A stretch of 63,991 bases of DNA, counting the filler, from a bacterium (GTDB lineage: Bacteria > UBA9089 > CG2-30-40-21 > SBAY01), in assembly GCA_040757115.1 (NCBI GenBank). It is 6 parts of 6 records of this genome, joined end to end, with 100 filler letters (N's around TTAATTAATTAA, not from the genome) between each part and the next. Parts side by side here need not be neighbours in the genome. Positions count along the whole stretch, not along the records: positions 51,237 to 57,890 come from JBFLYA010000207.1; 5 more parts are not named here. One strand, 5' to 3'. Below, piece by piece: positions 1 through 63,991 of the stretch. The notes under the pieces were generated by a model. That model searched no databases and was not told where the DNA came from. It worked only from the letters and a program-made list of their open reading frames with translations. The first letter of the stretch is position 1. Each line of letters begins with the position of its first letter. A program made the translations under genes and the position numbers.

Positions 1-1
1 A

Positions 2-3000
2 GTAGAAAATCCTCCATTACTACAAGAAATAAACAATTCTGTTTTTCCTGATGTAGTTACTCAAGGAGAAAAAAATGTGAGTTTTCAAGTAGCAATTATG
101 AATTTAAGTAATATCGGTGTTTCCCTATCTCCTCTATCTACTATTTCCTTTGGTGACGGAGCAAATACATTTACAACTACCTTAACAACCATAATCCATA
201 TCCCGGGACATGAAAATGCTATTTTGTCTTTTAACCCATTAGATATCCCGACAAATTTAGTTTCTATGATTTATTCACCTGCCTTATCTTTAAAAGGCAC
301 GGATACCAATTCTCAAACCTACTCCCAAATTTTATCTGGTGGAAATAAAGTCAAGGTTTCTCCACCTTATGTTACTTTTATTGCCGAAAATATACCAACC
401 GAGATTAAAAATCCAGGACAGCGTCCTCTTGAAATTTTAAAGATAAAATCAGAGAATTCCTACACAGCCACGAAAACAATTACTGCCATTAAATTAACTA
501 ATACCACACAAGGTTTAGGTTCACAATCTGAATTAGATTCACAAATCGAAAGACTGTCTTTGTATCATAACACTACCCTGGTGGGGACGACTACATTTAC
601 TTCAGGCATAGCCATATTCAATAGTCTTAATATTCCAATTCCACCTGATTATGGCACAACGACCCTGCTGGTTACTTATGATCTCTCATTTGACTTTGCA
701 AAAGACCAGGATATAATAGATGTCGCACTGGCAGATGTAACCTTTGCTACGACCACGACTGTCAATGGCGATTTTCCTTTAAATTCCTATGGACATCATC
801 TTGTAGATGGGATGGTTGCCGACCAGATAAAGATTTATGATGTCCTACCAGATAGTTTTAAATCAGGTGAATTGAATGATTTGGTTCTGAATGTAACTAT
901 TCCTCCCAATGGTTATGCGACTGATACCTTGAAGGCTTTAAGTATTGAAAATGCTGGCACGGCTAAATATGAAGATGTTGTTTTTAAATTCTGGCTCGAT
1001 AATGGAGATGAGATATTTGGCACGATAAGTGATATTTGTCTGGGAACAATGAATTTTACCGGGGCAATGTGGCATAGAACTGGCTTGAATCAACCCATTG
1101 GCACAACTGGTTTAAAGGTGTTTGTCACGGTAGATATTACTGAAATTGCTGATGAAGGAAAAACAATAAAAATAAAAATCCCAATAAAAGGTATTGAAGT
1201 CCTGTCAGAAAATGATGGTCCAATAGATAACCCTATCACTAATTATTACTCACAACAGATTAAAGTCCATAATAAAGTTATATTTGAGGCATTGGATTTA
1301 TTAAAAGAAAAGGTATATCCAGGAACTAAAGAACTTGAGATTTTAAATTTATCAGTGACCAATTATTATTCACAAACCCAAACCTTAACCTCGTTGATAA
1401 TGACTAATAATAGTCTGGGCACAGGAAGTTTAAATCAAATTGATTCGCAGGTGGACATCCTTTATCTTTATCAAGGAACAGCCAATATTGGTGTGGCGAA
1501 CTATAAAAATAGCCGGGCTGTGTTTTCAGGGCTAAACCTTGATATTAGTCCGTATGAAACAAAATATATTAAGCTCCGATATAATCTTTCGCTCCAGAAT
1601 GCCAGAGATGATAATATCATTGATTGTCATATCGCGGGTTCAACTGATATTGGTTTTAAATCCGCAACGATAACTATTGGTGGAATATTTCCGTTAGACT
1701 CTTTTGGATTTCATAAAATAGATGGTCTGGTCAATAACCAGATTATTAATTATGGTGCTCAATCTTTGACTGTGGCGACCGGGACAACAGATTTAGTTGT
1801 CCTGGATGTGTTTATTCCGGGTAATGGGTATGCGGATGATGTCTTGACGAAAATAAGGATTAAAAATGGTGGCACGGCAAAAGATTCAAGAGATATAAAA
1901 ATGGTTAAAGTATGTGATGGTCAAAATACATATACTACTACCTGGAAACAAGAATATTGGGAATGGACAGGAACTATTAGTGTTCCCAGAAGAATATATA
2001 TTCTAACAGATATTGCTGATAACCCGGGAAATACAATTATGATGAAAATTCCGGTTAACGGCTTAGAATTTCTATCAGATAATGACGGACCAATAGATTC
2101 TGAAGTCATCAATCCATATCTCCAGATTATCTCTGCGGGGCTATTATCTTCATTAAAATTAACNNNNNNNNNNNNNNNNNNNNNNNNNNNNNNNNNNNNN
2201 NNNNNNNNNNNNNNNNNNNNNNNNNNNNNNNNNNNNNNNNNNNNNNNNNNNNNNNNNNNNNNNTTATGATGAAAATTCCGGTTAACGGCTTAGAATTTCT
2301 ATCAGATAATGACGGACCAATAGATTCTGAAGTCATCAATCCATATCTCCAGATTATCTCTGCGGGGCTATTATCTTCATTAAAATTAACTTCACAAAAG
2401 GTTACGGTAGCCAGCACTTTCACGGTCGAGATGAGCATTACCGCAAATGAGGATGTTTATAATGTTACGCCAACCCTACTTGTTCTTGATGGTTCTGGAA
2501 GTGCGAGTTTAATCAGTGTCCCTCAGGCTATTTCTACCCTTACCGCGGGTTCTTTTCACGAATTTATCTGGATCTACAAAGCCTCTCATATCCCGGGCAC
2601 ACTTACCTTTAGCGGCTATGCAACATCGACGACCCTTTCCTCTATCAATACTTATTCCGAGATTCTTTATATTCAGGAGATACCTACAAAGTTAGTTATT
2701 CGACATATCCCAAATATGCCTTTTGAGGTAAATAAAGGACAGCAAGATGTGATTCCAATGAATATTATCTTTCAAAACACTGGAACTCCGACCTTGACCG
2801 GAGATATAAAAATTGGAACATTGACCTTTGATGTAGGCACAATACCAGGTCGGGCAATAGCCAGAATGATGATTAGTCAATCTGGGATTATCTATGGAAG
2901 CAAAACCAATCTTGAGATATCAGGAACAATCACTGTTTTACCATTAACAACACCAGTTAGTATTCCACCTGGTCAAAATGTAGCCGTAAATTTAATTATT

Positions 3001-4722
3001 GATATTCCAACTTCATCCACAACTAATAGATTTCAAATAAGTTTGATTCATATTGATGCGAATTCTAATGTTATTGAAGCCGCATTTCCCCTTAATTCAG
3101 GCTGGACAAATATCAAAACCCAATCACCGGGCATAAAGGTAAATTTCAAGAATGAAAATGTTCCAAAGTTTGCCAATAAAGGACAAAGCAATGTCTGTGC
3201 GGGACAGATTGAATTTAAAAATGAAGGAGAAAATGCCAGTGATGTCAAGGTGACCCAACTTATTCTCAATGGAACTATTAGCCCAATATCTAATGTCCGG
3301 GTAAAAGATGAGGATATTATCTATGGCGAGGTTGCGGTTGCGGGAAATCCTGTTACCGTTTTTTTCTCGCCGGTTATTACCTTGAACGCCAATATCCCTA
3401 AAATAGTGGATATAGTGGTCGATATAATTGAAAATCCATTATCTACGGAATTTCAAATCGGTTCTATCACCATTTTTGCCAGGGATTCAAATACAGGGGA
3501 GGATGTGCCAGTGAACTTTGGTAGTGTCACAACATCTTCGATTAAATTACAGGATTTGGCACAGCAGATTATTGTTTTTGCAACCTCCACTATCCCAACC
3601 AAAGTCTATCAAAATCAAACAGACATCAATGCCTTTGAATTAACCATAACTAATCCAGGGACGATAAACAGTGCCAGTATCTTATTAAAAGAGTTAAAAT
3701 TATTCATACCTGAAGTTGTAAGTAAGATAATAGTTGAAGGCTTTGGAACATATTCTGGAATCCAGAATTTAACACTTTCAGCAACAATTACTCCACAGGC
3801 GACGATTACGATTAATTTAAAAATAAACATTGGTGGAAATTTAGGTGAGTTTAGATTAGATTTGCTCGATTTAAAATTCGTTGATGCCAATGATTTTCAC
3901 ACAATTACACATACTTTTGGCTCTATTTCTGTTTTATTCCAGGTTAAAGAAAAACCTGTTGGACTTTCAGTTTCATCTCAAACTCATATCCCGGTAAATG
4001 TGGTAAAAGGAAATAAAGATGTTCACGCTCTAACGCTTATTTTTAATAATCAAGGTGGAACAAATACAGATGAAATTAAGATAGGCACGATAACTCTAAG
4101 TTTAGCAGATAGATTTAATAATCCAATTCTGCCTGCGGCTGTTTTATCCAGATTAATTTTATCTTATGATGGCACCCAGACGGAGAAGACCGAGATGAGT
4201 GGTTCAAAGGTAATGGTAAATTTAGTGCCTATTTTGAAGGTAGCGGTTGCTGATTCAAAAACGGTCGAGGTAAAAATAGATATATCAGATTTTGCCACAA
4301 CGGGTAATTTTAAGGTTGGAGTAGAGGATATTGAGGCGGTGGATAATTGGGATAATCCAATAGCCGTTTTGGGTGTTTTCCCGCTCTGGTCTGAGCAAAC
4401 GACTATTTTTGAACCAGCCATTGAACAATCGTTTACCAACTACCCCAATCCTTTTGCCGCTGGTAAAGAATCCACAACGATTGCTTATTACTTACCGCAA
4501 GATGGGTATGTCACGATTAAAATTTATACGGTGATAGGGGATTTAGTCAGGATTTTATTGCAGGATAATTTTAAGGCACACGGGATGAATGAAGTCCAAT
4601 GGGACGGTCGAAATGGGGTAGGGGAGGTTGTGTTAAATGGGGTTTATTTCTGCCAGATTAATGTCCATTATGTCAGTGGTGGCTCGGATAAAAAGGTGCG
4701 GAAAATAGCAGTTGTCAGGTAA
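2..4722 (+). CDS. Large secreted/surface beta-rich protein with C-terminal FlgD-Ig/T9SS-like domain; 5' partial, split by an assembly gap into ORFs 77..2269 and 2266..4722
   Basis: Frame open from base 2; 2037-2163 is repeated exactly at 2264-2390 across the N gap, so the two ORFs join; internal repeats (PNGYATDTL/GNGYADDVL, NDGPID x2); C-terminal NYPNPF...VTIKIY...WDGRN...GVY. Confidence 0.8.
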
Positions 4723-4810
4723 ATTGAAGGAAAATGTCTTTTAATGGCAAATAAGTCCATATCTCATTCCTCCAAATGACTGAGCTATTACAATGAATTC
4801 AAAAACTTTG

Positions 4811-4839
4811 TTGACATAGGATAAATTTTTTGGTAAAAT
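4811..4839 (+). promoter_or_regulatory. Sigma70-type promoter upstream of the defence island
   Basis: TTGACA-17 bp-TAAAAT with extended -10 TG. Confidence 0.6.
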
Positions 4840-4951
4840 ATCCCCATAATGAGCAAAAATGAAGGTAACATCCAAATTCGAGCAAAGCGAGAATGTTGCG
4901 AAGCAAAAAATGCCCAAAAAGCAATTTCCTATCAGTAAATATAAAGTTACG

Positions 4952-5237
4952 GTAAGGGTTCAGGTAGGATAAAAATAAGGAGAAAGGGAGAAGATGGAGA
5001 AGTGGAGAAAAGAAGAGTTAAGTGATAGGATTATTAATGCCTGTATTAATGTCCATAAAAAGTTATGACCTGGTTTTCTGGAGAGCATCTATCACAATGC
5101 CTTGAAGGTTGAGTTTGCAAGACACAGGATTGATGTCCGAAGGGTGGAGCAAGAAAAAGTTTGAGCCATTTCTCCAATTCTCCCTTTTCCCCATTTCTCC
5201 TTGTTTACACTTCTAATGTATAGCCCTGAACGGTTAC
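4952..5237. mobile_element. MITE-like element (GTAA..TTCAGG ends) carrying a GxxExxY pseudogene
   Basis: Ends GTAAGGGTTCAGG / CCTGAACGGTTAC; purine-rich and pyrimidine-rich complementary arms. Confidence 0.65.
4994..5164 (+). pseudogene. GxxExxY protein remnant
   Basis: EELSDRIINACINVHKKL*PGFLESIYHNALKVEF; in-frame TGA at 5066; most of the C-terminal part deleted. Confidence 0.8.
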
Positions 5238-5251
5238 AGATTATTATAAAA

Positions 5252-6031
5252 ATGGACAAGAGAGAACTTGCTTTAATTTCAAAAGAGGGTGAAGGCTACT
5301 TTGTGGAATTTAAAGAAGGCTTATCGGGGGTCGAGAAAGACCTTGTCGCCTTTGCTAATTCTTCTGGAGGAAGAGTATTTTTAGGGGTGAGGCTGTATTC
5401 AAAAGTTGCCTACCGCTTTACAGGAATGCCTCGAAGGGAGAATGTGTACGAATATCCCTTTGATGCCATAAGAGAAGCTGTTATAAATTCAGTGATGCAT
5501 AAATACTATTTTGAGCATGGTCATAACAACATTCTAAGATTTTTCCCTGATAGAATCAAGATTGAAAACTATTGGCAAAAACCATCTAATTTTATACTTG
5601 GAGAAACAGTATTCAGAAGAAACCACCTTATTGCTGATCTATTTGCCAAGATACATTTTGCTGAAAAGATGGGCACAGGTTTTGAAAGAATAAAAGAGAT
5701 ATGCAAAAAAGAGAATGCTCCTTTCCCAGAAATAGAGTTTAATGAGAATTATTTTTATGTAACTTTTAAGCAAAGCCATGAATACTTAAAACTTGCAAAA
5801 AAGGGAATTTTAGAAACTACCCCTAAAACTACCCCTAAAACTACCCCTAAAACAGGTGAAAAGATTATTGCTCTACTTCGGGAAAACCCACGACTTACAA
5901 AAGAAGATATATCAAAAGAATTACATCTCACACTTGATGGCATAAAGTATCATATCCGGAATTTAACAAAAAAAGGTGAATTAAAATGGGAAGGTCCGAG
6001 TAAAGGCGGATATTGGAAAGTGCTATTATGA
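5252..6031 (+). CDS. AlbA_2 (Schlafen-like)/ATP-binding/wHTH protein, internally deleted
   Basis: EGEGYFVEFKE...AFANSSGGRVFLGV joined directly to YEYPFDAIREAVINSVMH; C-terminal HTH ending GPSKGGYW; ATG at 5252 preferred over TTG at 5201. Confidence 0.75.
   Translation: MDKRELALISKEGEGYFVEFKEGLSGVEKDLVAFANSSGGRVFLGVRLYSKVAYRFTGMPRRENVYEYPFDAIREAVINSVMHKYYFEHGHNNILRFFPDRIKIENYWQKPSNFILGETVFRRNHLIADLFAKIHFAEKMGTGFERIKEICKKENAPFPEIEFNENYFYVTFKQSHEYLKLAKKGILETTPKTTPKTTPKTGEKIIALLRENPRLTKEDISKELHLTLDGIKYHIRNLTKKGELKWEGPSKGGYWKVLL
5816..5851 (+). repeat. 12-bp coding tandem repeat x3 (TTPK linker)
   Basis: (A)ACTACCCCTAA repeated three times. Confidence 0.85.
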
Positions 6032-6207
6032 AAAATAACGAGCTGTTTGATCTCGCCAGAAGGCTTGTAAAACTTAATGAAGAAGCAAAGAAACCTGGAA
6101 TATTTACAGGTGACCGCGAGTTGCTTGAATGCCCAAAGAACAGAGAAAATATCTTTTCCTGCCCTAATTGTGGGGAAGTTATTGCATTAGAGGAGGAAAA
6201 TGAATGA
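6028..6207 (+). CDS. Small Cys-containing protein (possibly internally deleted)
   Basis: ATGA overlaps with both neighbours; LLECPK and CPNCG motifs. Confidence 0.5.
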   Translation: MKNNELFDLARRLVKLNEEAKKPGIFTGDRELLECPKNRENIFSCPNCGEVIALEEENE

Positions 6208-9200
6208 GCACCGATACTACCTTTTTTACCAATGAGCCAGGTGCTACTCTACTTGACCGGTTCAAGAAAATATTAAAGGATGTCCAATATCTTGATGTAT
6301 TGGTTGGATATTTTCGTACCAGTGGCTTCCATCAATTATATCAATCTCTTGAGGGCATTGAAAAGATCAGAATCCTGGTTGGCTTGAATATGGACCGCAA
6401 AGCTTATGAAATTATTGAAACAGCCAGATTTCAGGGTAAACTTGATTTCGAATCGCACAGCAAAACCAAACACCTGTTTGTTGAACATACTATATCTGAA
6501 ATGGAAGGCTCTGAGGATTCTTACCAAACAGAAATTGGAATCAAAAAGTTCGTAGAGTTTCTGACCACCGACTGCCCTAATAAAGAGCAGGATATTAACC
6601 ACGGTGGTAATGGGAAGAAGCTGGAATTTCGTGTCTATCCCAGTGAAAACATTCATGCTAAGGTCTACATTAGCCGATTCCACAAAGATGCCCTGGATTT
6701 TGGCCGGGTTGTTACTGGTTCCAGCAATTTCTCTGAAAGCGGGTTTGTGGCAAATAGAGAGTTCAATGTTGAGTTAAAAGACAAAGCCGATGTTGAATTT
6801 GCCTTGAACCAATTTGAACAGTTATGGAAAGATAGTATAGACATTTCACAAGATTATATTGAAACCATTCAAAAGAAAACATGGCCCAATGAAGATATTT
6901 CCCCTTATCACATCTATTTGAAAATGCTTTACGAATACCTGAAGGAAGACATTAACTTAGACCAGGAAATTGACCTGCACCTTCCTGAAGGATTCCTTGA
7001 TCTCATGTATCAAAAGCAGGCGGTGCTTTCAGCAAAAAAGGTTTTGGAAGCTTACCACGGCGTCTTTCTGGCTGATGTGGTCGGTTTAGGAAAAACTTAC
7101 ATATCTGCCTTATTGGCTCAACAATTACCTGGAGGTAAACTAATAATTTGTCCTCCTGTCTTAGAGGATTACTGGAAGGAGACATTCTTTGATTTTGGAA
7201 TTAGTAAATTCAGGGTTGAATCTGTGGGCAAACTTGATCATATCTTAAAAAAGGGGATAGAAAAGTATGACTACATCTTTGTTGATGAGGCTCATCGTTT
7301 CAGGAATGAATATACACAGGGGTTTGAAAAGCTTCATCAAATCTGTTTTGGTAAAAAAGTCATACTTGTTTCAGCCACACCACTCAACAATACCTTTGGT
7401 GATATTTACAGTCAGCTAAAGCTTTTCCAGATTCCCAAAAAGTCCACCATCCCAGGAGTCCCAAATCTGGAGAGATTTTTCAAAAATCTGATGGATAACC
7501 TTAAAAACTACGATAAATCTGACCCCGAATACCTTGAGGTCTTAAAAGATTGGTCTGGTAGAATCCGAGAACAGGTGTTGAAATATGTAATGGTTCGCAG
7601 AACACGCATGGAGATTAGTAAATACTTTAGCGATGATATTGATAAGCGAGGTTTGTTTTTCCCTGAGGTAGAAGAGCCAAAACGAATCATTTACCGATTT
7701 GATGAACGAATCACTACCGTGTTTAACCAGACCATCGGATTGCTCAAGGTATTCAAGTATTCACGCTACACCCCATTGCTTTATCTTAAAAGAGAGTTAT
7801 CTGAATTTGATAAACAAAGGGAGCGCAACATCGGCGGATTTATGAAAGGCATTCTGGTCAAACGACTGGAAAGCAGTTTTGATGCCTTTCGTAAAACCCT
7901 GGAGCGCTTTGTAGAATCTTATAAAAAATTTATCGATATGTTCAATAAAGGTACGGTACTCATTAGCAAAAAGGTGAATGTGTATGACCTGCTAAATGAA
8001 GATAATGAGGAAAAGATTCTGCAACTGATAGAGGAGGAAAAGGTTGATAAATATGATTCAGGTGAATTCAGACCGGAATTTATTAAATATCTCAAAGCTG
8101 ATTGGGAGTTGCTTAAGCAGATTCGTAATTTGTGGGAAGAGGTAGATTCAGACCCTAAACTCGAAGCATTTATCAAAAGGCTGCATGGAGAACTCAAGGA
8201 TAAAAAGATCATCGTCTTTACCGAATCCAAAGAAACTGGTGACTATCTACATAAGAATCTGAATAGACATTTCCCTGGCAAAGTCTTATTTTATTGTAGT
8301 GCCGGTGGTTTACTTTCTGATAGGAGAAAAACTACATCCCTTGCCAGAGAACTGATCAAGGAAAACTTTGACCCAACACATAGTGTTAAAAATGATGAAG
8401 TGCGCATTCTGCTCAGCACGGATGTGCTTGCAGAAGGTATCAACCTGCACCGTTCCAACATTATCATCAACTATGATCTGCCATGGAATCCGACTAAGGT
8501 CTTGCAGAGGGTCGGACGTGTCAACAGGGTAGGCACTGAACATAAAAATATCTGTATCTTTAACTTTTTTCCAACAGATCAATCTGAAGAGCATATAGGG
8601 CTGGAAGCCAATATCAAAGCCAAAATTCAGGCCTTTCATGACACCCTGGGTGAAGATACCAAATATCTTACCGAAGAAGAAATTCCTGCTTCCCACGAAC
8701 TTTTTGGTGATACCTTGTATAAAAAACTCACCAGTAAAAAGACATACCAGGCTGAAGAAGAGGAACGGTCTGAACTGGAATACTTAAACTTTATTCGGGA
8801 TATTCGAGACCACCAACCTGAACTCTTTGAGAAGATTAAACATCTGCCTAAAAAAGCTCGATCTGCCAGAGAAGATGATGTTAAAACCGAGCAGTTAGTC
8901 ACCTTCTTTAGAAAGGGTAAATTGAAGAAATTTTTCATCACTGACAGCGAGGAATCACAGGAGATTACTTTTTTTGAGGCCGTAGATCTCTTTAGATGCA
9001 AACCTGATACACCTCGTCAGAAAATACCAAAACAATACTATCCTATGCTGGATAAGAATAAAACCCAGTTTGATCTGGTCACATCAGGGGAGATGTTAGA
9101 AAGTAAAGGCTCGGGCAGGCAAGGTGGACGCTCCAATGAGAGTTATGTAATCAGACGGTTAAAGGTAAAAGAGTTCCAACAATACCAGGGCTTCACCGAT

Positions 9201-9443
9201 GAAGATGAGGAGTATATTCGGCAAGTTTTGAAAGGATATGAAGATGGTGTTATCCCGCAGAATACTACCAAAAGGATCAAGAAGGCAATCGAGGAAGAGA
9301 CAAATCCTCTTAAGGTTTTAGCTGTATTCAAGAAAAATATTCCATATAATATTCTGAGCTTGACTAAAGCACCTCAACCGCAAGTGTTGGCTAAAAGAGA
9401 GGTTATTTTATCTGAATACTTAACTAAAGGGACTAAAAGATAA
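6204..9443 (+). CDS. PLD-like nuclease domain + SNF2-type helicase
   Basis: IHAKVYI and GSSNFS (PLD); LADVVGLGKT, DEAH, SATP, EGINL, QRVGRVNR helicase motifs. Confidence 0.9.
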   Translation: MSTDTTFFTNEPGATLLDRFKKILKDVQYLDVLVGYFRTSGFHQLYQSLEGIEKIRILVGLNMDRKAYEIIETARFQGKLDFESHSKTKHLFVEHTISEMEGSEDSYQTEIGIKKFVEFLTTDCPNKEQDINHGGNGKKLEFRVYPSENIHAKVYISRFHKDALDFGRVVTGSSNFSESGFVANREFNVELKDKADVEFALNQFEQLWKDSIDISQDYIETIQKKTWPNEDISPYHIYLKMLYEYLKEDINLDQEIDLHLPEGFLDLMYQKQAVLSAKKVLEAYHGVFLADVVGLGKTYISALLAQQLPGGKLIICPPVLEDYWKETFFDFGISKFRVESVGKLDHILKKGIEKYDYIFVDEAHRFRNEYTQGFEKLHQICFGKKVILVSATPLNNTFGDIYSQLKLFQIPKKSTIPGVPNLERFFKNLMDNLKNYDKSDPEYLEVLKDWSGRIREQVLKYVMVRRTRMEISKYFSDDIDKRGLFFPEVEEPKRIIYRFDERITTVFNQTIGLLKVFKYSRYTPLLYLKRELSEFDKQRERNIGGFMKGILVKRLESSFDAFRKTLERFVESYKKFIDMFNKGTVLISKKVNVYDLLNEDNEEKILQLIEEEKVDKYDSGEFRPEFIKYLKADWELLKQIRNLWEEVDSDPKLEAFIKRLHGELKDKKIIVFTESKETGDYLHKNLNRHFPGKVLFYCSAGGLLSDRRKTTSLARELIKENFDPTHSVKNDEVRILLSTDVLAEGINLHRSNIIINYDLPWNPTKVLQRVGRVNRVGTEHKNICIFNFFPTDQSEEHIGLEANIKAKIQAFHDTLGEDTKYLTEEEIPASHELFGDTLYKKLTSKKTYQAEEEERSELEYLNFIRDIRDHQPELFEKIKHLPKKARSAREDDVKTEQLVTFFRKGKLKKFFITDSEESQEITFFEAVDLFRCKPDTPRQKIPKQYYPMLDKNKTQFDLVTSGEMLESKGSGRQGGRSNESYVIRRLKVKEFQQYQGFTDEDEEYIRQVLKGYEDGVIPQNTTKRIKKAIEEETNPLKVLAVFKKNIPYNILSLTKAPQPQVLAKREVILSEYLTKGTKR

Positions 9444-9445
9444 CT

Positions 9446-12400
9446 ATGGACAGACAAACAGCCATTAATCTAATCGCTAATACATTTAATCATCCTTTTA
9501 ATGAGGATAAATTTCGGCACTTTATTCGAAACCTGCTTAATGATGTGGATGAATCCGGAAACTTTGAGTACTATGGCCGATACATACCCGATTCTTTCAA
9601 AGAGCACATCAGAAAATACAAGAGAGTTGGTAAATATGCTGACCCTAAAGGGAAGGAATTAGATGTCATTATTGTTCACTTAAAACGAGAGACAGCCCTG
9701 GATAGAGCTCGCACGATGCAGCGTAACTTCATTGCCTGGTATCTCAAAAATAGGGGCGAAAAGGATGCGGCAGTAGTAGCATACCATACCGATACTCCGG
9801 ATGACTGGCGGTTCTCCTATGTGCGAGTGGAATATAAGCAGGAGACTACAGAATCCGGAAAAGTCAAAGTAAAGGAAGAACTTACCCCTGCCCGAAGATA
9901 CTCCTTTCTTGTAGGCAAAAACGAACCCACCCATACTGCCCAACAGCAATTAATTTCAATATTTCAGGATGACAGACTCAATCCTTCTCTGGCAGACCTG
10001 GAAAAGGCATTTAGTGTTGAAGCCGTGACCAGGCAGTTCTATGAGGACTATAAAGGGTTGTATGAAAAATTGACACAAGAGTTGAATAGCCTCATGGAAG
10101 AAGATGGCAGGATTAAAAAAGAGTTTGAAACCAAATCTATTGATACAGCTAATTTTGCCAAGAAGCTATTAGGCCAGATCGTCTTTCTTTACTTTTTGCA
10201 GAAGAAAGGCTGGTTAGGTGTTGGCAAGAACAATGAAGGCAGTTTCAAACCCTGGGGCACAGGACAGAAAAATTTCCTTCGCTTACTTTTTGAAAAGCAG
10301 TTTATCAATTATCACAACTTCTTTAATGATGTGCTGGAGCCTCTATTTTACGAAGCATTAGCAACCGAAAGAGCCAACGATTTTTATTCTCCCTTTAACT
10401 GTAAAATACCATTCTTAAACGGGGGGTTATTTGAGCCTATCAACGAATATGATTGGCAACAGACGGATATTTTTATTAATCACGAGCTTTTTACTGAAAT
10501 TTTTGACACCTTTGACCGTTACAACTTCACTGTGCGAGAGGACGAACCACTGGAAAAAGAGGTTGCCGTTGACCCGGAAATGTTGGGTAAGGTCTTTGAG
10601 AATCTCCTGCCTGAAAATCTTCGCAAGGGACAGGGAGCATACTATACACCCCGTGAGATTGTTCATTATATGTGTCAGGAGAGCCTGATTAATTATCTGG
10701 ACACCGCAGTCAATACCGGCGAAGTTTCACTGGCACAAACTCCACCTACCCAGGGAAAGCTATTTGGAAAGCCAGACCCTGAACAGATGGTACTAAAAAC
10801 CACAGGATACAAACCTTTAGTTCCACGGGAAGATATTGAAGAGTTTATTCGAAAGGGAGAGTTTGCTGTGGAGCATGATATTGCTAAGGAGAAAGGCACA
10901 AAAACTTACAAATACCAGGTGCCTGAATCCATTCGAAAAAACGCCAAATTACTGGATGATAAATTGACAGCAATCAAAATCTGCGACCCGGCTATCGGTT
11001 CCGGGGCATTTCCTGTAGGCATGATGCACGAAATTGTCAAAGCCCGAAATGTGCTCACAACCTACATAGAAGACAGTAAAGAACGGAGTGCCGATAAATT
11101 TAAACGCCACTGCATTCAGGAATCACTTTATGGCGTGGATATTGACCCTGGTGCTATTGAAATTGCCAAGTTACGATTATGGCTTTCACTGATGGTGGAT
11201 GAGGATGACTACTATGCCATTAAGCCCTTGCCTAACCTGGACTACAAGATTATGCAGGGTAATAGCCTGATTGAGGATTTTCACGGTATTTCGTTGAATA
11301 TAGAAAAAAAGGAAGAATCTCAGGGAAGCCTCTTTGATATGGATTCCGAATTAGATCGTCTGATCGAAGACCTGCATCACAAACAAAATGCCCTGTTCAA
11401 TGCTACTCATCCATCAGATAAGAAAGAGCAGAAAGAAGAGGTGGAAAATGCCATTGTGAAAATCTTCCACTATGAATTACAGAGGCAGAAAGAACCCTAT
11501 TTTAGAGAACTGAAAAACATTAAAGAATCAGCCAGGCGGTTTAAAGAAGAAGAACAGCAAAAAATCTATGATATCGAAAAGGTCAAACTGGACAAAAAAT
11601 ACAACTTTGATTTTGAAACCGTGGAGAATGAGCTGCGGGAGATGACCCACGGCAACAAGGTGCGCAACTTCTTTCCGTGGAAACTATACTTTGCCGATGT
11701 GTTTCGGCAGAAAGGCGGGTTTGATGTGGTGATTGCTAATCCGCCGTATATTTTCGCAAGAGAAAGCAAGAAGAAGGGGCTGTCAAATGAAGATAAAGGA
11801 TATTTTTACGAACATTATGAACTTGCTGAATATCAGGTGAACCTGTACCCCCTCTTCATCGAGAAAGGAACTTATTTGCTGCGGGCAAATGGTTGCTTCT
11901 GTTTTATTACCCCCAACAACTGGTTAACGATCAACACAAACAGGAGGTTGAGGAAGTTCGTTCTTGGGCAGTCAGACATCACTATCGTCAATTTCTATGC
12001 CCGGGTCTTTGAAAGTGCCGCCGTGGACAGTGCTATCATCATCTTCAGGAAATCTGTCGATAACCGGCATGTCGCCTTGTATGAATACACAGACGACTTT
12101 AGATTCATCAAGGAGGCGGAATGTGGTTTTTTCCTTTCCCATCGCAACCATGTTATTAATATCGAGGCTTTCAAAGGTGGTGGAATTTCCGAGGTGATGG
12201 AGAAGATTGAACGTGGTTCGGTAAAACTCGCACAAGTTGCAGATGTCAAAGCAGGTTTGAAGGCATATGAGATCGGAAAAGGGAATCCTCCCCAGACCAA
12301 TGAGATGAAGACAGATCGCGTCTATCACTCTACTCGTAAGATTGATAATAGCTACATCAAGTACCTGGATGGAAAGGATGTATGCCGTTATTACCTTGAC

Positions 12401-12904
12401 TGGACTGGTGAGTATCTCAAATATGGAAACAACTTGGCTGCACCACGGAAAGACTTCCGACTTTATTCCACCAGCAGAATCCTTGTGCGCCAGATTCCAG
12501 CTAAACCTCCATACTGTATCCACGCCTGCTTGATTGAAGAAACCGCTTTGAATGATCTCAACTCCATGAACATCATCAACATTCGAGAATCACCTGAGTG
12601 CGTGCTGGGTATCCTAAATTCTCGTCTCACATCTTTCTGGTTTATCCACAAGTTTGGCAAGATGCAGCGGGGAACTTTTCCGCAATTCAAAGTTAATGAA
12701 CTTGCTGACTTTCCCTTGCCGAAAAACCGGGCAGAGCGGAGTGACGAGATTGCTAAGCTGGTTTCCCAAATTCTCTCCCTAAAAAAATCCGACCCGCAGG
12801 CAGACACCAGGGCATTGGAGGCAGAGATTGACCGTCTGGTGTATGACCTCTATGGATTGACAGAGGAAGAGATTGCTATTGTGGAGGGGAGTGTTAGGAG
12901 GTAA
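9446..12904 (+). CDS. Eco57I/type IIG-like N6-adenine DNA methyltransferase with TaqI-C-like specificity domain
   Basis: GAYYTP, DPAIGSGAF, GFDVVIANPPY; C-terminal EIDRLVYDLYGLTEEEI. Confidence 0.9.
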   Translation: MDRQTAINLIANTFNHPFNEDKFRHFIRNLLNDVDESGNFEYYGRYIPDSFKEHIRKYKRVGKYADPKGKELDVIIVHLKRETALDRARTMQRNFIAWYLKNRGEKDAAVVAYHTDTPDDWRFSYVRVEYKQETTESGKVKVKEELTPARRYSFLVGKNEPTHTAQQQLISIFQDDRLNPSLADLEKAFSVEAVTRQFYEDYKGLYEKLTQELNSLMEEDGRIKKEFETKSIDTANFAKKLLGQIVFLYFLQKKGWLGVGKNNEGSFKPWGTGQKNFLRLLFEKQFINYHNFFNDVLEPLFYEALATERANDFYSPFNCKIPFLNGGLFEPINEYDWQQTDIFINHELFTEIFDTFDRYNFTVREDEPLEKEVAVDPEMLGKVFENLLPENLRKGQGAYYTPREIVHYMCQESLINYLDTAVNTGEVSLAQTPPTQGKLFGKPDPEQMVLKTTGYKPLVPREDIEEFIRKGEFAVEHDIAKEKGTKTYKYQVPESIRKNAKLLDDKLTAIKICDPAIGSGAFPVGMMHEIVKARNVLTTYIEDSKERSADKFKRHCIQESLYGVDIDPGAIEIAKLRLWLSLMVDEDDYYAIKPLPNLDYKIMQGNSLIEDFHGISLNIEKKEESQGSLFDMDSELDRLIEDLHHKQNALFNATHPSDKKEQKEEVENAIVKIFHYELQRQKEPYFRELKNIKESARRFKEEEQQKIYDIEKVKLDKKYNFDFETVENELREMTHGNKVRNFFPWKLYFADVFRQKGGFDVVIANPPYIFARESKKKGLSNEDKGYFYEHYELAEYQVNLYPLFIEKGTYLLRANGCFCFITPNNWLTINTNRRLRKFVLGQSDITIVNFYARVFESAAVDSAIIIFRKSVDNRHVALYEYTDDFRFIKEAECGFFLSHRNHVINIEAFKGGGISEVMEKIERGSVKLAQVADVKAGLKAYEIGKGNPPQTNEMKTDRVYHSTRKIDNSYIKYLDGKDVCRYYLDWTGEYLKYGNNLAAPRKDFRLYSTSRILVRQIPAKPPYCIHACLIEETALNDLNSMNIINIRESPECVLGILNSRLTSFWFIHKFGKMQRGTFPQFKVNELADFPLPKNRAERSDEIAKLVSQILSLKKSDPQADTRALEAEIDRLVYDLYGLTEEEIAIVEGSVRR

Positions 12905-13153
12905 ATTCTGTAAGGAGAAACCCAACTTTTGCCATTTTTTATTGCTTTTTGGCAATACTTTTGTTATACTTCTATAGAGTTATTCTGAAATCAAATCTTC
13001 TGTCATTTGTTGAGGACTAAAATGGATAGCCAATTTGAAGATTTAAACATAGATACTAAACGAACAGCGAATAAATCGACGAAATCCAAAAACTCATTAA
13101 AATCTTTGAAGTAAAAATCAAAGACAACATCCAAGAAGTTTGGGGGTGTAACT

Positions 13154-14458
13154 ATGGAAACATCATGGAATAGTAAACATATTCTAAAGGTTCAAGATGA
13201 CCGTGAGCCAAATATAGTGGAAGAGCCAGATATCAAAAAACATCGGCAGCGTGTTGAACCATGGCTAACAGCTCTCTTCCAAAGCGATCATCTTTCTTTA
13301 TTGGTGGGGTCAGGACTTTCATTAGCTGTTCATAAGCTTGCTACAGGGAATTCTGGTGAGGGGATGGCGAAAATAGCATTCTCTGTTTTTAAGGAACAAA
13401 TGGATACCTGTGTTGTTGAGGCAGCCAGAAAAGCTGGACGAGGGAATGGGAACATTGAAGATCAGATACGTGTTGCTAATGATTTATTGCAAGGATTGGA
13501 AATATATACATCAACAGGTGTGTTCGGCTCAAAAAAGATTAAAAAAGAAATGGGGAAATTCAAAGAAGAAATTAATTCAGGATTGTTTGAATTTGTAAAA
13601 AGAATTCTTCAGACAGAAAAAAATATTGTGAATGCATCTAACCCTAAAGCTGCTGAATACTTGTTGAACTTTATGGTTAGTTTTGCTAGTCGATCTGGCA
13701 CGCGAGAACGTTTAAACATTTTTACTATTAATTATGATCGTGTAGTCGAATTTGGTGCAGAGTTAGCAGGTATTCGTTTGATTGATCGGTTTGTTGGAAC
13801 GGTAAATCCCATTTTTCATTCGTCACGCTTAGAGATCGATATGCATTACAATCCCCCTGGTATTCGTGGAGAACCACGCTATCTAGAAGGAGTCGTACAT
13901 TTTGCGAAGTTGCATGGCTCTTTAGATTGGGTTTATCAAAATGGAAATGTCAGACGCATATCAGTGCCTTTTGGGGCTGAAACAGTTGAATCGTATTTTA
14001 CTTTGTTGGATGGAGAAAAGCCTAATGCACAGTCATTAATGATTTATCCTAATGCATCAAAAGATCGTGAAACCTCTGAATATCCATATGTTGAGCTTTT
14101 TCGAGATTTGGCTGCAGCCATTTGCCGTCCTAACTCAACTGTGATATTGTATGGATATGGCTTTGGCGATGACCATGTTAATCGTGTTATTAAGGATATG
14201 CTAACAATACCGTCTAGTCATCTTGTTGTTATTTCTTATAATGATGAGGGCGATAGAATTCAAAGATTCTATGATGATGCAAAACGGCCAGCACAAACAA
14301 CGCTTCTAATTGGTGAACATTTTGGGAATTTAAAAACACTCGTTGATGGTTATCTTCCTAAGCCAGCGATTGATCGAACTACTTTTCGTATGGTTGATCT
14401 TCTCAAGTCAAGAGGGGTTATTGTTGACGAGCATAAAGAAAAGGAAGGTGAACAATGA
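13154..14458 (+). CDS. SIR2-like protein of a SIR2-HerA anti-phage system
   Basis: LLVGSGLS, FTINYD, KLHGSLDW, GYGFGDDHVN. Confidence 0.9.
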   Translation: METSWNSKHILKVQDDREPNIVEEPDIKKHRQRVEPWLTALFQSDHLSLLVGSGLSLAVHKLATGNSGEGMAKIAFSVFKEQMDTCVVEAARKAGRGNGNIEDQIRVANDLLQGLEIYTSTGVFGSKKIKKEMGKFKEEINSGLFEFVKRILQTEKNIVNASNPKAAEYLLNFMVSFASRSGTRERLNIFTINYDRVVEFGAELAGIRLIDRFVGTVNPIFHSSRLEIDMHYNPPGIRGEPRYLEGVVHFAKLHGSLDWVYQNGNVRRISVPFGAETVESYFTLLDGEKPNAQSLMIYPNASKDRETSEYPYVELFRDLAAAICRPNSTVILYGYGFGDDHVNRVIKDMLTIPSSHLVVISYNDEGDRIQRFYDDAKRPAQTTLLIGEHFGNLKTLVDGYLPKPAIDRTTFRMVDLLKSRGVIVDEHKEKEGEQ

Positions 14459-16590
14459 GTTTTACTCCTATAGAATATTCTTCATCTTTGCGAATTGGAA
14501 CTGTTGAGTTTGTGGCTCCTGATGAAATAAAAGTTTCACTTGATTTAGAATCACCTGATGGGATTGCCGCAAATGCAGGAGTGCCTCGTTCATTTCCTCG
14601 CATAAATAATTATGTTATTGTTCCATCGGAGGCAGGGTATATTGTAGGGCAAATTGAATGGATCGCTGTTGAGCGTTCCCCTTTCCCAAAGCGTAAGGGT
14701 TTCCAGGATTATGGCTTGGTGGACCTCCCTTTTCCTTTACGGAAAATGCGAGTTAACCCCCTTGGTATATTAAAGGTTGATGAAGATGATAACTTTCTGT
14801 TTCGGCGTGGTGTGCAAACATTCCCCAGCATAGGCGAACCTGTGTTGATGCCTACAGATAAACAGCTTCGTGCTATTGTTGAATCCGGCGAAAAACGTAG
14901 GGTAAAGATAGGAACCAGTCCTTTAGCCGCTAATGCGGATGTGTGTATTGATCCAGATAGACTTTTTGGCCGGCATTTAGCAGTTTTAGGGAATACGGGA
15001 AGTGGGAAATCATGTTCAGTTGCTGGTTTAATCCAATGGTCGTTAGATGCAGCTAAAAAAGATGAGCGTAATCCTAATGCACGGTTTATTATACTTGACC
15101 CAAATGGTGAATACTCAAGAGTATTTAAGGATAGAGGTCGCATTTTTACAGTGAATGCGACTGATAACCCTTTACAAGTGCCGTTATGGTTTTGGAATAG
15201 TGCTGAATGGTGTTCGTTCACTCAGGCTAGCGCAAAGGCACAACGGCCGTTATTGAAAAGGGCTCTCAGGGAGATTAGAATCGGGAGGTCAGATTTGACT
15301 GTCTCAACTGAAGAGGCTCAAAAACTTGAACTCAGACGCTACCTTTCATCAAATATGATCTCTATACGAAACGACTTACAGAGTGGTGCGATAAGAACAG
15401 ATGAGTCAAAGTTTGGGTTCCGGTTAAAAGCTATTCTGAATGATTTAGATGTTAAGAAAACCGTCTTTACAACATATAATATCCAGAATATTTGCGATAA
15501 AATCAAGACGGCCTTGACTGCTACCTACAAAGAGTTCACTGAAAAGCCCACAAACAAATTAGTAGAATACTATCGTGCTTTTACTGAAGAACAAGTCAAT
15601 GATATATTAAATGCGTTGAACAATGTTTTTCAAGACCTTGGAGGAATTGTTTATCAAGAAGGCCCTGATGAAGATATTCCTATTTCTTTCTCTGGTGCTG
15701 AGTTTTCAGATCATCTTCAGAGTTTGGCTGAACAAGAGAATGTGAGCCAGTTCCTTGACTTTTTGATAATGCGGATTCGAACAATGCTTGCCGATACTCT
15801 TATGAAGAAAATCATCGGAGATGAAATTAACATTACCCTTGATAAATGGCTGGAAGATTATATTGGGAAAAATAAAGCAGAGAATGGTTGTGTTACCGTC
15901 ATTGATCTTTCTCTGGTTCCCACAGAAATTATACATATTACAATTGCAGTAATTGCTCGTATAACATTCGAAGCCTTGCAACGGTATCGAAAGCTTGAAA
16001 ACAATCCTTTGCCTACGGTAATGGTTATGGAGGAAGCTCACACATTTATTAAACGATACAAGGAAGATGTTGAAAATCAGAACACTGCTGCTATTTGTTG
16101 TCAAGTATTTGAGAAAATAGCGATGGAAGGGCGCAAATTTGGGTTAGGTTTAGTCCTATCTTCGCAACGTCCATCAGAACTTTCTTCAACAGTTCTCTCA
16201 CAGTGTAATAGTTTTCTCTTGCATCGCATTAGTAACGATCGTGATCAAGAATTGATAAATAAATTAGTGCCAGATAACCTTCGCGGATTGTTACGTGAGT
16301 TACCTTCTTTGCCCTCTCAAAATGCAATCTTATTGGGTTGGGCATCTGAACTCCCTGTCATGGTTAAGATGAATGATCTTTCCGACGAAGAAAGACCGCA
16401 CTCAGATGACCCTGATTTTTGGGATGTTTGGACTGGAGAGAATATCGAGGGAGAAAAAGTGGTTCGTGAAGTTAATTGGAAAAAGATTGCTGATGAATGG
16501 CAATGTAAGGATGCATCTACAATCGCAAAGAGTGACAAAGTGGAGGATTTGGAACAAAACACAGAGGGAATGGATGATGTACCGTTTTGA
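14455..16590 (+). CDS. HerA/DUF87 ATPase of a SIR2-HerA system
   Basis: HAS-barrel-like N-terminus, HLAVLGNTGSGKS, EEAH, EGRKFG, SQRPSE; ATGA overlap with SIR2. Confidence 0.9.
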   Translation: MSFTPIEYSSSLRIGTVEFVAPDEIKVSLDLESPDGIAANAGVPRSFPRINNYVIVPSEAGYIVGQIEWIAVERSPFPKRKGFQDYGLVDLPFPLRKMRVNPLGILKVDEDDNFLFRRGVQTFPSIGEPVLMPTDKQLRAIVESGEKRRVKIGTSPLAANADVCIDPDRLFGRHLAVLGNTGSGKSCSVAGLIQWSLDAAKKDERNPNARFIILDPNGEYSRVFKDRGRIFTVNATDNPLQVPLWFWNSAEWCSFTQASAKAQRPLLKRALREIRIGRSDLTVSTEEAQKLELRRYLSSNMISIRNDLQSGAIRTDESKFGFRLKAILNDLDVKKTVFTTYNIQNICDKIKTALTATYKEFTEKPTNKLVEYYRAFTEEQVNDILNALNNVFQDLGGIVYQEGPDEDIPISFSGAEFSDHLQSLAEQENVSQFLDFLIMRIRTMLADTLMKKIIGDEINITLDKWLEDYIGKNKAENGCVTVIDLSLVPTEIIHITIAVIARITFEALQRYRKLENNPLPTVMVMEEAHTFIKRYKEDVENQNTAAICCQVFEKIAMEGRKFGLGLVLSSQRPSELSSTVLSQCNSFLLHRISNDRDQELINKLVPDNLRGLLRELPSLPSQNAILLGWASELPVMVKMNDLSDEERPHSDDPDFWDVWTGENIEGEKVVREVNWKKIADEWQCKDASTIAKSDKVEDLEQNTEGMDDVPF

Positions 16591-16704
16591 AAATTTCAAG
16601 ACTATGATAAAGAGCCAGAATTGTAGTGCTTGACATTATCTTCTTTAATCCTGACAATCTGCGGTCATCTGCGTCCTATAAAGAGAAAGATAAGGAAGGT
16701 ATAG

Positions 16705-16863
16705 ATGCTATACTTATATCTTGATGAAAGTGGAGATTTAGGGTTTGATTTCGTGAATAAGAGACCATCAAAGTATTTCACGATAGCCATTCTTGTGGTA
16801 AAAGGATATGAAGAAAACCGATTACTGTTAAAGGTAGTAAAGAAAACTTTAAGTCGAAGATAA
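16705..16863 (+). pseudogene. DUF3800-family remnant, copy 1
   Basis: MLYLYLDESGDLGFDFVNKRPSKYFTIAIL... with AAGGAAGG RBS; 52 aa, rest deleted. Confidence 0.8.
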
Positions 16864-16887
16864 GGTATGATTCTGTTTATTTGCCAT

Positions 16888-16983
16888 AAAAAAGAGCGTG
16901 CCTTGTGGGCTTGTTGCGCTGTGGCTTTTGCCAACCGATGGATGGGAACACCACAGACAACCCACAACGGGCTTACCGCTCAA
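16888..16983 (-). ncRNA. Putative DUF3800-associated structured RNA, copy 1
   Basis: Own promoter; stems GAGCG/CGCUC, UUGUGGG-UUGU/ACAA-CCCACAA, CUGUGG/CCACAG; ends in U6. Confidence 0.65.
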
Positions 16984-16988
16984 TTAAT

Positions 16989-17017
16989 AATATACTACAT
17001 TTTGCTTCATTTGTCAA
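16989..17017 (-). promoter_or_regulatory. Sigma70 promoter for the hairpin RNA, copy 1
   Basis: Minus strand TTGACA-17 bp-TATATT. Confidence 0.75.
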
Positions 17018-17164
17018 GCACTTTTTTTTTCAAAGTCGAGTTGTCATTTGCATTACATTTTCTATCAAAAGCAGGAGCGATTAACCCATACCTCCAGAAG
17101 AAGCAATGCAATTATTAGAGAACAAAGAAACCCAAATGGTTAAATACATGATTGGAGAAACGAT

Positions 17165-17746
17165 ATGACCAAAGAACAACTCCATAAACTAATTGCCCAA
17201 GGAGAAGGGCAGCGGTTAGAGTTCAAAAAATCTGTTGCTGAATTAGATAGGATTATTCAGACTTTAGCTGCCTTTGCTAATACCAATTCCGATGGCGGAT
17301 GTGTCCTCATTGGAATAGGGGATAGGGGCAGAGTCAAAGAAGTGATAATTGGCAGAGAAACAGTAAGGCAAATAGCCAATAAAATCGCAGCTCATACTGA
17401 CCCTGTTCTTTACCCTGAGATTGAAGTGATAAAGGAATCGGGGAATAAAGGTATCATCGTAATCACCATAGATGGAAGTCCTAATAAACCCCATTTAGCC
17501 TTTGGCCGGGCATATAAAAGGGTAGGTTCTACCACCACACAAATGACCAGAGCAGAATATGAGAATCTGCTGTTAGCAAGACACAAAGATAAGTTTCAAT
17601 TTGACTCTCAGGTTTGTGAAGGAGCTGATTTAGAAGATATTGATGAAGAAAAGGTAAGGTGGTTTTTGAGAACAGCTAAGACTAAGAGAGGATTAGCGAT
17701 AGAGGAGAATGCATCTATAGCGGTTATTAACTGGAAGTTTACATAG
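17165..17746 (+). pseudogene. AlbA_2/ATP-binding protein truncated by an inserted element
   Basis: Near-identical to the N-terminus of 27380..28795; similarity ends at about 17716. Confidence 0.8.
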
Positions 17747-17990
17747 GATAATACCCATAAATAAGGCATGAGAATAATTGTTCCGTTAGGAACATAATAT
17801 CGGTAGGAATAGATAGACAAATCAATCAGTTCCGTAGGAACGATATATTGGTAGAAAATTTATGGAAAGCCATTTACCGATATATTGTCCCTATGGGACA
17901 TTATTTGTATGATATTTATTTCTACCGATATGTTGTCCCTATGGGACATTATTTGTATTTCTAAGTAAAGTTTTGAATAATAACTGCTAT
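17717..17990. mobile_element. MITE-like element with REP-like palindromes
   Basis: Ends ATAGCGGTTATT / AATAACTGCTAT; internal GTTCCGT(T)AGGAAC x2 and GTCCCTATGGGAC x2. Confidence 0.65.
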
Positions 17991-18044
17991 ATTTATCCAC
18001 CATTCATTGGATTCGTTTGCCAAAATTAAAATCAGGGATAAATT

Positions 18045-18764
18045 ATGAATAAGAAAAAGATATATCCAAAAGCAATACTTAATTGGCCGGAAGATGAGAG
18101 ACCCAGGGAAAGGCTGCTTAAATATGGCGAGCATACCCTTAGCAACTCCGAACTATTGGCAATACTTTTGCGAACAGGCGTCCAGGGCCAGAGCGCTATA
18201 GACCTGGCAAGGGAAATACTGCAAAAATTCAAGACTTTTCGTAATTTATCGCATACCGATTTGTCCCATTGGAAAGAATTCAAAGGCCTTGGCCAGGCCA
18301 AGATTGCCCAGATAAAAGCAGCCATTGAAATAGGAAGAAGATTTAGAGAAGAAATAGTAAAAGAAAAAAAGATTAAGATAAGCTCTTCAAAAACCGTGGC
18401 AGATATTTTAATGCCGAGAATGAGGGATTTAAAGAAAGAAATCTTTAAAATCTTACTCCTGAATTCACAAAATACAGTTATTGATATTGTAGAAATTACC
18501 GAAGGGACGGTTAATAAGGCAGACCCTATCATTCGAGAAATTTTCCAAAAGGCATTACAGTCTTTTGCTGTCTCTATAGTTTGTGTTCATAATCATCCCT
18601 CTGGTGATGTTTCTCCAAGCAAAGAAGACAGAGACTTTACAAGTGAGTTATGCAACGCAGGCAACATAATACAGGTAAAGGTATTAGACCACATTATTAT
18701 CGGTGATAATGAGTATTATAGTTTTGCAGATAAAGGTGAGCTTTATAAAAGGAGTTTTCAATGA
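18045..18764 (+). CDS. radC: RadC (JAB domain) protein
   Basis: RPRERLL, ELLAILLRTG, HNHPSGDVSPSKED, VLDHIIIG. Confidence 0.95.
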   Translation: MNKKKIYPKAILNWPEDERPRERLLKYGEHTLSNSELLAILLRTGVQGQSAIDLAREILQKFKTFRNLSHTDLSHWKEFKGLGQAKIAQIKAAIEIGRRFREEIVKEKKIKISSSKTVADILMPRMRDLKKEIFKILLLNSQNTVIDIVEITEGTVNKADPIIREIFQKALQSFAVSIVCVHNHPSGDVSPSKEDRDFTSELCNAGNIIQVKVLDHIIIGDNEYYSFADKGELYKRSFQ

Positions 18765-20735
18765 ATCACGCAATTCATAATGCTATAGTAAATTTTATCT
18801 GGACAATAGCAGATGATGTTCTGCGAGATGTTTATGTTCGGGGAAAATATAGAGATGTTATCCTGCCAATGACGGTCATTCGCCGTTTCGATGCAGTGTT
18901 AGAGCCTACTAAAGAAGCAGTTCTTAAAATGAAAGAACATCTTGATGCTTCCAGAATATCCAATCAGCATATTGCCTTATGCCAGGCTTCTGGACAGGCT
19001 TTTTACAACACCTCACCATTTACCCTTCGGGACTTAAAAGCCCGGGCAAAAAAGCAGCAACTGAAAGCAGACTTTGAAGCATATCTGGATGGTTTCTCTC
19101 CCAATGTGCAAGAAATCCTGGATAAGTTTAAATTTCGCAATCAGATACCGACAATGATAGAGGCTGATATCCTTGGACATGTTATTGAGAAATTTCTTGA
19201 TCCGGTAATCAATCTAAGCTCAAAGCCGGTTTATGATGCAAACGGAAATGAAAAACTTCCAGTCTTAGATAATTATGACATGGGGACGATTTTTGAAGAG
19301 TTGATTCGCCGCTTTAATGAAGAGAATAATGAAGAAGCCGGGGAGCACTTTACCCCACGAGATGTAGTTACGCTTATGGCAAATTTGGTTTTTCTTCCCG
19401 TTGCAGATAACATAGAGTCAAATACATATCTTATTTATGACGGTGCCTGCGGCACAGGCGGTATGTTGACAGTTGCAGAAAATATTCTTGCAGAATTAGC
19501 CAAAAAGCATAATAAAGATGTTTCCATCCATCTCTATGGGCAAGAAATCAATCCTGAAACCTTTGCCATCAGTAAGGCAGATCTTTTATTAAAAGGAGAA
19601 GGTGAAGAAGCGGAAAATATGAAATTTGGCTCCACCCTTTCTGCGGATGCGTTTCCATCTCTTGAATTTGACTTTATGCTCTCCAATCCTCCCTATGGCA
19701 AGAGTTGGAAGACAGATTTGGAAAGGCTTGGTGGAAAGAGAGATTTTTATGACCCACGTTTTATAATTAGCTATGCCGAGAATCCTGAATTTAGCTTGAT
19801 AACCAGATCAAGTGATGGACAACTTATGTTTTTAGTGAATAAATTAAGCAAAATGAAGCACAATACACCCTTAGGAAGCCGTATAGCTGAGGTTCATAAC
19901 GGGTCATCGCTGTTTACCGGTGACGCAGGCCAGGGAGAAAGTAATATTCGGCGATGGATTATTGAGAACGATTGGCTGGAGGCTATTATCGCTTTGCCCG
20001 AAAATATGTTCTACAATACAGGTATTGCCACTTATATCTGGGTGCTTACTAATCGCAAAGCAGAGCACCGCAAAGGTAAAATCCAACTTATTGACGCCAG
20101 GGGGGTGGTATGATTCTTTACGAAAGAATTTAGGTAAGAAGAATTGTGAATTTGCAGAAGGCCATATCCGGAAAATATGCGATTTATTGCTTTCTTTTAA
20201 AGAGACCGAGCAGTCAAAGATATTTCCTAATGAGGCATTTGGGTATTGGAAGATAGTTGTTGAACGGCCGCTTAGATTTAAAGGAATTGACCCAAATAGA
20301 GAATATAACGCTAAAGAAATCAAAGAAATGGTTACTAAAGGACTGGCTGATGAAAATGGTGTGCCTGCAATTAAAAAAATCCATAACCCCGGCAAGACTT
20401 CCGCTAATCCTTTCTATGGTCTGTTTGAAATTGAAATTGACGGTAAGAAATGTGTGGTTGAGTATGAACCAGATACATCTTTGCGCGATACAGAACAGGT
20501 GCCCCTACTTGAAGATGGCGGTATTGAAGCGTTCTTTAAGCGAGAAGTATTACCTTATGTGCCAGATGCCTGGCTTGATAGGTCAAAAACCCAGATTGGC
20601 TATGAAATCTCTTTCACCAGGTATTTTTATAAGCCACAGAATCTACGAACGCTGGACGAGATTACCGCGGACATCCGGGCACTGGAGGCCGAGTCTAAAG
20701 GATTGCTGGAGCGCATCATCAAGGAGGCAGAATAA
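18761..20735 (+). pseudogene. hsdM: Type I R-M methyltransferase subunit, frameshifted at a G6 run (20100-20105)
   Basis: AGEHFTPR, YDGACGTGGM, NPPY in 18761..20113; continuation WYDSLRKNLG...IGYEISFTRYFY in the next frame. Confidence 0.88.
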
Positions 20736-21844
20736 TGGGTAATAACATGCCGGATAGAAAATCTGATTCAAATATTCAAAAAGCTCGAGCACCTGAATCG
20801 TCGGCTATTGTTGGCGATATTCGCCGAATGATCGAAGAAACCCGTTCATCAGTTGCCTTGACTGTTAATGTCAATCTCACTATGCTCTATTGGCGGATTG
20901 GAAAACGAATTAATGAAGAGATTCTTAAGGGGGACCGTGCAGAATACGGAAAGAAAATTGTTCTATTACTATCGCAGCGGTTGGCTGAAGAATATGGCAA
21001 CAATTTTTCTGAAAAGAACTTGCGCAGAATGATGCAGTTTGCCGAAGTTTTCTCGAATGAAGGAATTGTCGTATCACTGATACGACAATTGAGTTGGACC
21101 CATTTTCTTGCCCTAATTCCTCTGAAAAAGCCGTTGCAGCGTGAATTTTATGCGGAAATGTGCCGAGTCGAACGGTGGAGCGTCCGTACCCTTCGTAAAA
21201 ATATCGATTCTATGCTTTATGAGCGCACCGCGATATCCCGCAAGCCAGAAGAATTGGTCAGTAAAGAATTGGCAAAATTACGTAATGAGGGCCACCTGTC
21301 ACCTAATATGATTCTCAAGGATCCCTATGTTCTTGATTTTCTCGGTGTCAAGGACCGTTATTACGAGAAAGACCTGGAGGACGCCATCCTGCGCGAGATG
21401 GAAGCATTCATTTTGGAACTCGGAGCAGGATTCACCTTTCTCGCCCGGCAAAAGCGAATTCAGGTCGACAATGACGATTTCTATATCGACCTACTCTTTT
21501 ATAACCGCAAGCTTTGCCGACTGGTGGCCGTTGAATTGAAGCTTGACGACTTTAAACCCGCGGACAAGGATCAGATGGAACTCTATCTTCGCTGGCTGGA
21601 AAAATACGAAAGTGAACCTAACGAAAATCCGCCACTCGGTATCATTCTGTGTGCCGGAAAAAAGCAGGAACAGATTGAACTGTTAGAACTGGGTAAGTCC
21701 GATATCCATGTGGCTGAGTATTGGACCGCACTGCCACCTAAAGAATTGATGCAGAAGAAACTCCACGCCGCGATCCAACACGCCAGGATGCGACTGGATA
21801 ATCGTATTACCGAAGATATTCCGGGAGATGGGGGTGCTGAATGA
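20735..21844 (+). CDS. DUF1016/YhcG PD-(D/E)xK nuclease
   Basis: LYWRIG, LSWTHF, KDPYVLDFL, IDLLFYNRKLCRLVAVELK. Confidence 0.9.
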   Translation: MGNNMPDRKSDSNIQKARAPESSAIVGDIRRMIEETRSSVALTVNVNLTMLYWRIGKRINEEILKGDRAEYGKKIVLLLSQRLAEEYGNNFSEKNLRRMMQFAEVFSNEGIVVSLIRQLSWTHFLALIPLKKPLQREFYAEMCRVERWSVRTLRKNIDSMLYERTAISRKPEELVSKELAKLRNEGHLSPNMILKDPYVLDFLGVKDRYYEKDLEDAILREMEAFILELGAGFTFLARQKRIQVDNDDFYIDLLFYNRKLCRLVAVELKLDDFKPADKDQMELYLRWLEKYESEPNENPPLGIILCAGKKQEQIELLELGKSDIHVAEYWTALPPKELMQKKLHAAIQHARMRLDNRITEDIPGDGGAE

Positions 21845-23190
21845 TGTTGAAAGGCTATCCTGAATATAAGGATTCCGGCCTTGCATGGCTGGGGAATATC
21901 CCTAAGCATTGGAAAGTGGGAAGACTCAAGCAAATCTGCCATTTGGCATATGGAGATTCTCTCCCTGATGATGTCCGATTGGCAGGTGAAGTACCTGTCT
22001 ACGGTTCAAATGGGCAGGTTGGTTTCCATTTATCTGCTAACACACTGTCGCCTTGCATCGTCATCGGTCGGAAAGGTTCGTTTGGAAAGGTAAATTACTC
22101 CTTCTGCCCAGTTTTCGCTATCGACACAACTTTCTTTGTGGATAGCCGCTTTACTAAAGCTGATATCCGGTGGCTCTTTTACATCCTGATATGGGCACAT
22201 CTCGATGCTGTCTCCAAAGATGCAGCAGTCCCAGGGCTCAATCGCGGTGAAGCGTATGCACAACTCATACCCTACTGTCCACAGGCAGAACAGCAACACA
22301 TTGCTAATTACCTCGATGCGAAGACTCGCCAGATTAATCGCTTCATCCGTAGCAAGCAGCAGTTGATTAATCTCCTCACCGAACAAAAACAGGCAGTTAT
22401 TAACCAGGCTGTAACTCGAGGTATTGACCCTAATGTCCGGCTTAAACCTTCAGGAATAGATTGGCTTGGGGATATTCCAGAACATTGGATAATGAAACCA
22501 CTTAAACATTGGGTTAAAATTAATACACGGGTTTTACCAGAATCAACGGATCCAAACTACGAATTTTTATATTTGGATATTAGTGCAGTATCAACTGGAT
22601 TTTTGGTAAAAGAACCGGAAAAAATGTTATTTGGTAGTTCTCCTTCAAGAGCTAGAAGAATTCTTAGCAAGGGTGATATTATCATCTCAACTGTAAGGAC
22701 TTATCTAAAAGCGATCTATTTCGTTAAGGAAGATTTGCCAAATTATATCGCATCGACTGGATTTGCTGTTTTGACTCCCAATAAAGAGATATATCCAAAG
22801 TTTCTGAGCTATGTTATTCAAAGTAGATCTTTTATTGATAGTGTGACAGCTAATTCTGTTGGTGTCGCATATCCAGCTATTGCAGAAACTAAACTAGCCA
22901 TGCTTCATCTTGCAATACCTCGAGATTTCATTGAACAACAAGCAATTGTAAAAAAAATAGAAAACGAGATATCGCCACTTGAGAAAGCCATAAATAGAGC
23001 ATTAAGAGAAATAGACCTCATCCGTGAATACCGCACCCGGCTTATTTCTGATGTAGTAACTGGTAAGATTGATGTGCGAGATATTTCGGTAGAACCAACA
23101 GAAGGGCTGGAAGGGTATGAGGAGTTAGATATGCTTGAAGAGGCTGATAAACAGGAAGAAGAAATAAAAGAAATTGAGGAGGATTTGTGA
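21841..23190 (+). CDS. hsdS: Type I R-M specificity subunit
   Basis: YPEYKDSG..WLG.IP.HW repeated; two TRDs; LISDVVTGKIDVR. Confidence 0.92.
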   Translation: MMLKGYPEYKDSGLAWLGNIPKHWKVGRLKQICHLAYGDSLPDDVRLAGEVPVYGSNGQVGFHLSANTLSPCIVIGRKGSFGKVNYSFCPVFAIDTTFFVDSRFTKADIRWLFYILIWAHLDAVSKDAAVPGLNRGEAYAQLIPYCPQAEQQHIANYLDAKTRQINRFIRSKQQLINLLTEQKQAVINQAVTRGIDPNVRLKPSGIDWLGDIPEHWIMKPLKHWVKINTRVLPESTDPNYEFLYLDISAVSTGFLVKEPEKMLFGSSPSRARRILSKGDIIISTVRTYLKAIYFVKEDLPNYIASTGFAVLTPNKEIYPKFLSYVIQSRSFIDSVTANSVGVAYPAIAETKLAMLHLAIPRDFIEQQAIVKKIENEISPLEKAINRALREIDLIREYRTRLISDVVTGKIDVRDISVEPTEGLEGYEELDMLEEADKQEEEIKEIEEDL

Positions 23191-23204
23191 AAGCCAATTA
23201 GGAA

Positions 23205-23357
23205 TCTCGCAAAGGCGCAAAGGACGCAAAGGACGCAAAGTAACAAGGATGAGACTTGGATTATTGATCAATTTCAATGTTGAATTAATTAAGGATGGGA
23301 TTTTACCATGATTGTAAAATAACTTGTAACCTTTGCGAGCTTTACGCCTTTGCGAGA
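23205..23357. repeat. Inverted-repeat-bounded GxxExxY 3' remnant
   Basis: TCTCGCAAAGGCGCAAAG / CTTTACGCCTTTGCGAGA enclosing MRLGLLINFNVELIKDGI. Confidence 0.7.
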
Positions 23358-23492
23358 AATATTAGAATAGTGATAATCGGCAAGATTGATGTTAGAGGAG
23401 AATAACAAGGATAATGAAAAACTTGCACCACTGGTGCAAGAAATTAGGTGGGCTAAAAATATTGTCATGCTTGAATTTTAAGGAGGTCAAAG

Positions 23493-26432
23493 ATGAAGAC
23501 ATCTGATACCAGTGAAAAGGGGCTTGAAAATTTAATCGTTGAGTCTTTAGTTAATGAATCTGGTTATCAACAAGGAATACCAGAAGATTATGACCGAGAG
23601 CATGCCGTTGACCTGACCAAGCTTAAGTCGTTCTTAAAGGCGTCTCAGCCAAATGTTGTTGAATCATTGGGTTTAGACGAAGAAGGTCCAAAGCAGACAC
23701 AATTTCTCCACCGGCTTCAGGGTGAAATCGCAAGACGCGGAATAATTGATGTTCTCCGTAACGGTATAAAACACGGCCCGGCATCAGTAGATTTATTCTA
23801 TGGCGCTCCTACCCCCGGCAATAAGAAAGCAGAAGAGCTCTTCAAGATGAACATTTTTAGCGTTACACGCCAGCTTCAATATAGCAGGGATGAAACTCAA
23901 TTAGCCCTTGATTTAGTAATTTTTATCAACGGTCTACCTCTTGCTACTTTTGAGCTTAAGAATAAGCTTACCAAACAGACCGTTGATGACGCCATACAGC
24001 AATACAAGGAAGACCGTAACCCCAAAGAGCTTTTGTTTTATTTTGGAAGGTGTATAGTCCATTTTGCTGTAGATGACCACGAGGTTTATATGTGCACACA
24101 CCTTAAAGGAAAATCTTCCTGGTTTTTACCATTTAATAAAGGTTACAACGATGGGGCGGGAAATCCTCCTAATCCAAATGGTATTGCTACTGATTATCTA
24201 TGGCAAGAAATCCTTAATAAAGAGAGCTTAACCGATATCATTGAAAACTACGCTCAGAGAGTGGAAGAAAATGATGAAAAAGGTAGAAAAAAACATAAAC
24301 AGATATTTCCTCGTTACCACCAACTTGATGTAGTGCGTAAACTCTTATCTGCCGCGAAAGAAGACGATGTAGGCAAGCGGTATCTTATTCAGCACTCAAC
24401 AGGAAGCGGTAAGAGTAATTCCATAGTCTGGCTTGCCCATCAGTTAATCGGCTTAAAGCACAATGACTCCGAGATATTTAATTCAGTGATTGTTGTTACT
24501 GATAGAATCATTCTTGATAGGCAAATCCGCGATACAGTCAAACAATTCACGCAGGTAGCTGCCACAGTCGGGCATGCTGAACGGGCAGGAGACCTGCGTC
24601 AGTTCTTAGCTTCTAAAAAGAAGATTATTATTACAACTGTCCAAAAATTCCCCTTTATACTTGATGAAATTGGCAATGAACATCGGGGAAGCAGATTTGC
24701 CATCATTATTGATGAGGCACATTCCAGTCAAGGGGGAAGGACATCAGCAAAAATGAATGTTGTCTTATCTGACCATACCATTGATGAAGAAGAGACAATT
24801 GAAGATAAAATTAATCAGATTATGGAATCTCGCAAGATGTTAGGCAATGCCAGTTATTTTGCTTTTACTGCAACTCCAAAGAATAAAACCCTTGAAATAT
24901 TTGGTTATTCTTTTGCAGAAGGAGATAAGGTAAAGCACCGGCCGTTTCATACCTATACAATGAAACAGGCAATCCAAGAAGGTTTTATTATTGATGTGCT
25001 TAAACATTATACACCTGTTGAAAGCTATTATAGATTAATAAAGACTGTTGAATACGACCCGGAATTCGATACCCGCAAAGCCAAAAAGAAACTCAGGAGA
25101 TATGTAGAGTCGCATAGTTATGCGATTAGAGAAAAGGCAGAAATAATGATTGACCATTTTCACGATTCTGTCCTATCCCATCATAAAATTGGTGGTCAGG
25201 CAAGGGCGATGGTTGTCACAGGTAGCATTGAGCGGGCATATCAATATTATCAGGCGTTTGTTAGCTACTTACGAGAAAGAAAAAGCCCTTATAAGGCAAT
25301 AGTGGCATTCTCTGGAGAGCATGAATTTGGAGGCTGTAGGGTTACTGAAACCTCTCTGAATGCATTTCCGAGTAAAGAGATTCCAAAGAGGTTTATTCAA
25401 AACCCTTATCGCTTTTTAATAGCTGCTGATAAATTTCAGACCGGCTATGATGAACCGCTCCTTCATACTATGTATGTTGATAAGCAACTGACAGGGATTA
25501 AGGCTGTGCAGACTCTTTCTCGGTTAAATCGGGCACACCCGCTTAAATATGATACCTTTACCCTTGATTTTATGAACGATGCCGATACAATTCAAGCGGC
25601 CTTCGCAGACTATTATCGGACAACTATCCTCAGCGAAGAAACTGATCCAAATAAATTACACGACCTTAAGGCTGCTCTTGATGCCTGACAGGTCTATAAC
25701 CCTGCTCAAGTTGAAGATGTTGTAACACTATATTTAAATGGAACAGGCAGGGAACAACTCGACCCTATACTTGATGAGTGCGTGGCTGTATATACATCTG
25801 AGTTAGATGAAGATAGCCAGGTTGATTTTAAAGGAAAGGCTAAGGCATTTGTTAGAACTTACAATTTCCTTGCCTGCATATTACCTTATACAAATGCTGA
25901 ATGGGAAAAACTATCCATATTCCTAAATTTTCTCATACCCAAGCTGCCAGCGCCGATAGAGGATGATTTCTCAAAAGGCATACTTCAAACCGTAGATATG
26001 GATAGCTATCGTGTTGAGGTGCAGGCAACTATACAGATTAAACTTCAAGATCAGAATTCTGAAATAGGTCCGGTGCCTACCAGTGGAGGTGGAGGCATAG
26101 CAGAACCAGAGATGGATTTACTAAGCAATATTATCAAAACATTTAACGACCAATTTGGCAACCTTGATTGGAAAGATAAGGATAAAATAGTTAAAGAGAT
26201 TAGTGAGGGAATTCCGGTAAAGGTTTCAGCAGATAAAGCATATCAAAACGCTATTAAGCATTCGGATAAACAGAACGCCCGCATTGAATATGACAAAGCT
26301 TTACAGCGAGTAATGACGGCATTGGTATTAGATTATACTGAATTGTTCAAACAGTTTAGCGATAACCCTTCTTTTAAGAGATGGCTTTCAGATTCAGTAT
26401 TTAATCTGACTTATGCAACAGCAAATAGATAG
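23493..26432 (+). pseudogene. hsdR: Type I R-M restriction subunit with in-frame TGA at 25686-25688
   Basis: ELKN, QHSTGSGKS, DEAH, FTATP, QTLSRLNR; 25782..26432 lies in the same frame with no other stop between. Confidence 0.88.
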
Positions 26433-26479
26433 GAAGAACAAAAAAAACTCATCGAAATCTTTGAAGCAAAAATCAAAGC

Positions 26480-26799
26480 AGTCAACTGAGATAACAAAAG
26501 CCATCACGCAGGCGACAAGATATATTTACGAAGTGGAGCGTGAGGCAAACAGCGTTAAATTCTTGGAGAGAATGGACAATGTCAAAACTATAAAGCCTCG
26601 CTGTATTTTGATATTTGGTAGATCAAATAACTGGAATGATGAGCAAAAAGAGGCATATCGCATTTTAAATTCAAGTTATCACAATTTAATGATAATGACT
26701 TATGACCATGTATTATTGAGAGCAAAGAGGATTTTAAATATTGACACACCGGAAGATTTGGAACGAAATACAGAGGGAATGGATGATGTGCCGTTTTGA
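26480..26799 (+). pseudogene. Shedu (SduA/DUF4263)-like C-terminal fragment
   Basis: EITKAITQATRY, KPRCILIFGRS, LMIMTYDHVLLRAK; N-terminal catalytic part missing. Confidence 0.7.
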
Positions 26800-26913
26800 A
26801 AATTTCAAGACTATGATAAAGAACCAGAATTGTAGTGCTTGACATCATCTTCTTTAATCCTGACAATCTGCGGTAATCTGCGTCCTATAAAGAGAAAGGT
26901 AAGGAAGGTATAG

Positions 26914-27072
26914 ATGCTATACTTATATCTTGATGAAAGTGGAGATTTAGGGTTTGATTTCGTGAATAAGAAACCATCAAAGTATTTCACGATAGCCATT
27001 CTTGTGGTAAAAGGATATGAAGAAAACCGATTACTGTTAAAGGCAGTAAAGAAAACTTTAAGTCGAAGATAA
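26914..27072 (+). pseudogene. DUF3800-family remnant, copy 2
   Basis: MLYLYLDESGDLG...; same truncation as copy 1. Confidence 0.8.
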
Positions 27073-27096
27073 GGTATGATTCTGTTTATTTGCCAT

Positions 27097-27194
27097 AAAA
27101 AAAAGAGCGTGCCTTGTGAGCTTGTTGCGCTGTGGCTTTTGCCAACCGATGGATGGGAACACCACAGACAACCCACAACGGGCTTACCGCTCAA
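27097..27194 (-). ncRNA. Putative DUF3800-associated structured RNA, copy 2
   Basis: Differs from copy 1 by about one substitution and a longer U-tract; promoter TTGACA-17-TATATT at 27200-27228 (minus). Confidence 0.65.
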
Positions 27195-27379
27195 TTAATA
27201 ATATACTACATTTTGCTTCATTTGTCAAGCACTTTTTTTCAAAGTCAAAGTCGAGTTGTCATTTGCATTACATTTTCTATCAAAAACAGGAGCGATTAAC
27301 CCAAACCTCCGGAAGAAGCGGTCCAATTATTAGAGGACAAAGAAACCCAAATGGTTAAATACATGATTGGAGAAAAGAT

Positions 27380-28795
27380 ATGACTAAAGAACAACTCTAT
27401 AAACTAATTGCTCAAGGTGAAGGGCAGCGGTTAGAGTTCAAAAAATCTGTGGCTGAATTGAACAGAATCATTCAGACCCTGGCTGCCTTTGCTAATACCA
27501 ATTCCGATGGCGGATGTGTCCTCATTGGAATAGGGGATAGTGGCAGAGTCAAAGAAGTGATAATTGGCAGAGAAACAGTAAGGCAAATAGCCAATAAAAT
27601 CGCAGCTCATACTGACCCTGTTCTTTACCCTGAGATTGAAGTGATAAAGGAATCGGGGAATAAAGGTATCATCGTAATCACCATAGATGGAAGTCCTAAT
27701 AAACCCCATTTAGCCTTTGGCCGGGCATATAAAAGGGTAGGCTCTACCACCACACAAATGACCAGGGATGAATATGAGAGGTTGTTGTTAGTAAAACATG
27801 AAAATAAGTTTCAATTCGATTCTCAGGTTTGTGAAGGATCTACCATTGAAGATATTGACGAAGAAAAGATGAAATGGTTTTTGAGAATTGCAAGAGCAAA
27901 AAGGGGGGTAACATTAAACGACGAGATCTCTGTGGAGGAATTTCTAATACATCTACAGCTTGTAAGTAAAGCTGGGTTGACTAATGCGGCAGTTATGTTG
28001 TTTGGCAAAAGTCCACATCGGTTTTTCTTGCAATCTGAAATTAAATGTATTGCTTTGCCTACTATGGAGTTTATAAAACCCTACACTACTTATCAGGCTC
28101 ATGGAGGTAATTTATTTGAACAGGCTGATAAAACATTGGCATTTATTCTTGATAATATAAAAAGACCACTATGGATTAAAGCAGGAGAAATGACAGCGAG
28201 ACACCCTTATGAAATACCTGAAGAAGCAGTACGAGAGGCAGTCGTTAATGCCATCATCCATAGAGATTATATGAGCCCTTCCAAGGTGCAAATCAGAGTA
28301 TTTCCAAACAGAGTTGAGATATGGAATCCAGGAAAGCTGCCACCTCAACTAAGCGTTGATGATCTAAGGAAACCCCATCCGTCGCTACCGTACAACCCTT
28401 TACTTTTCAGACAGTTTTATAGAGCCAGTTATGTTGAAGATGTTGGCGGTGGAACTATCGATATCATTAAGAGTTGCACGGACGCCAACTTACCGGAACC
28501 AAAATTTGAACAGAAAATGGGAAGTTTTATTCTTACAATATATCGTTCACCCTTGACAGACGAATATCTTGATAATAAGAAGCTCAGTGAGAGGCAAAAG
28601 AATTCGATTAGTCATATTGAGAAGCATGGAAAGATGGGGCGGAAAGAATATGAAGAATTATACAATGTTTCAGGAAGAACTGCTAACAGAGAATTGAATG
28701 ATTTGTCTAAGAAAGGTCTAATCAAAAAAATAGGTAGTGGCCCAGGCACATACTATGTTTTGGCGAGATATGGCGAGATATGGCGAGATAAATAA
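27380..28795 (+). CDS. AlbA_2 (Schlafen-like) + HATPase_c_4 + wHTH protein (RecG-C-terminal-like ATP-binding protein)
   Basis: GEGQRLEFK, AFANT..GG.VLIG, REAVVNAIIHRDY, EIWNPG, TANRELNDL. Confidence 0.88.
   Translation: MTKEQLYKLIAQGEGQRLEFKKSVAELNRIIQTLAAFANTNSDGGCVLIGIGDSGRVKEVIIGRETVRQIANKIAAHTDPVLYPEIEVIKESGNKGIIVITIDGSPNKPHLAFGRAYKRVGSTTTQMTRDEYERLLLVKHENKFQFDSQVCEGSTIEDIDEEKMKWFLRIARAKRGVTLNDEISVEEFLIHLQLVSKAGLTNAAVMLFGKSPHRFFLQSEIKCIALPTMEFIKPYTTYQAHGGNLFEQADKTLAFILDNIKRPLWIKAGEMTARHPYEIPEEAVREAVVNAIIHRDYMSPSKVQIRVFPNRVEIWNPGKLPPQLSVDDLRKPHPSLPYNPLLFRQFYRASYVEDVGGGTIDIIKSCTDANLPEPKFEQKMGSFILTIYRSPLTDEYLDNKKLSERQKNSISHIEKHGKMGRKEYEELYNVSGRTANRELNDLSKKGLIKKIGSGPGTYYVLARYGEIWRDK
28761..28790 (+). 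repeat. Perfect 10-bp tandem repeat x3
   Basis: TGGCGAGATA x3 at the end of the gene. Confidence 0.95.
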
Positions 28796-28800
28796 AAAAT

Positions 28801-28916
28801 AGAAGAAGCAATGCAATTATTAGAGGACAAAGAAACCCAAATGGTTAAATACATGATTGGAGAAACGCTATGACCAAAGAACAACTCCATAAACTAATTG
28901 CCCAGGGAGGAGGGCA
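28801..28916 (+). repeat. Third, partial copy of the AlbA_2 leader and first codons
   Basis: Matches 17096-17211 (MTKEQLHKLIAQG). Confidence 0.9.
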
Positions 28917-28937
28917 ATTTTAAAGAGGTAATTTACT

Positions 28938-30032
28938 ATGAGAAAAGAAGAGATAACCACAGGAGTTTATAATGACTTTCTTGGCAGGATTGCTAAGATT
29001 CTGGTTGAGGCAAGAACTAAGGTAACAAGAGAGATAAACACGACTCAGGTATTAGCCTATTGGGAGATTGGCAGAGAGATTGTCGAGTTTGAGCAGAAAG
29101 GTAAGGCACGGGCGGAATATGGTGGAAAGGTTCTTATCAAGTTATCTGATGATTTAACACAAAAATTTGGCAGGGGTTTCTCTATGGATAATTTGCAGTT
29201 AATGAGAAGGTTTTACTCAACATATCCAGATAAATTTCAAATTTACGAGACAGCGTCTCGTAAATCTCTTCAACAGACCTTGTCTGACCAATTTGTACCA
29301 ATGCTATCCTGGTCATGCTATTGTGAATTGTTAAAAGTAGATGAACCTCTTGCTCGATCTTTTTACGAGCAAGAAGCAATTCAAAGTAACTGGTCAGTAA
29401 GAGAATTAAAAAGACAGATTAACTCAATGCTCTTTGAACGACTGGCTCTTAGTAAAGATACCAAAGCAGTAATGGAGATGGCAAAGGAAGGACAGATTAT
29501 AGAAAAGCCAGAGGATGCAATTAAAGACCCTTATATCCTGGAGTTTCTTAATCTTAAGGAAGAGACATCTTATACAGAAAACCAATTAGAACAAGCGATT
29601 ATTGATAAACTCCAACATTTCCTTCTGGAGATGGGTAAGGGTTTTAGTTTTGTCGCCCACCAAAAGAGAATAACTATCGCTAATCGGCATTATTATATTG
29701 ATCTGGTCTTCTATAACCGCTTCTTGCGATGTTTTGTCTTGATAGACTTAAAGAGTGGTGAGCTTGACCACGCTGATATTGGTCAGATGAATTTCTACCT
29801 GAACTATTACAAGGAGAATGAGAAGACAGAAGAAGAGAATGACCCCATAGGTCTTGTTCTCTGTGCCAAGAAAGATGATATCTTTGCCAAGTATATCTTA
29901 GGCGGATTAAACAACAAGGTCTTTGCTTCCAAGTATAAATTGGCACTACCCTCGGAGAAGGAACTAAGTAGTAAGCTCAAATCAATCCCATTATTAGTGG
30001 AGGAACAACATGACCAAAGACCAACTCTATAG
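28938..30032 (+). CDS. DUF1016/YhcG PD-(D/E)xK nuclease
   Basis: AYWEIG, WSVRELKRQ, KDPYILEFL, IDLVFYNRFLRCFVLIDLK, GQMNFY. Confidence 0.9.
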   Translation: MRKEEITTGVYNDFLGRIAKILVEARTKVTREINTTQVLAYWEIGREIVEFEQKGKARAEYGGKVLIKLSDDLTQKFGRGFSMDNLQLMRRFYSTYPDKFQIYETASRKSLQQTLSDQFVPMLSWSCYCELLKVDEPLARSFYEQEAIQSNWSVRELKRQINSMLFERLALSKDTKAVMEMAKEGQIIEKPEDAIKDPYILEFLNLKEETSYTENQLEQAIIDKLQHFLLEMGKGFSFVAHQKRITIANRHYYIDLVFYNRFLRCFVLIDLKSGELDHADIGQMNFYLNYYKENEKTEEENDPIGLVLCAKKDDIFAKYILGGLNNKVFASKYKLALPSEKELSSKLKSIPLLVEEQHDQRPTL

Positions 30033-30574
30033 GGAGGGAAAAAGAGGGAAGAGGGGACAGGCTACTTTTTAGGAATTGGGAGCAATAGATGAAGGATACC
30101 AGATCCGGAAAGCTGAAAGCAGAATTTAGCAATCACCCATCGGATGGTGGGACTTTTTTAGTAGCTTTGTTGAGTTTATTAACTTATCAACCAGCCCCAA
30201 AGAACGATTTGAATTCAGCGGAAAAATATCGAGAAGGTTTATCTGTTCTCTTCTGAATACAGAATTTGTATAACTTTTATGGCTTCGCCGAGGAAGAGAC
30301 AGCCATTGTGGGGAAGCGTCTTAAAGGAGCAAAATAATGGCAAGCAAAAAAGAAACGATACTAAAATCTGATTACCTTCAATTCTTAAAAGAGATAAAGG
30401 GAAATTGGGGCACGTTGTTGAATTTATTGATTTATTCATGTCAAAGAGCGCAGGATCATAAGAGATAAAGTTAGCAATTCTCGGTGAATTTTTAGAGACT
30501 GAATTTACCTATGTTTAGGAGAGACAGAAAAAATATTTTTCGTAAAGATTTTGAGAGAAAAATAAGGAATAATG

Positions 30575-30697
30575 GTAAGCGTTCAGGTGGTGTAACAAAA
30601 GGAGATGTGGAGATTAAGGAGATAGGGAGATATTATTAAAAAAATTGAAATTAATAGAAACTAATAGAAATTTATGGAAATTTGTTGTTTTCCACAA
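30575..30697 (+). mobile_element. Left part of a multi-copy MITE at a contig end
   Basis: GTAAGCGTTCAGG end; identical inverted copy at 30798-30917; overlaps sequence at 57991-58050. Confidence 0.75.
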
Positions 30698-30797
30698 NNN
30701 NNNNNNNNNNNNNNNNNNNNNNNNNNNNNNNNNNNNNNNNNTTAATTAATTAANNNNNNNNNNNNNNNNNNNNNNNNNNNNNNNNNNNNNNNNNNNN

Positions 30798-30917
30798 TGG
30801 AAAACAACAAATTTCCATAAATTTCTATTAGTTTCTATTAATTTCAATTTTTTTAATAATATCTCCCTATCTCCTTAATCTCCACATCTCCTTTTGTTAC
30901 ACCACCTGAACGCTTAC
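30798..30917 (-). mobile_element. Left part of the same MITE at the start of the next contig
   Basis: Reverse complement of 30575-30694. Confidence 0.75.
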
Positions 30918-30984
30918 AAAAAATTGGATTATTTCAAGGAGTTTTTGTGCGAAGATTTTTTACTCTTCAGGACTGAAAAAATTG

Positions 30985-31196
30985 GTAACTATTCACCACG
31001 AAGGGCACGGAGAGCACGAAGTGAAATTTGATGAATTATCGAATTCATGAAGCTCAAATATTGACATATATGAAATTGGCAAATATCAAGGTTGGTCTAT
31101 TGATAAATTTCAATGTGGAAAGATTGAAAGAAGGCATAAAGAGATTTGTTCTGTAACATCTTCATGTCCTTCGTGCTCTTCGTGGTGAATAGTTAC
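30985..31196 (+). mobile_element. MITE-like element carrying an internally deleted GxxExxY gene
   Basis: Perfect 19-bp TIR GTAACTATTCACCACGAAG; encodes VKFDELSN joined to HEAQILTYMKLANIKVGLLINFNVERLKEGIKRFVL*. Confidence 0.8.
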
Positions 31197-31208
31197 ATAA
31201 AAGATTAA

Positions 31209-31396
31209 GTAATCGTTTAGGTAACAGGAATAATATTGAATATCGAATGTAGAATGATGAAGTTTCTGGATTTTTCTGTTTGGCCGTTTTTATACTTTGA
31301 ACATTCTACATTCGATATTCTACATTCTACATTCAATATTTTGTAAGTGTTCCGAAATCTCGATCAATATTAGTAACTCAAGACCTGAACGGTTAC
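31209..31396. mobile_element. MITE-like element with inverted 7-mer repeat arms
   Basis: Ends GTAATCGTTTAGG / CCTGAACGGTTAC; GAATATC/GAATGTA versus TACATTC/GATATTC repeats. Confidence 0.65.
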
Positions 31397-31401
31397 TTTC
31401 T

Positions 31402-32883
31402 CTATTCGTTTAATATCTTACCTTTTTCAATTGCACTCAGGAATGCCCTGGTTACCTGTGGGTCAAATTGGATATTTGAATACTTTTTTATCTCGGCAAT
31501 GGCATAGTCTATAGTAAACTTGTCCCGATAAGGTCTATTTGAAGTCATCGCATCAAATGTATCGGCAATAGCTAATATCCTGCTGCCAAGAGGTATATCT
31601 TTTCCTTTTAATCCGTTAGGATAGCCTCTACCCTCAAATCGTTCATGATGATGGAGTATGATGGGAACAACCTCTTCCATTTGTCTTATTGTGCCTATAA
31701 TTTGAGCACTTATGGTGGGATGTTTTTTTATCTCGCTATATTCTTTTTCATTTAATTTTGATGGTTTATGCAAAATTTCCTCCGGAATACCTATTTTACC
31801 CACATCATGTAAAAGCCCGGCTAAATATATTATTTCTTTTTCCTTAAACGAAAGATTAAGTTCCTCAGCTATGGCTAAGGCTATTTTGCTTACTCTTTCA
31901 GAATGACCGTAGGTATAAGTATCTTTTGCATCGATGGTTGAGGATAGAGATTTAACCGTATTGAAAAAGAGTTCTTTAGCATCTGTAAATAGCCAGAAAT
32001 TTTTAATCGCTATTGCCCCTTGAGTAGCCATAGCGGTAAGCAATTTTAAATCCCGTGATGTAAAAATACTGCGGTCTATTTTATCGGTCAAATTTATGAC
32101 ACCAATAATCTCTCCGACTGCCTTCAAAGGAACCGATATTATTGGCAGACTAATAAACGATTTAGTTTTATATCTTTTCATTCTTTCTTCTTCAGAGAGA
32201 TTTTCTGCCTCTGCATCCGAGACAATCAAGGGTTTCCCCTCTTTTACGACCTTGCCCGCAACTCCTTCTCCTACCTTTATTCGAGTATTTTTGACTATTT
32301 CTTGAGGGATGCCATGAGCGGCAACAATTTTAAGAAATTCACGCTCACGGTCAAGAAGCATTAATGATGCCCGTTCTACTCGGATTATCTCTACTGCCTT
32401 TTCCACTAACATTTGACATATTTCATCTACATCAAATATATTACTTACGGTCCTGGCTATCTCGTATAAAAGATTTAATTCTTCATAAAGCACTCCCACT
32501 TCTTTAGCCATATCTTCTTTATTTATAAAGTTTTGGATAATATCATTGATTAACAGAATATTCTGTTTAATCTCTTGTTTTTTACTGGATAGCCCACAAC
32601 CGATTAAAACCCCAATTGTTCCTTCATTAGTAATTATAGGTAATCCTACTCTTAAATATTCAGTATCACATTCTTGGACACAGGATTGACCTGAACTCAT
32701 TACCTCAGAGAGGATAGAAAGGTGATTACCCATACATCTTCCTTTATGTTTAATCAATTCACAAAGTTTAGTGCTCTGAAATACCTGTTGGTTAGAATCA
32801 ACAATAAATAAAGGGATACCTGTTATTTGGGCAAGTTTATTTAATAAATCTGTTTTTTGTAGGAATTCTTGAATATACATCAT
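31402..32883 (-). CDS. PocR-like sensor + GAF + HD-GYP phosphodiesterase
   Basis: Cys-containing PocR-like N-terminus, GAF (GEGVAGKV...GVINL.DK), HSERVS, LLHDVGKIG, HHERFEGRGYP. Confidence 0.88.
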   Translation of the reverse strand: MMYIQEFLQKTDLLNKLAQITGIPLFIVDSNQQVFQSTKLCELIKHKGRCMGNHLSILSEVMSSGQSCVQECDTEYLRVGLPIITNEGTIGVLIGCGLSSKKQEIKQNILLINDIIQNFINKEDMAKEVGVLYEELNLLYEIARTVSNIFDVDEICQMLVEKAVEIIRVERASLMLLDREREFLKIVAAHGIPQEIVKNTRIKVGEGVAGKVVKEGKPLIVSDAEAENLSEEERMKRYKTKSFISLPIISVPLKAVGEIIGVINLTDKIDRSIFTSRDLKLLTAMATQGAIAIKNFWLFTDAKELFFNTVKSLSSTIDAKDTYTYGHSERVSKIALAIAEELNLSFKEKEIIYLAGLLHDVGKIGIPEEILHKPSKLNEKEYSEIKKHPTISAQIIGTIRQMEEVVPIILHHHERFEGRGYPNGLKGKDIPLGSRILAIADTFDAMTSNRPYRDKFTIDYAIAEIKKYSNIQFDPQVTRAFLSAIEKGKILNE

Positions 32884-32964
32884 AATACCTCAAATAGTAA
32901 CTATTACAAGATGCTTGTGTTACTTTACCCATCAATTGAGTAGCGACCAAGCATTGTCTACTCT

Positions 32965-33441
32965 TTATATATGGTCAAGGAGATTAGCCGCTGGAGACTC
33001 AGGTGAAGTTCTTACTTCAAGTTCAATTCCATAATTAGCGGCTAATTGACGACATACCTGCATTTCTTCATCATTCATTGAAATAGAAGGAAATAACTGT
33101 TTTCTGTCCGGTGTAAATTTCATTCCTCCGACATTTATATTTTTAATAGAGACACCCTCCTGGACTAATTGCAGGGCATCTTTCGGATTAGAAATAAGTA
33201 ATATGGTAGGAAGTATGTCAAATTGTCCTTTTTTGATTAAGTCAGCGGCTTCATTGATAGTGAGAATAAATATCTTTATTTCATCTGGGGTAGCTATCCT
33301 CATTAATTTCTTTTGAGGTTCATTTTTAGCGACTTTATCGTTGGCAACTACGATTTGTTTGCACCTTAATGCCCTTGCCCAGCCGATGATGACTAAGCCA
33401 TGAATAAATCTATCATCAATTCGAATTAAATCTATAGCCAT
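32965..33441 (-). CDS. PTS mannose/fructose/sorbose family IIB
   Basis: RIDDRFIHG, INVGGM. Confidence 0.92.
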   Translation of the reverse strand: MAIDLIRIDDRFIHGLVIIGWARALRCKQIVVANDKVAKNEPQKKLMRIATPDEIKIFILTINEAADLIKKGQFDILPTILLISNPKDALQLVQEGVSIKNINVGGMKFTPDRKQLFPSISMNDEEMQVCRQLAANYGIELEVRTSPESPAANLLDHI

Positions 33442-33471
33442 GATAATTATCTTAGAATAATATTCCCTATT

Positions 33472-33876
33472 TTATTCTTTTTTCCCCTTCAATAGTTCTC
33501 TCAGACTTACAATATCTTTTCTTGATGATTCTTTGGCTTTTTTAACTGCCTGGTGTAAATCTAAATCTTGATGAGACATAAGACTGATAATCATCGGTAA
33601 ATTTACTCCACAAATTACCTCAATTCCTTTTTGTTCAAGAAACTCACCAGCTACTTTTGAACAACTACCGTGAAGTAAATCTGTTAATAGGACTACACCA
33701 TCTCCTTTATCTACTTTTTTAATGGCATTTGAAATTTTGTTAGATAAATCATCCAATCCTTCACTCGGGAAAAAAGAGACGATTTCTAAATTTTCCTTTT
33801 TAAGCCCTATCCATTGTCCAGTCTCAACAAGTTTAGCCCCTAATTCACCATGTGTAACAATAACTATTCCAATCAT
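33472..33876 (-). CDS. PTS mannose/fructose family IIA
   Basis: IVIVTHG, LLTDLLHGS, GVNLPM. Confidence 0.92.
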   Translation of the reverse strand: MIGIVIVTHGELGAKLVETGQWIGLKKENLEIVSFFPSEGLDDLSNKISNAIKKVDKGDGVVLLTDLLHGSCSKVAGEFLEQKGIEVICGVNLPMIISLMSHQDLDLHQAVKKAKESSRKDIVSLRELLKGKKE

Positions 33877-33896
33877 TTTCTTAATCCTTCTCCATT

Positions 33897-34151
33897 TTAT
33901 CCTTTACTTGAAAAATAGAATGTTACCGCACAACCTAATAAACCAGAGAAGATTGACCAAACAACAAGAACAAGATTAAGCATATCCTTAAAAGAGAATT
34001 TATCTACGGGTAAAATATAAAGAAGGATTGAACCTGAGATGATAGAGATGGTTATCAACACACCCGAAAGCCAGATTAACATTATGATTACTTTTATTCT
34101 TGATTCTTCTCTTTTTACTTCTATTTTTTCGGTTAAAGTTTCTTCAGCCAT
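33897..34151 (-). CDS. Small 2-TM membrane protein
   Basis: Two hydrophobic segments; likely start MAEETL. Confidence 0.6.
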   Translation of the reverse strand: MAEETLTEKIEVKREESRIKVIIMLIWLSGVLITISIISGSILLYILPVDKFSFKDMLNLVLVVWSIFSGLLGCAVTFYFSSKG

Positions 34152-34153
34152 TC

Positions 34154-34411
34154 TTATATTTCCCCTAATTTCCTTGCAGAAAAAATTGTAAATTTCCCAC
34201 ACTTAGGACATATATATGTTACTACAGGAACACCTCTATCAATATCAAGTCTAACTTTTCCACCTGATGTTTTTTCTATTTTTGACAAAACATATAAATC
34301 TTTAACTTTTTTCAATGGTATGTTACACTGCTCACATTTATAAGGTATTAATATCGCAGGCAATTCCTCTACTTCAACAGGTATTCTATCTAATGTAGGA
34401 GTAACAGACAT
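34154..34411 (-). CDS. Small zinc-ribbon protein
   Basis: CEQC...CPKCG; GGAGG RBS. Confidence 0.65.
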   Translation of the reverse strand: MSVTPTLDRIPVEVEELPAILIPYKCEQCNIPLKKVKDLYVLSKIEKTSGGKVRLDIDRGVPVVTYICPKCGKFTIFSARKLGEI

Positions 34412-34472
34412 TCTTTTCCACCTCCTTTATCCCCCGCCAGCGGGGAACATTCTAACCAAATTGTTCTTTATT

Positions 34473-35741
<1,269 letters not shown>

Positions 35742-35754
35742 TTATTGGTTAAAT

Positions 35755-36043
35755 TAGAGTTCTGCAAAACCAGGAAACTGTAGTTTTTAAGCGGGTATTC
35801 AAAAAGCAAAATGCAAAAAGCAAATATAAAAATTACATATCAAAATGTAAAATTATCTCTTTCCTTTCAGCGTTAAAATACTTGAAGCAAAGATATTACC
35901 AAATTCCTCCAACTCTTTGAAAAACTATGCTACTTCCTTTTTGAAATTTGATTTGTAATTTTGCATTTTGATATTTGATATTTGATATTTAATATTTAAT
36001 ATTTATTTGTTGTCTCCCACAAATCCTATTTTGCAGAACCCTA
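35755..36043. mobile_element. MITE with TSD carrying a four-helix-bundle gene remnant, copy 1
   Basis: TIR TAGAGTTCTGCAAAA / TTTTGCAGAACCCTA; flanking direct repeat TTGGTTAAAT; minus strand encodes KELEEFGNIFASSILTLKGKR*. Confidence 0.8.
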
Positions 36044-36058
36044 TTGGTTAAATACCAA

Positions 36059-37198
36059 TTACACCTTATTCTTCAACAATTCAACCTTATCTGTTTTTTC
36101 CCAGGTGAATTCTTCTTCTTCTCGACCAAAATGTCCATAAGCCGCTGTTTTACAATAAATTGGTCTAAGAAGATTTAGATGATTGATTATCCCTTTCGGA
36201 GTAAGTGGAAAGACCTCTCTGATTAATTTTACTAATTTTTCATCTTCAATTTTTCCGCTACCGTAGGTATTAACCATAATGGATACCGGGTCAGCGACAC
36301 CGATAGCATAGGATAATTGAACTTCACATGCACAGGCTAATTCTGCGGCAACGATATTTTTGGCGATGTATCGTGCCATATAGCATGCGGAGCGGTCAAC
36401 CTTGGTTGGGTCTTTACCTGAAAAACAACCACCACCATGTCTTCCCCAACCACCATAGGTATCGACCATTATTTTTCTGCCAGTAAGTCCTGTATCTCCT
36501 ACCGGACCTCCAATCTCAAATCTCCCTGTTGGATTGATAAAAAACTTAGTTTGCTTATCCAGAAAATCAGCCTGAATAGTTTTTTTAATTACCTCCTCAA
36601 TCACTCCTTCTCGAATATTTTCTATGGTTGCTTCTGGGTGATGTTGGGCAGATATAATCACCGTATCTATCCTTGCTGGTTGCCCATTTTTATATTCTAC
36701 GGTTACCTGGGATTTTCCATCAGGTCTCAGAAAATCAAGAATTCCTCTTTTGCGGACATACGCTAATCGCTTAACTAATTTGTGGGCTAACATAATAGGT
36801 AATGGCATCAATTCTTGAGTTTCATTTATGGCATAGCCAAACATCATTCCCTGGTCACCAGCCCCTTCTTTATCCACACCTAAGGCAATATCTGCGGATT
36901 GTTCGTTAATACAGGTTAATATTGCACAATCTTGATAATCAAATCCATAGTCAGGAACAGTATATCCTGTGGATTTAATTACTTCCCTTGCTACCTTAGG
37001 TATTTCTACATAACAATCAGTGGTAATCTCACCGGCAACTAAAACTAAACCCATTCCGACTAATACTTCACACGCTACCCTTCCTTTTGGGTCATTGGCT
37101 AAAATTGCATCCAAAACTCCATCTGATATTTGGTCGGCAATTTTATCCGGATGCCCTTCTGTTACAGATTCAGAAGTAAATAAAAAGTTTTTTCCCAT
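36059..37198 (-). CDS. metK: S-adenosylmethionine synthetase
   Basis: [35 protein letters not shown]. Confidence 0.98.
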
Positions 37199-37286
37199 TT
37201 TTGGTATTTTCCTCCTTTTGTGCTTTTGATGTTGTTAGTTTATCATAAATCAATTAAATTTGCAACTACTTTTTTTATAAATTCTG

Positions 37287-37514
37287 GTAACCGTTCACCG
37301 CAAGATGCCACAGAGACGCAGAGAAGAAAATTAAAATTTATTTACGATACGCTTAACATCCCTGATTTTCATCAGGGATGGATTAACAAATCGGTGGTGT
37401 CTGAAAATAACTCTAATAGTGAAATCTATGCAGATTTGGTGTCCAAAAGGGATTTCCTCCAAAGAGCAAAATGCAAAAAGCAAATATAAAAATTACATAT
37501 CAAAATGTAAAATT
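37287..37514 (+). repeat. Nested MITE fragments at a contig end
   Basis: GTAACCGTTCAC end, then sequence matching 60234-60297. Confidence 0.6.
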
Positions 37515-37614
37515 NNNNNNNNNNNNNNNNNNNNNNNNNNNNNNNNNNNNNNNNNNNNTTAATTAATTAANNNNNNNNNNNNNNNNNNNNNNNNNNNNNN
37601 NNNNNNNNNNNNNN

Positions 37615-37702
37615 AAACGGTTTCAAGCAGTCCTGGTCCAAGTTCCTTATGCACCGCAACCGCAACATCAACTATGATTTTCCCGATTTCATTTTCATTC
37701 AT
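37615..37702 (-). CDS. GxxExxY protein, 5' part (runs into gap)
   Basis: MNENEIGKIIVDVAVAVHKELGPGLLETV. Confidence 0.8.
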
Positions 37703-37741
37703 CTTTGTGTCCTTTGCGTCTCTGTGTGAGTATTTTTATTA

Positions 37742-37873
37742 GTCTAACGATAGAGTTCAGGTGCGGCGGGGAGAATTACCACAAAAGTTTGATAGCAAGA
37801 TAAAACTTTGAGAGACTACAAAACTCTGACCACGGCACAGTCCCCCGCCGTCAACTGCAACGCAGGGTTAGAC
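37742..37873 (-). other. Integron attC site 1
   Basis: Minus strand GTCTAAC-5-GTTGCAG...CTGAAC-6-GTTAGAC, imperfect palindrome with unpaired bases, 132 bp. Confidence 0.88.
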
Positions 37874-37898
37874 AAAAGCTTCTAATGAACCAGTCTCA

Positions 37899-38921
37899 TC
37901 AAGAGGTTGATATTGCTCGTCCCCAGCTATCAAATGCACGAACATTACTGATCCCTGTTAAATCCAATTGCATCCCCCAGATATTCCTTCTGGCATCATC
38001 TGATAGTTTCCAAAATTCTCTTTGCTTCATTTCAGTTATAAAGTGCTTTCGGATAGTACAACTCTCAAGGATATGAGAATAGGCAAATGTAGCAAGTTGC
38101 TCCATCTGACGAGTTCGGTGTAAGGCAACCATTTTTCTGTCATGTTCAGGATACGACACTACTGCTTCCTTCCAATCATTGAGATGCTCAGTCATACTGC
38201 GCAACTCAAATGCTTCTTCTATGATTTGTTTTGTATGCGTACTCGCTTTTGCGAATGTTTGACATCGATGTGTAAACTGTCGCTTAGTTTTGCCGACTTC
38301 TGGCAAAATCAGTGCTTCTAATGACCGAACAAATTGATGGATTCGCTCGTCACTATGCTCTTTTTGCAAACCATCCATTAGTACCCTCCAACCCCATTTC
38401 AAGCGTTTGAAATCATTAGGGGAAGAGTCCATTTCATCACGGGACTTTCTCAGTTGAACAGCTTTCTCCAGACGCTCTATGGTTACAGGGGTTCGAGAGT
38501 AACCCCTCGTTTGATAGAAAAACGGAAACTCACTCATTTGGCGAATCTCGGACTTTCCGTCAAAAAAAGATCCACACAGCAGGTTTGCACCCTCGTACTC
38601 TATGACCCCAGAAAGTTGTAATAAGCAGAAAGTTTGCGAAAGCCTTTTTTGGAGTTTCTTATGGTGTTCATCGAGCACCTGTGGATTTGCACTACCTTCA
38701 CTGACGATCATGATGAGATTGGAGTTTTCCAATCGCTCCAAGCGAATTGTCCCGATCCACTCTTTCCAATGAGTATCGATTATTACCGGTAATCGGACAC
38801 AAATCCATGTTCCATCAGATAATCGGTGTTGGTAGTTTTGATCATCCGGAAAATCGGTGTAAACGTTCTCAACTGATAGTAGCGCAAACTTACCTTGTCC
38901 TACGAACGAAAGTTCAGCCAT
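37899..38921 (-). CDS. Cassette-borne protein with putative C-terminal HEPN (ApeA-like) domain
   Basis: FVRSLEALIL...ELRSMTEH (RxxxxH); lies between two attC sites. Confidence 0.6.
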   Translation of the reverse strand: MAELSFVGQGKFALLSVENVYTDFPDDQNYQHRLSDGTWICVRLPVIIDTHWKEWIGTIRLERLENSNLIMIVSEGSANPQVLDEHHKKLQKRLSQTFCLLQLSGVIEYEGANLLCGSFFDGKSEIRQMSEFPFFYQTRGYSRTPVTIERLEKAVQLRKSRDEMDSSPNDFKRLKWGWRVLMDGLQKEHSDERIHQFVRSLEALILPEVGKTKRQFTHRCQTFAKASTHTKQIIEEAFELRSMTEHLNDWKEAVVSYPEHDRKMVALHRTRQMEQLATFAYSHILESCTIRKHFITEMKQREFWKLSDDARRNIWGMQLDLTGISNVRAFDSWGRAISTS

Positions 38922-38950
38922 TTCCTAACAACCTTCCATCCTCTAAAGTG

Positions 38951-39081
38951 GCCTAACGATAGAGCTCACCTGCTGCGGGGCGGATTACCACCAAACTTTG
39001 TAAACAAGATAAAAGATTGAGATACCACAAAACTCTAATTACGGTACAGCCCCCGCAGTCAGGTGCAGCGCCGGGTTAGGC
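38951..39081 (-). other. Integron attC site 2
   Basis: Minus strand GCCTAAC-5-GCTGCACCTGAC...CAGGTGAGC-6-GTTAGGC, 131 bp; homologous to attC1 and attC3. Confidence 0.88.
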
Positions 39082-39095
39082 AATATCCCCTGGAC

Positions 39096-39320
39096 TCAAG
39101 GTCTCCTCTGCTTGATTAGATTTTGCTCTCCTCTGTAGTTCCTATTTACGGTTGTAGTATGTCTCTCGTCCTTCGTTTTGGTTGTGGTTCCTGGTCCCTC
39201 GACCGCATACCCTAGTTCTCTGTGGATGCTGACCGCTATCTGATTTTCTCTGGTTCGTCTCTGCGGGAATGCTGTGAGAAACCTTCCTCCTGGTTGCCGC
39301 AACAGCTGTAATTGGATCAT
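39096..39320 (-). CDS. Small hypothetical cassette ORF (possibly degenerate)
   Basis: Fills the space between the attI-like site and attC2. Confidence 0.4.
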   Translation of the reverse strand: MIQLQLLRQPGGRFLTAFPQRRTRENQIAVSIHRELGYAVEGPGTTTKTKDERHTTTVNRNYRGEQNLIKQRRP

Positions 39321-39342
39321 AATTTATGCGACGGATTCAAGT

Positions 39343-39361
39343 GCCTAACCTTAGATTAGGC
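39343..39361 (-). other. attI-like simple site
   Basis: Minus strand GCCTAAT-CTAAG-GTTAGGC; same spacer as 44131-44149. Confidence 0.55.
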
Positions 39362-39417
39362 AAAAATTAACCCCTCAATCGTCTCTAATAAAGTAGCCTG
39401 TCCCCTTTTCCCTTTTA

Positions 39418-39849
39418 TTAAAAGTCAAGTTTTAACTGGCGTCTGTCTTCTTCTGCTCTTTGATATTGGATGTATTTCTGTATAGTTTGTGCAGTTACTT
39501 TGTCGCCGGTTGCACGTACAAAATATCCATCGCTCCACATTTCACCGCCCCAAAGTGACTTACGAAGCTTAGGAAATTCTTCAAATAGTTTTATAGCAGA
39601 AATGCTTTTTAGAATTTGTACCAACCGTGAAACGCTATAGCGAGGAGGTGCTGAAACAAAAAGATGAACATGGTCTTTCTCTATGCCTTGTTCCAAGATT
39701 TCAAATCCATAGCGTTCGGCTATTCCTTGAAATATTTCTTTAAGTCGTTCTGCTATTTTGTCGTCAAGTACTACTCGTCTATACTTCGGTATCCAGACAA
39801 AATGATATTTGAGTTCATATACAGCGTGACTTGCTCGTCTTAGCTCCAC
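39418..39849 (-). mobile_element. tnpA: IS200/IS605 family transposase
   Basis: HAVYELKYHFVWIPKYR, DHVH, MWSDGYFV, IQKYIQYQ. Confidence 0.92.
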
Positions 39850-42600
39850 ATGAGTTCCAGAAAGTAACGACTCGCTCTGACTGATGACGGTGACGTATGC
39901 TCGTGAATTGATGCCATTGGGAACTTCGCAGGTAAACTTCACTTGATTTTCACCTGGTTCGAGAATAGGCACATCGCCTTGGGGCGTCACTTCGCTGATT
40001 AGTTCGCCTTTGGGACCATAGAGTTTACAGTCGGACATCGAGTGGAACTCCAGATAACATCCACTTTCGATTTCTAGAGGAAAATACATCGTCTTGTCGC
40101 CGATGGTGACGGCAGGATTGCAAAGTTTTACATTGACCAGAGGTAACGCCCGGATTGAGCTTAGATAGCAGGTGACCGTTTTGTTAGGCGGAAGGTTGTT
40201 GTACCAAAGGCTTAGGGATTCCATCTGACTGTAGTTTACGGATTCGCGGTAGATTGAATAAATGCTACCGTAAGGCCACGAGTAGTCGGCATAGCGTTCT
40301 CCCTCCGGTTCGATTAGTTCAAAATAACGCCAACCTGTAAAATCGACTATCACGTAATGCTCACCAATCCCACTAACGAGATGTTCGGGACTTCTCACCT
40401 GGAAATTCAAAACTTCTCCCTGACCATCGCCGTGGATCCAAACTCCCATGCCCTGTTGCTGGCTGAGGTCTAACGGTGGCGAAAACTTCTTGCCCATTTT
40501 AGTCCATGTGCCTTGTCGATTTTCCAGATTACTTGACGCGGTATAGCGTCCACTTATTTGTCCAAACTTCACTTTCACTGACGAAGGTTGTAGTTCTGCG
40601 GTAATTCCCGATGCTGTATCTTGTTCTGAAAAATCACCAACATCGGTGAAGTCCGTTAGTATCGCATTTTCTGGGTCATCATACGGTCCTGCCGACATCA
40701 GTGATTCGATGCGCAGTTGCACCGGTTGTTCGCCAAACTTATTGTGCGTTTTCCAAACGTTGCTCCATCCGTCGATGCCCTCCACTTTGTGTTTGACATA
40801 CTGAATCGGCCTCAACTTCCATTCTCCGTCGTCGCTTTGTATTAATTTGAACTCATCGCCGGGAACTCTCAACTTTGCTTTGACAGATTCAGGAAAATAA
40901 TTCGCGTGGCGCAGATTTTCATATCTTTTCATGATGGCGGCTAATCTTGGCAAGGCGGGAATATTGGAGACATTATCGGGGTTAATTCCCATGATGGCTA
41001 AACCTGTATCAGTGCTGAGACATTTGCCGCACAGATATTCTATATCATCAGCGAAGGTCGGTTCACCCTGCTGATTAGACCAAGTTTTAAACGCCCACCA
41101 CCCAAGTTGCCCTGGTAAAAACATGCGGCGGCATTCTTCGTTGGCTTCGCAGTGGATGTCGATGAACTTTTTGTGGCTGCGCGTCGGATGGTCCCAAGCT
41201 CCCAGACGAGAACGGACATACCAGAGGTGATGGTGGAACGTGCTCATCTCCATAGCCGCCGGTCTTTTCAAATGTTTCCAAATCTCAAATACGTACTTCG
41301 ACCCGTAGTGCCAGCCATTTTCCCAACCACCCAAGACATCCTCTCCATCCAGAGCATCCAGATACATCATGTCAAATCCACCTTCATTGAAGGCTTCCGC
41401 CGTCTTGGCCGCCACTTCGGAAAGAAGCGTCGAATCTCCATCTGGCGCAAATAGACCGAAGCATTCTTTTAGATGATGTACCTTTGCGCCTTTATTATGG
41501 GGCGAGGGTTTCGTACCACAAGCGCCGCGTTGGCAACCGGTGAAAGCGTAAGAAGACTCTTTGGAAACGCCGCTGTAGGTAATGAGTTCGTCGTTTATCT
41601 GAAGCGTCACGCTGTTGCGCACGAAAAATCCCGTGATAGCGGACATATCCTGCGTCGACTCGACTACTGGCACTTGGTCTGAATCCGCCGTCAAGGATTC
41701 CGCCAAAGTAAATGTCGCATCCTTCGCCAGCCGTGGGTCGGGCACAGGTGTCACCCAGGGACAGCTTTTGTCGATAAAAAACGCATACGTATGCAAACCA
41801 GCCATAATTCCCGCTTCATGTAGCTTATCTGTCACGGCTCTGAGACTGGCAAGTCCGCTCGGGTAAGTCTCTGGATTGGGTCGGCAGTCTCCGAATCGGA
41901 ATGATTTGCCTCCGTGAAAATCGATTTGATTGATTCCGAGACTTTGTGCCAATTGAATCCAATCGTCCACCTTCTCTTCTGAAAGATTACCGAAGTTGAA
42001 CAGGTATGAGCCTTTGCTGATTTCAGCGTCCAACGCCCACGGCCCGCCTACGGGCGACTGCGGCAACTCTTCGGCGGCGCTAACTACCTCCTGCATGACC
42101 CGACGGAGTTCGCTCTGAGGACATCCGATTATCGCAACTTTTGCTCCAGCAAAACCAAATTTCGGGTAGCACATCGCCCTTAGACGACTATTCGCACGAG
42201 GCAATTCATGAACATTGGTTTGCAGATTCAACGCAAGCGTGCAACCGGCGAACGGTTCTTCTGGAATTCCTTGAAGTGTGAGCGGAAGGTCAACAAATGT
42301 CAACTCTTCAACCTGTTCACCTGTCACAGATAAAACCTCCAGAACGAAATAGTGTTCCTTCGCCGTTACTCCTATCACAACGCTGACTTTCGATTCACCG
42401 AAGCGAACAGTTATTTTCCCGGCAGCGTATGATGCCTCAGAAGCATTGAATTCCTTATTCTCTTTCTTCACCCGTGCGAACGATGACTTAGGCTCTTGGA
42501 CGCAATAATCTGTGTTAGTCCGGTTGTCGATGAAATGAAGATTAGTGCCATCTGACCCGATAACGTATCGGGCGTACTTATTCTCGATTGAGATAGTCAT
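39850..42600 (-). CDS. Large glycoside-hydrolase-like protein with CBM11-like module, reading in frame into tnpA
   Basis: GGAGGG RBS before MTISIENK; TIM-barrel-like segments (AGIMAGLHTY, FDMMYLDALDG); LDLSQQQGMGVWIHGDGQG; visibly higher GC than flanks. Confidence 0.6.
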
Positions 42601-42725
42601 GATTCCCTCCTCTTCCCTACCGAGCCATTTTGTGAAGTAATTCGGAAGTCTAAAATGAAAACTCAGTTTCTGGGTTTCAACTGTAATTCTCCAGATATTC
42701 CTTAAAAGCTTCGCCCAATTTTTGA

Positions 42726-42829
42726 ACTGATAGGAAATTACTTTTTGGTGCATTTTGGATGTTACCTTCAGTTTTGCCCGTTATGGGAATATTTTACCAA
42801 AATCTTTCCCTATGGTCAACAAAAATTTT
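42726..42829 (-). promoter_or_regulatory. Promoter/leader module homologous to 4801-4936
   Basis: TTGTTGACCATAGG...TGGTAAAAT...TGAAGGTAACATCCAAA...AATTTCCTATCAGT shared. Confidence 0.7.
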
Positions 42830-43080
42830 TAACTGATCACCAAAAAAAGATCAAAAATTAGGTTCAAAAATAAGTTTGATGAGACAAAAACGAGAAAGTT
42901 TCATTTTAGCCATCAGATTTTGGACACACTTATCCTGCATGGTATGCTGAGGGGAGGAAAGTAGGATTACAAAACAGGTGAGAATTTAGGAAGGTTATCA
43001 TCCACCAGAGGCATTTGCCATCATAAAACCACTTCTTAGGTTTTGGCATGGTCTTCAGGATTTCCTCAATCTCTTCTTCT

Positions 43081-43227
43081 TTATAGACAATTTAATGCTA
43101 TCCCTGCAAGAGCCATTTCTCTGGCCAGGCATTGTTCGTAAGTAGATTCAAGTAAACCTGGGTCAAGAGCTCGATGCACCTCTATAGCACATCCAATAAT
43201 TTTATTTGATAATGCATCAAATTTCAC
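43081..43227 (-). pseudogene. Truncated GxxExxY gene just downstream of attC3
   Basis: [38 protein letters not shown]...*. Confidence 0.8.
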
Positions 43228-43257
43228 TTCGTGCCTTTCGTGGTTTAATCTCTTTTA

Positions 43258-43389
43258 GTCTAACGATAGAGTTCAGCGGCGGCGGGGAGGATTGCCACTA
43301 AACTTTGTAACCACGATTACCTATTGAAATACTACAAAACTTTCAATCACGGCACAGCCCCCGCCGTCCGCTGCAACGATTTGTTAGGC
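43258..43389 (-). other. Integron attC site 3
   Basis: Minus strand GCCTAAC-AAATC-GTTGCAGCGGACGG...CCGCCGCTGAAC-TCTATC-GTTAGAC, 132 bp. Confidence 0.9.
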
Positions 43390-43520
43390 TTACCTTCTTC
43401 TACTAATTCTCACTGTTTTTCTGTAACTATTTTTAACTGAAAGACAAAGAGTATCCTCTTCTCCCCTTCTAACCCATTACAATGGGAGAGTGCCATTCCC
43501 AAACTATCTTATTCTTTAGG

Positions 43521-43760
43521 TCAAGCATGAACCATTATACCAGCTTTTGTCCTTGTGTGCCTCTTAGCAAAAGTTGGAGAATAGGCTTCAATTCTGCGCA
43601 TAGCTTGCCTATCATAGACTCTTTCATCACAATCTGGACACACATAGAACTCTAACGATGGAACTGTATAGGATCGCCCTTGATACTTTTCAGTCCAGTC
43701 CTGCTTTACCTTTTTGATTTTATTACTACCGCAAGATGGACATATTGCAATTTTTATCAT
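43521..43760 (-). CDS. YgiT-type zinc finger (MqsA-like antitoxin N-domain)
   Basis: CPSCGS...YTVPSLEFYVCPDCDERVYD. Confidence 0.8.
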   Translation of the reverse strand: MIKIAICPSCGSNKIKKVKQDWTEKYQGRSYTVPSLEFYVCPDCDERVYDRQAMRRIEAYSPTFAKRHTRTKAGIMVHA

Positions 43761-43775
43761 TGTTCTTATCTCCTT

Positions 43776-44087
43776 TCAAAGTGCTTTCTTGGAAGAAATG
43801 AGGAAGTAATAAGTTTCTTCTCCATCTTCACGAACGAATTTACCCTTAGAATAGATTGCCAATCCATCTAAGTTCGTGCTTTGAATGACATAAAGATATT
43901 CTCTGGAGTGTTTACGAAACGGACTCTCTGAGCGAATCGTCTTGTAAATAGCAACAGCATTGAGAATTGACTCAGCCACATCAAGTTCTCTAAAACAATC
44001 TGCCTCCATTTCCAAGCGTGCCTTTTCGCTAAAGGCATATCGCCTCTCAAGAATTGCTCGTTTGATTCGTACTAAAACATTATTCAT
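43776..44087 (-). CDS. Putative DUF4258/RelE-like toxin partner of the YgiT finger
   Basis: 103 aa, YAFSEKARLEM...YYFLISSK; position upstream of YgiT finger. Confidence 0.6.
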   Translation of the reverse strand: MNNVLVRIKRAILERRYAFSEKARLEMEADCFRELDVAESILNAVAIYKTIRSESPFRKHSREYLYVIQSTNLDGLAIYSKGKFVREDGEETYYFLISSKKAL

Positions 44088-44130
44088 TGTTTGTTTTTCT
44101 CTTATTTCACTTTCAATGCAACAGTAAGTA

Positions 44131-44149
44131 GTCTAACCTTAGATTATAC
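44131..44149 (-). other. attI-like simple site heading the array
   Basis: Minus strand GTATAAT-CTAAG-GTTAGAC, between the promoter and the first cassette. Confidence 0.6.
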
Positions 44150-44197
44150 TGCCTATTGGCAGTTTTATATTACTGCATTATAAGTTAGGCTATTTAT

Positions 44198-44226
44198 AGA
44201 ATAGCATAAATAAAATATTCTGTCAA
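44198..44226 (-). promoter_or_regulatory. Pc-like promoter pointing into the cassette array
   Basis: Minus strand TTGACA-17 bp-TATTCT. Confidence 0.65.
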
Positions 44227-44461
44227 GAAAAATTTTAATATCAAAATTAGAAAATACTGAAAAATAACATCCTGGTATTATACTGCCTATTAGCGGTTTT
44301 TATTTTACTGCATTATAAATTTTTTTCTNNNNNNNNNNNNNNNNNNNNNNNNNNNNNNNNNNNNNNNNNNNNTTAATTAATTAANNNNNNNNNNNNNNNN
44401 NNNNNNNNNNNNNNNNNNNNNNNNNNNNAGCAAGGCGTGGCATTCTAAACCTTAGCCGTTT

Positions 44462-45145
44462 TCAAACATCTCCAATTTTTGTCCTCAGATTAAATAAAAC
44501 CCAAAAGTCAACATAAAAAAGTTTTCTGAATTTATATATCTCATAACCGCATTTTTTAAATAATGTTTCGACATCATGTTTCTTAATTCTACCGTCACCT
44601 ATTTCCCAGCAATGGTCAGGGTCAATCCATATCTTTCTTTTTATAAATCTGCGGTAAAATGCACCCGGACTTAAAAATCCTGTTGGTAGAGTAAAAACAT
44701 GCGGTTTATTTGTAGGTGTCATAAATAAAAAATTAGTACGGCGGTGTGGAATTGTAATAATTGCTATCCCTTTATTTTTTAAGTATGAATAAATATTTTT
44801 TAAACTTCTCTCTAAGTCGGAAAATGGCATATGTTCAAGAATATCAGCGGCAATTACGCATTCAAATTTACACTTCAATCTATCTTGGTAAATTCGCACA
44901 TCGTTTACGATGTCAGGCTGAAGATTTTTGTTGACATCCATCACCATATAATTTTTAACAATGGGTTTGAGGCAATTTTTTACCATCCCACTCCCGACTC
45001 CGATTTCCAGAACATTATCTGGTGTAAAGTCAATCACTTCTTTGATGATGTAAAAATACCGAAACCAATCAACAAAATCAAGTTTCTCTAAAAAATGTCG
45101 TTGTTCAACTTCAAATTGCAAATTAAATTTTTTCTCATGTTCCAT
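44462..45145 (-). CDS. Class I SAM-dependent methyltransferase
   Basis: VLEIGVGSG, ILEHMP, DHCWEIG; likely start MEHEKK. Confidence 0.85.
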   Translation of the reverse strand: MEHEKKFNLQFEVEQRHFLEKLDFVDWFRYFYIIKEVIDFTPDNVLEIGVGSGMVKNCLKPIVKNYMVMDVNKNLQPDIVNDVRIYQDRLKCKFECVIAADILEHMPFSDLERSLKNIYSYLKNKGIAIITIPHRRTNFLFMTPTNKPHVFTLPTGFLSPGAFYRRFIKRKIWIDPDHCWEIGDGRIKKHDVETLFKKCGYEIYKFRKLFYVDFWVLFNLRTKIGDV

Positions 45146-45146
45146 A

Positions 45147-45707
45147 TTACTTTTTTGCCACAATCCAGGTAACAATTGGATAGTGTTTCTCATTATAATT
45201 GGCAATTATATTTTTTATACTGAACCGGCTTGCTGGAATATTTATACTTCTAAACCGCTCACCCATAAAACAGATAAGAATTGCCACACGATTTCCCCAA
45301 CCTTCACACTGCATTACTTCTGAAAAATTACGGCAGAGATACTTTAATGCGTCTGGAGAAAAACGATAGAAGTCTTTTGGGGCAACATGTATATAGTTCA
45401 TAAAGCAGGTTGTATGTATCACCATACCATCCTCTTTTAATACTCTGTATGATTCATCTATTGCTTTCTGAGGATTTTCAAGGTGTTCTATTACCTGGTC
45501 ACTTATTACATAATTAAAACTATTTTCAGCAAAAGGCAAATTCTGCATATCTATTTCCGGGTACTCTGTTTCTATAATTTCACTTCTTTCTTTATCGATT
45601 AATGGATAGAAATTAGTTATACTACTTATGCCTAAAATTTTTCCCCTTATCGGTTCTTTAAGACATTCTGATATTCTCTTGTACATTTTATATCGCGTTA
45701 AGCTCAT
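45147..45707 (-). CDS. Methyltransferase type 11-like protein
   Basis: DMQNLPFAENSFNYVISDQVIEH, DFYRFS. Confidence 0.85.
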   Translation of the reverse strand: MSLTRYKMYKRISECLKEPIRGKILGISSITNFYPLIDKERSEIIETEYPEIDMQNLPFAENSFNYVISDQVIEHLENPQKAIDESYRVLKEDGMVIHTTCFMNYIHVAPKDFYRFSPDALKYLCRNFSEVMQCEGWGNRVAILICFMGERFRSINIPASRFSIKNIIANYNEKHYPIVTWIVAKK

Positions 45708-47016
45708 GGTGCTCCTTAGTTATTCTGCTCAAGACAATGGAAAATTTCTTTGCCGCTTCATAATAACTATATTTTTTGACTTCATTTAACCTGCCGTAAT
45801 AAAAAACTTTGCCACTTTGCTTATATTCCTTATAAAAATTTAAAAGAGCATCTGTAATATTCTCAACTGTGGGGGCAAAAACGCCTGTTTTTGTCTTAAG
45901 GAGTATTTTTTCTATCTCATCACCAACAAACCCTCCGCTGGCAAGAATTGGTCTCTGTGCAGACAGATATTCAAAAAACTTTAAGTGAGATAGCCCCTTT
46001 TTCTCCCTGTCTTCCCAGTTAAAAAACAAAAGAACATGAGATTCCTTTTGTCTGGAAAGTACCTCACTCCTAAATACAGTCCCATATTGCGTTACTATAT
46101 CATTAAGTCCATATTTTTCTATGTCGTTTTTTAACCAATTTAAAATCTTTCCATAAAATCTTACTTCTAAATCCTTTCTCTCAATTAATTTTTTATCAAT
46201 TAAATCTCTGAGAGCAATAAAAAATTTTTCAGGGTCCTGCTTATTAGTATAAATAGTACCTGTATAAGTAATTGTAAATTTATCGGTTAATACCACGCCT
46301 GAAACATTCAGATTTTCAGGGTCAAAACCATTGACAATTATTTCTGGTTTTTTTTTAATAAGTGACTCAATACTATTAGCGTATGGAAGCGAAACGGTTA
46401 CCACTGCATCTGCATACCTCATCGTCTTTTTTTCCAATCTTCTATCAATTCTTTTTCTAAAATTTGGAAAAGTATAAACTGGATTTTCAGTCCAGGTATC
46501 ACGAAAGTCTGCAACCCAGGGTAATCCAAATTTTTTCTTTATATTATAAGCAACAATATGGCTTGTGGGAAAGGGAATACTACTCAATATGACATCAAAA
46601 TATTCTTTTCTTAAAACTTTACCTGCTGATTTAAGGGCAGATTTCTTCCATCCCTTTTCAGTATCAGGATAAGCAAAAAAAGTCTGATACCATTTCATTA
46701 TGAAATCAATAAAAGAATCCTTTGAAATTATACCAACAGATTCTTTTATCTGCTCGGTTATACTCTCTTTTATTTCAAAGCCAAGTAACTTAAATATCTT
46801 TCTCCAAAACCAGAAAATATCACCATGATAAGGCACTTCTATAATTCTAGCCCTTTCTAAAAATTGCTTAGGGAAACCGAGTTGACTTTCTGCCTTATCA
46901 TCCAGAGGGGGTGTAACTATTGTTGCCTGCCACCCAAATTCTGGCAAATAAGTTGATATGCCCGGTATTCGTGGAAAAGCATGATATAAATTAGCAATAA
47001 TCAAAACTTTTTTCAT
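45688..47016 (-). CDS. Glycosyltransferase family 4
   Basis: PWVADFRDTW, NGFD, ITYTGTIY, KFFEYL. Confidence 0.88.
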   Translation of the reverse strand: MKKVLIIANLYHAFPRIPGISTYLPEFGWQATIVTPPLDDKAESQLGFPKQFLERARIIEVPYHGDIFWFWRKIFKLLGFEIKESITEQIKESVGIISKDSFIDFIMKWYQTFFAYPDTEKGWKKSALKSAGKVLRKEYFDVILSSIPFPTSHIVAYNIKKKFGLPWVADFRDTWTENPVYTFPNFRKRIDRRLEKKTMRYADAVVTVSLPYANSIESLIKKKPEIIVNGFDPENLNVSGVVLTDKFTITYTGTIYTNKQDPEKFFIALRDLIDKKLIERKDLEVRFYGKILNWLKNDIEKYGLNDIVTQYGTVFRSEVLSRQKESHVLLFFNWEDREKKGLSHLKFFEYLSAQRPILASGGFVGDEIEKILLKTKTGVFAPTVENITDALLNFYKEYKQSGKVFYYGRLNEVKKYSYYEAAKKFSIVLSRITKEHHELNAI

Positions 47017-47684
47017 GGTTTTAATGTTGATTCAATTATATATCCGTATTTTGCCCAATCTCCAGCCCAAATATTTTCTGGAATTTTAGTAAATTTTATT
47101 TTATTTGGGAGAATAAAATCTTTTAATATATTTTTGTAATTATGTGCCCAATGATCATTATAAATTGATGTTTGTGAATTACTATGCCATTCCACAAATA
47201 TCAGTGTTTTTCGCACAACACGAACTAATTGCTTTATTACCTTTTCAATTTTGTCTGGAGCAATATAAATTAAAACTGCATCAGTTAAAGCCAGGTCAAT
47301 GCTTTTATCTGAGAATGAACATAAGTTTTCAGATTTACCTACACCCAGAGAGACAGAATTAATACCTTCTGCCGCAAAGAAGTTACGACCTACTTCCACA
47401 GCATTTTTATTAATGTCAATTCCATAAAGTTTTACCTTTGGAAATCTCTTTGCAATTAGATAAAGGTTAGGACCAGCACCACAGCCGATTTCAATCAACG
47501 ATTCAAATGGAGAATACAAATCTATCCTTTCAATTAAAAATTTGCGATGCGGATGTAATAATGATTCTGAGGAAATACAGGCTTTTGCCCATGTCCTTTT
47601 TCGAGATCGCCAATAAATTTCATCAACTTTTGTTCCAAGAACTTTATCTAATACCTGCTTAACTGTTCTTAATGATTTCTTCAT
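47013..47684 (-). CDS. Class I SAM-dependent methyltransferase
   Basis: IEIGCGAGPNL, YGIDIN, AVLIYI; likely start MKKSLR. Confidence 0.85.
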   Translation of the reverse strand: MKKSLRTVKQVLDKVLGTKVDEIYWRSRKRTWAKACISSESLLHPHRKFLIERIDLYSPFESLIEIGCGAGPNLYLIAKRFPKVKLYGIDINKNAVEVGRNFFAAEGINSVSLGVGKSENLCSFSDKSIDLALTDAVLIYIAPDKIEKVIKQLVRVVRKTLIFVEWHSNSQTSIYNDHWAHNYKNILKDFILPNKIKFTKIPENIWAGDWAKYGYIIESTLKP

Positions 47685-48750
47685 AAATCTTTTCCATCTT
47701 TCCCATTTCTTTGTAGTAATTATTTTTTTCATTGATTATTTCCCTACCATTTTCGCTAATTTTTTTTCTTATTTCATCGTGTTCAAACAAGTAAATTATT
47801 TTTTCAGCCAGTATTTTGGGATTTTTGATAGGAATTACAAACCCATTTTCTCCATCTTTAATCCACTTTCTGTTTTCTCCTGAATCGGTAACAATGACAG
47901 GAAGGTTGGAAGCCATAGCTTCCGCTGTACTGGCGGCAATACCAGCGTCTGAAAGCGATGTGGATACATAAACATCTGTTGAGGATAAATAATTGGGAAG
48001 CTCAAGGTGCGAATATCTGCCCACAAATCTTATGTTGTTTATAACCCTTAATGATTCCGCTAATCTTTTCAGATGTTCTTCCTGCGAACCAATACCAGCA
48101 ATTATAAATTTTGTTTCTGGTATTTTTTCTAAAACCAAAGGAATACTTTTGATTAATGTTTCAATATCATATACAGGTTCAAGATTTCTTAAACTAATAA
48201 CCGTTGGCGAATCGCCAACATCCCATTTTGCCAACAGGTTTTTGTCTTTTAAACTAGGCTTGAACTTATCAGGTTCTACTCCAAAATAAATAAGTTTCAT
48301 TTTTTTACTATCTATTCCTAATTTTGACATCGCGTTTATCATATGGTCAGCGTCACAAGTAATTAAGTCAGATTTTTTTAATACAAATCTTATTATTGGT
48401 CGCTTGATTAAAGACTGACCCCTAATCAAGACATCAGAACCCCAGGTGGTTACAATAAAGGGGTGAAATCCACTCAACACACCAATAAGTCCATAAGTTC
48501 CTGCAGAATGTACATGTAAGAGATTGGGCTTAATTTTTTTTATTAATTGTCTTGCCTTTAAAACTTGAATAAAAACATCAATTGGATTTGTCGATAAAGG
48601 ACCAATATCATAAAATGATATCGTCTCAGAAAAGGGTTCTATCGAAGGCATAAGCGAAATCCAGTAAATCTCATACCCTTTATTAACAAAATATCTTATC
48701 CAACGATGACTATGAACCGAGTTGGCTCCTGCCAGAAAACAAATCTTCAT
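47659..48750 (-). CDS. Glycosyltransferase family 4
   Basis: MKICFLA, TTWGSDV, STSLSDAG...EAMAS. Confidence 0.9.
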   Translation of the reverse strand: MKICFLAGANSVHSHRWIRYFVNKGYEIYWISLMPSIEPFSETISFYDIGPLSTNPIDVFIQVLKARQLIKKIKPNLLHVHSAGTYGLIGVLSGFHPFIVTTWGSDVLIRGQSLIKRPIIRFVLKKSDLITCDADHMINAMSKLGIDSKKMKLIYFGVEPDKFKPSLKDKNLLAKWDVGDSPTVISLRNLEPVYDIETLIKSIPLVLEKIPETKFIIAGIGSQEEHLKRLAESLRVINNIRFVGRYSHLELPNYLSSTDVYVSTSLSDAGIAASTAEAMASNLPVIVTDSGENRKWIKDGENGFVIPIKNPKILAEKIIYLFEHDEIRKKISENGREIINEKNNYYKEMGKMEKIYEEIIKNS

Positions 48751-48922
48751 ATATTTTCCTTTAGTTGAAATCGGCATCTAACTTACCCAATATGTCGGGT
48801 AGGGATTAGGGTCAGNNNNNNNNNNNNNNNNNNNNNNNNNNNNNNNNNNNNNNNNNNNNNNNNNNNNNNNNNNNNNNNNNNNNNNNNNNNNNNNNNNNNN
48901 NNNNNNNNNNNNNNNGGTATTA

Positions 48923-50977
48923 ATGCAAAGATTATTTTATAAATTATGGAAACGGTATAAATACCTTTTAGGAGTGGGTTTATCTCTGGTTGTTTTAGGA
49001 TTTATTCTGTTTACCTCATTGCCTTTTGAAGACATTTTTAATACCTTTGAAAGAAAAACCCTGGATTATCGCTTCAGGCTCTTATCCGACCCGAAAGAGG
49101 CAAGAAGTAATATTGTGATTATTGATATTGATGAGGAAAGTATCAGGCAAATGGAGGATTTGTATGGAAGATGGCCATGGACCAGAGAGGTGCATAGCGG
49201 ATTAATTAAATATTTAAGCCAGGCAAAGGCAGTTGTCTTTGATGTCCTTTTTACAGAAACAAGTAAGTCTATGGTTGAAAAAGAAGATGTAAACCAGGCA
49301 ATTATGGAAATAGACGAGTTAATCCAAACCAATAAAACAGATAGAATAAAGGAGATAATAAATTCATTCTATCAGGACTATGATAGGATATTAGCTGAAA
49401 GCGCCCGAGAAACAGAAAATGTTTATCTTGCCGATATATTTCAATCCAAAGCAGATGAAGGAGAAGTTGATTATGTTTCTTGTGATTGGATAAATAAATT
49501 TGCGGTGCCACTTGAATTTAACCCTGATTTTAAGGCAATTAAAAGATTTGATGGTGTGACACCACCACTACCTTTACTTTGTAAAGCGGTCAAAGGTGTT
49601 GGGCATATAAATATGATTCCTGACGAGGATGGTCCCGTTCGGAGGGCATATACCTTAATTAATTTTAATAAGCGGTTTTATCCATCCCTATCTTTAGCGG
49701 TAACAATGAATTTGCTTGATGTCCAAAAGATTAAACTTGTTCCGGGGGATGGAGTTTATTTAGATAAAAAGGTTAAAATTCCAATCAATGAAGATGGAAC
49801 AATGTTTATAAATTATAAAGGGGGGATAAAAACATATAAATACTATTCATATTATCTTCTTTTTGCCTCTCATTGTTTAATAGAGGAAAGGATGAAGCCA
49901 ATTATCGAGCCAGAGGTTTTTAAGGATAAGATAATTTTAATTGGTTCTACGGCGGCTGGGTTAATGGACCTGCGGGTAACACCATTTTCTTCTATTTATC
50001 CTGGTGTTGAAATTCATGCCAATATTATTGATAATATCTTAAGCCGTTCTTTCTTGCAAGTTCCGTCTTTTGCGGTAAATCTAATTATTATGATTTTTCT
50101 ATCGGCTCTTATCGGTGTGGTCATACCAAAATTAAAACCATTTTGGGGAGCAATTTTTACATTAGAAATACTCATTATTTATTTATTAGGGGCGATATAT
50201 CTATTTAATTTACACCGTATCTGGATAGAGATATTTCGACCTGGTCTAAATATTGTTATGAGCTATTTTATTATTTTAATATCTCAATATATTATTGTGG
50301 AGAATCTACGAAAAAGAATAAAAGAGGCTTTTCAGCACTTTGTCAATGCCACGGTCGTTGAAGAGATTATTAAGGACCCGGAGAAATTAAAACTTTGGGG
50401 AGAAGAAAAGGAATTAACCGTTCTATTTTCAGACATTCGCGATTTTACCAGCTTATCAGAAAGCCTTCCGCCAAAGGATGTCGTCTTTCTCCTGAATGAA
50501 TACCTTCAGCGGATGACAGAAATTGTCTTTAAATATGATGGAACACTCGACAAATATGTTGGAGATGAAATTATGGCTTTTTATGGTGCACCGTTAGAAG
50601 GGCAAATCGACCATGCAGAAAGAGCCTGTCGCACCGCTATAGATATGATGAATGAGCTTCATAAACTTAATGAAGAACGGATTAAAAAAGGCCAGCCTAC
50701 TTTTAATATCGGCATTGGAATTAATACGGGTAAAATGGTTGTTGGGAATATGGGTTCTGAGTTGAAAAAAGATTATACCATTATTGGAGATAATGTTAAT
50801 TTGGGGGCAAGGTTAGAAGGTATAAATAAAAAATTTCACACCAATATTATTATCAGTGAATTCACCTATCAACAGGTAAAAGATAAAGTAAAAGTGAAGG
50901 AGTTAGGGAAAGAAACTGTCAAAGGAAAACAAAATGCCGTCAAGATATATGAATTATTGGCGCTGAAAGAATTGTAA
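48923..50977 (+). CDS. CHASE2 / class III adenylate-guanylate cyclase
   Basis: IVIIDIDEES, GRWPW.R, PGVEIHA, three TMs, LFSDIRDFT, DKYVGD, GDNVNLGARLE. Confidence 0.93.
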   Translation: MQRLFYKLWKRYKYLLGVGLSLVVLGFILFTSLPFEDIFNTFERKTLDYRFRLLSDPKEARSNIVIIDIDEESIRQMEDLYGRWPWTREVHSGLIKYLSQAKAVVFDVLFTETSKSMVEKEDVNQAIMEIDELIQTNKTDRIKEIINSFYQDYDRILAESARETENVYLADIFQSKADEGEVDYVSCDWINKFAVPLEFNPDFKAIKRFDGVTPPLPLLCKAVKGVGHINMIPDEDGPVRRAYTLINFNKRFYPSLSLAVTMNLLDVQKIKLVPGDGVYLDKKVKIPINEDGTMFINYKGGIKTYKYYSYYLLFASHCLIEERMKPIIEPEVFKDKIILIGSTAAGLMDLRVTPFSSIYPGVEIHANIIDNILSRSFLQVPSFAVNLIIMIFLSALIGVVIPKLKPFWGAIFTLEILIIYLLGAIYLFNLHRIWIEIFRPGLNIVMSYFIILISQYIIVENLRKRIKEAFQHFVNATVVEEIIKDPEKLKLWGEEKELTVLFSDIRDFTSLSESLPPKDVVFLLNEYLQRMTEIVFKYDGTLDKYVGDEIMAFYGAPLEGQIDHAERACRTAIDMMNELHKLNEERIKKGQPTFNIGIGINTGKMVVGNMGSELKKDYTIIGDNVNLGARLEGINKKFHTNIIISEFTYQQVKDKVKVKELGKETVKGKQNAVKIYELLALKEL

Positions 50978-51012
50978 ATGTCTCCTCGAATTAATGGATA
51001 TTTTGTTGAGTG

Positions 51013-51136
51013 GTAACTATTCAGCCACAGATGGACACGGATGAAACACTGAAAATTCGTAAATCGTGTCCGTTTTCCATGTCCGTAATTAGGCTGAAGG
51101 GTTTTTCTCCTGTTGTCCTCTGCCTTCTGCCCTCTG
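51013..51136 (+). mobile_element. MITE left part at a contig end
   Basis: GTAACTATTCAGCC end, GGACACGG / CCGTGTCC-like inverted motifs. Confidence 0.55.
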
Positions 51137-51236
51137 NNNNNNNNNNNNNNNNNNNNNNNNNNNNNNNNNNNNNNNNNNNNTTAATTAATTAANNNNNNNN
51201 NNNNNNNNNNNNNNNNNNNNNNNNNNNNNNNNNNNN

Positions 51237-51636
51237 TAATAATCATGAAATCTCTCAGGATGGCGGTAACCCCATCTGGTCACCCAGAGGCGACTTGATT
51301 GCCTTTGTCTGCAAAGGCTGGATATATACCATGAAACCAGATGGAAGCGAGAGGAGGAAGGTGATTGATGGAAATTATATAGGTGATTGGATACCAGATG
51401 GAAAAGCATTTACAGCATCTATATCAGGTGGTACTCATATAGTTGACTTAAATGGGAATGTTGTTAAATATACTGGATTATGTGGACAGTGGTCTCCTGA
51501 TGGTAAAATGATACTTTGTGGATTTGATGTTTATGATTCTATTGATGGTAAAAAGATAGGAGAGCCATTATCAGTAGGAATTCCAAAATCTACAAGCAAA
51601 TATTTCGTCTATAAAAGACCAAATAATATTTGGTAA
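51237..51636 (+). CDS. TolB-like (PD40) beta-propeller protein A, 5' truncated by gap
   Basis: WSPRG, WIPDG, WSPDG repeats; ends YKRPNNIW. Confidence 0.8.
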
Positions 51637-51651
51637 AGGAGGGTAAAAGTC

Positions 51652-52710
51652 ATGAAAAAAATTGCTATTTGTTTGGTAATGTTATGTATATTCAGCAATG
51701 AAGTAAGAGCAGAAGAAATTAATTGGGGGAGTTGCACCACTTATGCACCAATGCCTGTATTGTTCATTCATGGCATTAACGCTAATGCAACCACTTGGGA
51801 TACAGCTACTAAAGAACTGGAGAAATATTTTGGATATAAATGGATGCGGTACGACGGAAAATATATAACTCCTGACCCTCATTTTTACCCTGTTACTTAC
51901 GATGAAAAGAACCCCAACGCCCCGCAGAACAAGGTCGTGAAGCATTATTTAGAGGCGTTTGATTATGGTGGGGAGGATGCGGGTAAGAGTTTTAACCATC
52001 TTGATACATATAGTGATGTTTTAAAAAGACTCATTGAAGGAGATGATAAATCACCTGGTATATTAAAATCTTACTATGGCGATAACTATAATCCTACTAC
52101 TGACAAACTCATTATCGTTGCTCATTCTCAAGGAGGACTAATTGCCAGACATTATATTCAAGAAAAGGATGGCTGGAAACATGTAAAGCGATTGATTACT
52201 ATTGGAACTGCTCATACTGGAAGTTGGCTAGCAGATAAATTGATAAGAAGGACACGCGAGGTGCCTGAATCTGAATTTATATGGATACTTCAAGAAATGG
52301 CTATTCGTGGCCTGGCAAAGATATTAAAGGTAGAGAAGATAGAAGATATAGAAAAAGGTGCAATACAAGACCAACAAACAGAGTTGTATCAGTCTCCCAT
52401 ATCTATACTTGGGCATGCATATAATACTTTCCTTTGGCATCTTAACAATGGTTCAGGATTACGAAATTTACAGGATAATGTGGAAGTTGTATGCATAGTA
52501 GGGAAAATTGGGAAATTATTTTATAAAGATAGTGATGCAATAGTTAGTGGAAATAGTCAAAGAGGAGAAAGTGAAATTCTTCCTGTAAAATACTTTGAGC
52601 CAATCTCTATAATTGATATAAAAGATGGTTTAAAAGGAATGCATACTAATCGCTCCTACGGAGCTGAATTCTTTAAGGATTATCATAGTCTACAAATATA
52701 TCACTCCTAA
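51652..52710 (+). CDS. Secreted alpha/beta hydrolase (lipase/PGAP1-like) A, lacking the C-terminal extension
   Basis: Signal peptide, PVLFIHG, AHSQGG, DSDAIV, KGMH; diverges from copy C at 52638. Confidence 0.8.
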   Translation: MKKIAICLVMLCIFSNEVRAEEINWGSCTTYAPMPVLFIHGINANATTWDTATKELEKYFGYKWMRYDGKYITPDPHFYPVTYDEKNPNAPQNKVVKHYLEAFDYGGEDAGKSFNHLDTYSDVLKRLIEGDDKSPGILKSYYGDNYNPTTDKLIIVAHSQGGLIARHYIQEKDGWKHVKRLITIGTAHTGSWLADKLIRRTREVPESEFIWILQEMAIRGLAKILKVEKIEDIEKGAIQDQQTELYQSPISILGHAYNTFLWHLNNGSGLRNLQDNVEVVCIVGKIGKLFYKDSDAIVSGNSQRGESEILPVKYFEPISIIDIKDGLKGMHTNRSYGAEFFKDYHSLQIYHS

Positions 52711-52810
52711 CGGAGTTTAGAAAATATATTCAGCCCTGTAAGGGCGAGATGTTTATAGCTTTATCGTCTCAACATCAAATTAGCTCCATAGGAGCGATAT
52801 GTTTATTGAG
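52645..52810. repeat. REP-like palindrome cluster ending hydrolase A
   Basis: GCTCCTACGGAGC, CTCCTAACGGAG, GCCCTGTAAGGGC, GCTCCATAGGAGC. Confidence 0.7.
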
Positions 52811-52857
52811 AAAGTTATAAATATTTTCGTGCAAAAGTTTGTTGTCATGAGGTAGGT

Positions 52858-53913
52858 ATGATGATAAGGGTAATAGAAAACTTATGTATTTTAGTTTTGC
52901 TTATTCTTTTAGTAGTAATTATCTTCAAGAAGAAGGCGATAAAAATAATCATTATCAGTGGGATAATCATAGGAGCAATAATAGGTGGTTGTAAATGGTT
53001 AGAATATAAGTTTGGTGCCAGAGAGAGTGATAGGATTTCTTATTGTGCACCGTGTTGGGGACCAAACAACAAGATATTTTTTATTAAACATGTAATGTAT
53101 GGAAATTATTCTCCATTGCTTGGGTCGATAGGATATTACTATAAGAAGAGTGAGATTTATCTTTGTTCTATGAATGCAGATGGGACAGATAAGAAAGAGA
53201 TTGTAATGCTTGAGGATACAAGCAAGAAACCTGATTTTATTCCTGTGCCTGGGGATACAAGCAAAAAAGCTGATTTAATATTTCCTCGCTATCTTGATTA
53301 TTGCTCAAAGAATGGTTTAATTCTCATGTCAGGAGGAGATATTCCCAGTGGTGGCTGGACTAATGGAATATGGATTATTACACCAGATGGAAGTAATCTG
53401 ACAAAGGTATCAAATATAGGGATGCACGCCTCCTGGTCACCCAATGGAAAAAGGATGGTGTATGACGGAGAGAAAGGGATTTGGGTGATGAATATAGATG
53501 GAACTAATAATCATGAAATCTCTCAGGATGGCGGTAACCCCATCTGGTCACCCAGAGGCGACTTGATTGCCTTTGTCTGCAAAGGCTGGATATATACCAT
53601 GAAACCAGATGGAAGCGAGAGGAGGAAGGTGTGTGATAATTATCTAGGCGATTGGTCTCCTGATGGAACAATGCTTATGACAGCGTCACCACGAGGTATT
53701 ATCGACTTAAATGGTAAGAGTGTTAGAGAATTCCCCGTAGAAGAATCTACCAATGGAAAGTGGTCACCTGATGGAAAAATGTTTCTGGGGAAAAGGGACT
53801 TTATTTTATACGATAGTGTGACTGGTAAAAAGATAGGGTATCCATTATCAGTAGGGGTATTAAGATCTGAAGGCAAATATTTCGTCTATAAAAAACCAAA
53901 TAATATTTGGTAA
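52858..53913 (+). CDS. Membrane-anchored TolB-like beta-propeller protein B
   Basis: Two N-terminal hydrophobic segments ending IIGGC; WSPNG/WSPRG/WSPDG repeats. Confidence 0.85.
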   Translation: MMIRVIENLCILVLLILLVVIIFKKKAIKIIIISGIIIGAIIGGCKWLEYKFGARESDRISYCAPCWGPNNKIFFIKHVMYGNYSPLLGSIGYYYKKSEIYLCSMNADGTDKKEIVMLEDTSKKPDFIPVPGDTSKKADLIFPRYLDYCSKNGLILMSGGDIPSGGWTNGIWIITPDGSNLTKVSNIGMHASWSPNGKRMVYDGEKGIWVMNIDGTNNHEISQDGGNPIWSPRGDLIAFVCKGWIYTMKPDGSERRKVCDNYLGDWSPDGTMLMTASPRGIIDLNGKSVREFPVEESTNGKWSPDGKMFLGKRDFILYDSVTGKKIGYPLSVGVLRSEGKYFVYKKPNNIW

Positions 53914-53927
53914 GGAGGGTAAAAGTC

Positions 53928-54530
53928 ATGAAAAAAATTGCTATTTGTGTGGTGATATTGTGTATATTCAGCAATAAAGTAAGAGCAGAAGAAATTAGTT
54001 GGGGGAGTTGCACCACTTATGCACCGATGCCTGTATTATTTATCCATGGCATCAACGCTAATGCAGAAACATGGGATACTGCTACCAAAGAATTGGAGAA
54101 GTATTTTGGGTATAGATGGTTACTGTTTAATCGTTCTGATAAAAAAATAACAGAGGATGAGAAACCAGTTACTGTGGACCGAGATAATCCCAACGCCCCG
54201 CAGAACAAGGTCGTGAAGCATTATTTAGAGGCGTTTGATTATGGTGGGGAGGATGCAGGTAAGAGTTTTAACCATCTTGATACATATAGTGATGTTTTAA
54301 AAAGACTCATTGAAGGAGATGATAAATCACCTGGTATATTAAAATCTTACTATGGCGATAACTATAATCCTACTACTGACAAACTCATTATCGTTGCTCA
54401 TTCTCAAGGAGGACTAATTGCCAGACATTATATTCAAGAAAAGGATGGCTGGAAACATGTAAAGCGATTGATTACTATTGGAACTGCTTTAGGGTCATTG
54501 GATTATAGTTTAGAGGAAATTGTTTTATAG
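53928..54530 (+). pseudogene. Secreted alpha/beta hydrolase B, truncated after LITIGTA
   Basis: Matches copies A and C up to 54488, then unrelated; predicted catalytic Asp/His region lost. Confidence 0.8.
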
Positions 54531-54613
54531 GGTCGGTTTACGAACCAGCGGTTATCAGCTACCAGACAACGCATGCTAAAGCCTGCGGCTACCAACTTAA
54601 GGTGGAAAAGATA

Positions 54614-55654
54614 ATGAAGACAATTGAAAATATATGTATTTTAGTTTTGCTTATTCTTTTAGTAGTAATTATCTTCAAGAAGAAGGCGATAAAAATAATC
54701 ATTATCAGTGGGATAATCATAGGAGCAATAATAGGTGGTTGTAAATGGTTAGAATATAAGTTTGGTGCCAGAGAGAGTGATAGGATTTCTTATTGTGCAC
54801 CGTGTTGGGGACCAAACAACAAGATATTTTTTATTAAACATGTAATGTATGGAAATTATTCTCCATTGCTTGGGTCGATAGGATATTACTATAAGAAGAG
54901 TGAGATTTATCTTTGTTCTATGAATACAGATGGGACAGATAAGAAAGAGATTGTAATGCTTGAGGATACAAGCAAGAAACCTGATTTTATTCCTGTCCCT
55001 GGGGATACAAGCAAAAAAGCTGATTTAATATTTCCTCGTTATCTTGATTATTGCTCAAAGAATGGTTTAATTCTCATGTCAGGAGGAGCTATTCCCAGTG
55101 GTGGCTGGACTAATGGAATATGGATTATTACACCAGATGGAAGTAATCTGACAAAGGTATCAAATATAGGGATGCACGCCTCCTGGTCACCCAATGGAAA
55201 AAGGATAGTGTATGACGGAGAGAAAGGGATTTGGGTGATGAATATAGATGGAACTAATAATCATGAAATCTCTCAGGATGGCGGTAACCCCATCTGGTCA
55301 CCCAGAGGCGACTTGATTGCCTTTACCTGTAAAGGCTGGATTTGGGTGATGAAACCTGATGGGAGTGAGAGGAGGATGGTACATAAAGGAATGTATCTTT
55401 TTGATTGGATACCTGATGGAAACGGAATTATTAAAGATGGAGCACCTGGAACTGGATGGGGTATTTTTGATATAAATGGGAATGTGATAAAAAGGTTAAA
55501 ATGGGGAGGATATGTTTCATCAGATGGCAAGTTAATATTATCTCTTGATTTTACTGTGTTTGATATTAATAAAGAGGTAGAAATAGAACCTTTCGCTGAT
55601 ATTAAACAAACTGAAAAACATTTTGTATATAAAAAACCAAATAACATTTGGTAA
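54614..55654 (+). CDS. Membrane-anchored TolB-like beta-propeller protein C
   Basis: About 690 bp nearly identical to B, divergent C-terminal third. Confidence 0.85.
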   Translation: MKTIENICILVLLILLVVIIFKKKAIKIIIISGIIIGAIIGGCKWLEYKFGARESDRISYCAPCWGPNNKIFFIKHVMYGNYSPLLGSIGYYYKKSEIYLCSMNTDGTDKKEIVMLEDTSKKPDFIPVPGDTSKKADLIFPRYLDYCSKNGLILMSGGAIPSGGWTNGIWIITPDGSNLTKVSNIGMHASWSPNGKRIVYDGEKGIWVMNIDGTNNHEISQDGGNPIWSPRGDLIAFTCKGWIWVMKPDGSERRMVHKGMYLFDWIPDGNGIIKDGAPGTGWGIFDINGNVIKRLKWGGYVSSDGKLILSLDFTVFDINKEVEIEPFADIKQTEKHFVYKKPNNIW

Positions 55655-55671
55655 AAAGGGGGTATATCATC

Positions 55672-57890
55672 ATGAAAAGGATAATCTTATGTATTTTATT
55701 ATTGCTTTGTGGATGGAGCAGTAAAGTAAGTAGTGAGGAACTTACCTGGGGTAGTTGTACTACTTACGCACCTATGCCTGTATTGTTTATCCACGGGATT
55801 AACTCTAATTGTAAAACATGGGATACTGCTATTCCTGAGTTAGAGAAGTATTTCCAGTATAGACAGGAAAGATTTAATGAACCTAATTACTTTATTTCTC
55901 CTTTTCACCCCACTCGAAAAGGCGTCACCTACTTCAAAGATGAGAAAACCAATTACGAATCCCCCGCCAAGCTCTATTTAGAGGCGTTTGATTATGGTGG
56001 GGAGGATGCAGGTAAGAGTTTTAACCATCTTGATACATATAGTGATGTTTTAAAAAGACTCATTGAAGGAGATGATAAATCACCTGGTATATTAAAATCT
56101 TACTATGGCGATAACTATAATCCTACTACTGACAAACTCATTATCGTTGCTCATTCTCAAGGAGGACTAATTGCCAGACATTATATTCAAGAAAAGGATG
56201 GCTGGAAACATGTAAAGCGATTGATTACTATTGGAACTGCTCATACTGGAAGTTGGCTAGCAGATAAATTGATAAGAAGGACACGCGAGGTGCCTGAATC
56301 TGAATTTATATGGATACTTCAAGAAATGGCTATTCGTGGCCTGGCAAAGATATTAAAGGTAGAGAAGATAGAAGATATAGAAAAAGGTGCAATACAAGAC
56401 CAACAAACAGAGTTGTATCAGTCTCCCATATCTATACTTGGGCATGCATATAATACTTTCCTTTGGCATCTTAACAATGGTTCAGGATTACGAAATTTAC
56501 AGGATAATGTGGAAGTTGTATGCATAGTAGGGAAAATTGGGAAATTATTTTATAAAGATAGTGATGCAATAGTTAGTGGAAATAGTCAAAGAGGAGAAAG
56601 TGAAATTCTTCCTGTAAAATACTTTGAGCCAATCTCTATAATTGATATAAAAGATGGTTTAAAAGGATTTCATGGTAACCAAACTAATCAATGGGATAAA
56701 ATCCGCCAATCCCTTGACGGTATTCCCGATAAAGGGACAAAGACTTATGATACGCCTTGTGTAACACTTGGGACATCTACCGTTACGCCAGGCACTTATA
56801 GTTTATACTACCTTGGCTCAAGCGATAATTTCTATATCACTGGCAAGATTCAGGATTACATCCCCGCTTCTTGCAGTATTACGGTAGAGATAGACTCTGA
56901 AGGCAATTATGCCTCAGATAAAGATGGGCAAATAAAAGAGCGACAGGATTTAATCCAGCCAATTGATATGAATACTGAATCTCAGGAGTTGCCACAAAAG
57001 CCGGCAAAACTCAATGCCAGCTTTAACTTCCATCCCACTAACTTACTTACCCAGGGCAGTCACACCTTCCGGGTGACGATAAAAAACCCTGCCGGGCTTA
57101 TCGGCACTTCGACGACAAAGGAAGGCTTTGACTGGATACCGTTTATGATTGTGGGATTACCCGTAGTTGAAGTGCCGATTCAGAAGTCTGCCTCGCCGGC
57201 GACTCCTATTGCTGGCGGGTTTCAGGCGGCTTCATCCTTGTTTTTCTGGGATAATCAAAATAATTACTGGGAGCGATGGATTAATTCTAATCTACGCGTG
57301 GATTCGGATAATATCATCCGCTATAATGCCGGCACCTCTAACCTCGATAACCCTAACCTCCGACATCGTGTCTATCTGGAAAGTAGAATCTATCCGGCTG
57401 GCTCAATATATCCTAAAGCCTCTTGCGTCAATAAAAAGGAGACTCAGGCGATTACCTATACCTACGCCTCGCCACCTTTTAAACTACTCCCATTTACTAA
57501 AGCCGATAACACGGTAGTATATCGGCCTGATGTAGATGACAACGGCACAATTACCTATCCAGAAGATATGGTTACCTTTACTAATAACGAGGTTATCTTC
57601 ACCCCAAAGAAAGATGCCTTACCCAATCTTAATTTTGGACCAATCATCCCGGGTAATCCGATGTATACTTACCCACTACACATAATTATCCCACCAGAAT
57701 ATCAAGGTGTTTCTTCTCATGAGCTGGATATTTATATCAATCAGGTCGGAGGATTGTATGCCTTAGAATCGCTACAGAAGGCGTTCGATTATAGTCAGGC
57801 TTTATCCAGCCAACAGGGTTTTAACCCCACGATAAATATTGCCTGGGCACAAAATGCAGATTTAACCAATGACGGGATTACAGGGTTTGG
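55672..57890 (+). CDS. Secreted alpha/beta hydrolase C with long C-terminal extension (3' partial)
   Basis: Signal peptide, AHSQGG, DSD, KGFH, then about 400 aa of further sequence running into the gap. Confidence 0.85.
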
Positions 57891-57990
57891 NNNNNNNNNN
57901 NNNNNNNNNNNNNNNNNNNNNNNNNNNNNNNNNNTTAATTAATTAANNNNNNNNNNNNNNNNNNNNNNNNNNNNNNNNNNNNNNNNNNNN

Positions 57991-58165
57991 TAAAAAAATT
58001 GAAATTAATAGAAACTAATAGAAATTTATGGAAATTTGTTGTTTTCCACAATCAATTTCTACCTATTTCTATAAATTTCAATCTATTTCTATTATCTTAT
58101 CTCCATATCACTCTTATCTCCTTATCCCCTTTCTTACACTTTTGATATATAGCCTGAACGGTTAC
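57991..58165 (+). mobile_element. Right part of the MITE seen at 30575
   Basis: Overlaps 30637-30697; ends CCTGAACGGTTAC, which supplies the neighbouring gene's TAA. Confidence 0.75.
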
Positions 58166-58938
58166 AATTTTTCTTCCAGAATCCTCTTTAATTTCTCATG
58201 CATGATATACCATATTTTTCCTTCTGCAGGGTTTTGGGGTGTAGGTTTTATTTCATTATTGAGTAATTTTTCAACACATTCTGCCATCAATCTGAAGACA
58301 AAATCAAATCCACGCTGGCGAATTTCTTCGATTGACTTACAACCTTCCAAACTGAATGGTTTTTGATATAAAATATCTCCAGTATCAATTCCACGGTCCA
58401 TAAAATGTATCGTCCCAATTGTCTCATCATTATTAAGATATGCCCATTCGATGACATTCATCCCACGATATTTTGGTAAAAAGCCGGCATGGGCATTAAC
58501 TACCTTTAGATTGGGGATATTGAGGATGATTTCTTTCACAATTCCCACGCTAAATGCTATTAAGATGTTTATCTGTAGTTCTTTAATGAGATTGGCACAT
58601 TTGTTGGTGTTTAAATAATTAACAGAATAAACAGGAACATTGTTTTTAACTGCCCATTCATAGATAGAAATTCGTTCCTGCTCTGGTATTTCATTTTTTC
58701 CCTTTGGGATTTCCTTTGTTTTATTTTCTTTAATCAACCCTGATTTAACCATTATTTTCCTGAAAATCCCTAATCCTTCTGTCTTAAGTTGAAGTTTGAG
58801 AGAATTTAGTAGATTTTGTCCTTGTTTTCTTTTGACAAGAATTATGGCAGAAACAGGAATATGGCGTTTTTCAAATTCTTTAAGCACGGTTATGCTGGCG
58901 CGATTATAAGCTCCGCGAGTGATTAATCCAATTCTCAT
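58162..58938 (-). CDS. Formyltransferase family protein
   Basis: VNAHAGFLPKYRG, TIHFMDRGIDTGDI. Confidence 0.88.
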   Translation of the reverse strand: MRIGLITRGAYNRASITVLKEFEKRHIPVSAIILVKRKQGQNLLNSLKLQLKTEGLGIFRKIMVKSGLIKENKTKEIPKGKNEIPEQERISIYEWAVKNNVPVYSVNYLNTNKCANLIKELQINILIAFSVGIVKEIILNIPNLKVVNAHAGFLPKYRGMNVIEWAYLNNDETIGTIHFMDRGIDTGDILYQKPFSLEGCKSIEEIRQRGFDFVFRLMAECVEKLLNNEIKPTPQNPAEGKIWYIMHEKLKRILEEKL

Positions 58939-60140
58939 TTAAGAATCTCCTCTTTTAATTGTTTTATAATCCTGTCTTCTAATATCAGTGCATCTACGAA
59001 ATATTTTGTTGCCCAACTGGGGTAAGAAAAGATACGATAGTCGCCCCAGATAGGGTGTGAACCCTTTATTCCTGCTTGTATTCCTTTATCAGAGGAATTT
59101 AGAACCTGCGTCGAAATGAGGAAATCATTCATTTTTAATGAGGCATTCAAATATTTAAAATCTTTAGTCTTTTCAAATAACCTCATCCAGATAATTGACA
59201 TCTGAGCACAGCCGGTTAAACAACAAGAAGTAACGGTTGGTTTCCAATCAGAATTATATCTTCCTTTTAAAGACTTATCAATCTCAAATCTTTTTAAAAG
59301 GGCATCAGCCGAGATTGTAGCTTTTTCAATATATCTTTGCTCATTTAATAGAATGCCTGATTCTAAAAGTCCCTCAATGGTATATCCAATGGTATGAGTA
59401 AGTGGCTCAAAATTTCTTTTTGGGCTATTATCACAATCTTTAAACCAGCCATTTTCCTGTTGTAGTGTTAGTGCCCATTCGATATTTTTTCTTGCGGCTT
59501 GTCGGTATTTATCTTCTTGATTTATCTGATAAAATTCTAACAATGGCAAATCAACCCTTGTATCATAGACCCGCACAATATCTAAATAGACATATTGTCT
59601 CCAGGCACCATCATCATCTTGAACTGCACATATCCAATCAGCCGCCTTTTTAGCCGCATTATAATATTTTAAATCATTCGTTTCTTTATAAGCCCTGGTT
59701 AAACCCTGGAGTATCTGGCCTGTATTAAACACTGTAGGTTTAGCTCCTCGACCAACATATCCCCCTTGAAAGGCACCATTTTCCATCTGGATGGAAAGTT
59801 CAAAATCAGCCATTTTAATGGCACGATTTCTTATTTCCTTATATGAGGTCAGGTGATAATAATCAAAGAAGGTAGGGATAATATAACCGGTTACCTCCGG
59901 GTAAGAACTTGACCAACCTTTATCAAAGAAATATGTTGCCACTCCACCATCACCCGTTGTATCCTGGGCTCGACACAACCAATTTATGGCCGCATCTATA
60001 TATTTTGTATTTGTCTGGTAATCATCCCGTTCAGGTTTTATTAATAACCAGTCGTGATAGATTATCTTAAATCGGGCTGGATAAATTAAATTGCGGACCA
60101 TTGCTATTCCAAATTTAATCTTTTGTTTAATACCATCCAT
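58935..60140 (-). CDS. Alpha/alpha-toroid (prenyltransferase/squalene-cyclase-repeat-like) protein of a glycan locus
   Basis: WLCRAQD, SYPEVTGY, QMENGAF, QDDDGAW, QQENGWF repeats. Confidence 0.7.
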   Translation of the reverse strand: MDGIKQKIKFGIAMVRNLIYPARFKIIYHDWLLIKPERDDYQTNTKYIDAAINWLCRAQDTTGDGGVATYFFDKGWSSSYPEVTGYIIPTFFDYYHLTSYKEIRNRAIKMADFELSIQMENGAFQGGYVGRGAKPTVFNTGQILQGLTRAYKETNDLKYYNAAKKAADWICAVQDDDGAWRQYVYLDIVRVYDTRVDLPLLEFYQINQEDKYRQAARKNIEWALTLQQENGWFKDCDNSPKRNFEPLTHTIGYTIEGLLESGILLNEQRYIEKATISADALLKRFEIDKSLKGRYNSDWKPTVTSCCLTGCAQMSIIWMRLFEKTKDFKYLNASLKMNDFLISTQVLNSSDKGIQAGIKGSHPIWGDYRIFSYPSWATKYFVDALILEDRIIKQLKEEILK

Positions 60141-60169
60141 CAGTTAGAACCTCCTTTCGGGACTTTTAT

Positions 60170-60562
60170 TAGAATTCTGCAAAACCAAGGAACTATAGTT
60201 TTTAAGCGGGTATTTAAAACCTCTATTTTTATCAATTTCCTCCAAAGAGCAAAATGCAAAAAGCAAATATAAAAATTACATATCAAAATGTAAAATTATC
60301 TCTTTCCTTTCAGCGTTAAAATACTTGAAGCAAAGATATTACCAAATTCCTCCAACTCTTTGAGAAACCGTGCTACTTTCTCTGGTTTAGCATGTTTACT
60401 ATCACGAAGTAATGCAAGCCATAACTTACTTTCGTTAACAGTCTTTTCTCGAAGTCCTTTTTGAAATTTGATTTGTAATTTTGCATTTTAATATTTGATA
60501 TTTGATTTAATTTCAGGTCTAACTCTCAGTTATCTCTCCTAATCCTATTTTGCAGAACCCTA
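60170..60562. mobile_element. MITE with TSD carrying a four-helix-bundle gene remnant, copy 2
   Basis: TIR TAGAATTCTGCAAAA / TTTTGCAGAACCCTA; flanking direct repeat GACTTTTAT; minus strand MQNYKSNFKKDFEKR then NESKLWLALLRDSK...SSILTLKGKR*. Confidence 0.8.
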
Positions 60563-62266
60563 GACTTTTATTAAAAATTCCTTTGTCGCCTCTTTGGTGA
60601 TTAACATACATTCCGTCTCGGATAAAGGGTGAAGGTCACACTTAACCCCCTCAATGGCAAGATTTTTTAAATTAATATTACTGAGTTTAAAAGAAAAATC
60701 TCTTTCTATGAGTATGTCAGAAATACATCTATACTCAAATCTGTCTTCTTTTATTATTCTAACCGCTTCACGCCTTTTCCACCACTGAATAATATCCTGA
60801 CATAATCTCACATAAATTTTATTCTCAGATAACCATTCTAATATCTCTTCATATATTCTTTCCCGGCCTGGATTTTCTTTTTCATTAAATCCCTGTTGAT
60901 GCCAGAGAATTATACCTAATCCATTATAGTTTTTAGCCATTTCCAATAACCTTTTGATATTGGTTAATGCTTCATCTGGGGAGTATTTCTGATAAGTAAA
61001 TAATGTCGTATCCATAATTATCAGTGGTAACTCGATTAATGGCAATTTTTTATTCTCTTTAATATGATAAAGATACAAAGGGAAACTGCATCCTGTTCGG
61101 AATCCTTCATGGTCAGCATAGCCAACCGTAGTATCATATTCAAAACCTGCCTCTGTATAAACTTGCCATGTGACCTCCGGATTAAATCTTAGATAATGAC
61201 CTCTAATGCCGTTGATAGGATAACTTGATATTTTCTCAACTCGCTTCTTTTCACATAAAACTTGATTGTGCCTATTATAAGAATCATAACTTGCGTGTAA
61301 TCCAATCTCAAATCCTTGTTGACTAATTTCTTTAACAATATTTTTTAGTTTTTTATTTCTGATTTTATATGTACTATTATCTGCTAATAGATAAAAGGAA
61401 GAGAGATAGCCGTATTGTTTTTCTAATCGGACTATTTTCTCAAAATTCCAGTAAGGGTCCTCATATCGCAAGCAATTATAAATCTCTAATATTCCATTTT
61501 GAATCCATTGATATTTACATTTTAGAGTTCCGACGATTATCTCTCTTATTCCTTTTTCCCATAGTTTCCATTTCTGAATATCGTCCACATCATGCGTTAA
61601 ACAAACTGCTGATATTCTTCCTTCTGGCCAGTACCACTTCTGAACGAGAACCTCTTTTTGCCTCTTTGCACAATATAAAAATATTTGCTGTAAGAAGGTT
61701 AGATAAATGCTGACAATCGGTGTTTCAACAAGTTTATCCAACATACTGTAAGAAGATAAGAACCTATCGTGAATATCTCTTTTAAGTGATAGAATTTGCT
61801 CCTGACATGTCACTAAATAGAATGTCGAGGCAATAATATCAATTTTAATGTCTATTATGGTTACATTCCCCTGTTGTCTGGTAGATAAAATATCATTATC
61901 AAAACAAAGATTTTCAGCGTCAAGATAAGTAATTTTTTTTAAAATTTCTGATAAGAATTTATTTTCTAAAGTAACGATTTCCTGCCAATAGGATTGTGTT
62001 TTATCTTTATCCAGCTTAGACTTGAAAAGGGAACGAAGCGATATAAATTCTTGACTACAAGGGATATTGACAATTATTCCTGTTTTTTCAAGACAATTGG
62101 GAAGACTGTCTCCATAATTTATTATCAACAAAGGGTTAGTTTTAATAAGTTCCTTATGATTAGAAGAAACAACATAAGAAATCCCTATGGTATTAAGTAA
62201 TATCTCAAATACATAGGTAATCTCGTTATCAATTGCAGAATCCCAGTTTTTATATATTCCAATCAT
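60560..62266 (-). CDS. Polysaccharide deacetylase family protein
   Basis: CLTHDVD, EIGLHASY, RGHYLRF, YDTTVG, LWHQ. Confidence 0.85.
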   Translation of the reverse strand: MIGIYKNWDSAIDNEITYVFEILLNTIGISYVVSSNHKELIKTNPLLIINYGDSLPNCLEKTGIIVNIPCSQEFISLRSLFKSKLDKDKTQSYWQEIVTLENKFLSEILKKITYLDAENLCFDNDILSTRQQGNVTIIDIKIDIIASTFYLVTCQEQILSLKRDIHDRFLSSYSMLDKLVETPIVSIYLTFLQQIFLYCAKRQKEVLVQKWYWPEGRISAVCLTHDVDDIQKWKLWEKGIREIIVGTLKCKYQWIQNGILEIYNCLRYEDPYWNFEKIVRLEKQYGYLSSFYLLADNSTYKIRNKKLKNIVKEISQQGFEIGLHASYDSYNRHNQVLCEKKRVEKISSYPINGIRGHYLRFNPEVTWQVYTEAGFEYDTTVGYADHEGFRTGCSFPLYLYHIKENKKLPLIELPLIIMDTTLFTYQKYSPDEALTNIKRLLEMAKNYNGLGIILWHQQGFNEKENPGRERIYEEILEWLSENKIYVRLCQDIIQWWKRREAVRIIKEDRFEYRCISDILIERDFSFKLSNINLKNLAIEGVKCDLHPLSETECMLITKEATKEFLIKV

Positions 62267-63318
62267 TTATATCTACCCACTAAAAAAAGTTTTATCTGAC
62301 TTTTAATTTCATTTATATTTTGAGATATGGCTAAAGCGATAGAATTTATCTTACTTACCGCAAAATAATGTTTGAGTTCTCCACCAAATCCTCTTTTAAA
62401 TTTTTCAATTGAGGGAGTATTAGCTCCGACAAGGTCGAACTCTTTAATCTTCCCTGAAAGATGCTCAAAAACTGTCCAGAAGGTTAATGATGCTCCACCA
62501 CTACTGCGTAAAGTCGGGTGACTCGCTCCAAATAGATAATAGGCTCTTTTATTATCCGTAACAATGAATACCCCGGCGATTAATTCCCGATTAACATCTC
62601 TTGCAAAATACATCTGAGCCTGATTTAGTGATTTTAGTTTTGTATAGACATTTGCCATCAATTCTGGTGAAGAAGGTTGTAGTCCCTGTTTTTTATAAGT
62701 AACTTCATAAAGTTGATAGAACTCATCAATGTCTTCTTGTGGAGTAACCTCGATATTCTCTTTCCTTGCCTTTTTTATATTACGAATAGTTGTGGACTCC
62801 ATATTATCCCAGACATAGCTCAAATCTTCTATGTTGATGATATAAGTATATCTCACTTCATGGGTAAAGTTATTCCATGTAAATGGTCTAATATCCTCAT
62901 AGGAGATATGATGAGCCATAGTTATTTTATCGTAAGTCTTTATGAGTTCTGGAATTATAGTGTTAGCCACATCTCGTTGCAGGGTAATGCGTTTTTTATA
63001 GCTCAGAGATGATGGGTCTTTACATAATATCCCTCCATAGGGCGTAAATTTTGGGATAAAGATATATTTGAATCTTTTTTCCTTTCGTTCGACAAAAGAT
63101 ATCCCTCCAATTAGTTCATCTCCTTTATAGCAGGTTAAAATTTTAAACTCACCACTTAAAGAGGTTATAATTTCTAACCATTTAGAAGAAGAAAATATAG
63201 TTCCTTGAGGTGATTTTTGGACGAATTCATCCCATTTATCATATTCATCTTTTCCTAAATATCGTGTCGTATATTTCTCCTCAACACTTTCCTCAATGGA
63301 TAATTCATTACTCTCCAT
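62263..63318 (-). CDS. GNAT/FemAB-like acyltransferase
   Basis: WDEFVQKSPQGTIF, FDLVGANTPSIEKFKRGFGG. Confidence 0.85.
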   Translation of the reverse strand: MESNELSIEESVEEKYTTRYLGKDEYDKWDEFVQKSPQGTIFSSSKWLEIITSLSGEFKILTCYKGDELIGGISFVERKEKRFKYIFIPKFTPYGGILCKDPSSLSYKKRITLQRDVANTIIPELIKTYDKITMAHHISYEDIRPFTWNNFTHEVRYTYIINIEDLSYVWDNMESTTIRNIKKARKENIEVTPQEDIDEFYQLYEVTYKKQGLQPSSPELMANVYTKLKSLNQAQMYFARDVNRELIAGVFIVTDNKRAYYLFGASHPTLRSSGGASLTFWTVFEHLSGKIKEFDLVGANTPSIEKFKRGFGGELKHYFAVSKINSIALAISQNINEIKSQIKLFLVGRYK

Positions 63319-63991
63319 TTTTATTTCCTTTTGAAGATAGGATGGAATTAAGTATTTCAGTGAGATTTAAACCAAGTCTTTCATAAGAGAATTTAGCTAT
63401 TTCTGCAGAAATGCCTTCAAATTTTAAACACTTTTCTTTATATTTATTATACAGTTCAATTATTGCTTTTTTAATCTCTTGAGGGTTATCCGGTTCTATT
63501 ACCGCGCCAGTATTTGTTTTTCTAATTATTTCTGCGGCGACTCCAGTTGAAGGAACAAGTGCCAGAATTGGTTTTTTTGCTGCCAGATATTCAAATATCT
63601 TACCGGTCACAATATAATCTGTCATATTACCTTGCTTCTGAATAAATAAAAGAAGGACATCTGAAGAGCTCATATACCGTATCGCCTCATTATGAGGTAG
63701 CCAATTAATTATTTTTAAGATTTTATCCCATTTAAAGCCGTTCACAAGTGTTTTATATTCTTCTTCCAATATCTCTCCTAAAAAAATTACACTTATCTCT
63801 TTTTCTATCCCTTGATTTTCTTCAATTAACTCTGTCAGTGCCTTCAAAAAGTACTCTGGTGTTCTCCCTCGATAAAAACTGCCTATATAACTCATTGTGA
63901 ATTTTTCCGATAATCTTTCTAATGTTATCCCTTTAAAGTCATCCGGGTCAAATCCATTAGTAATGGTGATAAATTTCTCCTTTTCTATATT
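63308..63991 (-). CDS. Glycosyltransferase family 4 (5' partial)
   Basis: ITNGFDP, SYIGSFY, GKIFEYLAAKKPIL; frame open to the window end. Confidence 0.85.
   Translation of the reverse strand, partial: NIEKEKFITITNGFDPDDFKGITLERLSEKFTMSYIGSFYRGRTPEYFLKALTELIEENQGIEKEISVIFLGEILEEEYKTLVNGFKWDKILKIINWLPHNEAIRYMSSSDVLLLFIQKQGNMTDYIVTGKIFEYLAAKKPILALVPSTGVAAEIIRKTNTGAVIEPDNPQEIKKAIIELYNKYKEKCLKFEGISAEIAKFSYERLGLNLTEILNSILSSKGNKNGE

Follow-up and report, generated by a model that had tools for sequence, protein, structure and literature searches.

Gene content of the island

Positions refer to the window, the whole 63,991-nucleotide stretch of DNA analyzed (filler included), and all genes named in it lie on the plus strand. 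At the left edge of the island, an AlbA_2-family gene (5201..6031) lacks most of its N-terminal AlbA_2 domain; Pfam detected HATPase_c_4 and HTH_24, with AlbA_2 below the cut-off. A PLD+SNF2 helicase (6204-9443) and a type IIG-like methyltransferase with a TaqI_C specificity domain (9446-12904), both detected with Pfam and PADLOC, form the restriction-modification (R-M) pair to the left of the first module (6204..12904). The same pair was observed upstream of DUF1016 and AlbA_2 in a related genome (G007:C265). A short fragment resembling an hsdS-type 3' tail follows (copy 1, 13088..13150), and then a SIR2-HerA system, predicted by profile. SIR2 (13154..14458; Pfam SIR2_2) matched the PADLOC SIR2 profile with residues 24-431 on positions 29-424 of 430 (E 3.6e-161), and the 711-aa HerA ATPase (14455..16590) matched its profile with residues 4-683 on positions 3-684 of 686 (E 6.2e-265), the profile ending at residue 683. 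The two genes overlap by 4 nt.

HerA runs into the first copy (R1, 16527..17672, plus strand) of a long direct repeat, in which an AlbA_2 gene truncated to 193 aa (17165-17746) is ended by a dispersed repeat of ~276 bp (17716..17991; 58 matches in genome G001). Contigs of sequencing run X1 have loose ends at the edges of this element (17714-17716 and 17991-17993). In the next stretch (18045..26432), RadC (18045-18764) is followed by a type I R-M operon in decay, comprising a frameshift-split hsdM (18761-20113 and 19920-20735), a DUF1016 gene (20735-21844), hsdS (21841-23190), and an hsdR with an in-frame stop (23493-25688 and 25782-26432). Directly after the hsdR stop, a second tail fragment (copy 2, 26439..26478), cut short, is joined to the middle of sduA. 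The resulting C-terminal remnant of Shedu (26479..26799) matched PADLOC SduA positions 229-316 of 319 (E 1.1e-46), and its ORF (26413-26799) covers positions 52-158 of 159 in Pfam SduA_C. In alignment A1, the remnant corresponds to about residues 235-340 of a 340-aa SduA, with the N-terminal ~234 residues missing. At 106 aa it is a homologous remnant rather than a working member of Shedu, which is defined by a DUF4263 / PD-(D/E)xK domain with catalytic motifs. The second repeat copy (R2, 26736..27887, plus strand) continues into a full-length AlbA_2 gene (471 aa, 27380-28795), followed by a third copy of the AlbA_2 leader and first codons (28801-28916), a further DUF1016 gene (28938-30032), and a degenerate fourth AlbA_2 5' end (29993 to ~30250). 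This order of AlbA_2, leader, DUF1016, and AlbA_2 was also found at three loci in relatives (L138, L187, and G008:C122). No recombinase, integrase, or transposase was detected among the annotated ORFs in 5201-30032, and the region does not class as a mobile element or an integron-like cassette array. In the nearest genome (G001), SIR2-HerA, Shedu, and the large repeat were all absent, and dispersed elements only were found.

The sequence-only reading had described a repeat of ~1.1 kb at both sites, containing a DUF3800 remnant, an RNA, and AlbA_2. This repeat is real: a single BLASTN alignment joined 16527-17672 to 26736-27887 in direct orientation over 1,152 columns at 93.8% identity. Identity is a mosaic, at ~97-98% over 16547-17090, ~90% over 17094-17270, and ~99% over 17274-17526, decaying from there to ~17690. 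The repeat comprises the 3' end of sduA (the final ~20 codons), a spacer (which in R1 carries a dispersed element, 16612-16684), an internally deleted DUF3800 gene, the DUF3800-V RNA motif, and ~170 codons of AlbA_2 preceded by the leader of that gene (about 17081-17164 in R1). We amend the earlier account of DUF3800 as follows: the remnants (16705-16863 in R1 and 26914-27072 in R2; Pfam E 2e-4) are on the plus strand, and the RNA motif (RF02964; 16889-16987 and 27100-27198, minus strand) lies antisense just 3' of each. The motif scored 75.9 and 73.7 bits against the Rfam gathering threshold of 37.4 bits, and the same layout was observed in a relative (L040), where the motif stands beside an intact DUF3800 gene.

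Flanking sequences and cargo in relatives

A 36-bp segment ahead of both SIR2 and the Shedu remnant had been noted from the sequence, and the match (13088-13123 and 26443-26478) is indeed 33/36 identical, with two matches in the window at ≤3 mismatches compared to 0.00 expected from 100 shuffles. Between copy 1 of the match and the SIR2 start (13154) lie 30 nt, and copy 2 stops exactly where Shedu homology begins (26479). The proposal that this left flank is the tail of a methylase/specificity gene was borne out in relatives. In G005:C25, an open ORF with a Methylase_S domain (28.6 bits, cut-off 22) ends in the same tail, to which copy 1 is 91.5% identical over 59 bp and copy 2 is 95% identical over 41 bp; at L140, the gene left of the cargo is a fusion of N6_Mtase and Methylase_S. 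Sequence comparison therefore supports the view that the left piece comes from an hsdS-type specificity gene, of which it is the conserved 3' end. Copy 1 is retained as far as the stop region, with a run of five G just upstream of the SIR2 start, and no open hsdS frame was found upstream of it. In run X2, two contigs matched 13088-13146 only, with unlike DNA on both sides, and a 3,608-nt contig ~90% identical to SIR2-HerA begins inside the tail (13113) and reaches 16604. Since the homology start at 13088 recurs in X2 contigs, it fits a boundary between conserved and variable parts of hsdS genes. The left anchor would consist of the conserved last ~60 nt of the specificity gene, ending a few bases before the start codon of the cargo and placing the G-run where a ribosome-binding site would be.

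On the right, the putative anchor is the AlbA_2 leader with the 5' half of the gene, which is present in four to five copies in the window and unusually well kept at the DNA level among relatives. A metagenome scan with alignment A3 recovered 80 AlbA_2 loci; a scan with a single AlbA_2 protein confirmed no relative. When each anchor was assessed separately, the same flank adjoined different defence systems in relatives. The AlbA_2 5' region, at 80-88% nucleotide identity, was preceded by hsdM-hsdS-GajA-GajB (Gabija) in G008:C122, by a methylase/specificity fusion and then a SIR2-like PDC-S65 at L140, by hsdS and then an OLD-like ATPase-TOPRIM at L144, and by a IIG methyltransferase and then DUF1016 at L192 and G007:C265; LmuB-like, DUF4062, NucC-like, and MNT-HEPN cargo also stood ahead of AlbA_2. 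The left anchor was found with Ppl-like cargo in G005, where the gene for a PHP-ATPase begins 4 bp past the stop of the Methylase_S ORF. The hsdS tail of G008 is a different sequence type from that of the window. Both exact flanks together occurred only in this window. The earlier suggestion of alternative cargo in one slot is therefore upheld in a wider form, in which the end of an R-M gene, a cargo, and AlbA_2 recur with different cargo in relatives, but not for the exact pair of flanks.

Taken together, the region from 5.2 to 30.3 kb is probably a recombination-shuffled, partly decayed defence island with two tandem modules, each on the plan of R-M genes, hsdS-type 3' tail, defence cargo, and AlbA_2. 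The two modules are plausibly alleles of one slot now in tandem. We infer the recombination itself, reading module history from the boundaries of homology. Cargo would be exchanged by homologous recombination between the shared pieces. In the first module, SIR2-HerA would occupy the former place of sduA; the second would once have held a full Shedu gene, with a later deletion joining the hsdS tail to about codon 235 of sduA.

Two other histories of the locus were weighed against this slot. The Shedu module could have been duplicated locally, with SIR2-HerA entering one copy by a single illegitimate event and the look-alike arrangements in relatives reflecting the general tendency of defence genes to cluster. 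As such a duplication would predict, R1 and R2 resemble each other more than any other sequence, with long near-identical runs, and the two tail fragments have almost the same first base (13088 and 26439-26443). We nevertheless consider it improbable, because the junction of the hsdS tail and SIR2-HerA occurs in another study's run at ~90% identity, the homology start at 13088 is shared by X2 contigs, a HerA with the same C-terminal tail exists outside the window (P0122), the hsdS tail also precedes the Ppl-like cargo of G005, and the AlbA_2 5' region of relatives directly follows at least six other kinds of cargo. Alternatively, the tandem arrangement could be an assembly chimera of two strains with one module each: the repeats hold ~250 bp of near identity, where short-read assemblers can switch paths, and none of the Logan contigs of run X1, which break at the repeats, bridges R1 or R2. 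Almost no contig from runs X3 and X4 aligned to the window, and stretches left uncovered by X2 carry no evidential weight. The tandem order consequently rests on the window assembly together with X1 depth, which is equal (314-342) for the unique pieces to either side (314, 326, 342, and 332). That equality argues against a chimera, as do two structural points. A path swap inside the repeat would yield a deletion product and a 10.2-kb circle rather than two linear loci, and the distal part of R1 (17530-17746), which has diverged, has to adjoin some AlbA_2 5' half. A chimera thus appears very unlikely.

A C-terminal tail common to HerA and Shedu

The unrelated HerA (14455-16590) and Shedu remnant (26413-26799) ORFs end in a common 15-residue tail with one position differing, and they do so, as the sequence-only reading had it, by running into the same repeat. 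It had also called for a check on native ends of the MDDVPF type. Such ends are native to SduA: a strict pattern recognized them in 83 of 120 homologues, and 11/13 proteins of alignment A1 have them. In HerA they are rare, and 11/119 homologues have an SSB-like tip of any sort. The closest HerA relatives (81-88% identity) end differently, and P0122 (91%) ends with the same tail. DNA identity crosses the HerA stop codon into the repeat, and the last ~20 HerA codons (about 16528-16590) derive from sduA. Because the tail is the native C terminus of the Shedu clade, the repeat has its left edge within sduA, and HerA is a chimera joined in frame. A single recombination joint inside the last ~20 sduA codons would produce it.

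Judged from sequence, the common tail is the Shedu nuclease's own, and it resembles the C-terminal tip of the host single-stranded DNA-binding protein (SSB). Both window proteins end in an acidic stretch followed by [IVLM]-P-F at the free C terminus, and the SSBs of five related genomes (G001, G002, G004, G005, and G008) end in (E/D)DVPF. A survey of 3,430 ORFs of ≥100 aa in all the DNA analyzed found the tip at the end of 59, namely 33 SSBs, 24 SduAs, the window HerA, and the window SduA remnant; the tip was found in no other family among these ORFs. Across 27 genomes, SduA tails and the SSB tails of their own hosts shared 98/270 identical positions (-3 to -12), compared to a mean of 63.8 (standard deviation, 5.5; maximum, 88) in shuffled pairings, none of 20,000 of which reached 98; these statistics ignore kinship among hosts, many of which are Patescibacteria with similar tails, so the number of independent events is far below 27. 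A 28-genome comparison without G037 gave 98/280, with 0/20,000 shuffles reaching the observed value. Position -3 was mismatched in 7 of the 27 pairs. In several unrelated host groups, unusual tips included, matches extend over 6-9 residues.

How far these observations point to function depends on two further alternatives. The right flank had been thought to donate a stop codon to whichever cargo is present, and one could regard it as neutral DNA that happens to supply both the stop and the 15-residue tail. Both ORFs indeed continue into copies of one repeat, but full-length SduA in many phyla keeps the tail at its end, and GajB, PDC-S65, and OLD-like cargo in relatives use their own stop codons ahead of the AlbA_2 leader. 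Moreover, the tail matches host SSB tips, and SduA homologues are not all beside the same flank (78 GTDB loci); we therefore abandon donation of a stop codon to any cargo and find a neutral flank hardly credible. An SSB likeness devoid of function, in which a disordered acidic tail drifts and host matching reflects shared composition and ancestry, is also unlikely, though it carries appreciable weight. Shuffled pairings are already alike at 24% of positions, the host matching was computed without correction for kinship, and codon use gave no sign of DNA-level copying from ssb (the codon was also the same at 71 of 134 identical residues in 24 pairs, with 5 further genomes filtered out). Matching at the protein but not the codon level is also what selection for mimicry would give. 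Against drift stand the position of the motif at the exact C terminus in the 83 SduA homologues, the confinement of the tip to SSB, SduA, and the window HerA in the ORF survey, and the 6-9 residue matches across host groups.

We therefore favor the reading that the tail, with its acidic stretch and [IVL]PF at the extreme C terminus matched to the host SSB, would be a functional motif rather than an accident of the flanking DNA. Most likely, though we hold this with about half confidence, it links the defence protein to the network of SSB interactions or serves as a pseudo-ligand. According to published work, the SSB tip (DDDIPF in E. coli) is a protein-interaction hub (PMC11981726), and prophage DUF669 proteins are said to mimic it (PMC13687109). 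We propose, somewhat more tentatively, that a host-matched SSB tip is present in a widespread Shedu clade and has been captured repeatedly by some SIR2-HerA systems, for docking on the network of SSB partners or for self-restraint until displaced. By docking, the defence protein would be brought to replication and repair sites through SSB partners; under restraint, a phage SSB, or phage proteins targeting the tip, would displace the tip of the defence protein. On the same proposal, tail-coding DNA common to different defence genes would also serve as a homology arm for swapping. If true, the tip would be a host-specific determinant of self and non-self.

Comparison with known systems and implications

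Defence-island hotspots, such as those of P2/P4 satellites and chromosomal integration sites, have conserved flanks and variable cargo. The slot likewise places different anti-phage systems at the same anchors in related genomes. It differs in that no integrase or transposase is among the annotated ORFs between 5.2 and 30 kb, in that a specificity or methylase gene of an R-M system provides one anchor with its 3' end and AlbA_2 the other with its 5' half, and in that two filled versions stand in tandem. Another familiar arrangement has genes placed within R-M operons or at their ends, as with prr/PrrC and the rlo genes of Campylobacter. As in those operons, the cargo can start a few bases past the hsdS stop, and R-M-type genes stand directly upstream of some Shedu genes: among 56 same-strand upstream neighbours, the Pfam tally gave ResIII 6, SWI2_SNF2 3, N6_N4_Mtase 3, and HSDR_N, T1RH-like_C, N6_Mtase, and RloB 1 each (counted per family, which may overlap). 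In the window, by contrast, hsdS is a stub of 40-60 nt in both modules. Neighbours at the 78 GTDB loci of the Shedu clade were varied, and none matched the window's hsdS, AlbA_2, or DUF3800 (blastp, 1e-5).

The overlapping genes and full-length profile matches of SIR2 and HerA are those of Nezha, but the window HerA ends in a Shedu-derived, host-SSB-like tip. The remnant shares the DUF4263 nuclease C-terminal region with SduA of B. cereus and E. coli (PF14082) but lacks the catalytic core, and its clade has the SSB-tip-like tail. That tail reproduces the acidic run, hydrophobic residue, and terminal P and F of the SSB tip; unlike in SSB and DUF669, the carrier is a defence nuclease or ATPase rather than a single-stranded DNA-binding protein, and the tip follows the host variant. 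A literature search found no paper on an SSB-like Shedu or HerA tail, though supplements could hold data on Shedu C termini. The words "SSB" and "acidic" were absent from the available text of two SduA preprints (10.1101/2023.08.10.552793 and 10.1101/2023.08.10.552762).

The slot would add a case in which defence cargo is exchanged without a recombinase, between anchors at the end of an R-M gene and in AlbA_2, and in which the exchange can yield in-frame chimeras. Phage SSBs are reported as triggers of Sir2-HerA and several other systems (PMC13434337 and PMC12904381). The host-matched SSB tip carried by Shedu and HerA is a concrete candidate for a determinant by which these systems may tell self from non-self, and one that is directly testable.

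The repeat pair and the left flank

A 36-bp segment at 13088-13123 recurs at 26443-26478 (33/36 identical), and these are its only two sites in the window at three or fewer mismatches, with none expected from 100 shuffles. The longer direct repeat (16527-17672 versus 26736-27887) is 93.8% identical over 1,152 columns. SIR2 (13154-14458) and then HerA (14455-16590) lie downstream of the first 36-mer, and the second is spanned by an ORF of 128 codons (26413-26799) whose product matches the C terminus of Shedu. Because the HerA and Shedu-remnant ORFs both read into the repeat, they end in a common 15-residue C-terminal tail with one position different. The segment and repeat that the sequence-only reading had placed around the two defence genes are thus real. 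Identity between the repeat copies is mosaic, with blocks ranging from ∼80% to ∼99%, a pattern more in keeping with several rounds of recombination than with a single clean duplication.

The left flank proved, as guessed, to be a gene tail of the specificity or methylase-specificity type. In a related genome of the same family (contig G005:C25), the 36-mer is the end of an open ORF scoring as Methylase_S (28.6 bits versus a cutoff of 22), whose stop lies 4 bp before a Ppl-like PHP-ATPase gene that is split into two ORFs. In the window, the first copy retains 59 bp of the hsdS-type tail, up to the stop region, with a G-run just before the SIR2 start codon; the second retains ∼40 bp and is then fused to the middle of sduA. 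No open hsdS frame lies upstream of either window copy, so both tails are stubs. In a sequencing run from a different study (X2), two contigs match 13088-13146 only, with unlike DNA on both sides, and a 3,608-nt contig ∼90% identical to SIR2-HerA starts within the hsdS-type tail at 13113. Judging from these contigs and the G005:C25 ORF, the junction of hsdS tail and cargo is not unique to the window. Contigs from a second run (X1) break at 13190-13214, 40 to 60 nt inside SIR2, where summed depth rises from ∼325 to 1,150-1,800, which suggests that this short stretch also belongs to different sequences of higher abundance in the X1 sample.

At its left end, the repeat holds the 3′-terminal ∼20 codons of the upstream ORF. 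Next come a 115-nt spacer with a short dispersed element, a plus-strand DUF3800 remnant of 52 codons (Pfam E value, 2e-4), a minus-strand DUF3800-V RNA motif (75.9 and 73.7 bits), and an ∼85-nt leader with the initial ∼170 codons of an AlbA_2 gene. In a related genome (G002:C18), a DUF3800 gene that is intact (214 aa) has the RNA motif antisense just 3′ of it, and relative to this gene both window copies carry the same internal deletion of ∼460 bp. The RNA region is 99% identical between copies (16888-17028 versus 27099-27239) despite the internally deleted DUF3800 beside each. The spacer element (16647-16683 and 26856-26892) is ∼35 nt long and contains a 7-nt core that is doubled. All 11 genomes of the order carry dispersed copies, frequently arranged as inverted pairs 45 to 190 bp apart, and a copy lies ∼100 bp upstream of AlbA_2 in several metagenome contigs. 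The second AlbA_2 copy is full length (471 aa), and the first ends early at a dispersed repeat of ∼276 bp (17716-17991). This dispersed repeat, which resembles a MITE, has 58 matches in related genome G001, very high contig depth in X1 and X2, and an internal 36-bp tandem pair at 17875-17958.

Variable cargo in relatives and inferred history

In searches of the 11 genomes of the order and of metagenome contigs with an AlbA_2 alignment, the AlbA_2 5′ region was found at 80 to 88% nucleotide identity behind many different genes. It follows hsdM-hsdS-GajA-GajB in G008:C122, a methylase/specificity fusion and then a SIR2-like PDC-S65 protein at metagenome locus L140, hsdS and then an OLD-like ATPase-TOPRIM at L144, and a type IIG methyltransferase and then DUF1016 at L192 and in G007:C265, the latter also carrying the window's PLD-helicase/methyltransferase pair. 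LmuB-like, DUF4062, NucC-like, and MNT-HEPN genes also precede it. The claim of a slot with alternative cargo was supported in this wider form; the exact left and right flanks occurred as a pair in the window alone. The window holds four to five AlbA_2 5′ ends, and G008:C122 a comparable array. No recombinase was found among the ORFs annotated in the island, and cargo would be exchanged through homologous recombination between these common pieces. The first ∼500 nt of AlbA_2 (17165-17672 and 27380-27887 in the window; L056, L057, and L136-L144 elsewhere) are 80 to 88% identical at the DNA level in two families of the order and in metagenome contigs, whereas identity of the full proteins is only 50 to 54%; recombination may thus homogenize the 5′ half.

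The ancestral order would have been the end of an R-M gene, then sduA, then the DUF3800/RNA/AlbA_2 block. In one module, SIR2-HerA, normally behind an hsdS tail, would have taken the place of the sduA body, the joint falling at about 16528-16546; in the other, a deletion would have taken out sduA codons 1 to ∼234 along with the end of the hsdS tail. The two modules could stem either from local duplication or from the joining of two alleles. Since no X1 contig bridges the repeats, module order rests on the window assembly and on X1 depth, which is equal among the unique segments.

The type I R-M operon between the modules (18761-26432) is decaying, with an hsdM frameshift near 19920-20113 and a single in-frame stop in hsdR at 25686-25688; a DUF1016 (YhcG) gene lies between hsdM and hsdS. 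At the island's right edge (30575-30917) is a 164-nt inverted repeat with 98% complementarity and a 15-nt loop. An adjoining ∼48-nt element (30423-30470) has two copies in G005:C25 and also occurs in L195 and L056. A weak type IIG methyltransferase 3′-end remnant at 30267-30311 (78% to 12840-12884; 83% to L040, 3550-3591) may mark another former module.

Origin of the shared tail

The proposal that the right flank donates a stop codon to any cargo was rejected: in relatives, each cargo gene has a stop codon of its own, and the tail is native to Shedu. A search with the Shedu remnant returned 1,170 longer relatives, and in the best 120, mostly 340-aa Shedu proteins from many phyla at 70 to 89% identity, 83 have, by a strict pattern, an acidic run that leads into a terminal [IVL]-P/L-F. 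The tail is present in 11 of 13 homologues in an SduA alignment, and that of the window Shedu aligns residue by residue with the family tail. For HerA, the PADLOC profile stops at residue 683 of 711, the nearest relatives (81 to 88% identity) have different C-terminal ends, and only 11 of 119 homologues carry such a tip. Being native to Shedu and rare in HerA, the tail places the repeat's left edge inside sduA. By these comparisons, the window HerA is a chimera that ends, in frame, in the Shedu tail. One homologue (P0122; 91% identity to HerA) shares this tail, down to residues characteristic of the Shedu terminus. Its contig is equal in length to the 3,608-nt X2 contig, and the two are probably the same record; the chimera has evidently been kept in at least two lineages. 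The Shedu clade (GTDB loci L058-L135) is 66 to 91% identical across Patescibacteria, Elusimicrobia, the PVC group, Omnitrophota, Gammaproteobacteria MAGs, and archaeal MAG records, which implies very wide horizontal spread.

Resemblance to the SSB C-terminal tip

The shared tail looks like the C-terminal tip of SSB, an acidic peptide ending in IPF that in Escherichia coli is described as mediating SSB's many protein contacts (PMC11981726). SSBs of five related genomes (G001, G002, G004, G005, and G008) end in (E/D)DVPF, which is also the variant on the window's HerA and Shedu. Among 3,430 compared ORFs of at least 100 aa, the tip is confined to SSBs (33), Shedu proteins (24), and the HerA and Shedu ORFs of the window.

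The comparison with hosts drew on 34 GTDB genomes whose Shedu carries the tip, 30 of which had an SSB match; in 27, the SSB ORF ends in PF, and positions −3 to −12 were paired. Shedu and its own host's SSB were identical at 98/270 positions (shuffled mean, 63.8; standard deviation, 5.5; maximum, 88), a value reached in 0/20,000 shuffles, although the hosts are related (many are Patescibacteria), leaving few independent events, so that the shuffle counts should not be read as probabilities. Another pairing, with 28 genomes, yielded 98/280, again with 0/20,000 shuffles. Position −3 alone matched in 20/27 genomes (197/20,000 shuffles). The same codon was used at 71 of 134 identical Shedu/SSB tail residues (24 pairs). 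The match is at the protein rather than the codon level, which favors selection over the copying of ssb DNA as the source of the tail matching.

In literature that pairs Shedu or Sir2-HerA with SSB, its tip motif, or a C-terminal tail, we found no description of such a tail on either, and the terms "SSB" and "acidic" are both absent from the preprint text of two Shedu reports. Prophage DUF669 proteins have been suggested to mimic the SSB tip (PMC13687109). We infer that the tail is a host-matched SSB-tip mimic on Shedu, which would have been handed to HerA by recombination.

Follow-up and report, generated by a model that had tools for sequence, protein, structure and literature searches.

A tandem array of beta-propeller and lipase-like hydrolase genes with a variable cassette across the gene junction in an uncultured groundwater bacterium

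Propeller and hydrolase genes at the locus

The host is an uncultured groundwater bacterium with a tandem array of propeller–lipase gene pairs, part of which lies at positions 51237-57890 of the window (the whole 63,991-nucleotide stretch of DNA that was analysed). This region is exactly one contig of the draft genome (G000:C121, 6,654 bp), which begins after an artificial contig linker at 51137-51236 (N44-TTAATTAATTAA-N44) and ends before another at 57891-57990. Because the region is a whole contig between artificial linkers, the genes that flank it in the window are not its genomic neighbours. The genes, spacer and blocks described below all lie on the plus strand; the linkers and a dispersed repeat carry no strand assignment. 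Three propeller–hydrolase pairs, as described in the original prediction, were found, but the contig start truncates propeller A, hydrolase C runs off the contig end, and of hydrolase B just a remnant is present.

Propeller A is represented by its C-terminal 132-133 codons only (51237-51636), which comprise a conserved core (IWSPRGDLIAFVCKGWIYTMKPDGSERR), the variable blades 5-6 and the tail FVYKRPNNIW. Propeller B (52858-53913, 351 aa) is intact, with two N-terminal hydrophobic helices and a six-bladed PD40 propeller. Propeller C (54602-55654) is also intact, measuring 350 aa from a GTG start or 346 aa from the ATG at 54614, and its gene is preceded by a native spacer (54489-54601). Positions 54488-54783, covering the spacer and the start of propeller C, are 98.3% identical to G000:C131:6107-6402, on another contig of the same genome. 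The assignment of these genes as beta-propellers was borne out by Pfam scanning, with a PD40 match above cut-off for propeller B, and by an AF2 model of propeller C (pLDDT 86.5; helices at 2-50, six blades) whose best structural matches include TolB (7mx5, 2hqs; E ~1e-9); an S9 carboxypeptidase propeller is also among its structural hits. Matches to DPPIV_N are weak and below cut-off (19.3 and 20.4 bits versus 22). In the model, blades 5-6 (approximately residues 255-335) constitute the variable part and are well folded (pLDDT 84-96), and the tail (336-346) is unstructured. Of 5.8 billion sequences, only 19 are close members of this specific propeller family. N-terminal export signals of both propeller and hydrolase are predicted, supported by inspection by eye and by the helices of the AF2 models. 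The further suggestion that the propeller is membrane-anchored applies at best to copies B and C; anchoring is not conserved, many relatives having apparently cleavable signal peptides.

Hydrolase A (51652-52710, 352 aa) joins a signal-peptide-like N terminus to a PGAP1/lipase-like alpha/beta-hydrolase domain with catalytic Ser (AHSQGG), Asp (DSDAIV) and His (GMH); a C-terminal extension is absent, and the final ~20 codons fall within the dispersed repeat. Hydrolase B is a remnant (53928-54530, 200 aa from the ATG at 53928) that keeps the nucleophile Ser and lacks the catalytic Asp and His, its homology to A and C stopping at 54488, after TIGTA. The first 740 aa of hydrolase C (55669-57890), open at the contig end, hold a signal peptide, the catalytic domain (S162, D298, H334) and the start of an extension. 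The claim that copy C alone carries the long C-terminal extension is correct within contig C121. Intact copies have a long extension that terminates in a LolA-like or T9SS-like C-terminal domain, as in the 1,109-aa paralogue on C131 with a LolA-like domain at its end. PGAP1 matches exceed the cut-off of 24.3 bits for hydrolases A, B and C (38.4, 34.3 and 35.5 bits), whereas a Pfam scan of the hydrolases returned no Tle family above cut-off (Tle3, 16.9 bits versus 27, in hydrolase B only). Bacterial lipases are the nearest structural matches of the hydrolase A AF2 model (pLDDT 74.8): BlEst2 (6wpx, E 2e-8), lipases of family I.5 and of Staphylococcus, and the LipA:LipB complex (9g8u). Together with the predicted export signal, these matches agree with the Sec-exported lipase proposed at the outset.

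The repeat at the 3′ end of hydrolase A is a dispersed ~198-bp REP/MITE-like element (52650-52847) composed of four short GC hairpins, copies of which occur on 12 other contigs at 95-100% identity and in both orientations. Hydrolase A diverges from C at 52639-52650, where the repeat starts, just past the catalytic His; the element stands in place of the 3′ part of hydrolase A and the native DNA upstream of propeller B.

A diverse cassette in a near-identical frame

Neighbouring copies prove almost identical over a frame made up of propeller blades 1-4 and the body of the hydrolase. Propellers B and C had been credited with about 690 bp in common and about 5 differences; counting gives 692 bp (52883-53574 and 54633-55324) and 5 mismatches (53176, 53247, 53289, 53339 and 53457), with identity collapsing from 53575 on. 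For hydrolases A and C the earlier count of 693 bp with one difference is exact (51946-52638 and 55975-56667; mismatch at 51981). Hydrolases B and C have 54222-54488 in common, 267 bp without a mismatch.

The variable parts of both partners were predicted to share one junction-spanning block surrounded by near-identical DNA, and the comparison recovered such a block of ~650 bp, with 45-70% identity among copies (60-bp bins), reaching from the last third of the propeller across the gene junction into the signal peptide and the helix A–strand 4 loop of the hydrolase. Cassette A extends over 51307-51945 when bounded against C and over 51364-51912 against B. Cassette B (53575-54221) includes propeller B blades 5-6 and tail, the RBS and the 5′ part of hydrolase B, that is, its signal peptide, first strand/helix and variable loop; cassette C (55325-55974) was delimited by sequence comparison with A and B. 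As anticipated, all three propellers in the contig reconverge on a common motif, FVYK[KR]PNNIW, and each hydrolase has a copy-specific loop between ELEKYF and YLEAFD, here 38-40 aa long. A conserved stretch of ~240 bp separates the propeller tail from this loop. Modelled alone, the loop of hydrolase A has a pLDDT below 50, which agrees, weakly, with a segment that might gain order on a partner.

Recurrence of the module

The same array occurs on two more contigs of the genome, C131 and C174, for about 6 pairs in total; of the 6 hydrolase copies, the catalytic His is missing from 3 and the extension from 1, and all 7 propeller genes or fragments are free of stops. The pair is rare: among 25 genomes from a small phylum, 4 contain it, and neither gene is present in two genomes of the same family. 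At 19/19 junctions in those 4 genomes, or 20/20 with one distant metagenome locus, the hydrolase gene immediately follows the propeller gene, starting 3-20 bp downstream. In a related genus, genome G007 has one lone pair between truB and ribF, and the same upstream gene adjoins the module in G000 and G007. Truncated hydrolases between propellers are also present on C131, C174 and G007:C37, and a further genome from the same genus, G008, again has such arrays on contigs C145 and C405. Of the 6 G000 cassettes, just one is matched at 85% DNA identity or higher in the 8 G008 contigs compared; loop 131a is 97% identical to the loop of G008_405. Each duplication unit stops inside the hydrolase gene, and the array therefore has the form (propeller – truncated hydrolase)n – propeller – full-length hydrolase. 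These results show a lineage-restricted two-gene module multiplied to a tandem array through repeated partial duplications.

Co-variation of propeller tail and hydrolase loop

The original prediction held that cassette exchange diversifies the variable parts and proposed homologous loci as a check. Mantel tests on 14-17 propeller–hydrolase pairs were in line with this: variation in the tail (blades 5-6) tracks variation in the loop (r 0.48-0.53, p 2e-4), no such relation links either part to its own flank (loop and adjacent hydrolase body, r -0.01 to 0.03; propeller N-part and tail, r -0.09 to -0.15) and the two flanks co-vary mutually (propeller N-part and hydrolase body, r 0.63-0.68, p 2e-4). 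This pattern supports cassette exchange and shows that the ~650-bp cassette remains diverse and assorts separately from the frame. Nine of 17 pairs have the same nearest neighbour by tail and by loop, against 1.07 expected. Tail and loop motif classes, defined post hoc, are concordant in 18/18 pairs from three genera, with one further pair carrying neither motif, and no class recombinant between tail and loop was seen among the pairs despite a conserved intervening stretch that would permit crossovers.

Interpretation of the propeller–hydrolase pairs

The varying junction block within a constant frame suggests, at the level of sequence comparison, a matched binding pair. We tentatively favour a reading in which the propeller is a cognate periplasmic partner, a holdase or inhibitor, of the lipase; taking the module and the putative contact as a whole, we judge this somewhat short of probable. 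Gene conversion would homogenize the frames, and the cassette would encode both halves of a cognate contact in which propeller blades 5-6 dock the variable loop of their own lipase in the periplasm. Each propeller would then serve the enzyme of its own copy as holdase, inhibitor or escort until hand-over to an outer-membrane or surface export route, and co-diversification would prevent cross-talk among paralogous pairs. This working logic would be akin to that of the membrane-tethered lipase foldase Lif, or of Tli proteins that both neutralize and activate Tle lipases. In the canonical alpha/beta-hydrolase fold, the helix A–strand 4 connection sits apart from the active site, which makes a simple active-site plug unlikely; the hydrolase A model has low confidence at this loop. 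The three His-less hydrolases beside intact propellers are not predicted by a pure chaperone model, and an immunity repertoire fits them better.

That the array itself is an artefact, with the three cassettes as strain alleles of one or two loci falsely strung in tandem by a short-read metagenome assembler or with repeat blocks misphased, appears very improbable. The genome is a short-read draft of 462 contigs (median 5.8 kb) on which the array order depends, contig C121 is short with both ends in repeated sequence, near-exact repeats of 693 bp are longer than the usual k-mer and, in many cases, than the insert size, and in the independently assembled run X1 contigs end at every block boundary and none spans the array. 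However, two distinct hydrolase-to-propeller junctions (52639-52883 and 54488-54622) are possible only in tandem, and the same architecture recurs on C131, C174, the two G008 contigs and G007:C37. Run X1 also reproduces five variable stretches with 0 differences and at similar contig depths (299-335); with shared blocks at 710 and 847, these depths match 1:2:3 copies only roughly and are not copy numbers. An uncoupled origin, in which secreted-esterase paralogues expand beside a co-transcribed periplasmic propeller of general function, is unlikely but deserves more weight. Gene conversion would homogenize similar DNA, leaving tolerant, fast-evolving surface segments as islands that block conversion once diverged and that co-vary because they are 240 bp apart; tight linkage alone could indeed produce the tail–loop co-variation. 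Near-identical frames around islands of 45-70% identity are typical of concerted evolution with conversion tracts ending at divergent sequence, tract ends vary by copy pair (A equals B up to 51363, A and C diverge from 51307), the loop of low model confidence is probably flexible, the Mantel r is just ~0.5 and nearest neighbours are discordant in 8/17 pairs. Against this, the loop shows no correlation with the hydrolase body it abuts yet co-varies with the farther tail across a conserved, recombination-competent stretch, motif classes agree throughout, blades 5-6 are modelled as well folded rather than as a loose loop, and loop types are kept across species with different bodies, as for 131a and G008_405.

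The original prediction went further, to a T6SS/CDI-type polymorphic effector–immunity system in which the secreted lipase is an antibacterial toxin and the exported propeller its cognate immunity protein; as stated, this was not supported, and we regard effector–immunity in general as rather improbable. Intact propellers beside decayed lipase genes would form an immunity repertoire against kin lipases, and cassette exchange would make new toxin–immunity specificities. The stop-free propellers beside degraded hydrolases do resemble orphan immunity genes beside toxin remnants, matched variable segments of the two proteins sit in the same cassette, two congeneric species differ strongly in copy number and in cassette content, and a beta-propeller immunity protein, PefE, is described in the part of the source cited (bioRxiv 10.1101/2023.03.28.534661). 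Yet the T6SS sheath (TssC) and Hcp were not found in this genome (99.87% complete), Pfam scans of the hydrolases contain no TPS, Rhs, LXG or similar domain and no Tle family above cut-off, the catalytic domain is the constant part with variation in a peripheral loop, and the partner gene precedes the enzyme gene instead of following it. The family is moreover limited to a single bacterial family and appears to be inherited vertically, G000 and G007 share the upstream gene, G007 has its single truB/ribF pair, and the enzymes resemble 47 other CTD-bearing ORFs of this genome as similarly large secretome proteins.

Comparison with known systems

The cognate-partner reading can be set against several known systems. 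TolB of Tol–Pal is likewise a six-bladed PD40 propeller in the periplasm, but the propellers here lack the TolB N-terminal domain and the Tol–Pal context, and the propeller scores 30.2 bits for TIGR02800 against a cut-off of 343. S9 prolyl-oligopeptidase/DPP-IV enzymes similarly combine a beta-propeller with an alpha/beta-hydrolase domain, and their active site is gated by the propeller; here the two are separate polypeptides, and the hydrolase is lipase/PGAP1-like rather than Peptidase_S9.

Lipases with a Lif foldase (LipA-LipH/Lif/LipB; Pseudomonas, Burkholderia, Acinetobacter) resemble the module in that a Sec-exported lipase has a co-transcribed, dedicated periplasmic partner (for LipH, see PMC13381987). 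The Lif partner is often membrane-tethered and serves its cognate lipase only, before outer-membrane export, and the hydrolase A model matches family I lipases including the LipA:LipB complex. By contrast, the partner here is a beta-propeller whereas the Lif fold is helical, the Pfam scans contain no Lif family, and here the partner gene is upstream, the module multi-copy and the cassettes exchangeable. T6SS Tle/Tli pairs also place a GxSxG lipase-like enzyme beside an exported, putative cognate protein, with Tli immunity genes often multiplied, and in Enterobacter cloacae Tle is also activated by Tli, as described in bioRxiv 10.1101/2023.03.28.534661; the hydrolases here differ in having signal peptides, no Tle family above cut-off and variation in a peripheral loop. 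In CDI/Rhs polymorphic toxin loci with displaced orphan modules, near-identical DNA likewise brackets divergent cassettes, the cassette comprises matched parts of two adjacent genes, and truncated tandem copies pile up; the variable part there, within the sections cited, is a C-terminal toxin domain plus the downstream immunity gene (Zhang et al. 2012, PMC3482391). In the array described here, the upstream gene instead varies in its 3′ third and the downstream enzyme gene in its 5′ third, and remnants gather upstream of the intact copy.

An array of propeller and hydrolase gene pairs

The stretch 51237-57890 is exactly one contig of the draft genome (G000:C121, 6,654 bp). The window is a pseudo-molecule in which unrelated contigs are separated by five N44-TTAATTAATTAA-N44 linkers (30698-30797, 37515-37614, 44329-44428, 51137-51236 and 57891-57990), with two 100-N scaffold gaps in addition (2164-2263 and 48816-48915). 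Because C121 is a single contig between linkers, the genes beside it in the window are not its genomic neighbours, and gene neighbourhood across linkers or gaps is meaningless. On a different contig, a 684-aa ORF at 48923-50977 (+) resembles, by eye, a class III nucleotide cyclase to which a membrane sensor domain is fused. The 462 contigs of the genome (G000), of median length 5.8 kb, add up to 4.32 Mb; completeness is 99.87% and contamination 1.41%.

The ORFs of C121 match the three consecutive propeller-hydrolase pairs of the original prediction. Propeller A is a fragment cut by the contig start (51237-51636) and is followed by hydrolase A (51652-52710, 352 aa), propeller B (52858-53913, 351 aa), hydrolase B (53928-54530, 200 aa), propeller C (54602-55654, 350 aa) and hydrolase C, which runs from 55669 to beyond 57890 and is cut by the contig end (740 aa, open). 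The homology of hydrolase B ends at 54488, after TIGTA, and is followed by a 113-bp spacer that also lies upstream of another propeller gene on contig C131 (98.3% identity over 296 bp). Hydrolase A diverges from hydrolase C at 52639-52650, a codon to either side of the catalytic His, where a dispersed element of ~198 bp begins (52650-52847) that provides its last ~20 codons and stop. Four short GC hairpins (such as GCTCC-TAC-GGAGC) make up this REP/MITE-like element, and copies with 95-100% identity occur in both orientations on 12 other contigs of the genome (C13, C311, C278, C133, C202, C265, C73, C200, C2, C453, C411 and C422). A promoter scan gave no signal (23 sites against 25.3 expected), its terminator-like matches being hairpins of this repeat, and an Rfam search of C121 returned 0 matches at E <= 0.1.

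Two further contigs, C131 (6,402 bp) and C174 (5,321 bp), bear arrays of this type. The end of C174 overlaps the start of C131 by 8 nt, and the propeller obtained by joining them matches an intact gene of a sister species; an additional propeller is cut off after its N-terminus by the end of C131, and C121 opens within a propeller tail. The overlap and these propeller ends point to a probable locus C174-C131-(gap)-C121, likely of ~19 kb and six pairs. Two of the six hydrolase copies are full length (131b on C131, and C), one is a bare catalytic domain (A) and three lack the catalytic His (174a on C174, 131a on C131, and B). None of the propeller genes or fragments of the genome is broken by a stop.

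The array was compared with the assembled contigs of a sequencing run, X1, which is labelled a groundwater metagenome, holds 87% of sampled words and is probably the source sample. The independently built X1 contigs reproduce five variable stretches without difference at depths of 299-335 and break at each block boundary; the shared propeller block lies at a depth of 710 and the three-way hydrolase block at 847, values that fit one, two and three copies only roughly, contig depths not being copy numbers. The uncovered parts, and a skip at 51368-51610, most likely reflect the paralogous C131 copy and are uninformative on structure. An X1 contig over 56212-57237 differs from hydrolase C at 56298 and 56431, where A and C agree, a possible sign of strain variation or of one more copy. 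Stronger support than the depths comes from the two different hydrolase-to-propeller junctions on C121, possible only in a tandem arrangement, and from the recurrence of the architecture on other contigs of this genome and in two other genomes. Both observations speak against an assembly artefact, which we consider very improbable, and for a real array.

Predicted folds and export of the two proteins

The propellers match the PD40 profile, with PD40 and DPPIV_N the only Pfam families found on them, and a PDB sequence search gave no match. An AF2 model of propeller C (pLDDT 86.5, pTM 0.81) comprises two N-terminal helices and six blades, with TolB as the closest structure (E about 1e-9). Blades 5 and 6 make up the variable tail and are modelled with confidence; the last 11 residues, which are conserved, are unstructured. 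Judged by sequence, the propellers can safely be described as putatively exported. The membrane anchor originally proposed for them is in keeping with the two hydrophobic N-terminal segments of propellers B and C, but many relatives have an apparent cleavable signal peptide instead, so that anchoring would not be general.

The PGAP1-like profile PF07819 scores 38.4, 34.3 and 35.5 bits on hydrolases A, B and C, respectively (cut-off 24.3), and the Palm_thioest (palmitoyl-thioesterase) profile is likewise above its cut-off. A predicted Ser-Asp-His triad aligns in hydrolases A and C (AHSQGG, DSDAIV and G[FM]H), falling in hydrolase C on S162, D298 and H334 as a GxSxG nucleophile elbow plus Asp and His; hydrolase B has Ser alone. 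An AF2 model of hydrolase A (pLDDT 74.8, pTM 0.77) gave 422 Foldseek matches at E <= 0.001, mostly lipases. The best match in the PDB was 6wpx, BlEst2 (E 2e-8, TMq 0.49), and others include Geobacillus, Staphylococcus and Proteus lipases and the Acinetobacter LipA:LipB complex. The sole long stretch of this model with pLDDT < 50 is the variable loop, residues 63-96. A PDB sequence search matched the nucleophile elbow only (6wpx, 1.4e-5). By profile, predicted triad and modelled fold, the hydrolases are assigned as putative PGAP1-like or lipase-like alpha/beta hydrolases.

An intact paralogue on C131 is 1,109 aa long and consists of the catalytic domain, a middle of ~590 aa that has no family match and no usable match in the ESM Atlas, and a C-terminal LolA-like domain. 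This ~200-aa domain (ending ..NTGIPDSEFEP) closes two otherwise unrelated kinds of secreted protein, Ig-like repeat proteins and full-length hydrolases (G000:C174:1-1698; G000:C131:5369-5707; and loci L105 13344-14345 (-) and L106 995-3070). Its role may be in sorting or anchoring, as a module particular to the lineage. In a related genus the hydrolase extensions end in a sub-threshold T9SS-type sorting domain. In the related genome G007, a 2,727-aa protein at L105 222-8405 (-) (G007:C37), with its own propeller gene before it, combines the lipase-like N-terminal domain seen in the hydrolases with right-handed beta-helix/NosD repeats, PD40 repeats and a T9SS-like C-terminal domain. That this protein is a fused form of the pair was ruled out, as its PD40 part shares generic repeat similarity only with propeller C. 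The T9SS type-A sorting domain has 47 matches across G000, mostly at the ends of ORFs of 1,500-4,300 aa, placing the hydrolases within a large secretome; the organism has a very large secretome of giant proteins. For SprA_N, G000 gave a sub-threshold match only (G000:C435).

A variable cassette spans the gene junction

Exact comparison bore out the near-identical blocks of the original prediction: propellers B and C share 692 bp (B 52883-53574) with 5 mismatches, and hydrolases A and C share 693 bp (51946-52638 and 55975-56667) with 1. Hydrolases B and C have 267 bp in common (B 54222-54488) with 0 mismatches. Between the constant blocks, the variable parts of both genes do lie in a single junction-spanning block, of ~650 bp rather than the ~600 bp first estimated (B 53575-54221, C 55325-55974; identity 45-70% in 60-bp bins). 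The block extends from the last third of the propeller through its stop codon, the RBS directly after it and the hydrolase signal peptide to a loop of 38-40 aa. A conserved stretch of ~240 bp within it, encoding FVYKKPNNIW, the signal peptide and WGSCTTYAPMPVLFIHGIN..ELEKYF, divides the variable sequence into two islands, one being the tail of the propeller and the other the loop of the hydrolase. FVYK[KR]PNNIW forms the last 10 codons of the propellers (51607-51636, 53884-53913 and 55625-55654), is kept in three genera and is unstructured in the AF2 model (pLDDT 57-62). Differences between cassettes include indels and extend over their whole length instead of falling at templated positions, and C121, C131 and C174 showed neither a recombinase nor a reverse transcriptase; we therefore rejected a DGR-type or site-specific mechanism.

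Aligned pairs from homologous loci were cut into propeller N-part, tail, loop and hydrolase body (YLEAFDYGG to RLITIGTA), and compared by Mantel tests on p-distances in 16-17 pairs and in a set thinned to 14 by keeping a single pair from each tandem frame group. The pair G010_353 was left out as too divergent, as were G000_131a (tail incomplete) and G008_354 (body cut) where the segment was needed. Tail and loop co-varied as anticipated (r 0.48-0.53, p 2e-4), as did N-part and body (r 0.63-0.68, p 2e-4), whereas loop and body (r -0.01 to 0.03) and N-part and tail (r -0.09 to -0.15) showed no significant correlation, the p-values overstating independence because the pairs are related and few. 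The results held in both sets. For 9 of 17 pairs, where permutation predicts 1.07, tail and loop pointed to the same nearest neighbour. Two motif classes defined post hoc agreed between tail and loop in 18 of 18 pairs, with APQNKVVKHY loops accompanying tails that lack [FL][ADG][DEN][IV] (8 pairs) and SPA[KR]LYLE loops accompanying tails that have it (10 pairs); one outlier had neither motif. Loop types persist across species, the loop of 131a being 97% identical to that of G008_405, a pair of the related genome G008, with different bodies. Collectively, the Mantel results indicate that cassette and frame each stay together as a unit and that the cassette assorts independently of the frame, in agreement with the proposal that both variable parts swap together. 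Such a pattern would be expected from gene conversion in patches, or from double crossover, within the constant blocks.

A rare family with strict gene pairing

A propeller search of 5.8 billion sequences returned 233 matches, 19 of them at E <= 1.7e-30 and the rest generic TolB-like; a hydrolase search found 7 in the length range 407-1,295 aa, and 9 representatives lay below 1e-30 among 1.84 billion sequences. Scanning JGI metagenomes with a hydrolase alignment returned 17 loci, only one of them a family member, the distant locus L115. A scan of genome contigs with a propeller alignment suffered from insufficiently specific patterns: TolB-like sequences accounted for 593 of the 600 candidate stretches, and all 80 loci kept were ordinary TolB. 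The propeller is present in 4 of 25 species genomes searched from the phylum, all four in one family, of which two further genomes are without propeller and hydrolase genes. The propeller-hydrolase family is very rare. Pairing is strict, with the propeller 3-20 bp upstream of the hydrolase gene at 19 of 19 junctions in four genomes, and likewise upstream at the distant metagenome locus. One G007 pair sits between truB and ribF, a housekeeping setting. Another G007 locus begins with the same upstream gene as C174, indicating that the array locus is orthologous and expanded in G000.

A candidate partnership and its alternatives

Building on the established folds, sequence-predicted export signals, strict pairing and cassette behaviour, we infer binding, location and purpose, and tentatively favour a cognate periplasmic propeller-lipase partnership. 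Blades 5-6 of a propeller would form the docking site for the loop of the lipase from the gene next downstream, and this propeller would act as the lipase's holder or escort until its further export. The interface would diversify as a cassette, keeping paralogous pairs insulated. A complex prediction for hydrolase C (residues 22-356) with propeller C (residues 50-346) scored 0.07 and 0.00 against a mark of 0.32 and bears on binding neither way. If the cassette encodes a matched interface, the locus would amount to a natural library in which cognate propeller-lipase pairs share a near-constant scaffold, suited to studying how specificity is encoded and paralogues are insulated. Two genes would be diversified by a single recombination patch over their junction, and proteins now annotated only as 'hypothetical protein' in a few draft genomes would gain a role.

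The two proteins might instead not bind, the mosaic being a product of concerted evolution. We regard this as rather unlikely; it leaves unexplained why the loop follows the more distant tail and not the abutting body. If paralogues evolving in concert were all there is to the locus, it would still be a clean example, though of modest interest. Effector-immunity, with a lipase toxin and a propeller immunity protein, would suit propellers that stay intact while lipase genes decay, but seems unlikely on several counts. The T6SS sheath TssC (PF05943) and tube Hcp (PF05638) have 0 matches in G000, at 99.87% completeness and with a control genome matched, and no T6SS was found. Profile scans gave no T6SS lipase effector (Tle) or polymorphic-toxin domains, the only Tle signal being Tle3 (PF24322) on hydrolase B at 16.9 bits (cut-off 27), with none for A or C. 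In addition, the catalytic domain is constant, and the family has the appearance of vertical inheritance in a housekeeping-like setting. The T6SS/CDI-type system suggested in the original prediction is not supported, in view of these absences of TssC/Hcp and Tle families, of a variable part that is an N-terminal loop and of a partner that lies upstream. A T6SS-independent polymorphic lipase toxin system, in which the cassette would hold both halves of a lock-and-key interface and the intact propellers next to decayed lipase genes would form an immunity repertoire, we judge distinctly unlikely. If the lock-and-key part were true, one gene-conversion patch would install a new, already matched specificity; if the toxin part were true, an uncultured groundwater phylum would export such toxins by Sec plus an outer-membrane route and have a beta-propeller as the immunity protein.

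Comparison of the preferred partnership with known systems

A full-text literature search returned no description of a beta-propeller partner of a secreted lipase. According to a preprint of 2023, a Tli immunity protein activates its Tle lipase, and PefE is a predicted propeller immunity protein (10.1101/2023.03.28.534661). Compared with TolB, the propellers described here have no TolB N-terminal domain (PF04052, by profile scan) and fall below the cut-off of the TolB equivalog TIGR02800 (30.2 bits against 343). Unlike in lipase-specific foldase (Lif) systems, the partner has a propeller fold, with PD40 and DPPIV_N as its only Pfam families, and does not belong to the Lif family. CDI/Rhs polymorphic toxins have a variable C-terminal toxin domain and an immunity gene directly downstream, whereas here the variable loop is N-terminal, the catalytic body is constant and the partner gene lies upstream. 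As in CDI/Rhs systems, the cassettes are bracketed by conserved DNA, and displaced remnants stand in tandem.
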